NCBI RefSeq assembly: GCF_006345805.1
Contig: NC_042997.1
Location: 82,212,001-82,276,000 of the forward strand
From: Octopus sinensis
Taxonomy: Eukaryota
Direction of reading: 5' to 3'
Length of the DNA: 64,000 bases
Shown: in pieces, positions 1-64,000 of the stretch
How positions within the stretch are numbered: position 1 is the stretch's first letter
How the letters are laid out: every line of letters starts with the position of its first letter
Position numbers and translations under genes: made by a program
Notes under the pieces: generated by a model
What the model saw: only the letters and a program-made list of their open reading frames with translations
What the model was told of the DNA's origin: nothing
Databases searched by the model: none

Positions 1-1445
1 TACCGATTCTACGACAGACAAGACCACGACAACCATCAAATCCACCATTGACAATCCCTGTACCAAGGAGAATATTGACGCCGGTAAATTCTATTTCGCT
101 CATCCGAACAAAAAGTTCTTTATTCAATGTAACAAGTGGGGTACTTACTTTGTAATGCCGTGTGCACCCGGTACAATCTGGTCACAAAGCGCCTATACCT
201 GCATTGCAGATTATAGCAACGTTAACAACAATGTTAAAACTTAACATACCGTTTCTACGACAGACAAGACCACGACAACCATCAAATCCACCATTAACAA
301 TCCCTGTACCAAGGAGAATATTGACGCCGGTAAATTCTATTTCGTTCATCCAACAAAAATGTCTTTATTCAATGTAACAAGTGGGGTACATACTTTGTAA
401 TGCCGTGTGCACCGGGTACAATGTGGTCACAAAGCGCCTATACCTGCATTGTAGATGATAGCAACGTTAGCGACAACAATGTTAACACTCAACATACCGA
501 TTCTACGACAGACAAGACCACGACAACAAACAACTCCACCATTAACAATCCCTGTACCAAGGAGAATATTGACGCCGGTAAATTCTATTTCGCTCATCCA
601 AACAAAAAGTTCTTTATTCAATGTAACGAGTGGAGTACATACTTTGTAATACCGTGTGCACCGGGTACAATGTGGTCACAAAGCGCCTATACCTGCATTG
701 CAGATGATAGCAACGTTAACAACAATGTTAACACTCAACATACCGATTCTACGACAGACAAGACCACGACAACCACCAAATCCACCATTAACAATCCCTG
801 TACCAAGGAGAATAGTGACGCCGGTAAATTTTATTTCGCTCATCCGAACAAAAAGTTCTTTATTCAATGTAACCAGTGGGGTACATACTTTGTAATGCCG
901 TGTGCACCGGGTACAATGTGGTCACAAAGCGCCTATACCTATTTCTTTACTACCCACAAGGGGCTAAACACAGAGGGGACAAACAAGGACAGACAAACGG
1001 ATTAAGTCGATTACATCGACCCCAGTGCGTAATTGGTACTTATTTAATCGACCCCGAAAGGATGAAAGGCAAAGTCAACCTCGGCGGAATTTGAACTCAG
1101 AACGTAGCGGCAGACGAAATACCGCGAAGCATTTCGCCCGACGTGCTAACGATTCTGCCAGCTCGCCGCCTTTTCTGCTGCATTGCAGATGATAGCAACG
1201 TTAACAACAACAATGTTAGCAATCAACAGACCATAGCTACGACTGGGGGAAACCCCGAACACCACCAAATCCACCATTAACAATCCCTGTACGAAGGAGT
1301 ATTTTACCGCTGGTAAATTTTATTTTCACTTCCAAATAAAAATTTATTTATTCAATGTACAGAATTCGCTACATACTTTGTAATGCGTGTGCGGAAGGAA
1401 CATGGTGGTCACAAAGGACATATGCATTGATTCATAATTTATAAA
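1..1445 (+). pseudogene. 3' exon of a chitin-binding (CBM14/peritrophin-A-like) repeat gene, at least 5 tandem ~246-bp units, disrupted; runs off the window start
   Basis: NPC codons start at 53, 299, 547, 793 and 1282. Each unit encodes NPCTKENIDAGKFYFAHPNKKFFIQCNxWGTYFVMPCAPGTMWSQSAYTC plus a Thr/Asn-rich linker. Lesions: CAA>TAA stop at 242-244, 1-nt deletion near 352, SINE insertion at 941, further frameshifts in the last unit. Confidence 0.8.
941..1170 (-). mobile_element. tRNA-derived SINE (main family, GGCGGCGAGCTGGCAGAATCGTTAGC head)
   Basis: Reverse complement matches the copy at 19889-20120. It splits GCCTATACCT|GCATTGCAG in repeat unit 4. Confidence 0.9.
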
Positions 1446-2624
1446 AGCGAATTACCAAACTATTATGCTCGACACCATGCTATGTTTGTTCATTCGAACT
1501 ATAAATGCGTTTCTTTTAAAATATTTGTGTGTACTGCTATTATACTTTAAATTCAACCTTGTGTTTTTCTAATATAACACGTGACAAATATGATTTTGCC
1601 TATATTTTCCTATCGTAATTTCTTGCCAAAGTGTTTTTCATTATTCTTTATTTCTCATAAACGAAATGTGATGTACAAAATATGAAATGGTCATTATAAT
1701 ATCGATATTTTTACTTTCGTTTATTCACATGATTTTTCCTGCGTATTGTATAATATTCCATAAGCGAAGATGCTTTTCGCATGACGAGTCTTATGTGATT
1801 TAGAAATTGTTAGATATTTGGTATCCCTTAAGATATTTTCCGTCCACCTCCATAAAATTGTATTTCTTATGTCAAAAATTTTAAATATTGTACATAATCA
1901 GTACCTATAAATAAAATATATATTCCTATATAATTTCTTATTGTTTTCGTTTTATAATTCCTATATTCATTATTAGTGTATTGAAACACTCACATACTCA
2001 CACACATAAAAACTTTCTCACACACACTCATATAAGTATTATCTGTTTCACATAATTAATTGTGGTCATGCTGCAGCACCACTTTACATCACCTAGATTT
2101 CAGATAAATCATCCATCTAACTATGAACTACGTCCGACGTTGCTTAACTTTTATGACCGTATGAGAACCGCTGTTTTCAATGTGATATGGCCTTACTTCA
2201 AATATATATAAATAACTCGATTAATATTTTTAGAGTTCATCAGTAAGAGTTCATGCAATGAGTTTGATGAGAGAAATCTAACAACATTGGTTCTTCAAAA
2301 GTTACTGGTGTTTTCTTTGTTTTGTATCACAGAACTATATGAGTTGTACCACCACAATACTTATAATTTCATTTTTGACCAATGAGGAACATCATAACAC
2401 TTCCTGCCTTCAGATCTTAGTTTCTTTACCTTACAATTTGTACGTTTATCCCCACTGCTTCTTTTCTCATGTACATTGATGCTTAGCTGTCTCATTCAGT
2501 CATTCCGATCAGTTCTCGTCAATTCCGGCTGAAACATATTTCCGTTCCAGTTTAGATTTGGGTGTTTTCTTTATTTTGATGTCGGAGGAAAATCTATGCT
2601 CATAAATGTACACACACACACACA

Positions 2625-2627
2625 CAT

Positions 2628-2701
<74 letters not shown>

Positions 2702-2750
2702 CTCAACTTGTGCGTCTGTGTGTGTATCTGTGTGTGTGTCTGTGTGTGTC
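2625..2750. repeat. (CA)n-(TA)n-(TG)n microsatellite
   Basis: Direct reading. Confidence 0.95.
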
Positions 2751-2919
2751 CTGGCACATCTCCTCCTAGCCAACAAATCGTAGAACCACCAAAAATGAGT
2801 CACTTAAAGTTTAGGCGAATGAAAATTGAACTGCGCTATTTCTGTTCCAAAATTCTCGCAAGTGCAAAAATCGATAATGTGTTTGTTTAGGCCTTATCCC
2901 ATGCATTGAATAGTGAATT

Positions 2920-3015
2920 TTACTCAGTCAGCTGTTTGATGGGAACTGTGTTCACCACGCGTGCAAGCATGCGTAAATTGCATGAAAAATAAAAAAAGCC
3001 GGGCAATACTGCTAG
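2920..3015 (+). mobile_element. Helitron 3'-end remnant
   Basis: GCCGGGCAATACTGCTAG|T matches the terminus of the Helitron ending at 13650. Confidence 0.5.
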
Positions 3016-3498
3016 TATATATATATATAATCGTATTTGTATGGGTACATATACAAGCACACTCAAGTATAACTTCAGTGTGCTTGTATGTGAGTGAGAG
3101 ACCACGGTAGAGAATATCACTTGCTATCACTTATTCTCTCAATATAGGAACATAGAAAGCTACTAGCCTATAAATAGTCAATAGAGTGGAAAATTTAGCG
3201 TTGCGTAGACAATACATTACACTTAAAAATTCTATTGTAAATCATAAATGCAGATTAATATGTCCGGTAAAACGTTAGAAACGATTTATATTAATTAGTG
3301 ATTCAGACATTTATATTATTTTGCTCTTTTCTCATAATTCTTTTTGGATCAAACATAGTAGGGTATGAAACTGTGATCAACCTACAGTATACTGCTGGGG
3401 TGTTTTTGTACCCTTACGTTGTTCGATATTTCGCTCCATTGAGTTCAGTCCTTACTGGAATGATTAACTACTAATTTTTTATGCAATGTTAACCAGCT

Positions 3499-3663
3499 CG
3501 AATATGCCAGTGGCAAGTTCGAACTAGTAAACAAGCCATTCGCTGTGTTTTGTCATGGAGAAAATTACACGCTGTAGCAAATGGTTAGATACACCTAAAT
3601 CAGCTCGCAGCACCACTTATGAATGGCTTGTTTACGAGTTTGAACTTGCCACTGACATATTCG
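3499..3663. repeat. Inverted repeat with ~43-bp arms (MITE-like)
   Basis: 3499-3541 CGAATATGCCAGTGGCAAGTTCGAACTAGTAAACAAGCCATTC pairs with 3621-3663, with about 3 mismatches. Confidence 0.75.
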
Positions 3664-4214
3664 TTTATGCACACCACTGTTTAGCGCTCCCACCTCGCAA
3701 CTAATTTTTCAATGTATGATTTAAACGTTACAGATGCAAATTTTTAATTTCTTAAATATAAACCTAAATTTTGGTTCTGGTAAATATTGCCCTAATCCGA
3801 AAATGCAGAATATTAATGTAAATACCAGCTACTGTCTAATAATGCTTCAAAACTTTCTAAGTACATATCCAGATTATCTTTCTAATAGGAAGTCAGTTAA
3901 CCGCGTTGCTTATTCCTATAATAAAACCTCCAAAGTCTAAAAGATGTAACGCAATACATAAATAATAAACATAAGTCACATACTAATATATTTGCATAAA
4001 ATACAACTCTAATGTTCATAACAGCAAAAATAAGAAACAAAATATTATGAGAAATAATCTTCCCTAGAATCTAAATGTTTGTCGCTCCATTGTTATCAGG
4101 ATCTTCCTGAAATTTATGCATAAACATTTTCTTGCAGACTAGTGATATCATTCAATGAAAATAATTTTAAGGTGAACTAAAATTGTATCTATATCTGCAC
4201 TATCTCTATGTTCA

Positions 4215-5382
4215 GTATAAACAGAAGAGCTCTTTCAAGAATATGCGTAACTCCTTTTCTCTAAGGAATTGCAACAACCCTAATATCTACACGTGGTAGA
4301 TACCACTCTTCTGGAACTAATGGTGTAAATTTTCGTCTTCTTTTAATAGAGAAATCGATTACATAATTGTTAATATTATCATCATTAAATTCCAAATATA
4401 TTTCTATTCTAAAACAGCAATGTGCCTTTCTGAGTGTCTCAATGTAAACACATGTTGCAAAAATATATACTGAAAAACATTTCCTGTAAGTTCCTGTACA
4501 GTTGTTCTTTTTGCTTAAAGACTAAATTGATGTTTTAAAGAGAAAGAATTCCAAAAGAGTTCTTAGGGCTGTTGCAATTAATAGGATGAGAATTTTTCTA
4601 GACAACGTTTCTGAAAGCTATTCGGGGGAGTACCCAAAAGTAACCGGAAAACTTTCTCAGTGGGACAAGCTCGTTGTAGTTCAGGCTTCCGCAACTAGAA
4701 ATCACTTCATGCCACCTTCGCCTACCGGTGTCGTCGTATAGAATTGTACTTCCACATGGTGCTTCTTTGTTTTGCAGTGCTACCCCGCGGTTCGTCGATT
4801 TTTGCGATGTCTGAAACGAAGGAACACCATGATTCCGTGAAATTTTGTTTTCTGTTGAGGCAAACGGCGGCCGAAACAGTTGTCATGCTTCAAACGACTT
4901 ACAAGTTTACAAGTGATTTTCACACTTTAGGAATGGTCACTTGTCGCTTGAAGACCAACTTCGAAAATTCATGAACTGATCTTCGAGGACTGTCGCCGTA
5001 CAATTGACGAACTTGTTGATATGACGGCTGTGTCCCGCCAAAGAATGTGAGCAAGGAATTGCGAATGAAAAGAGTTGCAGCGAATTTTTTTACCTTTCTG
5101 TATAAACAGAAGAGCTCTTTCAAGAATATGCGTAACTCCTTTTCTCTAAGGAATTGCAACAACCCTAATATCTACACGTAAAAGATACCACACTTCTGGA
5201 ACTACTGGTGTAAATTTTCGTCTTCTTATAATAGAGAAATCGATTACATAATTGTTAATATTATCATCATTAAATTCTAAATATATTTCTATTCTAAAAC
5301 AGTGGTGTGCCTTTCTGGGTGTCTCAATGTAAACACATGTTACGAAGGTATATTCTGAAAAACATTTCCTGTAAGTTTCTGA
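4215..5382 (+). repeat. ~280-bp direct duplication (4215-4493 and 5100-5382)
   Basis: Both copies start GTATAAACAGAAGAGCTCTTTCAAG and end near AAAACATTTCCTGTAAGTT. Confidence 0.9.
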
Positions 5383-5900
5383 ATTGGTGTCATGAACTGA
5401 AAGAACAGTTGGAGGTTGATCCGGACCGTTTTTATAACGTCATCTTTAGTGACGAAAGCTGATGTTACGGCTACGATCCGGAAACGAGGCAGCAATCAAG
5501 TCAATGAAAGCGTTCAATCTCATCACGCCCACCACAAAAGCACGTCAAGTGAAGTCTAGTATCAAGACGATGCTGGTTTGTTTCATCGATACAAAAAGAA
5601 TTGTCCACACAGAATTTGTTCCTCCCGGTCAAACTGTTAACCAGACATGTTATTTGGCAGTTCTGAAGCATTTACGAGAAACGATGAGACACATACACCC
5701 CGACCTGGGCAAAATGGAGTGTAGTGGTCTCATCACAACAACACGCCTGTGCATACCGCCTTGAGTTTTTGACAGTTTTTGACTAAAAATGGCATAACTC
5801 GATCTTGTGCCCACCCTTCTTATTCACCTGATCTTTATCCTGCGACATTTTTTGTTCCCTCGAATGAAAAAAGACCTTAAAGGAAATCGTTTTGCAGTTG
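4625..5900 (+). mobile_element. Decayed mariner transposon interrupted by a 280-bp local duplication
   Basis: Fragments MSETKEH..VKFCFLLRQTAAETVVMLQT, DES.CYGYDPET.QQSSQ, KTMLVCFID..IVHTEFVPPGQTVNQ and FLFPRMKKDLKGNRF, with stops and frameshifts. Confidence 0.85.
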
Positions 5901-6046
5901 TTGCCCTACACTTGTCATCACTCCTAGCTAAAGTACCGTTAGTAATAAAGAAATATAATTTACTACGAGAAATAAATCGACTTTTAAATTGCTAAATCTA
6001 CCCCCTCTGTATCTGTCCTATCTGTCTCTGTCTTTTACGCCTTTCC

Positions 6047-6208
<162 letters not shown>

Positions 6209-6350
6209 CAACTTATAAACAAGAGCAAAAGAAAAGAATTCTAATGCCAAATATGCCGAAAATAGACAAATCGTCAATAACCATATAATTTATCTCTATA
6301 AGCACGCGTCTCGAAGTAAGCCGATAGAAATTTCTAAAAAAATTCCGTTA

Positions 6351-6411
6351 TTATCGTATCGGTCCCAATTTCAGAGTTAATTCATAAGAATTTTCTCCTC
6401 GTCAGCGATAA
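6351..6411 (-). ncRNA. Type I hammerhead ribozyme motif (complete core)
   Basis: Minus strand reads TTATCG-CTGACGA-GGAG AA AATTC TTAT GAATT AA CTCT-GAA-ATTG GGAC CGAT-A-CGATAA. Stems I, II and III all pair; AUA cleavage triplet. Confidence 0.75.
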
Positions 6412-6659
6412 ATTTGGTAAGAAATAAATGAAATACTTACTAATACCCATGGAAGAAGCAAACACTAAGTCATGAGCACACTTAAATACCCCAAATAAAT
6501 CCAAAATAGAAATTCGCCAGCACACCTCGAGGCACGTGCTGAAAACTCTCATAGAGAGTTTTGTATTTTGGATTTATTTGGGGTATTTAAGTGTGCTCAT
6601 GACTTAGTGTTTGCTTCTTCCATGGTATAAGTAAGTATTTCATTTATTTCTTACCTTAT

Positions 6660-6720
6660 TTATCGCTGACGAGGAGAAAATTCTTATGAATTAACTTTGA
6701 AATTGAGACCGATACGATAA
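6660..6720 (+). ncRNA. Type I hammerhead ribozyme motif (complete core)
   Basis: TTATCG-CTGACGA-GGAGAAAATTCTTATGAATTAACTTT-GAA-ATTG AGAC CGAT-A-CGATAA. Predicted cleavage after 6714. Confidence 0.7.
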
Positions 6721-6947
6721 TAACGGAATTGTTTAGAAGTTTCTATCGGCTTACTTCGAGACGCGTGCTTATAGTGATAAATTATATGGTTATTGACGAT
6801 TTGTCTATTTTCGGCATATTTGGCATTAGAATTCTTTTCGTTTGCCCTTGTTTATAAGTTGTTTATAAATTTAACCTTTAAAGGTATTTTTAATATGCTG
6901 GCCATCGATAGAGTTTTTTTCGAAAAATTTTATCCTATTTAGATATA

Positions 6948-7040
<93 letters not shown>

Positions 7041-7043
<3 letters not shown>

Positions 7044-7692
7044 AGGTACCCCCAAAGCAACCGGATTCGTTCTCTGTGCAACAAGCCTGTTGTAGTTCAA
7101 GCTTCCGCAGCTAGAAGCCACTTGATGCCACCCCCAGGCATCAGTTTGCCGACCGGTGTCGTCGCTTGAGGCCGTACTGTCATTTGGTATGTCTTTGTTT
7201 TGCAGTGTTTCTCTCCTGTTCGTGTTTTGCGATAGCTGAAACTAAGAAACCGTGAGATTCCGTGAAATTCTGTTTTCTGTTTGGGCAAACGGCGGCCAAA
7301 ACAGTTGTTATGCTTCAAACAGCTTACAAGGGTGCTGCCATGAGCAAAACACAAGTTTACGCTTTAGGAATGATCACCTGTCGCTTGAAGACCAACCTGG
7401 TTCAAGGCCAGCGTCGATCTCCCGAACGAATGAAAACATCACAAAAATTCATGAACTGATCTGGGGGGGGGCGTCGAACAATTGACGAACTTGTTGATAT
7501 GACTGGTGTGTCCTGGAGCTCCTGCCAACGAATTTTCGAATTTTGAGCGAGGAATTGCGAATGAAAAGAGTTGCAGCAAACTTTGTGTCTCGCTTGCTCA
7601 CGGAAGATCAAAAGTAGTCACAACTGAATGCGTGTCGTGAACTGAAAGAACAGTTGGAAGTTGATCCGCACCTTTTTCTGAGGTCATCACTG
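7041..7692 (+). mobile_element. 5' half of a decayed mariner, same family as 4625-5900
   Basis: Starts after (TA)n. Encodes KFCFLFGQTAAKTVVMLQTAYKGAAMSKTQVY; DNA homologous to 4625-5100 and to the ELKEQLEVDP segment. Confidence 0.85.
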
Positions 7693-7956
7693 GTATATAT
7701 ATTTACCACACGTTCTCTTACTCTTGCTGCTCTCTCTCTCCGTCTTGATATGACATGTAATTGCTTTCATTTTGTTTCAAACTTCGTCTATCTATCATAA
7801 AATGAAAGTAAAAACATTTTTATTTTCATTTTGTGATAGCTATCACGTAGGAAACGCCAACTCCTAGATCTTGCTTTTTGATTGCATAAAAATGATCAAG
7901 CTTTAAGCCTCTGTACCTCTATAATATATTCTGAAAGTTCTCTGGAATAAATGAAT

Positions 7957-7989
<33 letters not shown>

Positions 7990-7994
<5 letters not shown>

Positions 7995-8277
7995 GTGAAA
8001 AGGAACACACGAGTTGATATATATGAAAAAACAAGTCAAGATAGAAAATGCTAAAATAATTTTATAAAGAACATTTCAGTACCGGTTTCGGTCATTTTGA
8101 GACCTTTTCAACTGTAACGATTAAATAATTAAATTTAGAAAAATTAAAAGAAAAGTTTTTTTAAAGGAATATTTGTATAGTGTTCAAATATAAGTGGCAT
8201 TTTCCTTGTTTCTGCCTTTCTCTGTCTCTCTTGTTTGCACTTGTGTGTTCGAGGTCGTTGTGAACTCTTGGTTGTGT
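7990..8277 (-). mobile_element. PLE pseudo-LTR-like segment with a degenerate minimal hammerhead (8077-8114)
   Basis: Minus strand reads CAG-TTGAAAA-GGTC TCAAAAT GACC-GAAAC CG GT-A-CTG. The core is altered from CTGANGA. Confidence 0.5.
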
Positions 8278-8668
8278 AGAAGAAGAAGAAGAAGAAGAAG
8301 AAGAAGAAGAAGAAGAAGAAGAAGAAGAAGAAGAAGAAGAAGAAGAAGAAGAAGAAGAAGGATGATGAGGAGAAGGGGTGGAAAAATTTGGGAGTGCCTT
8401 GATTGTTGTACTTTGAATGGTCAGCGGCAGCTAGCTGTTGCAGTTCAATTCAGGAGAATATTTCTATTGAAAGGTTTGTTTATGGAATTTGCGTAGGTGT
8501 TATACTAAAAAGCATTAGTGATAAAGTTAAGAAGTAGGTGGAGCAGAAGAAGAAGAAGAAGAAGAAGAAGAAGAAGAAGAAGAAGAAGAAGAAGAAGGAG
8601 AAGAAGAAGAAGAAGAAGAAGAAGAAGAAGGAGAAGGAGAAGAAGAAGATGATGATGATGATGATGAC

Positions 8669-8708
<40 letters not shown>

Positions 8709-8982
8709 GTGATGTGCCTTGATTGTCGTATTTTGAATGGTCATTGGCGGCTAGCTGTTGCAGTTCAATTCAGGAGAATATTTCTATTGAAAGGTTTGTT
8801 TATGGAATTTGCGTAGGTGTTATACTAAAAAGCATTAGTGATAAAGTTAAGAAGTAGAAGGTGGAGCATAGGAAGAAGAAGAAGATGATGATGATGATGA
8901 TGACGATGTTGATGATGATGATGAAGAAGAAGAAGAAGAAGAAGAAGAAGAAGAAGGAGAAGGAGAAGAAGAAGAAAAAGAA

Positions 8983-9041
<59 letters not shown>

Positions 9042-9115
9042 CGACGATGATGATGATAATAATGATGATGATGAAGAAGAAGAGGAAGAAGAAGAAAGAG
9101 AAGGGAGAATGTGAA
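8278..9115. repeat. Tandem ~150-bp unique unit alternating with (GAA)n/(GAT)n tracts
   Basis: The block TGCCTTGATTG...GAATTTGCGTAGGTGTTATACTAAAAAGCATTAG...GGAGCA occurs at ~8395-8546 and ~8715-8868. Confidence 0.9.
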
Positions 9116-10253
9116 TGAGTGGAAGTGGTGAGGTGTTGTATGACTTGAAGTTGGCACGCTATGGATTATAGCTGTGATTGGGGCTGATTTGTAATGGATT
9201 CTTTGGAATGTAATATTTGCGTGTGTATTTGTGTTATTCTAAAGCTGAGGTGTATAAATCGTTTGTCGTAGACCCGTTAAGAAGTGGCCTGTATTTTGTA
9301 ATAAAGAGAGTTTCTTTACTTATTCGTTGTCTCGAGGTTGTATCGTCCCTGAATTGGTAGAGGGGGAAAATCCTGAAGCCTGGTGTTTTGTTGTTGGCGC
9401 AAGTATCTATGTGTTGGCTGAAAGCCATTTTTCTGTTTTGGGGAATTTTTATCTGGGATCTGTGCAGGGCCATTCTTTTACGCAAACTATTTTTTGTTTG
9501 GCCTATGTACTGCTCTTGACACCCAGAGCAGGTTAGTGTGTATATCAGGTTCTCCGAGGCACATGTGAAGTTGCTTTTCACTGTAAACCGTTGTCCCTGT
9601 TTGAAGGAGAACTCTGATCCCTCAATTAGATAATCGCATATCCCGCAATTGGGTCTTCCACATTTTTTTACTGTCGGCTTCTGTGTTGAAGAGTGTATTC
9701 GGGCTTGTGTTAGGAGACTTTTCATAGATTTAGGGTGTCTCTTGCTTTTTATGATCGTGTGTGTTTGGAAGATTGTGTTCATTCTGTGGTCTTTTTTTAG
9801 GAGGGGTATGTTTTCGAGGATGGTGCCGAAGGCTTCATTGTTGAGAGGGTTGTGTGTGGAGATATATATGGTAAGGCTTTTGGTCGTAAATTTTTCTTTG
9901 ATTTGGGATGTCTCAGTTCCTGGATGTTAAGTTGAAGGGCACGTTGAATGCATATGTCAATAAGTGAACTCCCCTTCCTCGATATCCTCATTAAGAAAGC
10001 TAATAATGTAATAGAAACAGACATATATTATAAGCCTACAGATTCTAAGCAATATCTTCCATTCAATTCATGCCACCCCAGACACACCAGAATGAATATC
10101 CCCTTCAATCTAGCAAAAAGGATATGTACTATAGTTTCTAATGCAAACACCAGAGACACACGTCTACAAGAACTAAAAGATACCCTCATCACCAGCACGT
10201 TGAATGCATATGTCAATAAGTGAAGGTGGGTAGTTCCTGGTGATGAGGGTATC
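9115..10253 (-). mobile_element. 5'-truncated Penelope-like element (end of RT, GIY-YIG endonuclease) with an internal inversion
   Basis: Minus ORF 9234-9782 has CGRPNCGIC..NLIYTLTC..CQEQYIGQT..LRKRMALH. The plus segment 9969-10194 has LPFLD..TDIYYKPTDS.QYL.F.SCHP. Confidence 0.92.
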
Positions 10254-11030
10254 AAGCACTTTCTCCAAAAGAAACTACCCTTGCTTCCTTTTTTAAGTTG
10301 TGTCAAGTAGATGAAGATGCAAGAAAGCAAGAAAACAACTTTACACACATCACCCAAGAGTTACACCTGGAGAAACAATAAATAGCACAAGAGGAAACGG
10401 CTGACGTTCTTGCAAGAATTTATAGCGTCCCCCCAAGCCAAGAAGAATGGTGCTACTTACGGCTCTTTTCGCATGAAGTACGTGTTCCCAAATCATTCTA
10501 AAATTCGAGGAGGGTAAATGGTCATGTGTGTGAAACTTATAGGGAAGCATGCTACCAACAAACTTATTTTAGAAAATGATAAGCATTGGGAACTTGCATT
10601 GACTGAAGCATCGATATCAGATTCTCCAAGGAGACTCCGTACCTTTTGTGCAATTATACTGAATATGTGTCAGCTTGGCAGTCTCCTACAGCTTTGAATG
10701 AAACATCATGAGGACATGGCTGAAGACTTAAAGTATGCAGTTCAACAGGCAAACCCAGATATCAATATTCAATTCTCTGAAACAATTTTTAACCAATCAC
10801 TGATTGAAACTGTGGATGAAGTTTTGGCCATGGGGGCGGGTAAACATTTGCAAGAGTCTGGCTCTGGACTGCCAAAAACAAACCATCAAATTAGTGATTT
10901 AACTTCAAGAGACATAGCAAGAGAGGCAAATTGTAACATCACAGACTTGGCTGCATTTATGAATGAACACGAACCTAAACTTCTTCCGGAACAACGCTGT
11001 GCAGACGATCACATTTTTTTGTTGATATAT
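10254..11030 (+). mobile_element. Decayed Helitron Rep/helicase coding fragment
   Basis: Frame-broken motifs QVDEDARK, ENDKHWELALTEAS.SDSP.RLR, MAEDL..NPD..FNQSLIE..GLP..LLPEQR. Confidence 0.8.
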
Positions 11031-11299
11031 TAATATGATATTAATATTGATATATTAATATATTGAGCTGGCTCAATATATTAACACCTTTTCGTCTACA
11101 GCGAGAAATTTTCTCCGTGACAAAATACAGGGAATGGCTTTCTTACGGGTTCGAATATCCCTCAAGCATATTTAAGATGGCAACAAGTTTGTAAAGATTC
11201 GTAATGTCTAAAACTTCTTAGAGTCAGTTTTGATTTAATACTCTGGTATAATTTTTCGACAGAGTTCAGATCAAAATTGTGCCTTTATCAAAAACATCT

Positions 11300-12300
11300 G
11301 AATTAAAAACATACTCCAAAAATAAGTTTCCACTATATTGTCAGAAGACGCAATATTATATTGTTACATCGTTAATCAGATGGGCGATGGTTAGTTGTTG
11401 TATAAAAGTTTTTAAAAATGCTAATGTAAGATTTGTTTTTGTGGTATACTGTGGTGACTTTTTCATTCCATACAATCGATAGTCCAACACATTGTCCGAT
11501 GATGTAGCACACATCATACTACAATTTCGAAAATAAATTCCTTGTCAATTCATGTTACCTTCCCTTAAAATTCCATTTGAAACCTATGATTGCCAGCTAG
11601 GAAGTCTTGATATATCTTGCCAGATATAATCTTTTTAAGTTGTTAAAGACAACATCATCAAGTTAAAGAAATTTATTTCTGATAGGTCGTAGATTAGAAA
11701 ATGGAAAAGTGGAGTGTATTGATGGTTTCGATAAAATTATCATCAAAACAGGCAAATAATTCGGGGACCTGCCCAGCTAAGTGAATATTTGGGCTTCAAC
11801 GTGGCGAACGAACAAGGTTGCACAATTGATGCCTATCTTGGTGACAATGCTTACTCATTTCAATTATTTGTAAAAATTATCAGAGAAAAAGAATCGATTT
11901 AGAATAGGGATTCGACAGGTTGTAATATAAAGACGCTAGCTTGATTTGTTGTACTATGGTTTGAGATGAATTTTATAGACGAGAGACTATCTCACTGGGA
12001 GCGATAACGCTTTGAGGGAACTAACATTTCTAGTGAAGAGAAGTTTGGAGGGAAGTAAAACATCTTGAAAAAGTGGAGATATGGTTAATGTCTTTGATAT
12101 GAGTATTGAATGGCAGCAATTAACAGCGATATATGTAAACTAGTCGAGACAGCTGTGTATTATTTTTGTGGGGGCAGCTAAAAGAAGAGACGACAGAACG
12201 GTTAGGAATTTTGGGCTGGGCGATTTGGGAGAGTGAAAAGTATTTTTAGGCTGAAGTTAGTGATTGATGAGAAAAGACGAGCTGGTGCATTGTAGTAGGA
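11300..12300 (-). mobile_element. Very old non-LTR RT fossil (CR1/L2-like)
   Basis: Only fragmentary resemblance to SPLLF..DL, DD and ..VWN motifs on the minus strand; no ORF. Confidence 0.3.
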
Positions 12301-12764
12301 ATATATTTTTAGATTTTTTTCTCAGGGTAGTATCCGGTAGGACCGGATACTACAGTCTCTTTGTTGTATAGATCCGCATGTCAAGCCACTACTGCATCAC
12401 CTTTTGTTGCTTGCTTAATGTCGATGTCATACAGGAAACGGTAATGAGGAATGTAACAAATTTTATATGGGAAATATTAAAGCGCTTCAGTCAGTCGTGG
12501 AAGTCGAAACAATATTTACAATTACTCGTTAGGTACCTTGTGAACAATGTGTATAGAAACAACGTCCCTACCTACTTTTTACAATTCAATACTTCATAGA
12601 AATTATTCACCAACATTTTTGATTAATGACGTAAATGCATAAAAAAAGAAAAGGGAAAAATCTTACTACTTTCCAAGTCTGTTGCATCCGGTATGAAGAG
12701 GATAAATAGAAGTATTTTTCCCCAACACTTTACTTGTGAGAATTGCTTGAAAGTAGCAACTACG

Positions 12765-12992
12765 ATGAAGTGGCTTATCGAAGCTTGCATATTTTTACCG
12801 TTGCTCTGCAGTGGCCAACCAACTAAAGACATCGTAACTGAAGGAAAAGTCGGCGATGACATTGTCGAACGTGTTTTAGATGTCCTTACATCATATAATA
12901 TATCCTTTGATAGGAAATGTCTCCAGGATTTAGCTTTTCTCCGAAGCAATAATGGTGTTCCATATATAACTGGAAAAGGAGGTATATGGCGG
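12765..12992 (+). CDS. Exon 1 of a secreted chitin-binding protein (signal peptide and start of the N-terminal domain)
   Basis: ATG at 12765, MKWLIEACIFLPLLCSG|QPT signal-like peptide, ends ...GKGGIWR at the phase-0 donor CGG|GTAAGC. Confidence 0.85.
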
Positions 12993-13257
12993 GTAAGCGT
13001 TTTCATTTAATGCAAAGAACTCACTTAAATTAGAGATTAGCATATGATTTATTAGGCGCTTAACCGGTAAATAGGTAATACCTGGATTCTCAGGGGACTT
13101 CTTTCACCCAATGTATACTATTTTCTAATATGAACACAATGTCACACATTTGCCAGGCAGGGAGAACAGTCGATTGTATCGGCTCTTAGCTTCATTGATA
13201 CTTATCTTATTGACCCTGGAAGGAGAACGTGAGCGCAACCGATTTTGCAAAGTTATA

Positions 13258-13650
13258 TCTTTATATATAAAAGAAAGGTCGTGTGTCTGTCTACTCCGAT
13301 TTAGATTCCTAACTACTCCCACATTTTGCGATGCAGTTTAACCAAAACCGGGTATCTTATAGTCGTGATTCATATCAAGCCCTTCTGGGTATTAGTGCGC
13401 GTCTACGATGAGTCTACGATTTTAAAAATAATTTACCATCATTTTTCCCATTTTAATGCATATTTTTTTAATATAAGGGAAGTAACTCTCTAAATATGTC
13501 TACGATGAGTCAACGATTTTAAAAAAAATTTACCATAATTTTTTTTTCCATTTTTAATGCATTTTTTGCTATTTTTTTGCTATAACTCTCTAAAAATGCT
13601 TTATAGTTATTTCCCTTACAAACCCGAGCAACGCCGGGCGATACTGCTAG
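13258..13650 (+). mobile_element. Non-autonomous Helitron in intron 1
   Basis: A|TC 5' end, 3' hairpin CCCGAGCAACGCCGGG followed by CTAG|T, no TSD, internal tandem repeat. Confidence 0.85.
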
Positions 13651-13865
13651 TTAATAATATATTATAAGCTTTCAAGAAGACTAGTTCACCAAAACAGAAA
13701 GTTATCTTAACAACAAAATTCTATTCTTAATTCCTAGGTAAAAAAAAAAAACAACTATATATTCATGTCATTGTTTCCATACTTCTGCTAATCTATCGAA
13801 CTATTGTTTTTACTTTTATTTTATTTATTTTACATTTGTCAAATTGTCTATATTCTATATTCTAG

Positions 13866-14118
13866 GTTAACAGTTCTCAACTAACTGATGCACAAACTGC
13901 CTGCCAGACATCCTTGTTCAACCAATGTAGAATTAGCAAACTATTGACTGGTGAAGAAGTTTCTTCATTTGATATAGCTGATCTTGATAAACCCCTTTAT
14001 TCAGCTCTTGCAATGATCTTCTATGTTTTATCACTTGATAAATCTATACCTATTCAAGACTATGAAAAATATTGTAAGCTACCCATCAAACCATTGAAAT
14101 TATCTAATCAAGAACTTA
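13866..14118 (+). CDS. Exon 2 of the secreted chitin-binding protein
   Basis: Acceptor TTCTAG|GTT (phase 0), open frame VNSSQLTDAQ...DLDKPLYSALAMIFY...SNQEL, donor A|GTAAGT (phase 1). Phases match both neighbouring exons. Confidence 0.85.
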
Positions 14119-14157
14119 GTAAGTAATATATATATATTTAGAAATCATTTCATTTAT

Positions 14158-14339
14158 GTGTGTACGTGTGAGGGTGTATGTATGTATGTATGTATGTATG
14201 TATGTATGTATGTATGTATGTATGTAGTATGTATGTATGTATTTGATCTTCAAAAAAGGGTGAAAAATAGAGACTGGCTCTTAACAGAAGAGCTGTTTTT
14301 AAATCCCTACAGAAGTTGTGGATGTTGCTATTACTGTTG

Positions 14340-14371
<32 letters not shown>

Positions 14372-14421
14372 GGTGGTGGTGGTGTTGTTGTTGTTGTGTT
14401 GTTGTTGTTGTTGTTGTTGTT
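14158..14421. repeat. (TATG)n and (TGT/TGG)n microsatellites in intron 2
   Basis: Direct reading. Confidence 0.9.
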
Positions 14422-15051
14422 GAAATTAATAGAGGCCTAGCTGACAATTTTTTTTTGGGGAATAGAATCCTAAACTATAAGTTAGTGGTAGACAATTATT
14501 CGATTTACTTCCTTACTGCTCCTGATAGACATGTCCATCTCTCAGTTTCTTGGACTGTATTCTTAATGCACAAACCGATTTTGTGAGCGTAGCAGACTTA
14601 ATATTTTGTCAAATTTAACACTACCACCAAACCCTGAGAGTCTTGGCGGGTCTACGCTAGTGCTAACTTTTGGGCCTTGTCACTAGTTTGAACATACTGT
14701 CTACTCACCAGTTTTGGATGTTCTCGGTAAAAGCTCAAAGCTGTAAAAATATTCAGTTTTCAGTTAGTCTATTACTTATGGAAAAATTAGAACTTTAAGA
14801 GCCGACTTATAAACTTTCCTTGTAGAATGAACATTAATTAAATTGAAATGCTATTCAAAGTGCGCACCAAAGACTATAGAAAAAGGCAGGTTTCAGCCAA
14901 ACTATTAAATGTACATAAAAGTAGTTAGCATCAACACATTTGTCACAACGAATACACTTGAATCCAATTTTGTTTTTGTTTTTTTGTTTTTGTTTTTTTG
15001 CAATATATGTTAACTGTGTATAATATTTTCTGTGATATCTTCTTAATTCAG

Positions 15052-15821
15052 CAGATGAAACTACAGAAAGTGTCATGAATCCATGTACAACAGAAAATGT
15101 TGAAGCAGGAAGATTCTATTTCGCTCATCCAGACCCTAGAAAGTACATTAGATGCACTGAATGGGGTACATTCTCCGTGATGTTGTGTGCGCCGGGTACA
15201 ATATGGTCACAGAGTGTCACTGAATGTGTTAGAGAGAACAGCAACCCGCTAACTAACGATAACACTGAAGCAACCAAAGACTCGGAGACGTCTACCTCAT
15301 GCACCATTCTTAAAAATAACCCATGCACGAAAGAAAATACTGACGCAGGTAAATTCTATTTTGCTCACCCAGATCCTCAGAAATTCATTCAATGTACGGA
15401 ATGGAGTTCATATTACGAAATGCCATGTCCTCTGGGCACAGTTTGGTCACAGATTGCCTATACATGCATTAGAAAAAGTGGAAACAAGATGAATGAAGAT
15501 AGCACAACAGTAACGTCTCAAGGCACACAAATGATCCTACCCACACTTCTTAACAACAACCCATGCACTAAAGAAAATATTGGCGCTGGTAAATTTTATT
15601 TCAGTCACCCAGACCCAACAAAGTTCATTCAATGTACGGAATGGGGTTCATATTATGAAATGCCATGTGCGCCGGGCACAGTTTGGTCACCGATTGCCTA
15701 TACATGTATTCATAATTTCATAAAATGTAACAGTAGAAAAGAAACTACCCCAGCACCCAGCAGATCTTCCCTTCCATTCTCTTCAACACTTAAATGGGTA
15801 ACCAGAGGTGAACTTTCGTAA
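15052..15821 (+). CDS. Exon 3: three 240-bp chitin-binding (CBM14/peritrophin-A-like) repeats and stop codon
   Basis: Acceptor TTCAG|CAGATG in phase 1; NPC at 15078, 15318 and 15558; TAA ends at 15821. Spliced CDS is 228+253+770 = 1251 nt (416 aa). Confidence 0.9.
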
Positions 15822-16078
15822 ATACAAGTCATTTATCATGAGAACAGTATTATTTTTATACAATCATTCGAATCAATAATTTATTTTATTTTTGTCTTTT
15901 TCACCTGTTTTGTGCTTTTCATTCTTACTGATCGCATATATACAACTAAATTACTGTTATTACCATTGTTATGTACATAACTATTGTTAGCCATTTGAGA
16001 ACGCAATTTCTATTTGACCTAGAAAATATATAATGTAAACATACATTCCAAGCCTCTCTTAAACAGGCCTTGTACTAT

Positions 16079-16121
16079 AATAAAGAAAATCAAATAATAT
16101 ATAATTACTGTCACTAATAAA
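16079..16121 (+). promoter_or_regulatory. Candidate polyadenylation signals
   Basis: AATAAA at 16079-16084 and 16116-16121, about 260-300 nt after the stop codon. Confidence 0.45.
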
Positions 16122-16784
16122 CAACATTTTTTGCATTTAATTTCTCGTAAAGTGTTTTTCTTTTGGGATGGTCATTTTCTTTTTCTCTTGCCAAATATAA
16201 CAATATCTGTTTCAACACACGATTTCACAACAGCAATCTTGCAAAACAAATTCAGTAATGTCTTTCTTTTATAAACTTCCTACAACAGCTTCTCCTGCTT
16301 TTCTTTCGTTCTTATTTCCAATTCATTTACATTCAAATTTACTCCGTTAAAGCCGTTATTGTTCAACACTTGACACACTTAAAATCTCTTTTGCTAAAGA
16401 TATGATAATAACGGAGACAGAAAGCGGAAATATGTTTATATGCATATATTTGTAAGTGAAATGTTACATTAACGAGTTGTTTTTGAGAGATTTAAGAATC
16501 CGTGAGTGTGTAGCCATAACTTATTCTCAAATTATGTAAGTCACTCTTGTGGTTTTTAGAGTGTCCGTAACTGAAAAAGCTGGATTATTTGCTGAATGTA
16601 CTGAGGAAATCTTCATGCAAATATATGTGTGCGTATGTGTGTACGCGCCTGCGCATGTGTACATACACATATATACACACATATTTAGACATCTATATTT
16701 GTACATATGTGTGCGCATACACACACACACAAGAATAGGTATGTATAAAAAGGTATATATATATACCTTCCGATATATATATAT

Positions 16785-16834
<50 letters not shown>

Positions 16835-16869
16835 GGCTGCTTTCTCGTATATGAGCAAAGCTATTTCTA

Positions 16870-17420
16870 GAAAGAATCATTGAAATGAGTCATTGATGAT
16901 GCAATGTGAAGCCCTTATATTACTCTTCAGCCCGACCAAAGATTTGCACATTCTATTGCATGATGCACAGCTGTGCTGGCTGGCAGAGGAAACAGATACC
17001 ACAGTGTGAAGTTTTTTGACTACATGCCTTTTCAATCCTCCAACTGAAAGGCACACCTTTCCACAGGTTGCACGTGTTCTGTTGTGAACAATAGGTGTAT
17101 CATAATTTATAAGGGGTTGATTCCTGTGAGTTCTCTGATAGCTGACCAAGCCTGCATGACTCAAACATTTCCTCCCACAAATCACATACATAAAAAGTAA
17201 CACTCCCTCATTTTCTACAGATTTGTTCTTTCTAAACCTTCTCTTGATCTTTCCGTGTTTCATTCTCTGTCTTTCAAACTTCGAACAACCACTGTGCACC
17301 CTTTTCCTCCCTCTATTTCGGCCTTGTGCCTCCCACTCCCAATCAACAACTGAAACCTCTGTCTGCATCAGAGCAATTCTGAGGGAGTCCTTGAACCTCA
17401 TTTTGGGTTTTTATGTGCTG
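16870..17420 (-). mobile_element. 3' end of an RTE-like LINE ORF with decayed C2H2-like fingers
   Basis: RFKDSLR..L....DWE..AQ.R..GR..V..GC..FE..R..KRR.RK, followed by CG(R/K)xCxSxxGLxxH repeats. Confidence 0.7.
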
Positions 17421-17516
17421 GTCTTCTATCATCTTACTGCTCACCATATATATATATATATACATATATATACATACACACACACATACATACATACATA
17501 CATACATAATACATAC

Positions 17517-17614
<98 letters not shown>

Positions 17615-18122
17615 TGGCGTGCGGTGACTTCTGAGGTTGGTCATGCAATAAATACTTATTGGTTGAGCTGAAATTATTTAACTAACAGAACACATTTAGT
17701 TGCGTAATATGGCCAAGGTTTTAGACCGTTACGCTGTCAAAGACAAATCAGCTGCTTTATCAGGCCACACGCAAATTTCGAGAAAATAATTGACACTCAT
17801 TCAAATAGCCTGTTCTGATACTTACTGAACTCCGTACGTTAAAAGACTACGTCTCGCGCACACACACACGCGACATTGAACATACACGCATATACATAAA
17901 CACACACACTATGAAAGACAGCGAAAATTCAACATTGTAAAAAGCACTAAAAACACTAAACAAAAACCAAGCGTCTCTTTTCATTTGTTGGGAGTAGCAA
18001 AGATGTGGAATATCGCAACATGCAAGGAGAAAACGTAGAAATGTAAATTACACTTACTTAATGATGAAAGAAAATTTGAAAGAATATAAAAAAAAATTAT
18101 TTATACAAAATGATTTATACAT

Positions 18123-18170
<48 letters not shown>

Positions 18171-19162
18171 CTTTCAATGTGTGTGAGTGTTATATTTATG
18201 TGTGTATGTTTCAATGAGTGTGTGCGCGCATCATTGTCTTTCAATGTACTGAGTTCAGTAAGTATCAGAACTGGCTGCTCTAGTGAGTGTCAATTATTTT
18301 CCGGAAATTGGCGAGCAGCTTGATAAAAAAAAATGCCTTCTGAAAAAGTGTTGAACATGCCGTCATGCGAAGAATTTATTAACGGAAAAAAGGAAGAACC
18401 AATTAAGCCAAATTTCGCCGCTGTAGCGTGATTAAAAAGGAAAACTTTGAATGTGACAAATGAAAATTTAAACCAATTCAAAATATGCTAGAGAGGGAGG
18501 GGTATGATTTAAAAGCCACCCTCCCCTTCGATTTAATTGAAAACACAGTAAAAAAATAATTGTTTTTAAAAGTTTGAATATTAAAACCAAAAAATCAGAC
18601 AAAGCATCAAGAGAGGAGGTCGAGAAAGGCTTACAACCAATATGGTCGGGCATTACTTTTATTACTAGAGGTTGCAAATTTACAACCATAATTGTTCACC
18701 TAAAAAGTGAAGAAAGGGCGAAGGAGAATTCGGTCAAACCTTTTAAAGCACCCGAAATAGTGCTCCTACCTACTTATTTAGGTAGACGTACCTCGAAAAT
18801 CACAGTTGAGGAAATTCCACCGAAAATCGATGTGACATGGCTCTGCGCTGCTCTAATTATGGGCCTCGAGGAAAAAATAATAATTCTCGAGGCTACTAAT
18901 AGTAGAGCAGCAACATTGGAAAGGCCAGGGGCTGGAAATCACAATTCAAGCAACCCAGTAAACTCTCGAAGAGATTGCAGAGAACAACGTTAAGGATGAT
19001 GGTGGGGGTAAGAGGCCACGGTGCTTCGAATGTGGCGAAAAAGGCTACATTCGGGAAAATCGCCCCGCCCTAAAAGAAGAAGAAACAGCACCGCCAGCAA
19101 AGTCTCCAACAACACGGAAAACAAAGACGAATGGACTAACGTAACCAATAAAAAGAAGAAAC

Positions 19163-19272
19163 ACAATTCTATATTTAAGAGATGAGGAATTATGTAGAAT
19201 ATTTACATTATTTACATGTGACGGATATTTGTCCTCATCTTGTTGTTAACACAACGTTTCGGCTGATTATAT

Positions 19273-19327
<55 letters not shown>

Positions 19328-19367
19328 TAATAATAATAATAATAACAACAACAACAACAACAACAAC

Positions 19368-19429
<62 letters not shown>

Positions 19430-19590
19430 AATGATAATAATAACATCGAAAAATACCTTAGGAATGAGAACCCAGGTTCGAAATTTCCCCAAGACACCTG
19501 ATGACGGTTGGAGAGTATATCAGCCGAAACATTGTGTTAACAACAAACAAGATGAGGACAAATATCCGTCACATGTAAATAATGTAAATA
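19163..19590. mobile_element. Inverted (fold-back) insertion of the hammerhead-bearing repeat family into the LINE ORF1
   Basis: Minus arm 19163-19268, (AAT)n(AAC)n, plus arm 19441-19590. Imperfect flanking duplication AAAGAAGAAA / AAAGAAAAAA. Confidence 0.85.
19493..19538 (+). ncRNA. Minimal type I hammerhead-like motif (stem III mutated)
   Basis: GACAC-CTGATGA-C-GGTTGG AGAGTATA TCAGCC-GAAAC AT-T-GTGTT. Confidence 0.5.
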
Positions 19591-19888
19591 TAAAGAAAAA
19601 AGTCCCTAAAAGAAAAATTACCAACCCGCCCCTTCCACTTCCAGCTCCATCAGAAGAAAAACTCCCCTACTCGCAGACTCACACGACACACAAACGCCCC
19701 CCTTCAACCCAAACACGAACCAAAAAAACCTGTAAAATCTACCCCTCCCAGTCCCGAAAATTATTTCCCCTCCAAACTAGAAACGAGCTTGATAGCTGTG
19801 AATGCTAATAATCAATCATTATGGACAAATTAAAAAGAACTCCTACCGCGAACGAATATACCAAACATTACAGTATTCTTCCGGAAAA

Positions 19889-20120
19889 GGCGGCGAGCTG
19901 GCAGAATCGTTAGCACGTCGGGCGAAATGCTTACCGGTATTTCGTCTGCCGCTACGTTCTAAGTTCAAATTCCGCCGAGGTCGACTTTGCCTTTCATCCT
20001 TTCGGAGTCGATTAAATAAGTACCAATTACGCACTGGGGTCGACATAATCGACTTAATCCGTATGTCTGTCCTTGTTTGTCCTCTCTGTGTTTAGCCCCT
20101 TGTGGGTAGTAAAAAAATAA
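19889..20120 (+). mobile_element. Full-length tRNA-derived SINE with a 16-bp TSD
   Basis: AGTATTCTTCCGGAAA at 19872-19887 and 20120-20135; B-box-like AGTTCAAATTCC. Confidence 0.95.
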
Positions 20121-23100
20121 GTATTCTTCCGGAAAGGATTGTAATTTATGAAATTGACAGAGACAATTGTAATTTATTACAGTTATCACTCAAAAGACAT
20201 AGGTCCTCCCAAAATTAACTTTTGCAAGTCCATATACGAGGGCCTGGTCGAAAAAAACTCCGCAAGACACAGAAGATAGAGAGAAGGGATTATAATCCCT
20301 TCTTCGAAAGGTAAGCCACATTTCATGGTTTCACTCACAGTAGGATGTTTAAATGTTCGTGGCCTGGGGTCGGATTGGAAGCAAGGTCGCCATCTTAATG
20401 ACCTCAGGTCACATAGTCTGGATGTGTTAGTGGCCACAGAGACCAGGCTGAGTGGGTTGCGGGCCTTTTCCCCCACTCCTGAACGGCTGCCAGAAATTTA
20501 TTTCTCTATGACAACCGGGGAGGAAGGAGTGGTGTCGCGATCCTATTCAAGAAGAATCTGGTTTCCGAGACTAGAACTATCTTTATCGACCCGGAAGGCA
20601 GGTTGGTATTCCTTGACGTGAGAATCAGCGGTAAGACTTTCAGGTTGGTTGGTGTCTATGCCCCCTCCAAGGCTGGGCAATCTGATTTTTTTAGAAGCCT
20701 AGAAAATTTCCTCGACACATCCCACACTTTAGTACTGTTAGATGACTTTAACACAATCTGCGATGCACGCGTAGATTGTGTTGGCTCAAATCCAAATAGA
20801 AAAGGAAAGTTATGCCTCACCGATCTGCTCAGTCGCTTTCAGCTGGCAGATCGGTACAGGCTAGAATTTCCGAACGCTCCAGTGTAGACCTGGACGAACA
20901 GCGACGGATCTTCTAGATCTTATTTAGATAGAATTTTAGTTAGACGGAAGGACAAGGAGATAACTAGTTGTCCACAATTCCACTTTGTTAGCTACAGCGA
21001 CCACAAATTTGTGTCCTGTAAGCTGGTTTTAGATAGAATATGTAGACAAGGCCCCGGCTACTGGAAACTCAACAGGTCGCTTTTGACCTGTGAGGAGTAC
21101 AAGAACCGGATTAGTCAGTTATTGAAGAGGGCTCTCACAGGCACCATTATTAACAACAAATGGTGGAGAGCCCTCAAAAGAGCCATAAAAATTGAGTCAA
21201 TTAGATTTAGTAAGGAATTAGTTGCTAAGAAGAATAGAATAGAAAGAGACTTAGTTAAGGCCCTAAAAGAGGCATTGGAGAGAGGCAGTGTGGTCCAAGT
21301 GTTAGCATCGAGATTGGCGCTCAACCAACAACTCGAAGTTAAACACGAAGGTTGCATTGTCAGGTCTAAGGTTCGTGTAATGGGTCGATAAGAAATCAAC
21401 GCTGCGAGATGGGCCCGTGTGGTAGAAGGTCTATGATGTACAACCAAGGGCAATTGGTAAACGAAGGAGATGTGCAAGGTTTTTACGAGCATTTCGGCCA
21501 GCTTTTCGGGAGGAGCGGCGGACTGGAGAGCAGGGTGAACCCTATGGACTTCCTTGCCGGTTTGCCGCGTCTCTCGGGGCAGGAAGCGGAATACTGTGAA
21601 GGACCGATCACAGCTGCAGGAGTAGAGGACGTTTTGTCGAATTGTCGTAGGGACAGGTCGCCGGGACTGGGTGGTCTTACCTACGAATTCTATTATAGTA
21701 TACCAGACTTGTTTGGGCACCTACTGGCTTGTGTTTTTACGAACTATCCACAGAATGGGTTCATCCTGAGATCTGTGAATCGGGGAGTAGTGACGCTGCT
21801 TAGATAGGACCCAAACAAGGGGGACATTATAGATAATTTTCGGCACATCATTCTGCTTAACACAGAGCTGAAGATTTTGGCCAAGGTATTAGCAAAAGGA
21901 TTGGCTCGGATCGTGGGTGGACTAGTCGGCGAGGCACAAACCTGTGCCATCCCGGGCTGGTCCATACACGAGAATCTCCATCTTATACGCTATACCTTAG
22001 TGCGAGTTAATAGGGTTCTGACAAAAGTGGGGCGCTGGTGCATTTAGACCAGGCTAAAGCTTTCAATAGAGTCGACCATCGGTATCTGGTGACAGTTCTT
22101 GCGGCAATCGGGTTGGGCCCGATCTTTCACGGTTAGATCATAGCTTTATACAGCAACATTGACTCGATCGTTCGGGTGAACGGCTTCTTTTCGGAGCCGT
22201 TCTCTGTCAAGCGCTCAGTTCGTCAAGGATGTCCGCTCTCCCCCTTTCTGTACGTGATGGCCCTCGAGCCCTTACTGCGGAAGCTGGAGGGTTTGAGTGG
22301 TGTCCCGCGAGTTCTAGATCTTGGAAGATCAGTGACGGTATATGCGGACGACATCATCATCATCGTATCTGAAGCGAGTCACCCACAGAAGATAGGTGAA
22401 GCCATGAAAGAATACAAGGCGGTGGTAGGAACAAAAATTAACCGTGAGAAGTCGGTCGGCTTGCAGCTCGGCACCTGGAAAGGCAGTGAAAAATACTCGG
22501 GGTCTGGTTTTGGCCAGACCTACAGTTAGAGAAGAATTGGAGTGAGGTCACGGGAAGGGTGGCTCATCTAACCCAGACCTGGTCTGGGCGATGGCTATCC
22601 CTGAAAGGGAGGGCGGAGGTTGCAAATGTGTTCATCGCATCTGTAATAACCTACCGCCTAACCGTCGTGCCTTGCTCCGATTCGTGGCTATGCAAGATGG
22701 AACGATTGCTTTTCCGTTTTTGTTTTTTTTTGTGGAAGGGCAAAAAACCTCTTGTAAGGCGCTCTATCTGTTGCCAACAACCGCTAAAGGGTGGGCTTGG
22801 GATGTCATGGCTGATGCTGCGCAAGCTCGCACTGAGGCTAAGGCATCTTTGGCTTTACCTGGATGGTGAACGGGTGTGGTCTCCGTTCGTCAAGCTGTTC
22901 CTTCCTAGGCTCACTAGTTTTAGTGAACTAGAACCATGGATCAAATGTAGACCAAAGTTGGGTGCTTGGCAGGCCGAGTGTCGCAAGGCTCTCGTGCTCT
23001 TCTGCCGCACGAGCAATGCTGGTAGCGTGGCTTCTACCTCGTCATTTTATAGAGGGTTGGTAGAGGCCAAGTGTGACGACGCGCTGAGGGAAACCCTGGG

Positions 23101-23964
23101 CTTCGACGAAGGTCAACTAGCAGGCCTGTTCCAAAGGACGTTCGAGCCGGGACCTTTGGATAACTTCCAGAGGTCCCTCGCCTGTCAATGTTATCGAGGA
23201 GCCTTACCAGTTCACGAAAATGTCGCAAGGCACGGTGCCTCATGCACAGCCACCTGTCCGAGATAAAGGACACAATTTGGCAGTGTGAGAGGATTTCAGA
23301 GCTGTGCGTTTATGTCAAACGATTGATGCCTTGGCTTGGAAGAGTACAGCTGTCGTCCGAGTCTGTTATAAAGATCTTTATCACAGACCCTCATTGAGCA
23401 GAGGAGATAAGGTTTGTTTTCTCGTTGTAGTCGCTATAACGAAAGAGGCGATATGGAGGACACGGATGAAAGGATTGGTGACAAGCACTTTCATTTCTGG
23501 CCAAGGCTAGAAAAGAGGTGCCTGTCATCGGACAGGTTCGGTAAAAGATGCATGCAAGTGGTTCGCATGTTGGGAATGAATGGTCCTACACGAGTGCTAT
23601 CCATGAAAAGTTAAAACAAAAGGCTCAGTGGTGGAACGTGTCTTGCGGGGTCGGAACACTTCCCCCACTCCATTGTGTTGTTATTTTGTCTGTCCCATCA
23701 TTCGATATATATTGTCATAAATTTTTAACTTAATTTTTGTGTAATAACGTCCGATACCCTGACCTCGAATTCATTTTTGTACTGTTTCCTCTTTGTTTGG
23801 CCCTTGTGGCTCGAATAAAATTAATTTCATCATCACTAATTTTATTATTTTTATTTATCTTTCATTTTTCATTTGTTTTATGTTTTTTGTCCCCACTGTG
23901 GTATTCTGTCTGTCCTTGTACTGTCTCCTCTATGTTATGGCCTAGGTTCCAAAATAAAAAATTA

Positions 23965-26195
23965 CAGTCAGCGAGGTATTTTTTCGCGTTGGTAGTATTT
24001 TTGGTTAAATCACTTGTGATTCTGGAGTAAGTTGTTGTTTGTTATACTTGTTGAAGATCTCCTCGTGTGGGTGAACCTAGGACCTGTTAAATTTGTTAAA
24101 TTTTGAACTATTGTTGCTATTTTTGCTTGTTTTTATATTTGTTTTCTTCCCCAATTATGGGTGAAGTGAAGAAGAGAGGAGAGATGGAAAATGAACCAAC
24201 TGGAAGTTGCACATCAGCCACGAGTAAAGGAATATCTACCAACGCCCTGGAAGGGCAAGAAATTAAGATGGAGCCCAGAAGGTGGAAGGTGGGCAGTAAA
24301 TTAATAGAAAGGGAAGGAGCCAGTTTGAGGCTGACTCCACCGCAAGAATTGACTAACAATATGGCGAGGAGGACAGTAGTGTACAGAACGTTATCCACTC
24401 CTCTAAAAAGATAGAGGTTGCCCCAATAGAGGAAATAGAGGATGCTAAAAGGGAAAAAAGAGAGTGTAAGAAAGATTTGTTAATTTGTATAATTTAACTG
24501 TTAAATGGTACTGCTTGAAAGTGGGGCTCAATGCAGTCATTTCATCATCATTAATCTTATTATTTTATGCACCCTTCATTTTTCATTCGTTTCATGTTTT
24601 TGTCCCCACCCCCTGCTCCCAGTGGTGTCCTGTATGTCCTTGTGCTGTCCCCTCTATGTTATGGCCGTAGTGCCAAATAAAGAATTACAGTCTGCCAAAT
24701 AAAGAATAACTCTAGAAGTGCGAGAAATCAAAATTGAGCAGACGCTGAAAGTGTATAATAGGCTGATTCAGAAGAAGGGAACCAGTTTAAGGCTAACCCC
24801 GCCAGAAGAAGTGACAACCATTACAATGAAACGAACAGTGGTTTGCAGAACACTGTCTACAACGACCAAGAAAATAGAAATAGCCACGGTAGAAGTGATA
24901 GAAGAATGTCTTAAGGAGATAAAGAACCTAACAACATTCTCCACAAGAGGCAGAAAATACGGCACAGTGGTTTGAAATATGGCACAGGTGAGGTTTGAAA
25001 ACGAACAGGAGGCAATAAATCACTCACTTGTGACGCTCAGGACGAAAGAATATGTACTCCTGCCAACCTGCTGCGGCAAAAGAGTCGCCAGAGTTAGATA
25101 GGCAGGGTAGCCCCGGAAATAAAAGAAGCTTGGCTGGTGGCAGCCGTAATGCGTAAAACTGGGGAGGACGCCAAAATCTTAAAGGTGACAAGGACAAAGA
25201 AAGTAAATTGATGGGGATATGGCCTAGAAATGGTCATTCAGGTTGGACAAAAAGATTTGAACGAAATCGCTGAAGAGGTGATTCAACATAAGGTTGAGAG
25301 TGGTGGTGGTAGGAAGACCGCCAACCTGCTCTCAATGCGGAGAGAATGGAGACATGAGAATAAAGTGCCCCCAGAAAGACAGTAAAAATGAGGAAAGCCA
25401 ATAGGGCAGAGTGCCGAAGTGGCGGCCCTAGCAAGCGAGAAATGTACGGAGAAAGCGGAGGAAGCATTTACGGGAGTGAACAGGAGAAAAAGAAAATAAT
25501 TTGTGAACTCACCTCCGAATAGTCCAAAAAAGAAAAAAGGTGAAATGGACATTGCGGAACTTATGCGGTACACATCTCCACCAGTATCACCAACAAAAGG
25601 AAAGAAAACGGAAACCTACCCAGACAACACAAGTTCACCGCAGAAACAGTTTAAAAGTCCAGGAAAAATAAATGGTATATGGTAACATATACAAAAGTAC
25701 GACGATAAAAAGAAAAATTACCAAATTCAAATCGGTAATTAGAGAAAAATTACCAGCGGAGTTTTACATAGAAAATACAAAAGGCATATTAATTGACCTA
25801 GAGAGGTATGGAAAATTAAAAGAATGGTTTGGAACCAACATAGACCCATTGGGAGTGGAGGTTGAGTTCGATCACCTACCGTCTGTTGTGGATTATGTAG
25901 ATCTGAAACCATCTGAACTTGTATGGCGTGAGTAAGCTTTTAAGAATTTGTTAAAATTGACTACACATACGATGCTAAAAGAAAAAAGAGAAAACAGAAA
26001 AAATGATATAAAAACTTTTTATTGAAACAGTTAAATGGTACTGCTTGAGAGTGGGGTTCAAGCAGCCATTACATCCTCATTAATTATTATTCAGCTCGCG
26101 TTCATTCGTTTTATTTTTTTGTCGCCACTGCGGTGTTTTTCTGTCCTTGTGCCGTCCCCGTCTGTATCATGGCCTATGTGTCAGGTAAAGAAATA
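23965..26195 (+). mobile_element. Two head-to-tail ORF1(gag)-only Tx1-like units, family 1 (B ~23965-24692, internally deleted; C ~24710-26195, 5'-truncated)
   Basis: Gag motifs LRLTPP.E, RTVV.RTLS and LLPT.CGKRVARV. Shared 3' UTR ending (A)ATAAAGAA(T/A)TA|CAGTC. No EN or RT sequence. Confidence 0.8.
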
Positions 26196-26212
26196 CAGTC
26201 AGCGAGGTACAT

Positions 26213-26500
26213 TGTTCGGGACAGTCCCGTAGAGACGACGAAATACGTCGTCATAATGCGGGACATAACAGAGGCGACGATGATTCGTAGCTCACACAGC
26301 CACTGATATGTAGAAGCGGGGCATAACAGTGGCGACGAGGATACCTCTCACTTTATAACGGCGTCGTTATAATAGTGGTAACGAGGTTACGAGCGCTCGT
26401 AGGAGTGTCGAAATGGAAGATCTATGTTCAAGAACAATGAAAGAAAGTTTGAAGGAATCGAACTCTACACAGAACTGAACTACACACGATGAAAAATAAT
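26213..26500 (+). mobile_element. LTR-retrotransposon remnant with a tRNA-Ser(GCU)-type primer-binding site
   Basis: ...CATAACA G TGGCGACGAGGAT (26330-26342) is complementary to the ...AUCCUCGUCG-CCA 3' end of metazoan tRNA-Ser(GCU), recalled from memory. Confidence 0.5.
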
Positions 26501-26673
26501 TCTGTGTGGAAGAAATAATAATAAGTCCATTCGAAGGATTTATAAGTCAGGTCGCTATATGTTGTAGTGCTACCAGTAATAATGTAGGCTTGGTACTATC
26601 TGCGGCATTTTGAAAAGAAAAAAGTCTATGGTTTTGTGTGGAACAAAAAAAAATAATAGTAATAATAATAATA

Positions 26674-26709
<36 letters not shown>

Positions 26710-26711
<2 letters not shown>

Positions 26712-27267
26712 GCCCTGATGCAGTACCAGGCAGTGGCTCTCATGGCTTCTGATCTTAACTGATTGGAAGTGTTATCATGTACATTGTTTTGTCTTGGTAT
26801 AAAAGATGGGCTACAGCAAATATTCTGCTCAATACCACAGATTTGCTTGTTAGTTGTTTGACCTTAACCAGTTGAGCATGTCCCTTAGTGGCTGACGATA
26901 TGTGCATCTCTGATCACGAGCAGAAGTAGTGGGGGAGCATCATAGCCATGTGTTGAGAGGGATTCTTTGGGGTTTGAATAGTTCACCTCTGGAAACATGG
27001 GTGGTTCTTTCAACATCCTTAGACAACCCTTATTCAGGGACCGTTTGAGCGGGATGGGCTACACAACCTGAAGAAAATTCTAACTGGGCCCCACCTGCAA
27101 GGTCATGTGCTGTTTATCTTGATATGAGATCACCATGTCGCGCACATATGGTTGTGATGCATGTGCCTGGTGTGCCTTTATCAGACGGGTAGTCATGATG
27201 GGTATATTGGGCTTCGTATATTTTACCCCAGTGTCACTTTGATGGCATGAACTGCTCTCTCACTCAA
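26710..27267. repeat. ~560-bp interspersed repeat bounded by (TAA)n on both sides
   Basis: Non-coding block between TAA tracts; family not assigned. Confidence 0.45.
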
Positions 27268-27340
27268 TAATAATAATAATAATAATAATAAATAATAATA
27301 ATAATAATATAATAATAATAATCAACTGCTAATCAATCGT

Positions 27341-29254
27341 ATGATCCTTGAGAACTGTCACAACAAGCGCAGAAATCTCAGCACCCCATGGATTGACTAT
27401 AAAAAGGCCTTCGACAGTATACCGCATCCATGGATCTTGAGATCGCTGGACATCTTCAAAATTTCCCCTGTGATTTCAAACTTCCTGAAGCACAATATGT
27501 CGTTATGGAATACGAATCTCCAATTATACCACTCTAATGGAGTACTTGCCTCAGAAAATATAAACATCAACTGTGGAATTTTTCAAGGTGACTCACTTTC
27601 ACCTTTAATATTCTGCATAGCCCTAATACCCCTTACAAGTGAATTAAACAGAACAGGGTATGGGTATAAAATTGCCAATAAAAAAATAAGCCATCTATTT
27701 TATATGGATGACTTAAAACTTTATGGTAAAGACAATAATGAACTTGAAGGCCTATTGCGCACTGTGAAAGCATTCAGCGATGACATCGGGATGGAGTTTG
27801 GACTTGAGAAGTGTGCCAAGGCCACTTTCCAGAAAGGGAAAGTGAAGACCACAAATTCAGTCGTGTTAGATGTTGACACAGTCATAAGAGAGCTTGAGCA
27901 AGAACAAACATACAAATATTTAGGGATAAATGAAGGCTCTGGTATTCAGCATGCAAGCATGAAAGAGAAGATCAGGAAGGAATGTTATAGGAGAGTTCGT
28001 GCAGTCCTGAAATCTGAACTAAATGCACGTAACAAGGTGTTAGCTATAAATTCCTTAGCAGTTCCAGTTGTTACTTATAGCTACAATATGTTGAACTGGA
28101 ATATGAGTGAAGTAAAAAATATAGATAGGAAAATACGCAAGCTGCTGAGTTGTAATAGGATGCACCACCCAAAGGCAGACGTAGATCGCCTTTACCTTCC
28201 CAGAGCCCAAGGAGGTCGAGGCCTGATACTATTTGAACTAGCTTACAAAACAACCACAATTGGACTGGCCAAATATCTCGAAATATCGAATGACTGGATG
28301 CTAAAGCTCGTGGAAAATCACGAGAGACGAAAGAAGCTTCATTCTATCATCAAGGAAAGCAAAAAATTTGCTATTGATCTCGTGCAGGATACCCAAACAG
28401 AACAACCCGAGGGAAGTACGGCAATTATTGTTGCAAACAAGGTGAAAATGATGGCAACGAAAAAAGCGCACGAGCAATTGGCTGATAGGTGGGAGGAGAA
28501 ACCTCTGCACGGCAAATATGTGACCCGCAGCAAACAAGCTGATGTTGACCAGAAGCAAACCCATCAGTGGCTACGGAGCTCAGGGCTAAAAGCAGAGAGC
28601 GAAGGTTTCATCCTGGCTGCTCAAGATCAAAGCCTATTAACCCGGAACTACCAGGCCAATGTGATGAAAAATGGAGCAGACCCAAAATGCCGATTCTGCA
28701 ACGACATGATTGAAACAGTGGACCACCTAATCTCTGAATGTAAAGTCTTAGCACCAGTGGAGTATAAATTAAGACATGACAGAGTTGGCCAATATCTCCA
28801 CTGGCTAATAAGTCGGCATTACAATATCAAAACTGCCGACAAGTGGTATAATCACCACCCTGAGGCTGTAACTGAAGGAGAAAATGTAACCATTCTGTGG
28901 GACTTTCTAGTACATACAGACCGAACCATCAAGGCCAATAAACCAGATATTGTTGTGAAAGACCAAAACAATAAAGTTTGCTTATTGATCGACATGAGCA
29001 TCCCCTGTGATCATAATATCTCAGCGAAAGAGTTTGACAAGCTCAGAAAATATAAAGACCTACTCATTGAAATTGAGAAAATGTGGCATCTCAAGGCGGT
29101 TACAATACTAGTGATCGTAGGAGCACTAGGAATGATCAAGAAGGGAACCGAAAATTATATGAGAATGATCCCTGGCTTACCATCCCTGCAAGAAGTGCAA
29201 AAGATTGTCTTAACTGGTACATCACACGTATTGAGAAGAGCATTGTCGATGTGA
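27341..29254 (+). CDS. 5'-truncated but uninterrupted R4/Dong-clade retrotransposon ORF (RT, CCHC, restriction-like endonuclease)
   Basis: 637-codon open frame: WIDYKKAFDS, GIFQGDSLSP, FYMDD, CRFC..ETVDHLISEC, RHD, PDIVVKD. Flanked by (TAA)n at ~27268-27320 and ~29433-29458. Confidence 0.92.
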   Translation: MILENCHNKRRNLSTPWIDYKKAFDSIPHPWILRSLDIFKISPVISNFLKHNMSLWNTNLQLYHSNGVLASENININCGIFQGDSLSPLIFCIALIPLTSELNRTGYGYKIANKKISHLFYMDDLKLYGKDNNELEGLLRTVKAFSDDIGMEFGLEKCAKATFQKGKVKTTNSVVLDVDTVIRELEQEQTYKYLGINEGSGIQHASMKEKIRKECYRRVRAVLKSELNARNKVLAINSLAVPVVTYSYNMLNWNMSEVKNIDRKIRKLLSCNRMHHPKADVDRLYLPRAQGGRGLILFELAYKTTTIGLAKYLEISNDWMLKLVENHERRKKLHSIIKESKKFAIDLVQDTQTEQPEGSTAIIVANKVKMMATKKAHEQLADRWEEKPLHGKYVTRSKQADVDQKQTHQWLRSSGLKAESEGFILAAQDQSLLTRNYQANVMKNGADPKCRFCNDMIETVDHLISECKVLAPVEYKLRHDRVGQYLHWLISRHYNIKTADKWYNHHPEAVTEGENVTILWDFLVHTDRTIKANKPDIVVKDQNNKVCLLIDMSIPCDHNISAKEFDKLRKYKDLLIEIEKMWHLKAVTILVIVGALGMIKKGTENYMRMIPGLPSLQEVQKIVLTGTSHVLRRALSM

Positions 29255-30143
29255 GAACTGTTGCTGCTCATGTATTTTAATTTAACTTAAAAAAAATTTT
29301 TTTTTTTTAAATGAACGAACTATTGAGTTTGGTTTAATGGCCTACCAATGTATACTATGAGTTTCTTTGCCCTAGGAGTCGGGAAGACACTCGGCAAGAA
29401 ATGGAAGCAAATTTGAAAGAAGAAAAAAAAAGTAATAATAATAATAATAATAATAATAAGCCCGTTCGAGGGATTTCTTAATCAGATCGCTATATGTAGT
29501 AGCGCTACCAGTAATAACGTAGACTTGGTATTTTGAAAATAAATGGTTCTGTAGAGAACAAAAATAACAGTAATAAGTCCGTGCAAAGGATTTAATAATT
29601 CTGTGTGGAACAAAAAATAATTCTGGTTAGAAGAAAAAAATGAAAAATATTAACGATACATTTAAAGCGTGTCATACCAGAAGATTTCAATCGTAAGTAG
29701 ATATCTGTTGAAATTGAAAACGAACCAGTTGCTAAGAAAGTTAAAGTGGACAAAGAAAACGCAAGCCATTTTGAGGATACTAAACAAGTCCTCTTTGAAA
29801 ATACTCCAGATAAAATATCGATGGAAATGACTAGTAAAGAACACGTTGTAGAAAGTTCTGAAATTAGAGAATCTGAGCTATCTGTTACAGGAAAAGGTCC
29901 TTCTACTGAAAATGCTTTGTTGAGGAATCGTTCTAATGGAAACACAGGTAGCCGATCCAGTTTCTGTCGAGAAAATTATAGCAAAAGGATTTGTGGTAGA
30001 AATGAAATATATATATATATAATAATGCTGTGTAATTTTTTTTTTTAAATCTCATAGAGGAGAGATGTTGTGGCGGACACCTCCAGATGAGAAGTGGGCT
30101 GGTCCACTACTAATAAACATTGGACTAAAACGGTCAGAAATGT

Positions 30144-33100
30144 CACTCAGCGAGCTATTTTTTCGCGTTGGTGGTATTTTTGGTTGAATCATTTGTGATT
30201 TTGAAGTAAGTCGTTTGTTGTTGTATGCTTGTTGAATGTCTATCGTGTGCGTGAACCTGGGATTTGTTAAATTTGTTGAATTTTAAACTATTGTTGCTGT
30301 TTTTGTCTAATTTCATATTTGTTTTCTTCCCCAATTGTGGGTGAAATGGAGAAGAAAGGAGAGATGGAAAATGAACCAGCTGGAAGTTGCGCATTAGCCA
30401 CGATTAGAGAAGTATTTACCAGCACCCTGGAGGTGCGAGGAATTGAGATGGAGCCCGGAAGGTCGAGGGAGGGCGGTGAATTGATAGAAGGGGAAGGAGC
30501 CGGAGGAATTGACTAACAGTGTGGCGGAGAGGACAGTGGTGTACAGAACGTTATCCACGTCCTCTAAAAAGATAGAGGTTGCCCCAATAGAGGCAACAGA
30601 GGAGTGCATCAAGGACGTAAAGAGGCTTACCACATTTTATACGCGTGAAGGAAGGTGCCGCACGGTGGAGGTGAGGTTTGGCAACGAAGAAGCTATAAAC
30701 CACTCTACTGTGCCGATAAGGACACAGGATTGGGTACTTCTACCGACTTACTGTGACAAATGCGTCGCCAGAGTAAGAATTGGCAGAGTAGCCCCACCCC
30801 CCACCCCGAGATTAAGGAAGCATGGATGATGGTAGCAGTCATGCACAGAATGGAGGATGAAGTGAGAAGAACCAAAAAGGTTAATTGATGGGGGTGTGGC
30901 CTCGAAATGGCCATACAAGCGAGCCTAAAAGATCTGTACGAGATCACAGAGGAGATCATTCTCCCAGAAGGCGTCAGACTAGGAGTAGTAAATGGAAGGA
31001 AGACCACCAATATGTTTCTTATGTGGTCAAAAGGGGCACATGAAAGTAAGTGCTCCCAGAAAGAAAACGAAGTTTAGGAGCAGAAAAGTGAAGAACGGAT
31101 TGCCGAAGTGGCAGTGCCGGAAAGGGTGAAAGATAGAGTGGAAGAATCATTCACCGTCGTGAATAGGAGGAAAAGGAAAGAACGGGTGAGCTCTTCCCCA
31201 GAGAGCCAGAAAAGGATGAAGGAGATGGAGGAGAAAAGGTACAGGTTCGAGACACCAGCAGAATCAACAATGGAAGGTAGAATGGAAGCAGAAGCATCAT
31301 TGCAACATAATGTGGAATGCTCAGACATTGACGTTTATTTCGGTGCACCAAGAGAGGAGCCAAGTGAAAAGACTCGTTCGGACAGCCCAGGTCCGTCGAT
31401 GAAGCAAACCGATATTAAAAAGAAAAAAATAGCATATGATTACATATGCCAAAAGTACGGCACTCGAGCAGAAGATCAGGAAGTTTAAATCGATCATAAT
31501 AGTAAGGTTGTCACCGGAGAAATATACAGAACAAACCAAGGAAATAATTATTGACCAGGAGAGATACGAGAAAATGAGAGAACTGTTCAGAGGTAGTATA
31601 GACCCCTAAGGGGTCGAAATTAAATTCAACGATTACCATCGGTCGTGGAGTATGAAGATTTGAAACGCTTAATGAACTGTTAAAAAGAGTAAAGTATGCA
31701 AAATTTTATTAAAAAAAAGAGAAAAAATAGACTTTGAAAATTAAAAAGAATGATGCTAAAATGTAAAAAACAGAGAGTGTAAGAAAGATTTGTTAATTTG
31801 TATAATTTAACTGTTAAATGGTATTGTTTGAGAGTGGGACTCAACGCAGCCATTTCATCATCATTAATTTTATTATTTTTATGCATCTTTCATTTTTCAT
31901 TTGTTTTATGTTGTTTTTTTTTTTTGTGGTGTTCTGCCAGTCCTTGTGCTGTCCCCTCTTTGTTATGGCCTAGGTGCCAATATAAAGAATTACACTCAGC
32001 GAGCTACGCCAGCGTTGATTTTGTATTTTGTATCGTTGCGGATAGGATATCCTTTGTTGAAGGTCCTCCTTAGTGGGGTTACCTGTTGTTGACGATTGTT
32101 TTGACTTGTGATATTATTTGCTTTTGTTTTGTTTTTTTTCACCCAGTGAGGACGAAAATTACAGTGAACATGGAAGAAGTACAAGCGCGTGCCGGGAGCT
32201 ACGCTTCGGTAGCTGGCTGCGATAATATTGTTGCAACTCTTAAACAGCTGGAAATCAGAGGGGTGGCCGTAGACTTCGAGACAGTGAAGAACAGTGGGAA
32301 AATATTAAAAAGAGAAGGAACAAGACTGAAATTGACACCACCAGAAGTAACAAGAAACAAAGAAAAAACAGTGGTTTACTGAACCCTCTCATTAGTAACC
32401 AAGAAAATCGAAATGGCGAAAGAGGAAGAGTTGGAAGAATGCTTGATAAAGCTAAGTGGTAATATTGAATTTTACTGTAGAGGCAGGAAGTTTGGTACAG
32501 TGGAGGTGCACTTCTCGACAGTGGAGGAAGCAGCAAGACATTCCACTGTAACCCTGAAATCGGAAAAATGGTCACTACTGCCGACTTTCCTCGGAAGCGA
32601 GTGGCAAGAGTGAGAATTGGCAGAGTGCCCCCAGAAATCAATGAAATGTGGTTGCTAGCAGCTATAGACACCAAGGATGACCCGCAGGTGCTGCAAATGA
32701 GCCGTACGAAACAGCTAAATTTCATGAGGATATGGCCTAGAAATCATAATTCAGGCAACCACACTTGATCTCCACGAGATAACGGAGGAAATTGTGCTGT
32801 CAGAGGATGTGGGACTGGGTGTGGTAGTGGAGGGAAAACTTCCGACATGCTACCACTGCAGCGAGAAGGGCCATATTAAGGGAAAGTGCCCCCTTATTGA
32901 TAACCAAACACCAATGGAGGTGAGACAAGAGGAAAGCAGTAGCAACGAGAAGCTGAATGAAAATGCAGAAGAGCGAGATATAGATGAAGTCCAAGAAACA
33001 CAGAATAGGAAAAGAAAAGATATCAAGAACTCTCCACCCCCTAAGAATTCTAAAAAAAAGAAGAGAACTGAGTGACACGCAAGAATATACCAGATAGTCC

Positions 33101-33728
33101 AGAATCTCCAACCAAATATACACCATCACGTACATAAAGTCCTGTAACACCAATAAAATATGCACAAGCACTTACAAACACTTCACGTATACGAACAAAT
33201 TCTGACCGTACAGATTCACTAATTGATTACACACAAGCAGGCACACAAGCAGACACTAGAAACACAAAATAATTATAAAAACAGAGCATATATAACACAC
33301 TGTTGGACGAATGCAGCAATTGAAGAAAAAATAGGGAAGATGAAGGCAGTAATTAGAGTTATAGAAGAAGAAAACATGAGAGTCCCAGATATGGAATGCA
33401 TTTTAATTTACAGGAAAAACTATAAGAATTAAAGCAAACTTTGAGAACGAAGTAAACCCATTAGGGGTAGAAATAAGATACGATCGTCTGCCACATTTGA
33501 AATACTGAAACCACTTTGCATTTAATAAGATAATTATTCGGATAAAATTTGGATTTAAAATAATGTAAAAATATAGTTAAAATGGCACAACTCGGAAGTG
33601 GGGTCGAGTAGTAGCCATTACATCTTCATTTTTAAATAATTTCCTTTCATTCATCCGTTTATGTGTTTTGTCCCCACTTGTGCTGTCTTGTCTGTCCCGT
33701 ATGCCAATTATAGGCAATAAAAGAAATA
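30144..33728 (+). mobile_element. Two more head-to-tail ORF1-only units, family 1 (D 30144-31992; E 31993-33728), followed by the start of a further unit
   Basis: Each starts CACTCAGCGAGCTA, carries gag with a zinc knuckle (E: CYHCSEKGHIKGKCP) and ends in the shared 3' UTR. Confidence 0.82.
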
Positions 33729-33909
33729 CAGTCAGCGAAGTACGTGAATAGTGTCGTTCGAGCGGCAAGTTCATTTGAATGAGAAATTGTTTTGTTGGTT
33801 TTCTTTTTCAAGTGCATTGTTGAACTGTTTATCTTGTTAAACTGTAGCCTGCTTGACAGGTGTTGTTTCTGAACTTGTGTTCCTTCCCCCTATGGTGGGA
33901 AGATTGTAA

Positions 33910-34400
33910 TCTCTCTATATATAAAACTGAGAATGTGTGTCTGTCTGTCTGTCTGTCTGTCTATGTGTTTCCCTAAAACTTGAGAACTACACAACCAATT
34001 TCATTCAAATTTTACACATGCCTTACTTAAGGTCCGGGGAGTGTCATCGGCAAAAAAAATCTTAACTTTTTCCCTAGGGCGACCCCACAGCAATATCATA
34101 TCTTCTCCACTATTTCAGTATTACGTGTTAAAAGTGAAACAAAAACATCTCTCTTTTGTAATGCAGACACTTTCATTTTAATACTGAAACTATTAAAGTG
34201 AAAGTATAATATAACAGGGATGAACCATTAATAGTGGTCATCCCTTTTGCTAGAAGAAGATCCGCTATGGTCTTATATGCTACACCACTGGTTTTCAATT
34301 CATATTAATCAAATTAATAATCAGTTTTTCACCCTTATTATGTGTGTGTATGTGTATTAGCAATTCGTATAAAACTGCATCAATGACTTGAACTTGAATA
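33910..34400 (+). mobile_element. Helitron-like 5' segment
   Basis: A|TCTCTCTATATATAAAA followed by (CTGT)n, resembling the 5' end at 13258. The 3' end was not found. Confidence 0.5.
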
Positions 34401-34631
34401 AGTGGTTTCACATAAATGGGGATAAATAAAAAAGGTTTGTTGTTATTATTATTACTGTTTGACTATTGTAATCACGTTTGATGGTTCCTCGTCAGGGAAA
34501 CGTTGTTGTGTTGAATTTGTTAAATAATTGTAAACCGCAACCCTCCCCCTTTCGGAGAAGGAGTTTTGGTTATTGTTTAAAAATTGAATTGTGTCCCTGT
34601 TTGGGGAAATTGACAATATTTTCACCGTCTT

Positions 34632-35025
34632 TACATTAGCGTCGTCGCTAATTGTAGCAGGAGCAATCGTATATCGCTGGGTTGAGTAGCACTGTGGTCT
34701 GAAGTTAGTCATTACAAGGACTGGAACCAAAGACCTTGGTGAAGGAATTCACTCCCTTATATACAAGTAAGGTGGCTCAAACGAGCCTAAGAAATGGGAC
34801 CTTAACCAAAGGCCGTGATTGGTTGGCTTGGGACAGTGGCGCGAAATGAGTAGAGACAAATCGCGTCACATGTCAACCAATCAGGTTAGTGGTTACAACA
34901 GGAACAACTCGGCCAAAGATGGCTGTAACCTCAAACGAGATCATTCCTGTCGTGTCTTTCAAAAAGTGAGGATATCAGAAACCGCTACAGTCATATTTCA
35001 AAATGGCTGAAACTGCCATGCTACA
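34632..35025 (-). mobile_element. Partial LTR (5' 394 bp of the LTR at 57884-58690)
   Basis: Near-identical reverse complement of 57884-58276; starts TGTAGCATGG. Confidence 0.85.
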
Positions 35026-35667
35026 CATGCAATCACTCGAGAATTTCTGCGATTCACCTCAGCATTCACAGTAAACTTCTCGTTCACAAACACGAGAGTT
35101 TTTCCTGTACATTGATGCTCGATGAATGACAGAAGCTTTGGGCATCTCTCGGTACTGATTGCTTTGGCCTTGGCTGTTAGGAGGTTATGGCATCATTGAA
35201 CATAGCTAGACATGCCAAAGTTCCTATTCATAGCTGTGGGCACTATGGAAAGGGACACATTGCGTTTTTTGCGAGAGTTATCATGGATGTGGATGGGTTG
35301 GCTTCAATCGAGAGTTTGAGGCTAGCGAGAAACTTTCGATTGCGTTTAGAATCACTTCTATCTTGTGTCCTTGTCTATCAATCTTTCCCTCTTCTTTAAA
35401 CTGTTTATACACACGATTAACTGTTACTTTTGGAAGTTTCGTCAACTTAACAATGTTATTGACAGTGTGCCCGGCACGTGCCAATACAACAATGGCGGAA
35501 CGATTCTGTTGCTCCATGACTTTCTGTTGTCCAATTAGTTCGCTATTTACCTGAAAAATAAAGATGTAGATTAGATTTTCAAGCAAGCAAGGTTTCGTCC
35601 AAAATGAAATGTTAAACTCACTAAGGCAACTGCTTAGAATTGGTCTCAATTTATCTGCAAGACCCTG
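35026..35667 (-). mobile_element. 5' half of a decayed DD37D (maT)-like Tc1/mariner transposon
   Basis: TA|CAGGG terminus; MEQQNRSAIVVLARAGH..IVKLTKLPKVTVNRVYK; RCPKLL..EKFTVNAEVNRRNSRVIA. Confidence 0.75.
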
Positions 35668-35687
35668 TACACACACACACACACACA

Positions 35688-37520
35688 TTGTTGTATTTCG
35701 GGATGGTAATTCTTTTGCCAAATAAACACACGCACTATATATTTTTTCTTCACTCGTTTATTACTTTTCTTATTTTATTATTTTAACTCCTGTCCATTGT
35801 CCGGAAAGTTTTCGTCACATAACTGTGACCTCTTCAGCGACACTTTTCGTTTTCGGATGTGTTCTTGCTCCACTTACTCTATTCTGTTTTTATAAGGTCT
35901 GTATTCTTCTGTGCCCATGCGTTTGTGTCCTTGTTTGTGTGTGAGCGTGTGTGTGCTTGTGTGTGTATGTTTGTGTGTATGCTTGTGTGTGTGTATCATA
36001 GTTTTTAGTAGCAGTGTGGCCTTCACCTCAGCCCATCCTCTCCCCATTGTGCTGTTGCTGTCCCAAGACCCTCCAAAATATATAGCAAAAATAAATATGG
36101 TACAGTTCCTGTATTTCTCTGTGTACGTTTGTTCGCCCACGGTGTTGCCATTGTGGTTGTTGTTATTGTAATCGTTGTCATGGCCGCTGCTACTGTCGTT
36201 GTTGTGTTGTTGTCATTATTATGGCCGTCCATGAAATTTCTTGTGTGTGTTTGTATGTGTGAATCGGTTCGCTTTATATGTTGTATATATCCATGCCCTT
36301 TATATAGTTTCATTCATTTATTTTATCTATCTCTATGTCTTATACCTACAACTACCTACATTGGAGAGACTGTACGCAGCATAGTAGAGCGTATAGGTGA
36401 CATTAGCGAGAGCTCAAAGAAGGGAAAAGCTCGTCAGTGTTTTACCAACATGCTCAGGCAGAACATGGAGGCTCGATTAATAAAATAGAGGTTAAAGTAC
36501 TATCGACACATAGAAGTGACATGACATTTAGACAGATCACAGAGGCTACACACATAACAGTAGACAGACCGAGCCTCAATAGAAAACATGAGTGGAACAG
36601 TAACACCCACTACCGCCACACCACACCACAACACATGACTAAAGACAAAAGGGATGCGAAGTGAGAGGGAAAAATCGTAAATAATACACAGAAACACAGG
36701 GTAATACACACACAATAGATATTTATGCACTTACCTGTGATATGAGAAATGGAGATAGATGTATAAAATAAGTAAATATATAAATAGATAAATAAATATA
36801 TAAATATATTTGTCACATACCTGTGATAAATATAAGACATAGAGATAGATAAAATGAATAAATGAAACTATATAAAGGGTATGGATACATATAACATATG
36901 AAGTGAACCCATACACACACACAAACATACACAAGAAATTTCATGGACGGCTATAATAATAACGACAACAAAATTAACAGCGACATTCAGCAGCGGCCAA
37001 CACAATGTTGGCAGTAACAACAACAGCCACGAAGGCAACACCGTGGGCGAACACACGTACACAGAAGTATACAGGAACTGTACCATATGAATGAAGAAAA
37101 ATATATATATATTGGGGTCTTAGGACAGCAACAGCACAATGGGGGTGGGGATGGGGTTGAGGGGAAGGCCACGCTACTGCTAAAAACTATGATACGCACA
37201 CAATCATGCACACACACACACTCACACACACACACACAACCACACGCACGCACAAACAAACAAACAAACAAACAAGGACACAAACGCACGCGTACATAAA
37301 GATACAGACCTTAGAAGAACAGAATAGAGTAAGTGGAGCAAGAAGACATCCGAAAACGAAAAATGTCGCTGAAGAGGTCACAGTTGTGTGACGAAAAATT
37401 TCCGGACAATGGACATGAGTTAAAATAATAAAATAAGAACAGTAATAAACGAATGAAGAAAAATATATATAGTGGTGTGTTTATTTGGCCAAAAAAACAA
37501 AAACATCCCGAAATACAACA
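35688..37520. mobile_element. Truncated Penelope-like element (+) with an inverted 5' pseudo-LTR
   Basis: Arms at ~35688-36345 (minus) and ~36800-37520 (plus) flank a GIY-YIG C-terminal fragment (YIGET.R..ERI; RQITEA..I..DRPSLNRK.EW). Minimal hammerheads at 35798-35842 (-) and 37364-37408 (+). Confidence 0.8.
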
Positions 37521-37574
37521 ATATCTGTTTCAAAACACGACTTCACATCAGGAAACTTGCAAAACGAATTAACA

Positions 37575-39790
<2,216 letters not shown>

Positions 39791-40539
39791 TATATAGATA
39801 TATAGATATATTGGATGGAGGCGATGTACTCAAAGTATGATACATAAATGGCTATTTTAATCTAATGTTATTTTTGTCGCTCACACATGCTTGTGTGTGT
39901 GTGTATGGATATATATATATATATACACATTTATATATAAATATATATGTATATGTATGCATGTATGTATGTGTGTATGTATGTATGTATGTATACATGT
40001 AAAAAAATTCTTACGTCACAGAAAAATTTTGACATAATGTGGAATTCCGTAACGCAGAGTTGAAACGCTGTTTCATTTTTTCACCATAGAACTTCCATCA
40101 TATCACTACCAAGTTTGCCATCACCCCTTCCTTCTTTATTCATGTATCTCCCCTTCCTTTCTCATTCATATGTTGTGACGGAGAAAAACGGAAGATAAAC
40201 GACGCACTCTTTGCCACTTCCTTTCTTTCATTGCTATTACATTCTCACTTATTTTCATGTAAGATCCGTCGCGATGGATCTTTAGATAAAAACAAACAAG
40301 CAAAAAACCAATAACAAAACAAACACGACCACATTTATGCATGAAAATTATTTCTAAGCATGCACAGTATAATAAGTATACAAAAAAATATTTGAAGAGA
40401 AATACGTTAGGTAATTAATAAGTACCGTAACAGGGCAAGTTCTTACCGCAAAAGATATTGACTATCGTGTGAGAAGTGGTGGTAGAATAAGAGTTTTTGG
40501 GAGGATGAGACACAATATTTTCTATCGTATAGTTTATCA

Positions 40540-41900
40540 GTTGCAGTATCTGCTTGAGGGCCGAAGAATTTATTCAAAATTGTTTGATTTTTATACCGCA
40601 CCATTTCTTTGTACAGTTCTGTGTAGGAACTGAGTTCATTGTAAACTCATCCTGTAATTTTTATGCAGCTTTCATGATTAGGGTCATCAACAAAAACTTC
40701 TTGTAGACATCCCTCCATAAGTACCATGCATTTAATAATATTCTTGGCAGTCAATTTAAGTGAAGATGATGGAATTTCCACATTCTCATCTGTATTCTTT
40801 GTTTGCTCTTATTCTAATAGCATCACCTCCTCTTTAGGTAAGCTTTCTCTATTGGACATTAGCAATTCAACCACATCATCTATAATTTCTTCAAACCCTA
40901 CATCATTTGTGTCACAATATCATTCTGAATTTGATGAAGGCTTGTGAAAAATATATAAAGTCACTGATACAGTCTGGTCATATATTTTTACAAGTACCAT
41001 TCAAATTTGAGCGTTTCACCTATTTCCATGGCTCAAGCTTGTTATCTATAGTATCCATGATATTGAACTTATTTCAAAAATCTCTAACTGTAAATTTATC
41101 CTCTCTGTCAATTACTTTCATAAGTTGTCGAAAGTTCTTAGAAAACCACACCTTGATTTAGTTGCTAGAGTAAACAAATTGCATTCTAGGGGATATATTT
41201 AATTTTCGCATTATCAGAGAGTTTATTTAGTTTCATGTAGCGGTTTGGCTCAGAGTCTAAAAGGATCAATGGTTTACTGGAAATATGTATAGCTCTTTAC
41301 CTTTCTACAGTAGGACAAAAATTATTGATAAACCACTCTTTAAAAAAGGATTTTAGTAATTCACGCCTTCTTATTTGAGCACCACATCAGAGGTAGACGA
41401 AAATTTGCGTAACTCTTGATAAGAATTGTATTTTTTGAGTGATACATGAGAACTTTAGTTTCCTATCGTCAGTGGCATTGCATCCCAGAAGAAGCATCAA
41501 ATAAATTTCAGAAGCTTTAAATTCTGGTGTTGGCTTTTCTTTTCGAGAAATAAAAGTTCTAGCAGGCTTGCTCTTTCAGAAAAGTGTAGTTTCATTAACG
41601 TTGTATACTTGCTCTGGTGTGTAGCTTCGTCAGTAATAATTTTTTTTCAGCTGCTCAGGAAAATTTGTAGCCGCCTTTGCAGCAGCACCCGTCAATTTTA
41701 TGTTGTGAAAATTCTAGGATGTCTTCAACCTTTCAAACCAGTCTTTCCGTGTAAGAAAAAGATTTTCCTTAGAGGTTTCACCTTCCTTTTTGTGCAAGTC
41801 GTCATGCAACTTTTTATGCAAACTTTTGGCTTAAAAGAATTACCATCGTGCTTAGTGATAAATACAGTATCCTGACTCCATTCTTTGATAATATTTTATT
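40540..41900 (-). mobile_element. Tigger/pogo transposase fossil
   Basis: Frame-broken motifs YTPEQVYNV.ETTLF, KPARTFISRKEK, LMLLLGCNAT.D, LPLMWCSNKKA and EWFINNFCPTVER. Confidence 0.75.
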
Positions 41901-42189
41901 ATACGTATATGTGTTATGAATTTTTGGATGCCTAGTGCAGTGGCATCCCGGGGAACATCCCCACCTTTCAATTTGTAGAAACCCACATGCCCACCGTTTG
42001 TGGAAGTGTTTTAAGAGGTAAACCCTTGCATCATTATGATATATATATATATTTAATATACTAGCTGACACCGACCCGTCAAAAAATTGTAGTATTTTAT
42101 ATATAAATGAGGTACAAAATAAGGTACATGATAATCACAGATACAAACATTCACATACTTCCCTTGTACACACATACACACATATATAC

Positions 42190-42620
42190 TCACACAGAGT
42201 TGAAACGCTGTTTCATTTTTTTACCATAGAACCTCCATCATCTCACTACCAAGTTTGCTATCACCCCTTCCTTCTTTATTCATGTATTTCCTATCCCGCC
42301 CACAGATGTACTTCCTATACCACTCATCGCTGATGAGTTCGATAAATTTCTTAAATGTTTTGGTATGTTTATGCAAACATTTTAAGGCCTGTTCCACCCT
42401 GCAATTAAGCAATTTGTGCTTCGATGTGAAGATTTGGTATATTTCTACTATACACAGCTCATATCGACCTCCTCCAGTACGATATGGTTTAGCTGTACTG
42501 ATTATTTTCCACTCTGTTGTATAGCCATGGTTCTTATCTTTAATGGACCAGATTAATTTGCTAAGGCTTATGCTGTTCATCTTATTTCTATCCCTAAATG
42601 AATTTAAATAATTAGCTATT
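42190..42620 (-). mobile_element. PLE 3' end (GIY-YIG C-terminus and UTR); related UTR copy at ~40055-40150
   Basis: SLSKLIWSIKDK...EWKII..AKPY.TGGGR.ELCIVE...LLN.R. Confidence 0.75.
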
Positions 42621-42794
42621 ATTTTTTTTAATTTAGCTGGTCCCTATATAGAAGTACGTCCTTCTCTCAGAAGTGATTTTGCATTTATGCACTAGGTTCT
42701 TCGTCAAACGATTAGAGTTTAAGGGGCATACTTTATTCCTAGCATACAGAAACCTAGTTCCCTATTCCTATTATTTATTGTGTTATAGTTCCTG

Positions 42795-43190
42795 CTACGA
42801 GGTGGTATCAGAAAGTTCCCAGACTAGTTCTGTAGTGCGCCAACAGACGGCAGCACGCGGTTGTGTGCGCAGTGAAAGCTAGCAGTGAGGCAGCGTACCT
42901 AGTGACATCGCTGTGTTTACTTGGCAAGTTGTGAAATTTGTGATTTTGTGATCACATGTATATTGTAGTCAGCGATTTTCTCATGGATAGGAAGTTGGAA
43001 CAAGGCGCTTCAAAAGCAGAACGTCCCTGGAAGATGGTGAGCGATCTGGATGATCTGCCACAAGCATCACCTCCGAAAATGTGGAGAAAACTCACCAGCT
43101 TGTGCATGGAAATCGTCGGAGGACAATCAACGACTTTGCTGATGTCGTTAGTCTGGATGGCACAAGGAATTTTGGAGCTGTGTAAGGTCC
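42795..43190 (+). mobile_element. Mariner 5' fragment
   Basis: TACGAGGTGGTATCAGAAAGTTCC terminus; decayed HTH-region similarity. Confidence 0.55.
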
Positions 43191-43199
43191 ATTGGGGGT

Positions 43200-44204
43200 A
43201 GAAGATGCGCAATAACCTCGCGAAAAGGCATCTACAGCTTTGTTCTCCTTACCCGGTCGATAAACGGCGTCGTATTTGAAACAAGAGAGCTCAATCCTCC
43301 ATAGTAACGTCTTGTCGTTCTTGACTTTACCTTTGTGTTCGTTGTTTAACATGAAAGCCACGAACTGTTAGTCGGTCACTAACAGAAAATGAACACCGAT
43401 AAGGTAGTGCTTCCATTTACGAAGAGCTTCAATGAAGATGTTGTCTTCCTTTTCTACCGAGGAAGGGTTCCGTTCGCTACGAGTGAGCATGCTGGAGAAA
43501 GATACGGGTCATCCATTCTGGTTCAAGGTTGCGGCGATAGCAATTTCAGAAGAATCTGTCTCCACAACCTAAGGTACTTTTCCGATACGATTGTTCGACA
43601 ACAATAGGGAAGGGAAATATTTTATTATGTATCAAGAGTGCGATTTTAACAGAAAATGGGAGATCCTGTGAGAATAAAAAGCAAACAAAGAATGTCTCTT
43701 GTGCTTTGGTATCTTGAGGAGACGGGAGCAGCGGAATCGTTCTAGATCTGGCCTGATTACCCCTTTGGACACTTCGTAACGCATGAGCATGATAGTCCTG
43801 GGGCAACGACTGGTTTTCTTATCGTTGAAGGTAAGTCCGTATGTCTTCGTGACTTGTAGAAATCTTTCAGAATTCTCATCACATTTTCTTCAGGAAGCAG
43901 GGTAACGCTGTCAGCATAGGCGAAAGTATCCTCTAATTTTGTTTGTATGATAAGATCATCAACAATACATTGAAAACAAACCATATCATTTGTGATTCCG
44001 AACGGTATACGACGGAATTGATATAAGTTACCACATGCTTCGAATGCTGTAATTTTTTTTCTCATTTTCGCATATAGGGATCTGATGATAAGCACCCTTG
44101 AGATCTAAAGTAGTGAATATCTCGTAGCAAGATAGTTTCTCAACCAGTTCATCTATCCGCGACACAAGGTAGGCGTCGAGTTGTGTGTACCGTCTCGATA
44201 CACT
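43200..44204 (-). mobile_element. Gypsy/Ty3 pol fragment (RT-RNase H), decayed
   Basis: LDL...YHQIPI, TAFEACGNLYQFRRIPFGITN, KNDK.L.WRIELSCFKYD.VYRPGKEN.A.DAFSR. Confidence 0.85.
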
Positions 44205-45735
44205 ATAGCGGGCTGGTAGAGTTCAAGAGGGGCGACGTCCTAGGAGAAGCTCTGGAGCTCGATGAGGCTAGCTAGCCAACCTGTTTCAAAGAACTTTCGG
44301 GCCGGGGTACCTGGATAACTACCAGAAATCCCTGGCCTGACAGTGCTATATGAGTGCTTTACCCGTTCGGGATAAACTGTCTAGGCATGGAATATCTGTG
44401 CCACCGGCATGCTCAAGGTGCGGGCAGGATGATGAAACCGTTCTGTACGCCCTTGTACAGTGCCCGGAGCTTTCGGGCTTGATAGTTTATGCAGAACACG
44501 TGCTATCGCATCTAGGAAGAGTATAGCTATCGGCTGAGTGCATGATTAAGGTTGCACCGCCACCCGGACTATCAAAGGAAGGTGAGGCATATTTTTATGC
44601 ACAGTTGCAGTATTGAAAACTTGGATGAAAGGAGTCGCGACGGGAATATTCATCTTCGGCACATATTTCCTATATTACTTCAGATATCATCTGAAGAGCA
44701 AGATAGGGCTGGGGAAAAGAGCCTGTCGCGAAGTGTATACGGAAAAAGATGGAAGGAAGTTGAAAGGAAGTTGGGGATGAATGACCCTGCTTAATTCATC
44801 CGCAGTAAAGGCGTACAGTGTAGCCAGTGGACTTCATGACTACACTGTAATGTCCTGTGCTTGTAATGTCCTGTGTTGTTCCCTCTATGTTGTGATATAT
44901 TATTACCATAATAAAGAATTAATCTCTCCCACACTCGTGTTAGGTTCTTCTGGTTGTCGATTATTTGTGTTCATGAGTTCTGAGTCTATTAGATTTAGCA
45001 AACAGTTAAATTTAGATAAGACTAGAATAGAAGGGGCTTTAACTAAGGAATTAAATGATGCCATGGTGTCTGGCTCTGCATCCAGAGTGGCGGCGAAATC
45101 GGTTTTGTACCGACATCTCAAAGCCAAGCACGAAGGGTGTAGGGTCAGAGCTAAACTTCGTGCGGTGAGGAGAAAAAGTATTAACATTGTCGGATAGGCA
45201 TGTCGTGGGGAGAGTCGGAGAGGCAGAGAAGCCTCTATCAAGTCTCTAACGGACGAACAGGGGCATTCGATGGAAGTACAGGAGGAGATGCAAAAGGTTT
45301 TTCACCAACATTTCGCTCGGTTGTTCGGGGAGAGCGACAGGCTGGACCGTGGGGAGCCCCTAAGAGACTTCCTCGCTGGTGGGCCGCGACTCTCGGCACG
45401 GAAGGCGGAATGTTGTGAAGGATCGATTACGGCTACGGAGGTTGAAGAGATGCTGGCTGAGTGCGCCAGGGACAAATAATCGGTGCTGGATGGTCTGCCC
45501 TATGAATTTATTGTAGCATGTCGGACTTGTTCGAGCACTTGCTGGCCTGCGCCTCCACAAACTGGCATGAGAATGGAACGATCCCCAGCTTTATGAGTCG
45601 GGGAGTGGTGACACTGATCAGAAAAGACTCGAGCAAAGGGAATCATACAGTTCTATATTTAAGAGATGAGGAATTATGTACATTATGTACATTATTTACA
45701 TTCGACCGATATTTGTCCTCATCTTTTTTGTTGTT

Positions 45736-45781
45736 AACACAACGTTTCAGCTGATATACTCTTCAGCCTTCTTCAGGTGTC
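45736..45781 (-). ncRNA. Minimal type I hammerhead-like motif
   Basis: Minus strand reads GACAC-CTGAAGA-A-GGCTGA AGAGTATA TCAGCT-GAAAC GT-T-GTGTT. Confidence 0.55.
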
Positions 45782-45828
45782 TTGGGGAAATTTCGAACTT
45801 GGGTTCTCATTCCTAAGGTATTTTTCGA

Positions 45829-45880
<52 letters not shown>

Positions 45881-46155
45881 GCTCAGATCACTGCTTGGAA
45901 TCGAACTCAGAATCTTGGGGTTAGTAGCCCGCGCTCTTAACCACTACGGAAAGAGCAGGACATGCCCTCGTCCGTGAGAAAAAAGCCCACGGGAATATGG
46001 CGTAGTGGTTAAGAGCGCGGGCTACTAACCCCAAGATTCCGAGTTCGATTATAAGCAGTGACCTGAACAACAACAACAACAACAACAACAATAATAATAA
46101 TAACAACATCGAAAAATACCTTAAGAATGAGAACCCAGGTTCGAAATTTCCCCAA

Positions 46156-46201
46156 GATACCTGATGAAGGCTGGAGGGTACATCAACCGAAACGTTGTGT
46201 T
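46156..46201 (+). ncRNA. Minimal type I hammerhead-like motif
   Basis: GATAC-CTGATGA-A-GGCTGG AGGGTACA TCAACC-GAAAC GT-T-GTGTT. Confidence 0.55.
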
Positions 46202-49200
46202 AACAACAAACAAGATGAGGACAAATAGCCGTCAAATGTAAATAATGTACAAGGGGAACCATATTAGTAATTTTAGGCCCATAATTCTACTTAATATAGG
46301 GTTAAAGAGTTTGGCCAACGTACTAGCTAAGGGGTTGGCGCGTGTCGCGGAGGAATTTATTGAGAAGGTGCAGACATACGCCATCCCAGGCAGGTCGATC
46401 CAGGATAATCCCCATCTCCTTCGCTACATCTTAGAGAGGGTGGGTAAGTCATCCGGTAAAGGTGGGGCACTGGTCCATTTAGACCAGAGTAAAGCTTTTG
46501 ATAGGGTAGATCACCAGTATCTGGCAGCAGACCTCGAGGCGACTGGGCTAGGCCCAGATTTCCGTGGTTGGATCACTGCAATTTATGGCGGCATTAAATC
46601 TACAGTCCAGATAAATAGTTACCTGTCGGAGCCGTTTAGTATCGAGCTCTCGGTTTGTCAGGGCCCCCTGTCTCCGCTTCTGTACGTACTGGCTCTTGAG
46701 CCATTGCTGCAGAGGTTGGAGAGTTTGGGGTGTATCCCCAATGAACTAGGATGTGGTAAGTCTGTTTCTGCATATGCGGATGACGTCAACATCACCGTGT
46801 CTAATGAAGCTCAGCTAACTTGTGTAAAGGATGCAAGCAAAGGATACAAGTCGGTGGCAGGGGCAAAAATTAACACGCACAAGTCCATCGGCTTGCGGCT
46901 CGGCACTTGGAGTGGCAAGGCGATACCGTCTAGTGTCGTGGGACACTAGACGGATGGTCTTGTTAAGTTGTTTGGAGTGTGGTTTGGACCGGATTCCCAG
47001 AAGGAGAAGAATTGGAGTGAGGTGGCAAACAGTGAGGCTGCCCTAACCCGGACTTTTTCTGGAAGGGTGCTATCCCTGAAAGGAAGGGTGGAGGTGGTGC
47101 AGGTGCATATTGCATCTGTTATCACCGTCTAAAGGTGGATTAGGGATGCCGTGGCTGATGATGCGCAGGCATGCGCCGAGACTGAGGCACCTCTGTCTCT
47201 ACCTGGAGGGTGACCAGGTATGGAATCCGCTGGCAGAGACGTTCTTTCCGCGACGAGCCTCCTTGGAGGAGTTTACATCCAGTTTCATAAAAGGCGTAAC
47301 CTGACGGAATGGCAAAAATATCGCCGACAAGCCCCCGTGCTAAACCAAAAGGCGGGAAAGGCCGGCAGCGGGGGTACTACATTGATACTCTATAGCGGGC
47401 TGGAAGAGTTCAAGAGGGATGACGTCCTAGGAGAAGCTCTGGAGCTCGATGAGCGCCATCTAGCCAACCAGTTCCAATGAACTTTCGGCCCGGGGTACCT
47501 GGATAACTATTAGAAATCCCTGACCTGACAGTGCTATAGGAGTGCTTTACCCGTTCGGGATAAACTGTCTAGGCATGGAATATCTGTGTCACCGGCATGC
47601 CCAAGGTGCGGGCAGGATGATGAAACCGTTTTGCACGCCCTTGTTCAGTGTCGGAAGCTTTTGGGCTTGATAATTCACGCAGAACACGTGCTATCGCATC
47701 TGAGAATAGTACAGCTATCAGCTGAGTCCATTATTAAGGTTGCATCGCCACCCGGACTATCAAAGGAAGGTAAGACGTGTTTCTTATGCGCAGGTGCAGT
47801 ACTGAGAGAGTGTATATGGAAAACTAGGATGAAAGGTGTCGCGATGGGAACATTCATCTGCGGCCCTGGTTTGATATACTAATTCAGATACCATCTGAAG
47901 AGCAAGATAGGACTGGAGAAAAGACTCCTGTCGCGAAGTGTATACGGGAAAATATCGAAGGATGTAGAAAGGAAGTTGGGGGTGTCTGACCCTGCTAAAT
48001 TTCAACCATAGTAGTACGGTGTAGCCGATGAACTTCACAGGCAAAGTTTTAAAAATTTTTTAAATTATATATATCATCATTAAAACTCATTTATGAACCC
48101 ATGAACACTTTTCGTTTGTGATGTCCTGACCTGTCCACTGTATGTCCGATAATTATTATCATAATGAAGAATATATCTCTACCACACTCGTGTCGGGGTT
48201 TTTTGGTTGTTGCTTATTTGTGTTCGTGAGTTCAAATTTGTTATGTATTTAATGCTTTATTGTTATTGTTGCACTTGTTGGAATTGAACTGTTGTTAATT
48301 TGGTAACAATTATTTTCGCCCTTCGGGGCAGAAAATTCTTAAACTATGAAATATTGTTGTGAAATCGCTAACTTTGCAGGGTAAAAATTATTTTTGTCAA
48401 AAATTATTTTTGTCTAATGTTATTCCTTTTTGAAGGAAGTTGTTTACTGTGAAAATGTTTCCCGTCATGGAGTACAATTTGTTTTCGAATGAAGATTTCT
48501 CGGAGTTGGAAAAGGATAATGAACAATCAACACATGTGCAAAAGGAAAAGCAAAGTTTTCCGGCCGCGGTGGGCGGCAGGATGATAACAATGGAAGTTAC
48601 AATGGCAGAACTCCAAATATTGAAACCGACTATAACAAAAAAAAAATAAAAAAAACAGATAGTGATATAAAACTATTCCCTCCTCAAGAGGTTTTACAGA
48701 ATATTACGGCAAAAACTGTTGTATACAAAACGTTCAATATGAAAGAAAAGAGAATTACGACATATAAAAGTGAGGCCTATCTGGAACAGAATAATTTACG
48801 TCGACTGTGGAAGAGGACATGCCACGGTCGAAGCTCAATTCGCCGATGAAAATACGGCAAGGATTTGTCTACAATGACCTTAAAAAAATGAAGACGTGAT
48901 ATTATTGCCAACGTACTTGAGCAGAAGAAAGGCCAAAATTAAAGTGGAAGAAGTTCCGGCAGGTATCGACGTGATATGGATAGCGGCGGCCTTTACTTAT
49001 GACCTAGAAGAGGAAATAAGAATTCTGCAAATGCAAAAAAGGAAGTAGAAAATTGGGATGGTCAGTCCCTTGAGATGGTGGTTTTAGCCACACCGGAAGT
49101 CCTTGAGGGGCTGCCCGTTAGAGTATTTATAGGCGAGGGGCTAAGCGTAAGGGTCTGTGTAGAAGGACGTAGACCGCGTTGCTTTAAATGAGGCGGGAAG

Positions 49201-51689
49201 GGAAAATATGGAAGGATGTCGAAAGGAAGTTGTGGATGAATGACCCTGCTTATAATCCCCACTATAGTAAAGTAGTACTGTGTAGCCGGTGGACTTGACG
49301 GCCAAGGTTCAGAAATTTTTAATCAGATTTAAATACATCATCATATTTTTAAAACTCATTTATGAACCCGTGAACACTTTTTGTTGGTGATGTCCTGTAG
49401 TGTCCTCTCTATGTACGATAAATATTATCATAATAAAAACAACACATCTCTCCAGTCGTGTCAGGCGTTTTTGGTTGTTGCTTACTTGTGTTCGTGAGTT
49501 CAAATTTATCATATATTTAATGTTTTATTCTTATTGTTGCACTTGTTGGAATTGAACTGTTATTTTTGCCTTTTGGGGTAGAAAATTCTAAGATTTTGAA
49601 ATATTGTTGTGAAAGCGACAACTGTGATTAGAACTGCGATTTTTACCCTTTGCAGGATAAAAAGTATTTTGTGTCAAAAATATTTTTGGCGAAATGTATT
49701 TTTCATCTAATTTTATTCCTTTTTAAAGGAATTTGTTTACTGTGAAAATTTTTCACGTTATGGAGTACAATCTGTTGTCGAAAGATTTCCCGGAGATGGA
49801 AAAGGTTAAAAATAATGAAAATTTAATGTAAGTGCAAAAGCAAAAGCAAAGATTTTCGGCCGCGGTAGGCGCCAACATGATAGCAATGGAAATTACAATA
49901 GCAGAACCTTTTAAATATAGGAACCTTGTCAAAAAATAGGTAATGATACAAAACTACTCTCTCCTCAAGAGGTTTTACAGAATATTACGGCAAAAACTGT
50001 GGTATACAAAACGTACAGTATGAAAGAAAAGAGAACTACGACATTAAAAGTGAGGCGATAGAAAAATGTTTGTTGCCAGTCTGGAACGGAATAATTTACA
50101 TCGGTGGTGAAAGAAAGCATGCCACGGTCGAAGATCAATTCGCTGATGAAAAAAGCAAAGGAATTATCTACAATATCCTTAAAAAATGAAGAGGTGATAT
50201 TACCGCCGACGTACTTGGACAGACGAACCGCTAAAATTAAAGTGGGAGAAATTTCGGCAGATATCGACGTGATATGGTTAGCAGCAGCCATTACTTATGA
50301 TCTGGAAGAGAAAATAAGTATTCTGCAAATGCAGAAAAAGGAAGCAGAAAATTGGGAAGGTCAGTCCCTTGAGATGGTGGTTCAAGCAACTTCTGAAATC
50401 CTTGAAAGGCTGCCGGATAGATTTTTTATTGGCGAGGGGTCGGACTAGAAGGACCTAGGTAGCGTTGCTTCAAATGCGGCGAGAAAGGTCACGTTCGCTT
50501 AGACCGCGAAGCAAAGAACAAAGACCCTCCACAACAAGAACTACAGAGCGTGGATGAGAAAAAAACCAGCAAGACAAATAAAAGTTACACAAGAACCCAA
50601 AGAAACAAGACCAGACAAAACCATAGCGGCAACGATACAAACCACAGAAGAACGTGACGAAATGGAGTTTACCACTGTTAAATACCCCAAAAGAAAAAAG
50701 GCTCCAGCCCCAGACTCCCCACCCATACAAAGAAAACATCAAAAGCAAAAGCAGACACACACGAAAAAATCCCACAGATCACCCCTTGTTAAAACCCATT
50801 TCCCATTCCTACCTCAAGACGCAGAACAAAATTATTTCTTTTAATGAGAATAATAAGGTGCTTGCCACAGTAATTCGAGCTCACCATAAAGCTCAAGTGC
50901 ATAAAACTAGAAAAGACATGCTAGAATGGAGGTGGACTTATTCACGGAATTAAAAAGAAAACAGGTCTCAAGACGACATCAATGATGTTAGCAAAGAGAT
51001 GTGCGGCCAAAGTTTTATGGTTAGTCCAGCGACTACACCACAGAAGAAAAAGGATGGGGAGGAAGCTGAATTCGTGTAGTCCCTCCCCAAGCTAAACATG
51101 TAAAGTAGTACGGTGAAGCTGGTGGACTTCACGGCTAAGGTTTAAAATTTTAAAAATTATATTTAAATACATCATCATATTTTTAAAACCTATTTATGAA
51201 CTCATGAACACGTTTTCTTTGTGATGTCCTGTAATGTCCTCTCTATGTCCGATAAATATTATAATAAAGAATATATCTCTAGCAGACGAAGTGTCCAGCA
51301 CTGAGGAAGGGCGGAAATAGCTCGAAACCAGGTTGGTCTGTTGTCCCCGTCACTAAAGATGATCGGGGTTTGCTCCCCTACCCGCAATATATCGGATGCA
51401 GGCTGCATCATTAACCAGCAAAAGGAAAGTTGAAGTGGCGACAAACATTACTTATGTGTTTATATTTTTACGTATACAATTTATACTGAATGTTTTGCCC
51501 ACTCACACCTTTTACTGTGTCTGTGTGTTGGAGCTTGTTTTTTTTTTCAATATTTCTTGTTTCTTGTTATTCATACCCTTACTCTTTCTTGCACCCATTT
51601 TTGCCGCGCTTTATTATCAAGCCTTTGAATTCAGTCCCCTACTATTTCACTGAAAGCTTTATATGATACATCACATCATATACATGTAG

Positions 51690-51900
51690 GGTGGCAAGCT
51701 GGCAGAATCGTTAGCGTGTTGGACAAAATGCATAACGGCATTTCGTCCGCCTTTACGTTCTGAGTTCAAATTCCGCTGGCGTCGACTTTGCCTTCCATTC
51801 TTTCGGAATTGCTAAAATAAGTGCCGGTTGAGCACTGAGGTCGATATAATTGATTTACCCCACCCCCGGATTTGTTGGTCTTTTGCCAAAATTTAAAAGT
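51690..51900 (+). mobile_element. Diverged copy of the main SINE; further copies at ~52060-52170 (-), ~59121-59320, ~60915-61090 and ~61140-61270
   Basis: GGCAAGCTGGCAGAATCGTTAGC...GAGTTCAAATTCCGC...GTCGACTTTGCC similarity. Confidence 0.85.
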
Positions 51901-52642
51901 AATATTTAATGTACATGGAGCATTAAGTCGTCTCTTCACCCCTCTGTCTACCCTATCACTGTAATAGTTATTTCCTCGTTATATTTTTCTCTAATTTTCT
52001 TTCTCTCTTTTCGTGTTTTAATATTGATTTCAAATTATCTTATTGAGGCCAACAAGATAAAAGGGGAAGTCAACCTTGGTGGTATTTGAACTTAGAACAT
52101 AAAGATGGATGAAATGTCGGTAAGCATTTTGCTGGGCGTACTAACGAGTTTGCCAATTCGCCGCCTTTCTTTCCTTTTTAATATTAGTGCATTTTTATTT
52201 GTTTACTTATTTTAATCTCGATTATAACGTTTAATCATCAATTTTAATTTTGTATCTTTTCTGCTTGGTTTTCATTTTCCTTCAATTTTGTTTTAATTGA
52301 TTTTAAATTTGCAGTATTGTTGTAGTTTTGTATTCTAATTATGGAAATGAAATCCATTTTTGCTATAAATTAATGAATAAAAAGTTAATAGCTTTTAAAG
52401 TTTGTAAATTTTGGTTAATTTTAGCCTATCGAAAGCCACAGACATATTAGTGCCTGTTTCCATAGTAACAAATCAAGCTGTTCTTTTAGTCTGCTTGTTG
52501 GTCCTTTTGCTGTCCTACCCCATCACGCATTGTTCACATTGTCTTTCCCTGCTTTTACCCGTCTCGTGTTTTCTGAACTATAGTTTTTTTGTTTTGTTTT
52601 CGTAATTTAACGTTCTCGCTACAAAATATGTATCATTTACAT

Positions 52643-52962
52643 CAATGTTTCCCAACCTAATTTCCCCTAGGCCCTACTATAACTCTCCAGAAAAATGTAT
52701 GCCCCGCTGGTGGCTGGGAAAAAAACACAACTGTATTTTTAATATTTTTGTAAATAATCGTTTAATAAGAAAAAATCTACCAGTAACTCTTTTTATTAAG
52801 TACTGAGTACAAAACTGAAAGTACATTATTGACTAAGAAAAAAAAAAGAAAAAGATTTTCACAATTCCATGTCTTATTTAAAAAAAACATTGGATCCCTT
52901 ACCCACTACAATTTTCCTCGGCCCCACCGGTGGGGCATATACCCCCACGTTGGGAATCACTG
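52643..52962. mobile_element. hAT (Charlie-like) MITE
   Basis: Termini CAATGTTTCCCAAC and GTTGGGAATCACTG; TSD not convincing. Confidence 0.55.
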
Positions 52963-53379
52963 GCGTACACGGACTGAACTGCAGTTTGTTTTTTTCGTAA
53001 TGTCTGTTCCCACATTTCACATCACTTTATTCATTAAAACTTATTAAAACTGCCATCGTTGAATGTTTTGTCGTTGTAATATTGTCATCAGTCATCGTAT
53101 TAATGTCATCACGCAGAAAATGCCAGCTTTTCCGATTGGGTAAAAAATATCACACTTTAAACCTCTAACATTTCTCGACAATTTTTTTTTTTTTGATCAA
53201 GTGAATAACAACATCAGATTCAGCGTGAAAAATTGCATCAATCTACCAAATTTGAAAAGGCTAACTTAATTTTAAAATTTCAAAAAGTGAAACCAAACAG
53301 AAAAGGTCCTAATGCGATAGTACTTTACACCATCTTGGGTATCCGGGTACTATTTTCTCTGTCTTGTTTTGCACCTATG

Positions 53380-54060
53380 AGCTTACTTGTGTGTGTGTGT
53401 GTGCATTATCTGAAATGGGGTGGGTGGCGTGGTAAACAGTTTATTCTGTGAGGTATCCGCCTTATAGGTGTGTGTGTGTGTGTGTATGGGTGCCTTGGTG
53501 TGTACTTTGGTCAAACTATTTTTGCCAGACTCAAGGGCATTGGTGGAAGGTTGTTTGCGGAAGGTCGAAGCAGGTAGACCAAGACCCGAGGCTGAGGCAG
53601 GATGCTCATGCAGGGGTAACACAACTTGCCCACTAAACGGCCACTACAATACGGAAACAGTTGTTTACGAGGCAGAAGTAACAGCAACAAGACCCAATGG
53701 ACAACCGTGCGGAAGTATGTGGTGGGGCAACGGAAGGCCTCTTCAGAACCCGCTTTAATAACCACAAGTCCTCATTAAACATTCCAGAGAGACGTAACGT
53801 CACAGCTTTAGCGAAGCATGTCTGGACTTTGAAAGAAAGCTCCACGGAATACAGCATAGAGTGGAAGATCCTAGAAAGAGGTAAACCGTATTTCAATAGC
53901 AGCAGGATGTGCAGATTATGCCTCGCTGAGAAGAGAGTAATCTTAAAAGGTACCCAACACCCGGATATGTAGCTGAATAGCAGGAGTGAGGTATTTAATC
54001 CTTGCCCGTATGAAAGGAATTACAATCTATCGTACCTGCGCGCCCCACCATGATTGCAAT
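53380..54060 (+). mobile_element. PLE GIY-YIG 3' fragment
   Basis: CSCRGNTTCPLNG...VVYEAEV; G.TEG.FRTRFNNHKSS; ALAKHVW.LKE..EWKILE.GKPY..CRLCLAEK. Confidence 0.85.
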
Positions 54061-54710
54061 CACAGCCCCCCTGCCTCGACCTTCCGCAGTGTGCCATTTT
54101 CAGCAATTTGCATACAAAAAATAAACCCATAGATTTAGTGAAAGACAAAACACAATTATAATCGAATTACAAAATACAGAAACAAAAGAAAGACCATTGT
54201 CAAGTTGACTATATATTACAATTCTATCTTCATCGTCAGATTATAAAGAAGAAAAGACAAAATAGAATGAAGAATAAAACTAAGTGTTTAGAGATAATGC
54301 GATGAACTGTTGAAGACTGACCATCTCTGTTTCCTTGAAGGATCTAAGTCACTTCCTGCCCTTCACACCCAAACATCTGGTTCTTTTCTAAACCCGAATC
54401 AATTTCTATATCAAGTTAATTTAAGACTGTTTAGCTTTTATATCCTTTTTGAAACAATTAGAAAAATATGTCAGTTGGTAAACTCCCGTATACATACATA
54501 TATTTTCAAGATCTTTTAATCCCTTCCGAAGAGGTGCTATGCATTTTAATGTGTGCAGATAAACTCGTGAAAAAGTACTCCGAAATAGTTATTAGATGCA
54601 ACCACAATCTAAAATGCTAATTTTTGTTGTTTGGTAAAAGCAATATCTAAAATTCTACTGATGCAATTTCCTTATTTTACTTTAATTTTACTCTCTTATA
54701 TTGTATTTAT

Positions 54711-54860
54711 CGTGGTAAGAAGCTTGCTTCCCAACCACATGGTTCTGGATTCAGTCCCACTGCGTGGCACCTTAGGCAAGTGTCTTCTACTATAGCCTCG
54801 GGCCGACCAAAATCTTGTGAATAGAATTGGTAGACGGAAACTGGAAGAAATCTGTCGTAG
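54711..54860 (+). mobile_element. Second tRNA-derived SINE family
   Basis: GTGGTAAGAAGCTTGCTTCCCAACCACATGGTTC...GGCACCTTAGGCAAGTGTCTTCTACTATAGCC; a degenerate copy lies at ~59935-60000. Confidence 0.65.
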
Positions 54861-55095
54861 GTAGGTAGATAAGTAGGTAGGTAGATAGGTATGTATGTAT
54901 GTATGTATGTACGTATGTATGTACTTGCTGCTGAACCCGGCGTTGCTCGTGTTTTCCGTGTTGGAGTTAAGTCCACTTCTGATCTTGCATTGAAATCTTC
55001 TACGTTCCCCGTGCTAACAATTACCCATTAAGATGTTATATCTGGCTCGGCAGAGATTTTACCCGGTTAACACTAACAGACAGACACCATTACAG

Positions 55096-55133
<38 letters not shown>

Positions 55134-55137
<4 letters not shown>

Positions 55138-55453
55138 GAAATGAAGAAAATGCTGACAAAATAATTTAAGTAAGGGAGAGTGTATTTAATTAGGTGAAAG
55201 TTCTTTTTACCGGTTGCGCATTTGTTATGCTTATCAAAAGATATTTTTTTAAGAGCGATAGAGTTCCTTTCTGATAGATTTTTTTCTCTTATCTGGATAA
55301 GAGAAAAAAATCTATCAGAATGGAACTCTATCTCTCTTAAAAAATATCTTTTGATAAGCATAACAAATGTGCAACCGGTAAAAAGAACTTCACCTAATTA
55401 AATACACTCTCCCTTACTTAAATTAATTTGTCAGCATTTTCTTCATTTCCTTT
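55134..55453. repeat. Near-perfect palindrome, ~160-bp arms, 2-nt spacer
   Basis: Centre ...CTCTTATC-TG-GATAAGAG... at 55293/55296. Confidence 0.95.
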
Positions 55454-55689
55454 TTTTATATATCACAACTCGTGTTCCACATCTCCTTTTTTAAATATAT
55501 ATAAACATTAAAGCGAGTAACCACATCAAAGTGGCAGATGAATGTTACTATTGTCCTCATTATGTCTATACACACACATACACACTCACACACACACACA
55601 TATATATACAAGCAAAAATAATAACACTAATATCTCATTTTGACAAATATATTCACCAAAATTACATAAACATATCTTGAAATACTAAA

Positions 55690-56250
55690 GAGTAAATTTA
55701 TTCAATAAAATTGCCATTGGCTTCAACCACGGCTTCCAGACGACTTCGGAATCTCCTGCAACTCTTCTGTTGAAGTTGTTAAATGCTGCAATAATCCTTG
55801 CATTCAGTTCATCTTTGTTGGTAGAAAACTTTTCTTGGTCTCTCGTTCAACTGCGCCCCATACATTATAATCAAAGGGGTTACAGTCTGGAGAGATAGGT
55901 GGCTCTGGTCGAAGAAATTGTCTGACAGCCATGACTAGGTTTTCCTACTTGTGTGGCACGGTGCAGAATCCTGTTGCCAGATATAGGGTTTTCTAGCAGC
56001 GACCTTCTTGACTCAGGACAGAACTACCTCTCCCAGGCACTTGATGTAGGCCTCAGTGTTGAGTCTGAGACCGCGTGGGAAGATAAATGAAGGCATAGTG
56101 TCGCCATCACTAGTGATCACTCCAAACACCTTGATGTTGACCGGATGTTTGATTTTTATTACTCTCGGTACATGCACTGTTCTCAGATTGACACCCAAAC
56201 TCACTGAAATGTTCGTATTGGAGCTTCCGGCAAAATTTCAAGCTGTACAG
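55690..56250 (-). mobile_element. DD37D (maT)-like transposase catalytic-region fossil
   Basis: KHPVNIKVFGVITSDGDTMPSFIFPRGLRLNTEAYIKCLGEVV; WQQDSAPCHT. Confidence 0.75.
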
Positions 56251-56399
56251 GATATCCTTATTGTGACTATATATATGTATACATATGTAAATGGATGTGT
56301 GTATTTTTCTCTTGTTTACAATTTAACACGGAAAAATAAACAGTTACCAGGACAGCAACAAATCACACAAGTAATAAGGACGTAACACCCTGTTTGTAA

Positions 56400-57180
56400 A
56401 GGTAGAAACTCCAGGTTGATGTGAAATGTTTTGTATAATATATATAAATAAATAAATAAATGAATTTAAACGCAGGTCTTATTCAAATTCTTTTACTTCC
56501 GACATATGTTTCGAAGACAAAATTGGCATTATTCCAAAGGAATAAAATGGAGTGAAACAATGTAATCTTCTCATTAGGGAAAGAAAGAAAGGAACCAAAC
56601 TCATCAATAAAACATTCTAACAGAATGCATTGGATGTGTATAATGATGAACGGAACGCTATTAAGTTTTTTTTTAAACTGTTAGAAGATATAACGTCAAA
56701 TGTAGTCTATAGAAAGAGAAGGGGAAACGAAAAGAAATAAGCAGAAAACTAATAAAGGAGAAATATAGAGCGATATGTGAATTAAAATAAACGCTTAAAG
56801 GCTTGGAAATAGATATATCAAGTGGAAGTCAATGTTAGAAGAAAATCAATGTTCAAAATATATAGAATGGTAGATATCACTTATATGAACTAAAGGTATG
56901 TTTCTGCCAATGTTTACATCGATAAGCACGCTCTATAAACGTGGTTACAAGAGGACTCTTAGAAAAAAAGAATAGAAAATAGTTCACTTTTACAGAGTTG
57001 GCAGAATTCTTTGCCTTTATCATATGGGAATGAAATGGAGAGAATCAACCATCTAAATTAAATTGCTTATTATGGTCTTTTAGATACCAAATTAAATTAC
57101 TAAGCCCTGTGCTGTTGCGTTTATTGCTATTCCTAAATGTAGAGTAATGACTAGAAATTCTTTTAGATAACTAAGAAGAA

Positions 57181-57269
<89 letters not shown>

Positions 57270-57780
57270 CAGTACCGGAAGTAATTTTACAGTGGTATAT
57301 AGAATTTTTTCATCTCAGAATTACTGGACATAAACTTAATTTTGTTGGAATTGACTTCAGAGACAATAACCTTGTTGTTAATATTTCTAGGGAGATGGTT
57401 AGTATTAGCTAAATTAATGTTATTATTTTTAGTAATTGGATTCTTATTTAACAGACTAATATTATATGAAGAGATAATTTGTGAAAGGTTTTTTGTGTTC
57501 GAAAAACTAATCCTGTGTGCGAGTTGATAATCGAATAATACATAGAATTCTTTGGAAAATTCCTAATAATAGCTTCCTGGAACTGGAACGGAAGATTAAA
57601 TTTAATTTGCCTCCCATAAGGAATAATCAACCAAATAGTTTTACTGGTAGTTGCCTTATTTTTAGTGTAACTATCTTTAAAAGACATCGATTTACCTTTA
57701 GAATGAAAAAAAGGGAGTTAAATAACGGTTACCTCCCTTACGCTGTAAAAAAAACATTCCTTTGATTGGTATTGGCGTCT
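56400..57780 (-). mobile_element. Decayed PLE 3' half with a hammerhead-like motif in the UTR (56496-56583)
   Basis: IWLIIPY..NFPKN linker; PYDKGKEFCQLCKSELFSIL. UTR reads TTTCC-CTAATGA-GAAGA...TCTTC-GAAAC ATAT GT-C-GGAAG. Confidence 0.65.
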
Positions 57781-57883
57781 GAATTATACCTAAATTCGTT
57801 CATGTCGTTACAACTAGATTTCATGTCTCTATTACTAAAGGTAGAATAAGATTGAAAATAATTAATGTAGGTAACTTTCTCTG

Positions 57884-58690
57884 TGTAGCATGGCAGTTTC
57901 AGCCATTTTGAAATATGACTGTAGCGGTTTCTGATATCCTCACTTTTTGAAAGACACGACAGGAATTATCTCGTTTGAGGTTACAGCCATCTTTGGCCGA
58001 GTTGTTCCTGTTGTAACCACTAACCTGATTGGTTGACATGTGACGCGATTTGTCTCTACTCATTTCGCGCCACTGTCCCAAGCCAACCAATCACGGCCTT
58101 TGGTTAAGGTCCCATTTCTTAGGCTCGTTTGAGCCACCTTACTTGTATATAAGGGAGTGAATCCCTTCACCAAGGTCTTTGGTTCCAGTCCTTGTAAAAC
58201 TAACTTCAGACCACAGTGCTACTCAACCCAGCGATATACGATTGCTCCTGCTACAACTAGCGACGACGCTAATGTACACTCACCACAGAAAGCCTACTAT
58301 CTTCGCCGTCGCCACCATCATGTACCAACTTCGAGTCGCCTCCTAACATCTTCGCCATACAAACTGTAAACCAATTTCCATTATTAACTCAATGCTTTGT
58401 ACCTTTCTATGCTACACGCATTCACCCTGATTGTATCTGTCACACACACGGACACACAGACACAAAAACGTGTTGCATACGCACATACGTGCTAACACTT
58501 ACAAACCTCTAACATCAGCACGATTGTAAATAAAATAATATTTATCTCTCAACCGAAGGCTTGTCGTCAATTCACCTATGTTCTTTTGGTACTGCATTGT
58601 ATTTATGGCTTATAATAATTCGTTAAGAATATGACCACGTGCGATCGTATTCCCTACACAATGCGACCACATGCGTTCATATTTCTTACA
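57884..58690 (+). mobile_element. Solo LTR (807 bp, TG...CA)
   Basis: Termini TGTAG...TTACA. ATTGG at 58028, CCAAT at 58087, TATATAAG at 58146-58153, AATAAA at 58529-58534; followed by CATG. Confidence 0.75.
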
Positions 58691-58880
58691 CATGCAACCC
58701 TTCTGACGGCCCACGCCACCCCTGTGTTTCAGACTAAGTATCCTGCTTCTGTGATGGCGTTTGAGCTGCGACAAGTATCATGGAAGTGTCATGGATCCAC
58801 ACTTCATTGAATCTGGCTTGACGATCGGCACAAAAGAGTATCTGGACATCCTAAAGAACTCTGTTACCTTGGATCGTCAT
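58691..58880 (+). mobile_element. 3'-side fragment of the maT-like transposase
   Basis: CNPSD, then PVFQTKYPASVMAF and MDPHFIESGLTIGTKEYLDILKNS, with small indels. Confidence 0.7.
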
Positions 58881-60295
58881 CTTCACAAGTCTCGGAGGGC
58901 CTAAGATGGCACATCTCCTTCGTTGAAACCAAAGCAATATATAAAAAACACGAAACTTTTGAAAGCCCATACATTACAATGAAAGCCAATTCTAAGATGC
59001 GCTCTTTCACCTCCTCATCAATGACCTTATTATCAAGTGTTATATTATCTTATGAAAGTGTCGCCATTTATGATATACTCCAACAGATATCTATCCATTC
59101 CATCAATAATATTGCTTAGTAGGCGGCGAGCTGGCAGAATCGTTAGCACACCGGACGAAATGATTAGCAACATTTCGTCCGTCTTTACATTCTAAGTGCT
59201 TATTCCGCCGAGGTTGACTTTGCCTTTCGGGGTCGATAAAATAAGTACCAGTTGAACACTGGGGTCGATGTAATCGATTACTCCTCCCCTAAAATTACTG
59301 ACCTCGAGCCAAAATTTGAAACTAATAATGTTGCTTACTGTATATTTCTTTTTCACAGGTGCTAGTGACGTGAGGTATTGTTGCAGTTAAAAATTTAACT
59401 GTGCTGTTGCAGTATATTTTGTTCTGTATTAGACTATAATATTGCCACACAACAACAGTGTATTCGTAATTGTCATTAAAAGTACTTTTTTATAGAGTAC
59501 AGACATTTATCCTTCCATAATGTAAATGTAAATGTAAATAAGAATAGCAAAGAAAATATATTTTTGCAAATATATCCACAATCCTACTGCATATTAATAG
59601 AATTCCACATCGTTATGCTTCGTTGAATTAATTCTCTAATCTATTATATCAGTGGTTTTCATGGAGATATTTTAGCTGGAATGTATAGAAAATTTTTACA
59701 CTAGTCAAACAGTCATCACTTGTTAAACCAGTTGAAGCTCTTTAGTACATTCTAAATGAAATAGCATACTCGTGTCGTCAAAAATACTGACAGTTATCAA
59801 ACTATCAGGTGATGATTCACCTTAACTGAGTATATTTTCTAGATGAACGTATTTACACAGCTTGGAAATCCCATTTTACACGAAGCCTTCTTTTATTCTA
59901 ACCAGGTGATTTTCGAATAAGGCATGTAGCAGGCATGATTATGGTTAAGAAACTGGCTTCACAACTACGTTGTTTCAGATTCTGTTTCTCATCCAAGGAA
60001 AATGTAGTCTTAGCTACACTGTGTTTGCAAGAAGATGAGTTCCCGCTCAATAAGGGTGAACCTAGGATTTAACAATAACAATACTTAGCTCTTAACTAAC
60101 TCAATCAACAGGTAACAAAAGTAAGTACAACTTATAACTCTAAACAACGGCATCAATGAAGTATAATTTCGTTAGTTGTCAATACAGGATACAAAAGCTA
60201 TTTTGGGCATATATATTAACAACATAGCTAAGGGAAAGAATTCAGGGAAATGTTCCACAGACTAAATGCATATACCTTGGAGTTTCCCTTTAGCT

Positions 60296-60567
60296 CAGTG
60301 GTTCCCAAACTTTTTCAGGCTGCCGCCACCTTGGATCTTTGTCACATTCCTAGTGCCCCCACCGCTCACCATCACAGATATAGACCATTTTTTGAAGCAA
60401 GTTCAAAACAACAGTATTTCACAAATAAATCTTAACCTAATGAACTCGTTGTTATATTTGGGGCTTTTTTTTACATCCATTACCCCATTTTGGTCACCCC
60501 ATTATCGCCCCATTTTTTTTTTCAAAGCCATCCTAGATCTTTCCACCGCCCACTTTGGGAACCACTG
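60296..60567. mobile_element. hAT (Charlie-like) MITE with an 8-bp TSD
   Basis: CAGTGGTTCCCAAA...TTTGGGAACCACTG; flanks CTTTAGCT / CTCTAGCT. Confidence 0.85.
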
Positions 60568-63500
60568 CTCTAGCTTTATTCAAAATTTAAAAGGAACAAG
60601 CAAGGGAGATAACTCTAATAAAATCAGCCCATTGAAATTTCTTGGAAAATAAGACGAGGCAGATGGGAATGAATTTTGTCTTTAAGGCCAACTTGTGAAA
60701 ATAACGCAAATGATTTGGTTACATTCCATCTCATCAGCAAAATATATTTTACTCGGCAATACTGAGAGATGATCAGTGTATTGAGAAATAGAGGGGATGG
60801 AAAGACACTGATTATAAATGCCAACAATATAACTCAGAGAAGCGTTTTGCATGCTAAATATACATAGTGTAGAGTCTCACATATGTAACACAGTGGGTTG
60901 AAAAGAAAAATGTGGCGAACTGACTGAATCGTTAATACGTCAAATTGCTTAGCAGCGTTTCTATCGGCTCTTTACGTTCTGAGTTCAAAATCCCGCCCAG
61001 ATCAACTTTTCCTTTTATCCTTTCGGAGTGGATAAAATAAGTAGCAGTCAAGTACTGAAGTAGATGAAACTAACTAGCCCCTTCCCCAAAAATTTCAGAC
61101 TTTTTATCTATAGTAAAAAGAAAGGAAAACTATTTCCATAACGTTCTGAGTTCAAATTCCGCCAAAGTCGACTTTACCATTTATCTTTTCAGGGTTGATA
61201 AAATAAGTACCAGTTGAGCACAGGGTCGATGCTACCATCTTAACCCTTCCCTAAAATTGCTGGCTTGTGCCAAAATTAGAAAGAAAGAATATATAGCGAG
61301 TTGAAAATCTTCGATGAACTGAGATTATTGATTCAGTTAGATGACGGTAGAGGTGTTCATAATTTAAAAGCAACAAGCAAGCGAATTATCGGCAGTAAAA
61401 TAAACGAATAGAAAAGTCTGGAAAATGTGACTCTGCACTGTTATGAGTTTAGTACGCTGAGGCACTTCCTTTAGGCCATGCTAATATTCACGAGAAAATT
61501 ACAGTAAAGTTGCGTGAAAACATTTTCGTAGAAAAAAAACTAAAAGTCTTACCTCTCATTGACCATATGATCTGTTACGCTCTGTGACTGTCTTTCGGAT
61601 AACGTATACTTGATTTCTGCACGAAAAGTAATTAATAATTGGGTAAACTAATATACTTCGTTATCAGACGTGGCATACAGACCATCATATAACTTGTTAA
61701 ACATATATCTTATGTGATGTCTCAATGCTGCACCTTCCCTGCTCCTTTTTTATGGTCTTTAGTAATACATTGGTGCCAGGAAACTGTCTATGAGCCCATA
61801 AACTGTTTAATTTTTGTTGTTCAAGTTCAGTTATTGTAAGAATACCATATATGACAAAAGTGTCCTTAATGTGACATAAATTGCAGTGGAAATTGTAACA
61901 AATCCAACAACTGACAGATTTAATAGACGAATTGAATTTTTTTCAATTTATGAACAATATCCTCAGTTGTGATGGACGACAAACGGACAACACCAGATGA
62001 AGTTTTAGTTAGTATATCATTTATACTTGCTGCAATCTTAATGAATAATTGTTTATGGACAGGCAAAGAATTGAGAATATTACATTTTTTTGAGTTAATG
62101 TGTCAATTGTGGCACCCCACTTGATAATATAAAATATATTAGTATCCTCTGGTTGCTTGTAGTTGTTAAAATTATTGCACCTCGTGTTCCCCCACAAAAA
62201 CACACAGGTTCTGCATTTGGGAGTCTGTGAAAATTCGTCTGCTATTTTCAGAGAATTATAGGAAACCGGAGTGGCTCACCAAAAAGGCAGAAACTGCAGG
62301 AACAGCAGTCAGTAAGTGCTAGGTGCCCAATATTTTGTCAGGACAGTAATAGGATAGTATATGCGTGAAATATAAACAAATATATTATTTTACAGAACTT
62401 TTTAACTGATATACATTTACTGATTAAGAAGTTGCTTCTGAAGTTCACAGGACGATCGAGTCTTTTCTCCCTAAATCTTTAATGATAACCCTTATTTCTA
62501 ATCATAAGAATAGTATTATCATCTTGTATAGCTTTTAATTTTCGGGTTATTTTCTGGCGTCATTTTGACATTTGCGGTAGGTGGCAGAGTAGTTGCATAG
62601 AAACGAGAATTTCCTTTATCAATGTAAAAAGTTCGTTCGTTTTTCTGCTTTTCTTAATTTCTCTCCACTAATGCGGAGAAAGGTTAACATGGCTGGTGTA
62701 GGAACATGGTGTTATCTGCATAATTAAAACAGCGAGATAAAGTTAGATATGACATACACATTGCGTTTTTATTCTTCTCGTCCGTTTTACGAATCCAGTG
62801 TGCACATGAGCATTGCGTGTTCATACTTCTCTTTCTGGTTCCAACTCAAAATTGTTTATAAGTTACAACCATCTTGCGGACCTGCGGTCATGAGGAGCGC
62901 TTCGAGCTCCGATGTTTGTGTAATGATCAACGTTACTATATTCCCTCTATTTCATTTTATATACACTGCAGATAGTAGAATATGCTTCACTAAGAAAATC
63001 TAAGAGATCGAAATATATCCGTAACTTTCCCCAAGTGGTTGTAAAGAGGTGCAGACCAATCTGTTTCGCCTTATTTTTTTTAAATTTATTTTATAGCAGT
63101 TATCTCCCTTGTTATTTTAGAAAACTACAGAAACAAGGTAAGACATCATTAGAGCAGACCATCACTACCAGGACAATTAAATCATTGTCCTCTTGATCCA
63201 AATGTGGTATCCTCTATGCAATCGCTTGACATGCTATAAATAACAGCTAAGTCTCCCTCAAATAACACTCTGCCGTCTTTACAAAATAGAAAGGCACGTT
63301 TGATCATTTGAATCTAGGACATTTTACCCCCACCCCAGGACAATTACCCCTGAGGACAACAGATGATGATTTAAAACTTCTTAATATATTGGAAAGGGAA
63401 TAATTAACCAAGGGGTGGGGGTAATTGTCCTAGGGGGTAGTTGCCGTCAGGGGAATTGTTCTAAGGGAGCGTAATTGTCCTGACACGAATAATTTAGTCC

Positions 63501-64000
63501 TACACCTCAAATTAACTCAGGCTGGTCGTGTATGGAACACCTTTGATCATTCGTCTCGGCTCTATCTGACCTGGGGTTAAAGAACAACAAGAATCTCAAC
63601 TCACTTTTGAATTAACAAACTCTCGGGATCTTTTCATTTCCAAGGCCTGTTTTTTCAGATTTTTCCTACTTAACCAAACAATTTGAAACTTCGTATACTG
63701 GTAGAATGTGTCAAAAGAAAACATAATTGTAAACCAGAATGAAAACGGAATTGTAATTTCAAAGTTTAACGTTGTTTAATAATTAGAATTTTAACCAATG
63801 GTATTCGGTCTTTCGGCTTCATATTATTTATTCCGTCTCAATAGACGTAAACGGCTATTTTGCTGACGTATTTAACATACGTGAAATGTAAACACTTGGT
63901 TACCGTATTCCTTCAGTTTCTATTCACATTTTTTTAATATATTATTAACTAACTTATATATTATATAACTAACTTAGTTTTTGTAAATTTTCGTATATTT

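What the first reader, a model, noticed from the sequence alone, without database searches (positions are those of the whole stretch)
12765..15821. Secreted protein joining a putative inactive lysozyme-like domain to three chitin-binding repeats
Seen: a phase-consistent 3-exon, 416-aa CDS that the ORF track shows only in pieces. The N-terminal domain contains GDDIVERV..DRKCLQDLAFLRSNNG..GGIWRV..DLDKPLYSALA. Recalled, not searched: this resembles a poorly characterised invertebrate domain of pattern LRRIAYVES.DG..GGIWQV..DLRKPLYSGLA, whose ES and GxxQ motifs parallel lytic-transglycosylase and goose-lysozyme catalytic motifs. Here E is replaced by R and Q by R. Inference: a pseudo-glycosidase turned glycan-binding or structural module, possibly for the chitinous beak, radula, sucker cuticle or gut lining.
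Basis: partly seen in the sequence, partly recalled or inferred. Interest (0 to 1): 0.72.

Follow-up and report, generated by a model that had tools for sequence, protein, structure and literature searches.

The report
Octopus chitin-binding protein, dead endolysin-like domain
This is a real, secreted octopus protein that joins three chitin-binding repeats to a domain from an undescribed family shared by animals and bacteriophages; in phages that family sits where the cell-wall-cutting enzyme should be, and the octopus copy has lost the family's key glutamate.

Summary
The 3-exon, 416-aa gene at 12765-15821 (+) is real. Both introns are GT..AG and the reading phase is consistent. An Argonauta hians protein aligns end to end at 57% identity, and the splice sites are conserved in a related octopod. 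The window matches Octopus vulgaris, whose public model here (CAI9715384.1) is a chimera that skips exon 3.

Exon 3 carries three CBM_14 repeats (Pfam E 1e-14), a 4-cysteine variant.

The N-terminal domain has no Pfam or NCBIfam model and no solved relative. It is a clear member (63.7 bits) of a family of at least 287 proteins. These are mostly N-terminal modules of secreted animal VWA/FN3 proteins. The family is homologous to phage family phrog_3108 (unknown function). In Klebsiella phage phiKO2 that protein lies between a holin-like protein and spanin-like proteins, and the phage has no recognised endolysin.

The family glutamate (115 of 120 members) is Arg in three octopod sequences.

A lysozyme/SLT relationship has only weak support. 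hhalign gives P 1e-3 in the expected register, and one phage member gives a sub-threshold Pfam SLT hit. Foldseek against the PDB found no lysozyme-like fold.

Verdict: partly supported. Most likely a non-catalytic, chitin-associated matrix protein.

The parts
12702..12708 (+). TATA-like ATAAATA about 60 nt upstream of the ATG (possible core promoter)
   Evidence: Pattern scan only. The 300 nt upstream are 89% identical to L001, which is no more than the exon identity, so this is weak evidence.
12765..12815 (+). Signal peptide, aa 1-17 (MKWLIEACIFLPLLCSG)
   Evidence: Read from the sequence. Conserved in L001 (MKWLIISCIFLPLLCSG) and in Argonauta P0004. No predictor was run.
12765..12992 (+). 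Exon 1 (76 codons): signal peptide plus the first half of the N-terminal domain, ending ..GKGGIWR
   Evidence: The donor is gtaagc. The orthologous exon in L001 is 92% identical at nucleotide level, with dN/dS 0.29.
12942..12944 (+). Codon CGA = Arg60, at the position of the family's near-invariant Glu (the E of ..A.VE[TS].DG)
   Evidence: HMM alignment and alignment A2. Glu occupies this column in 115 of 120 members. Arg is also present in L001 and in Argonauta P0004.
12993..13865 (+). Intron 1 (873 nt)
   Evidence: gt..ag ends. The intron is 529 nt in L001.
13866..14118 (+). Exon 2 (253 nt): second half of the N-terminal domain, including DLDKPLYSALAMIFYVL, plus linker
   Evidence: An exhaustive phmmer search with this exon found the family.
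14119..15051 (+). Intron 2 (933 nt), containing (TGTA)n and (GTT/GGT)n microsatellites
15052..15821 (+). Exon 3: linker, three CBM_14-type repeats, C-terminal tail, and stop codon at 15819-15821
15078..15230 (+). CBM_14-like repeat 1 (aa 170-220), 4 cysteines
   Evidence: Pfam CBM_14 stretch 183-223; repeat alignment A1.
15318..15470 (+). CBM_14-like repeat 2 (aa 250-300), 4 cysteines
   Evidence: Weak match to the dust-mite allergen chain 4zce_A (E 0.006).
15558..15710 (+). CBM_14-like repeat 3 (aa 330-380), 4 cysteines
16079..16084 (+). AATAAA, a candidate polyadenylation signal about 260 nt after the stop
   Evidence: Pattern scan only.
50..1450 (+). 3' exon of an upstream paralogue (CBM_14-like repeats about 50% identical to exon 3), disrupted by a stop, a frame shift and an insert

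Best explanation
The gene encodes a secreted, non-catalytic protein associated with chitin.

Shown:
- It has a signal peptide.
- It has an N-terminal all-alpha domain of about 130 aa.
- After a linker it has three 4-cysteine CBM_14 repeats.
- The N-terminal domain is a divergent, C-terminally shortened member of an undescribed family, here called the GGIW-PLYS domain.
- In other animals this domain caps secreted VWA/FN3 proteins.
- In phages the family is phrog_3108.

Inferred:
- The family descends from, or is related to, a peptidoglycan-cleaving endolysin of the lysozyme/SLT kind, with its near-invariant Glu acting as the acid catalyst.
- The octopod lineage replaced that Glu by Arg. It also lost the LRR motif, the QA..W motif and the last helices.
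- The domain therefore cannot cleave glycan. It survives as a glycan-binding or scaffold module.
- Together with the three CBM_14 repeats, it would bind or cross-link chitin in an extracellular matrix.
For: - Gene model and orthologues.
- CBM_14 x3. Both cysteines of one pair (by the recalled CBM_14 pattern, C2 and C6) are absent from the window's three repeats and from two intact repeats of the upstream paralogue.
- Family membership: phmmer with exon 2 found P0005, P0006, P0009 and P0010 (E 1e-8 to 4e-4). The window domain scores 63.7 bits against an HMM of 120 non-cephalopod members.
- The family is large (at least 287 proteins) and has no Pfam or NCBIfam model.
- In animal contigs the domain precedes VWA and FN3 exons, and in P0096 and P0005 it is fused to VWA.
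- Phage homology: 64 of 120 members hit phrog_3108, best E 2.6e-19. Foldseek of the pLDDT-91 model finds phage proteins with TM 0.5-0.7.
- Endolysin slot: in phiKO2 and Kpn74 the order is a 3-TM protein, then phrog_3108, then a TM protein, then a lipoprotein with an LAGC lipobox that hits 'Rz-like spanin'. No other endolysin is annotated in phiKO2.
- B8b ORF26 has no peptide counts in the virion proteome table, while neighbouring ORF28 has them (PMC4294664).
- SLT link: hhalign score 29.6, P 1e-3, aligning Glu to the catalytic Glu and GIWQ to GLMQ. Controls: reversed template 10.8; column shuffles 11.7+/-2.1 (max 19.3); block shuffles 15.2+/-1.9 (max 21.6). Phage-only and animal-only profiles give the same register. 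The Vibrio phage 172P1 member gives Pfam SLT E 0.09 over the same motif.
- Loss of Glu: E in 115 of 120 members; R in the window, L001 and Argonauta.
- The Argonauta N-domain is still modelled at pLDDT 90-98, so the fold is kept.
Against: - Foldseek against the PDB found no lysozyme, SLT or GH23 structure for either model (best E 1.3 and 0.5).
- The only lysozyme-like matches are non-significant: GH73 4qdn E 2.1; BFVD 'LT_GEWL' TM 0.36; 'putative endolysin' TM 0.33.
- The HH-suite probability is only 22%, and the confident alignment covers 36-67 columns.
- No family member has been assayed, so the endolysin role rests on gene order alone. In marine phages the gene follows tail genes and no holin is evident.
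- The window domain itself does not hit phrog_3108, so the link is transitive.
- 4-cysteine CBM_14 variants need not bind chitin. From my own memory, chitin binding was not confirmed for Der p 23.
- There is no expression or tissue evidence.
- dN/dS of 0.71 in exon 2 shows weak constraint.
Confidence: 0.55

Rival explanations
1. The N-terminal domain is unrelated to lysozymes. On this reading it is a novel all-alpha extracellular 'cap' or interaction domain that is non-enzymatic in every family member. The conserved Glu would be structural, or bind a ligand or metal. The Arg in octopods would then be an ordinary lineage-specific change, not the death of an enzyme.
For: - There are no significant PDB fold matches for two confident models.
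- There is no Pfam SLT hit for any of the 120 animal members, even at E 10.
- The domain is always N-terminal to adhesion and matrix domains: VWA, FN3, CBM_14.
- Four other members carry Gln at the Glu position.
- The residue equivalent to the Q of GLMQ is not conserved.
Against: - The hhalign score lies far above all 400 shuffles and falls in the register predicted in advance.
- A phage member gives a sub-threshold SLT hit.
- The phage homologues sit in a holin/spanin cassette of a phage that has no other endolysin.
- Glu conservation is 96% across phages and animals.
Confidence: 0.25
2. The octopus protein is still an active glycan-cleaving enzyme, such as an antibacterial muramidase or a chitin-remodelling enzyme tethered to chitin. 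It would use another acidic residue in place of the lost Glu.
For: - The core fold of the orthologue is confidently retained.
- GGIW and PLYS are invariant.
- Some glycosidase families tolerate relocation of the acid catalyst (general knowledge).
Against: - Several family-invariant features are lost together: Glu to Arg, RR to QD, QA..W gone, last helices gone.
- The Glu is replaced by a basic residue in three octopod sequences.
- Constraint on exon 2 is relaxed.
Confidence: 0.07
3. The locus is a decaying or non-functional duplicate within a tandem paralogue cluster, and the intact reading frame is a leftover.
For: - The upstream paralogue in the window is disrupted.
- dN/dS is 0.48 overall and 0.71 in exon 2.
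- The region is full of transposon debris.
- I have no transcript evidence.
Against: - The 416-codon frame, the splice sites and the architecture are intact and shared with Argonauta at 57% identity over the full length.
- Exon 1 dN/dS is 0.29.
- The cysteines and aromatic residues of all three repeats are conserved.
Confidence: 0.06
4. The true transcript is the deposited chimeric model (CAI9715384.1). On this reading exons 1-2 are internal exons of a larger 'collagen XIV-like' gene and exon 3 belongs to something else.
For: P0003 contains window residues from 12813-12992 and 13866-14114 and continues into a paralogue.
Against: - P0003 starts exon 1 after the ATG and signal peptide.
- It uses an unconserved ORF at 2318-2440.
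- It strings together pieces of at least three paralogues.
- The Argonauta protein supports the compact 3-exon gene from Met to stop.
Confidence: 0.05

Closest known systems
Lytic transglycosylase / goose-type lysozyme domain (Pfam SLT PF01464, CAZy GH23)
   Same: - The motif order matches: a helix ending in E-[ST], then 10-20 residues, then G-[LI]-[MW]-Q-[VI].
- hhalign aligns both motifs in register.
- E. coli MltD itself reads GIWQI.
- The model places the Glu at the C-terminal end of a helix, followed by a loop that carries GGIW.
- Phage relatives occupy an endolysin position.
   Different: - No member reaches the Pfam threshold; the best is 12.8 bits against a cut-off of 21.3.
- Foldseek finds no SLT or GH23 structure.
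- The Q is not conserved, and no AYNxG motif was seen in the alignments.
- The window protein lacks the Glu.
PHROG family phrog_3108 (phage proteins of unknown function, e.g. Klebsiella phage phiKO2 Gp54, Vibrio phage 172P1 gp23)
   Same: - Homology to the animal family runs nearly full length (E down to 2.6e-19).
- The shared invariant positions are the Glu, one Gly of the GGIW motif and the Ala of QA..W; the Trp of QA..W and an Asn are nearly invariant.
- The fold matches phage models with TM 0.5-0.7.
   Different: - Phage members are stand-alone cytoplasmic proteins of about 160 aa with no signal peptide.
- The window protein is secreted, fused to CBM_14 repeats, lacks the Glu and the C-terminal helices, and does not itself reach phrog_3108.
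Peritrophin-A / CBM_14 chitin-binding proteins (peritrophins, Pif/BMSP-type molluscan matrix proteins, CHIT1 C-terminal domain, mite allergens Der p 23 and Blo t 12)
   Same: - Tandem CBM_14 repeats separated by Thr/Ser/Asn-rich linkers in a secreted protein.
- Octopus paralogues combine the same N-domain with VWA, the partner of CBM_14 in Pif/BMSP (PMC11291548).
   Different: - Only 4 of the 6 canonical cysteines are present.
- There is no VWA or laminin-G domain in this gene.
- The N-terminal GGIW-PLYS domain is not described in Pif/BMSP proteins.
Catalytically dead glycosidase-fold lectins (chitinase-like proteins such as YKL-40 and IDGFs; alpha-lactalbumin and other lysozyme-like proteins lacking the catalytic Glu). 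Comparison from general knowledge.
   Same: The acid catalyst is lost while the fold is retained, and the protein is re-used as a secreted binding or structural protein.
   Different: In those cases the enzymatic ancestry is proven. Here the parent family's activity is only inferred.

Membership tests
CBM_14 (Pfam PF01607, peritrophin-A chitin-binding domain) | Score above the Pfam gathering threshold | tested here: met
   54.8 bits against a cut-off of 22.1, E 1e-14, three stretches.
CBM_14 (Pfam PF01607, peritrophin-A chitin-binding domain) | Six conserved cysteines forming three disulfides | tested here: not met
   Each of the window's three repeats has 4 cysteines, as does at least one intact repeat of the upstream paralogue. 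Both cysteines of one pair (by the recalled pattern, C2 and C6) are absent. The six-cysteine pattern itself is recalled from memory.
CBM_14 (Pfam PF01607, peritrophin-A chitin-binding domain) | Binds chitin | not testable with these tools
   Needs a chitin pull-down. The aromatic residues (FYF, W, W) are conserved in all repeats.
GGIW-PLYS domain family (undescribed; animal N-terminal module homologous to phrog_3108) | Significant profile match over the domain | tested here: met
GGIW-PLYS domain family (undescribed; animal N-terminal module homologous to phrog_3108) | Invariant GGIW and PLYS(A)L motifs | tested here: met
   GGIW at aa 72-75 and PLYSAL at aa 119-124.
GGIW-PLYS domain family (undescribed; animal N-terminal module homologous to phrog_3108) | Near-invariant Glu in A.VE[TS].DG (115 of 120 members) | tested here: not met
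   Arg60 (AFLRSNNG). The LRR that precedes it is LQD in the window protein.
GGIW-PLYS domain family (undescribed; animal N-terminal module homologous to phrog_3108) | C-terminal QA..W helix and the final F...L helix | tested here: not met
   The HMM alignment stops at position 173 of 227, and the window sequence runs into the linker.
phrog_3108 | Direct HMM hit | tested here: not met
   The window domain, P0004 and P0010 give no hit at E 10. The link is transitive, through 64 of 120 animal members.
SLT / GH23 lysozyme-like (PF01464) | Pfam or PDB sequence match | tested here: not met
   No hit for the window protein or for the 120 animal members. One phage relative gives 12.8 bits against a cut-off of 21.3.
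SLT / GH23 lysozyme-like (PF01464) | Profile-profile similarity covering the ES and GLMQ motifs | tested here: inconclusive
   hhalign P 1e-3, probability 22%, correct register, 0 of 400 shuffles reach the score.
SLT / GH23 lysozyme-like (PF01464) | Lysozyme-like fold | tested here: not met
   Foldseek against the PDB gave nothing significant for the pLDDT-91 model, nor for the Argonauta orthologue model (whole-chain mean pLDDT 62.1; its N-domain blocks 90-98). BFVD gave only TM 0.33-0.36 to LT_GEWL and endolysin entries. A pairwise superposition could not be run.
SLT / GH23 lysozyme-like (PF01464) | Catalytic glutamate | tested here: not met
   Arg at the aligned position in the window protein.

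The most novel reading that the evidence does not exclude
The GGIW-PLYS/phrog_3108 domain is a previously unrecognised family of peptidoglycan-cleaving enzymes, a far-diverged branch of the lysozyme/SLT superfamily with no solved structure. Phages would use it as an endolysin. Animals would have acquired or shared it and placed it at the N-terminus of secreted VWA/FN3/CBM_14 matrix proteins. Octopods then converted one copy into a catalytically dead, chitin-tethered module.
Probability: 0.4. Interest if true: 0.8.

Novelty: new variant of a known kind. Interest (0 to 1): 0.62.

Why it matters
- **A new domain family.** It defines a sizeable protein domain family with no Pfam or NCBIfam model and no structure, linking phage lysis cassettes to animal extracellular matrix proteins.
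- **Phage biology.** If the family is enzymatic, it adds a new endolysin type and explains how phages such as phiKO2 lyse cells without a recognised endolysin.
- **Animal biology.** An enzymatic family would be another case of a phage-type cell-wall enzyme used by animals.
- **Pseudoenzyme evolution.** The octopus gene would be a clean natural example of an enzyme turned into a binding module, paired with chitin-binding repeats. That bears on how cephalopods build chitinous structures.
- **Annotation.** It shows that the public O. vulgaris gene model at this locus is a chimera and needs correcting.

Tried and rejected
- **Word-indexed homologue searches.** Searches with the N-domain found only the two exon pieces of one orthologue.
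- I therefore searched with exon 2 alone, and did not hand the spliced sequence to the structure predictor.
- **Structure prediction by proxy.** I modelled a family member (P0015) and the Argonauta orthologue (P0004) instead of the window protein.
- **PDB sequence and profile searches.** Searches with A2 and A4 gave only chance hits at E of about 0.6-1. One was a short GG[IV]W match to a bacterial enterotoxin B chain; I judged it chance and did not pursue it.
- **Domain libraries.** Pfam run on each of the 120 members at E 10 gave no SLT or lysozyme hit. NCBIfam gave nothing.
- **RNA families.** Rfam found nothing in the window.
- **Literature.** Searches for the motifs, accessions and phrog_3108 found nothing describing the domain. 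A paper on an N15-like phage gave no gene-level lysis assignment.
- **Charge-swap idea.** I considered that R60/E65 in canonical members versus D/R in the octopus protein is a compensatory salt-bridge swap. I dropped it because Argonauta has N/R and I could not inspect the model coordinates.
- **Pif/BMSP idea.** I considered a Pif/BMSP shell-matrix relationship. This gene has no VWA domain, and the paper consulted for that family (PMC11291548) gives no sign of this N-domain in it.
Full report
**1. The observation**

Reading 12500-16100 and joining 12765-12992, 13866-14118 and 15052-15821 gives a 1251-nt frame of 416 codons plus a stop. Both introns have canonical gt..ag ends. Every quoted motif is present.

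The model has independent support:
- Argonauta hians GAB1597816.1 (P0004, 396 aa, named after O. sinensis LOC115213595) aligns from Met1 to the last residue at 57% identity, E 2e-170. The alignment runs straight across junction 1, GGIWRV(N/H)SSQL.
- A 3.1-kb genomic contig of a related octopod (L001, Logan SRR11869390) carries exons 1 and 2 with the same donor and acceptor sites. dN/dS is 0.29 for exon 1 and 0.71 for exon 2.

Junction 2 lies in a variable linker. It rests on phase, the splice consensus and the shared architecture. I had no RNA evidence.

The window matches Octopus vulgaris. CAI9715384.1, 'collagen alpha-1(XIV) chain-like' (P0003), contains window residues from 12813-12992 and 13866-14114. 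That model is a chimera:
- It begins in another paralogue.
- It uses an unconserved ORF at 2318-2440.
- It enters exon 1 after the signal peptide.
- It skips exon 3 and continues in a paralogue outside the window.

**2. The C-terminal half**

Pfam finds CBM_14 three times (54.8 bits against a cut-off of 22.1). The best PDB sequence matches are the mite allergens of this fold (4zce, 2mfk). The repeats are aa 170-220, 250-300 and 330-380.

The window's three repeats have four cysteines each, as does at least one intact repeat of the upstream paralogue. Against the six-cysteine pattern as I recall it, both members of one pair (C2 and C6) are missing, which is a coherent loss. Chitin binding is plausible, given the conserved aromatic residues, but it is not shown.

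**3. The N-terminal domain is a member of a large, undescribed family**

Pfam and the PDB give nothing for it. Word-indexed searches found only the orthologue's exon pieces. That search found nine proteins:

| Protein | Source | Architecture |
|---|---|---|
| P0004 | Argonauta hians | orthologue, same architecture |
| P0005 | octopus paralogue | domain fused to VWA |
| P0010, P0014 | octopus paralogues | domain fused to one CBM_14 |
| P0006, P0009 | unidentified animal contigs | three tandem copies of the domain |

A profile of ten domain copies (A2) then retrieved 287 proteins. Most are ORFs of about 190 aa with a signal peptide. None has a Pfam domain apart from an occasional VWA.

In their contigs these ORFs are first exons, followed on the same strand by VWA and many FN3 exons. 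In P0096 the domain runs directly into VWA. One member, P0112, reads FLRRIAYVESKDG..GGIWQVD..DLRKPLYSGIA.

An HMM built only from 120 non-cephalopod members scores the window domain at 63.7 bits, so membership is firm.

**4. What is conserved, and what the octopus copy has lost**

Across 120 members, these positions are at least 90% conserved:
- D25, G34, VV37-38, F51, L58, RR59-60, A62
- E65 (115 of 120; Gln in 4), G69
- GGIW76-79, W118, PLYSAL131-136
- QA156-157, W160, F176, L183

The window protein keeps GGIW and PLYSAL. It has LQD in place of LRR and Arg60 in place of the Glu. It lacks QA..W, and it ends before the last two helices. The Arg is shared by L001 and Argonauta, so it is old within octopods.

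The residue after GGIW is variable: A44, Q22, R21, G12, N11.

**5. Structure**

AlphaFold2 on P0015 with the 120-sequence alignment gives pLDDT 91 and pTM 0.84. The model is an all-alpha domain of eight helices. The Glu sits at the C-terminal end of helix 57-66, and GGIW lies in the following loop.

For the Argonauta orthologue the N-domain blocks (about residues 21-140) average pLDDT 90-98. The CBM_14 repeats were poorly modelled for lack of alignment depth.

Foldseek against the PDB found nothing significant for either model, and no lysozyme or SLT entry. The nearest such entry was GH73 4qdn at E 2.1.

Foldseek against viral models did find matches:
- an uncharacterised 1021-aa phage protein (E 2e-5, TM 0.66);
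- several phage proteins of about 150 aa (TM 0.5-0.7);
- only faint matches to an 'LT_GEWL domain' protein (TM 0.36) and a 'putative endolysin' (TM 0.33).

**6. The phage connection**

64 of 120 animal members hit PHROG family phrog_3108 (unknown function) nearly end to end, with a best E of 2.6e-19. tblastn with P0112 finds 18 phages. One is a 636-kb uncultured phage whose copy is 43% identical. A joint alignment shows four columns invariant in phages and animals: the start Met, the Glu, one Gly of the GGIW motif and the Ala of QA..W. The Trp of QA..W and an Asn are nearly invariant.

In Klebsiella phages phiKO2 and Kpn74 the gene order after a late promoter is:
- a three-TM protein;
- phrog_3108 (Gp54);
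- a TM protein;
- an 82-aa lipoprotein with an LAGC lipobox that hits 'Rz-like spanin'.

The complete phiKO2 annotation names no other endolysin. This is the classic holin, endolysin, spanin layout, with phrog_3108 in the endolysin slot.

In marine Vibrio, Shewanella and Pseudoalteromonas phages the gene follows the baseplate gene and a small soluble protein, and it precedes a DUF1353 protein. In phage B8b it has no peptide counts in the virion proteome table, while neighbouring ORF28 has them (PMC4294664). The endolysin role is inferred from context. It has not been shown.

**7. Is it related to lysozymes?**

I built a profile of the SLT domains of E. coli Slt70, MltE, MltC and MltD.

| hhalign comparison against the SLT profile | Score | P | Probability |
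|---|---|---|---|
| 16-sequence family profile | 26.6 | 0.0023 | 12% |
| 127-sequence profile | 29.6 | 0.00098 | 22% |
| phage-only profile | 22.8 | 0.011 | 3.9% |
| animal-only profile | 20.0 | 0.036 | 1.4% |

All four place the family Glu on the catalytic Glu and GIWQ on GLMQ.

| Control | Score |
|---|---|
| reversed template | 10.8 |
| 200 column shuffles | 11.7 +/- 2.1, max 19.3 |
| 200 six-column block shuffles | 15.2 +/- 1.9, max 21.6 |

The Vibrio phage 172P1 member (phrog_3108 E 1e-42) gives a sub-threshold Pfam SLT hit, E 0.09, over the same motif. It reads AAHESKLG..GPAVGIYQMEPATF.

These signals are individually weak but they agree, and they fit the gene-order evidence. Against them stand the negative fold search and the absence of the other SLT motifs. 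My estimate is roughly 60-65% that the family is a far-diverged lysozyme/SLT-type enzyme family.

**8. Mechanism proposed**

The most likely reading is a secreted protein in which three CBM_14 repeats anchor to chitin. The N-terminal domain, having lost the putative acid catalyst and its C-terminal helices, would act as a non-catalytic glycan-binding or scaffold module. This parallels chitinase-like lectins and lysozyme-like proteins that lack the catalytic Glu.

- Shown: the architecture, the family membership, the loss of conserved residues, and the retention of the core fold in the orthologue.
- Inferred: the enzymatic ancestry, the chitin binding and any tissue role.

The rival readings are set out in the Rival explanations section: a non-enzymatic family, residual activity, a decaying duplicate, and the chimeric gene model.

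**9. Novelty**

The gene has an annotated counterpart as an 'uncharacterized protein' (the Argonauta hians record, named after O. sinensis LOC115213595). It is mis-modelled in O. vulgaris. The domain family is absent from Pfam and NCBIfam. It appears in PHROGs only as 'unknown function', and it has no solved relative. I found no paper describing it.

A pseudo-glycosidase paired with carbohydrate-binding modules is a known theme. This family and its phage-animal distribution are not described, so I rate it a new variant of a known kind.

Noticed in passing
window 50-1450 (+): This is the 3' exon of an upstream paralogue, with at least four CBM_14-like repeats about 50% identical to exon 3. It is broken by an in-frame stop, a frame shift near 340-400 and an insert of about 150 bp near 990-1140. 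It is either a pseudogene or an assembly error.
   Followed up: partly
window 2318-2440, 12813-12992, 13866-14114: The public O. vulgaris model CAI9715384.1 ('collagen alpha-1(XIV) chain-like', 512 aa) is a chimera of several paralogues. It uses an unconserved ORF at 2318-2440, enters exon 1 after the signal peptide, skips exon 3, and continues in a gene outside the window.
   Followed up: yes
window 9234-9782 (-), 22176-22529, 27341-29254, 46245-46949 (+), 35281-35721 (-): Much of the rest of the window looks like transposon debris. There is a GIY-YIG ORF (possibly a Penelope-like element), three reverse-transcriptase ORFs and a Tc1/Sleeping-Beauty-like HTH ORF. I recognised no other host gene.
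   Followed up: partly
window 14160-14240 and 14330-14420 (intron 2); 8825-9157: There are (TGTA)n and (GTT)n/(GGT)n microsatellites inside intron 2, and a His/Leu low-complexity ORF upstream. These produce spurious long ORFs in the ORF track.
   Followed up: no
L004 (phiKO2 47076-48293) and L006 (Kpn74 49530-51062): phiKO2 Gp53-Gp57 look like a complete lysis cassette with no recognised endolysin. In Kpn74 the holin-like gene and the phrog_3108 gene are annotated as one fused 265-aa ORF. The Kpn74 82-aa lipoprotein (LAGC lipobox, Rz-like spanin hit) suggests that phiKO2 Gp56/Gp57 are mis-called pieces of an o-spanin.
   Followed up: partly
L008 2845-3456 (uncultured 636-kb phage LR756504.1, 3 places): A huge-phage copy of the domain is 43% identical to animal member P0112, against 28-34% for the other phages. 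It sits between a large ORF that I read by eye as ribonucleotide-reductase-like and one that looks topoisomerase-like. This raises the question of horizontal transfer between phages and animals, and of its direction.
   Followed up: no
L002 10001-20500 and L003 10001-11400 (ENA contigs of unidentified animals): The domain ORFs are first exons of genes that continue with VWA and many FN3 exons. Several paralogues lie on the same contigs, which suggests tandem arrays. The source animals could not be identified with these tools.
   Followed up: partly
Alignments A2/A3, family positions 59-60 and 65: Canonical members have RR...E. The window protein has QD...R and Argonauta has QN...R. This could be a partial charge swap around the lost Glu.
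   Followed up: no
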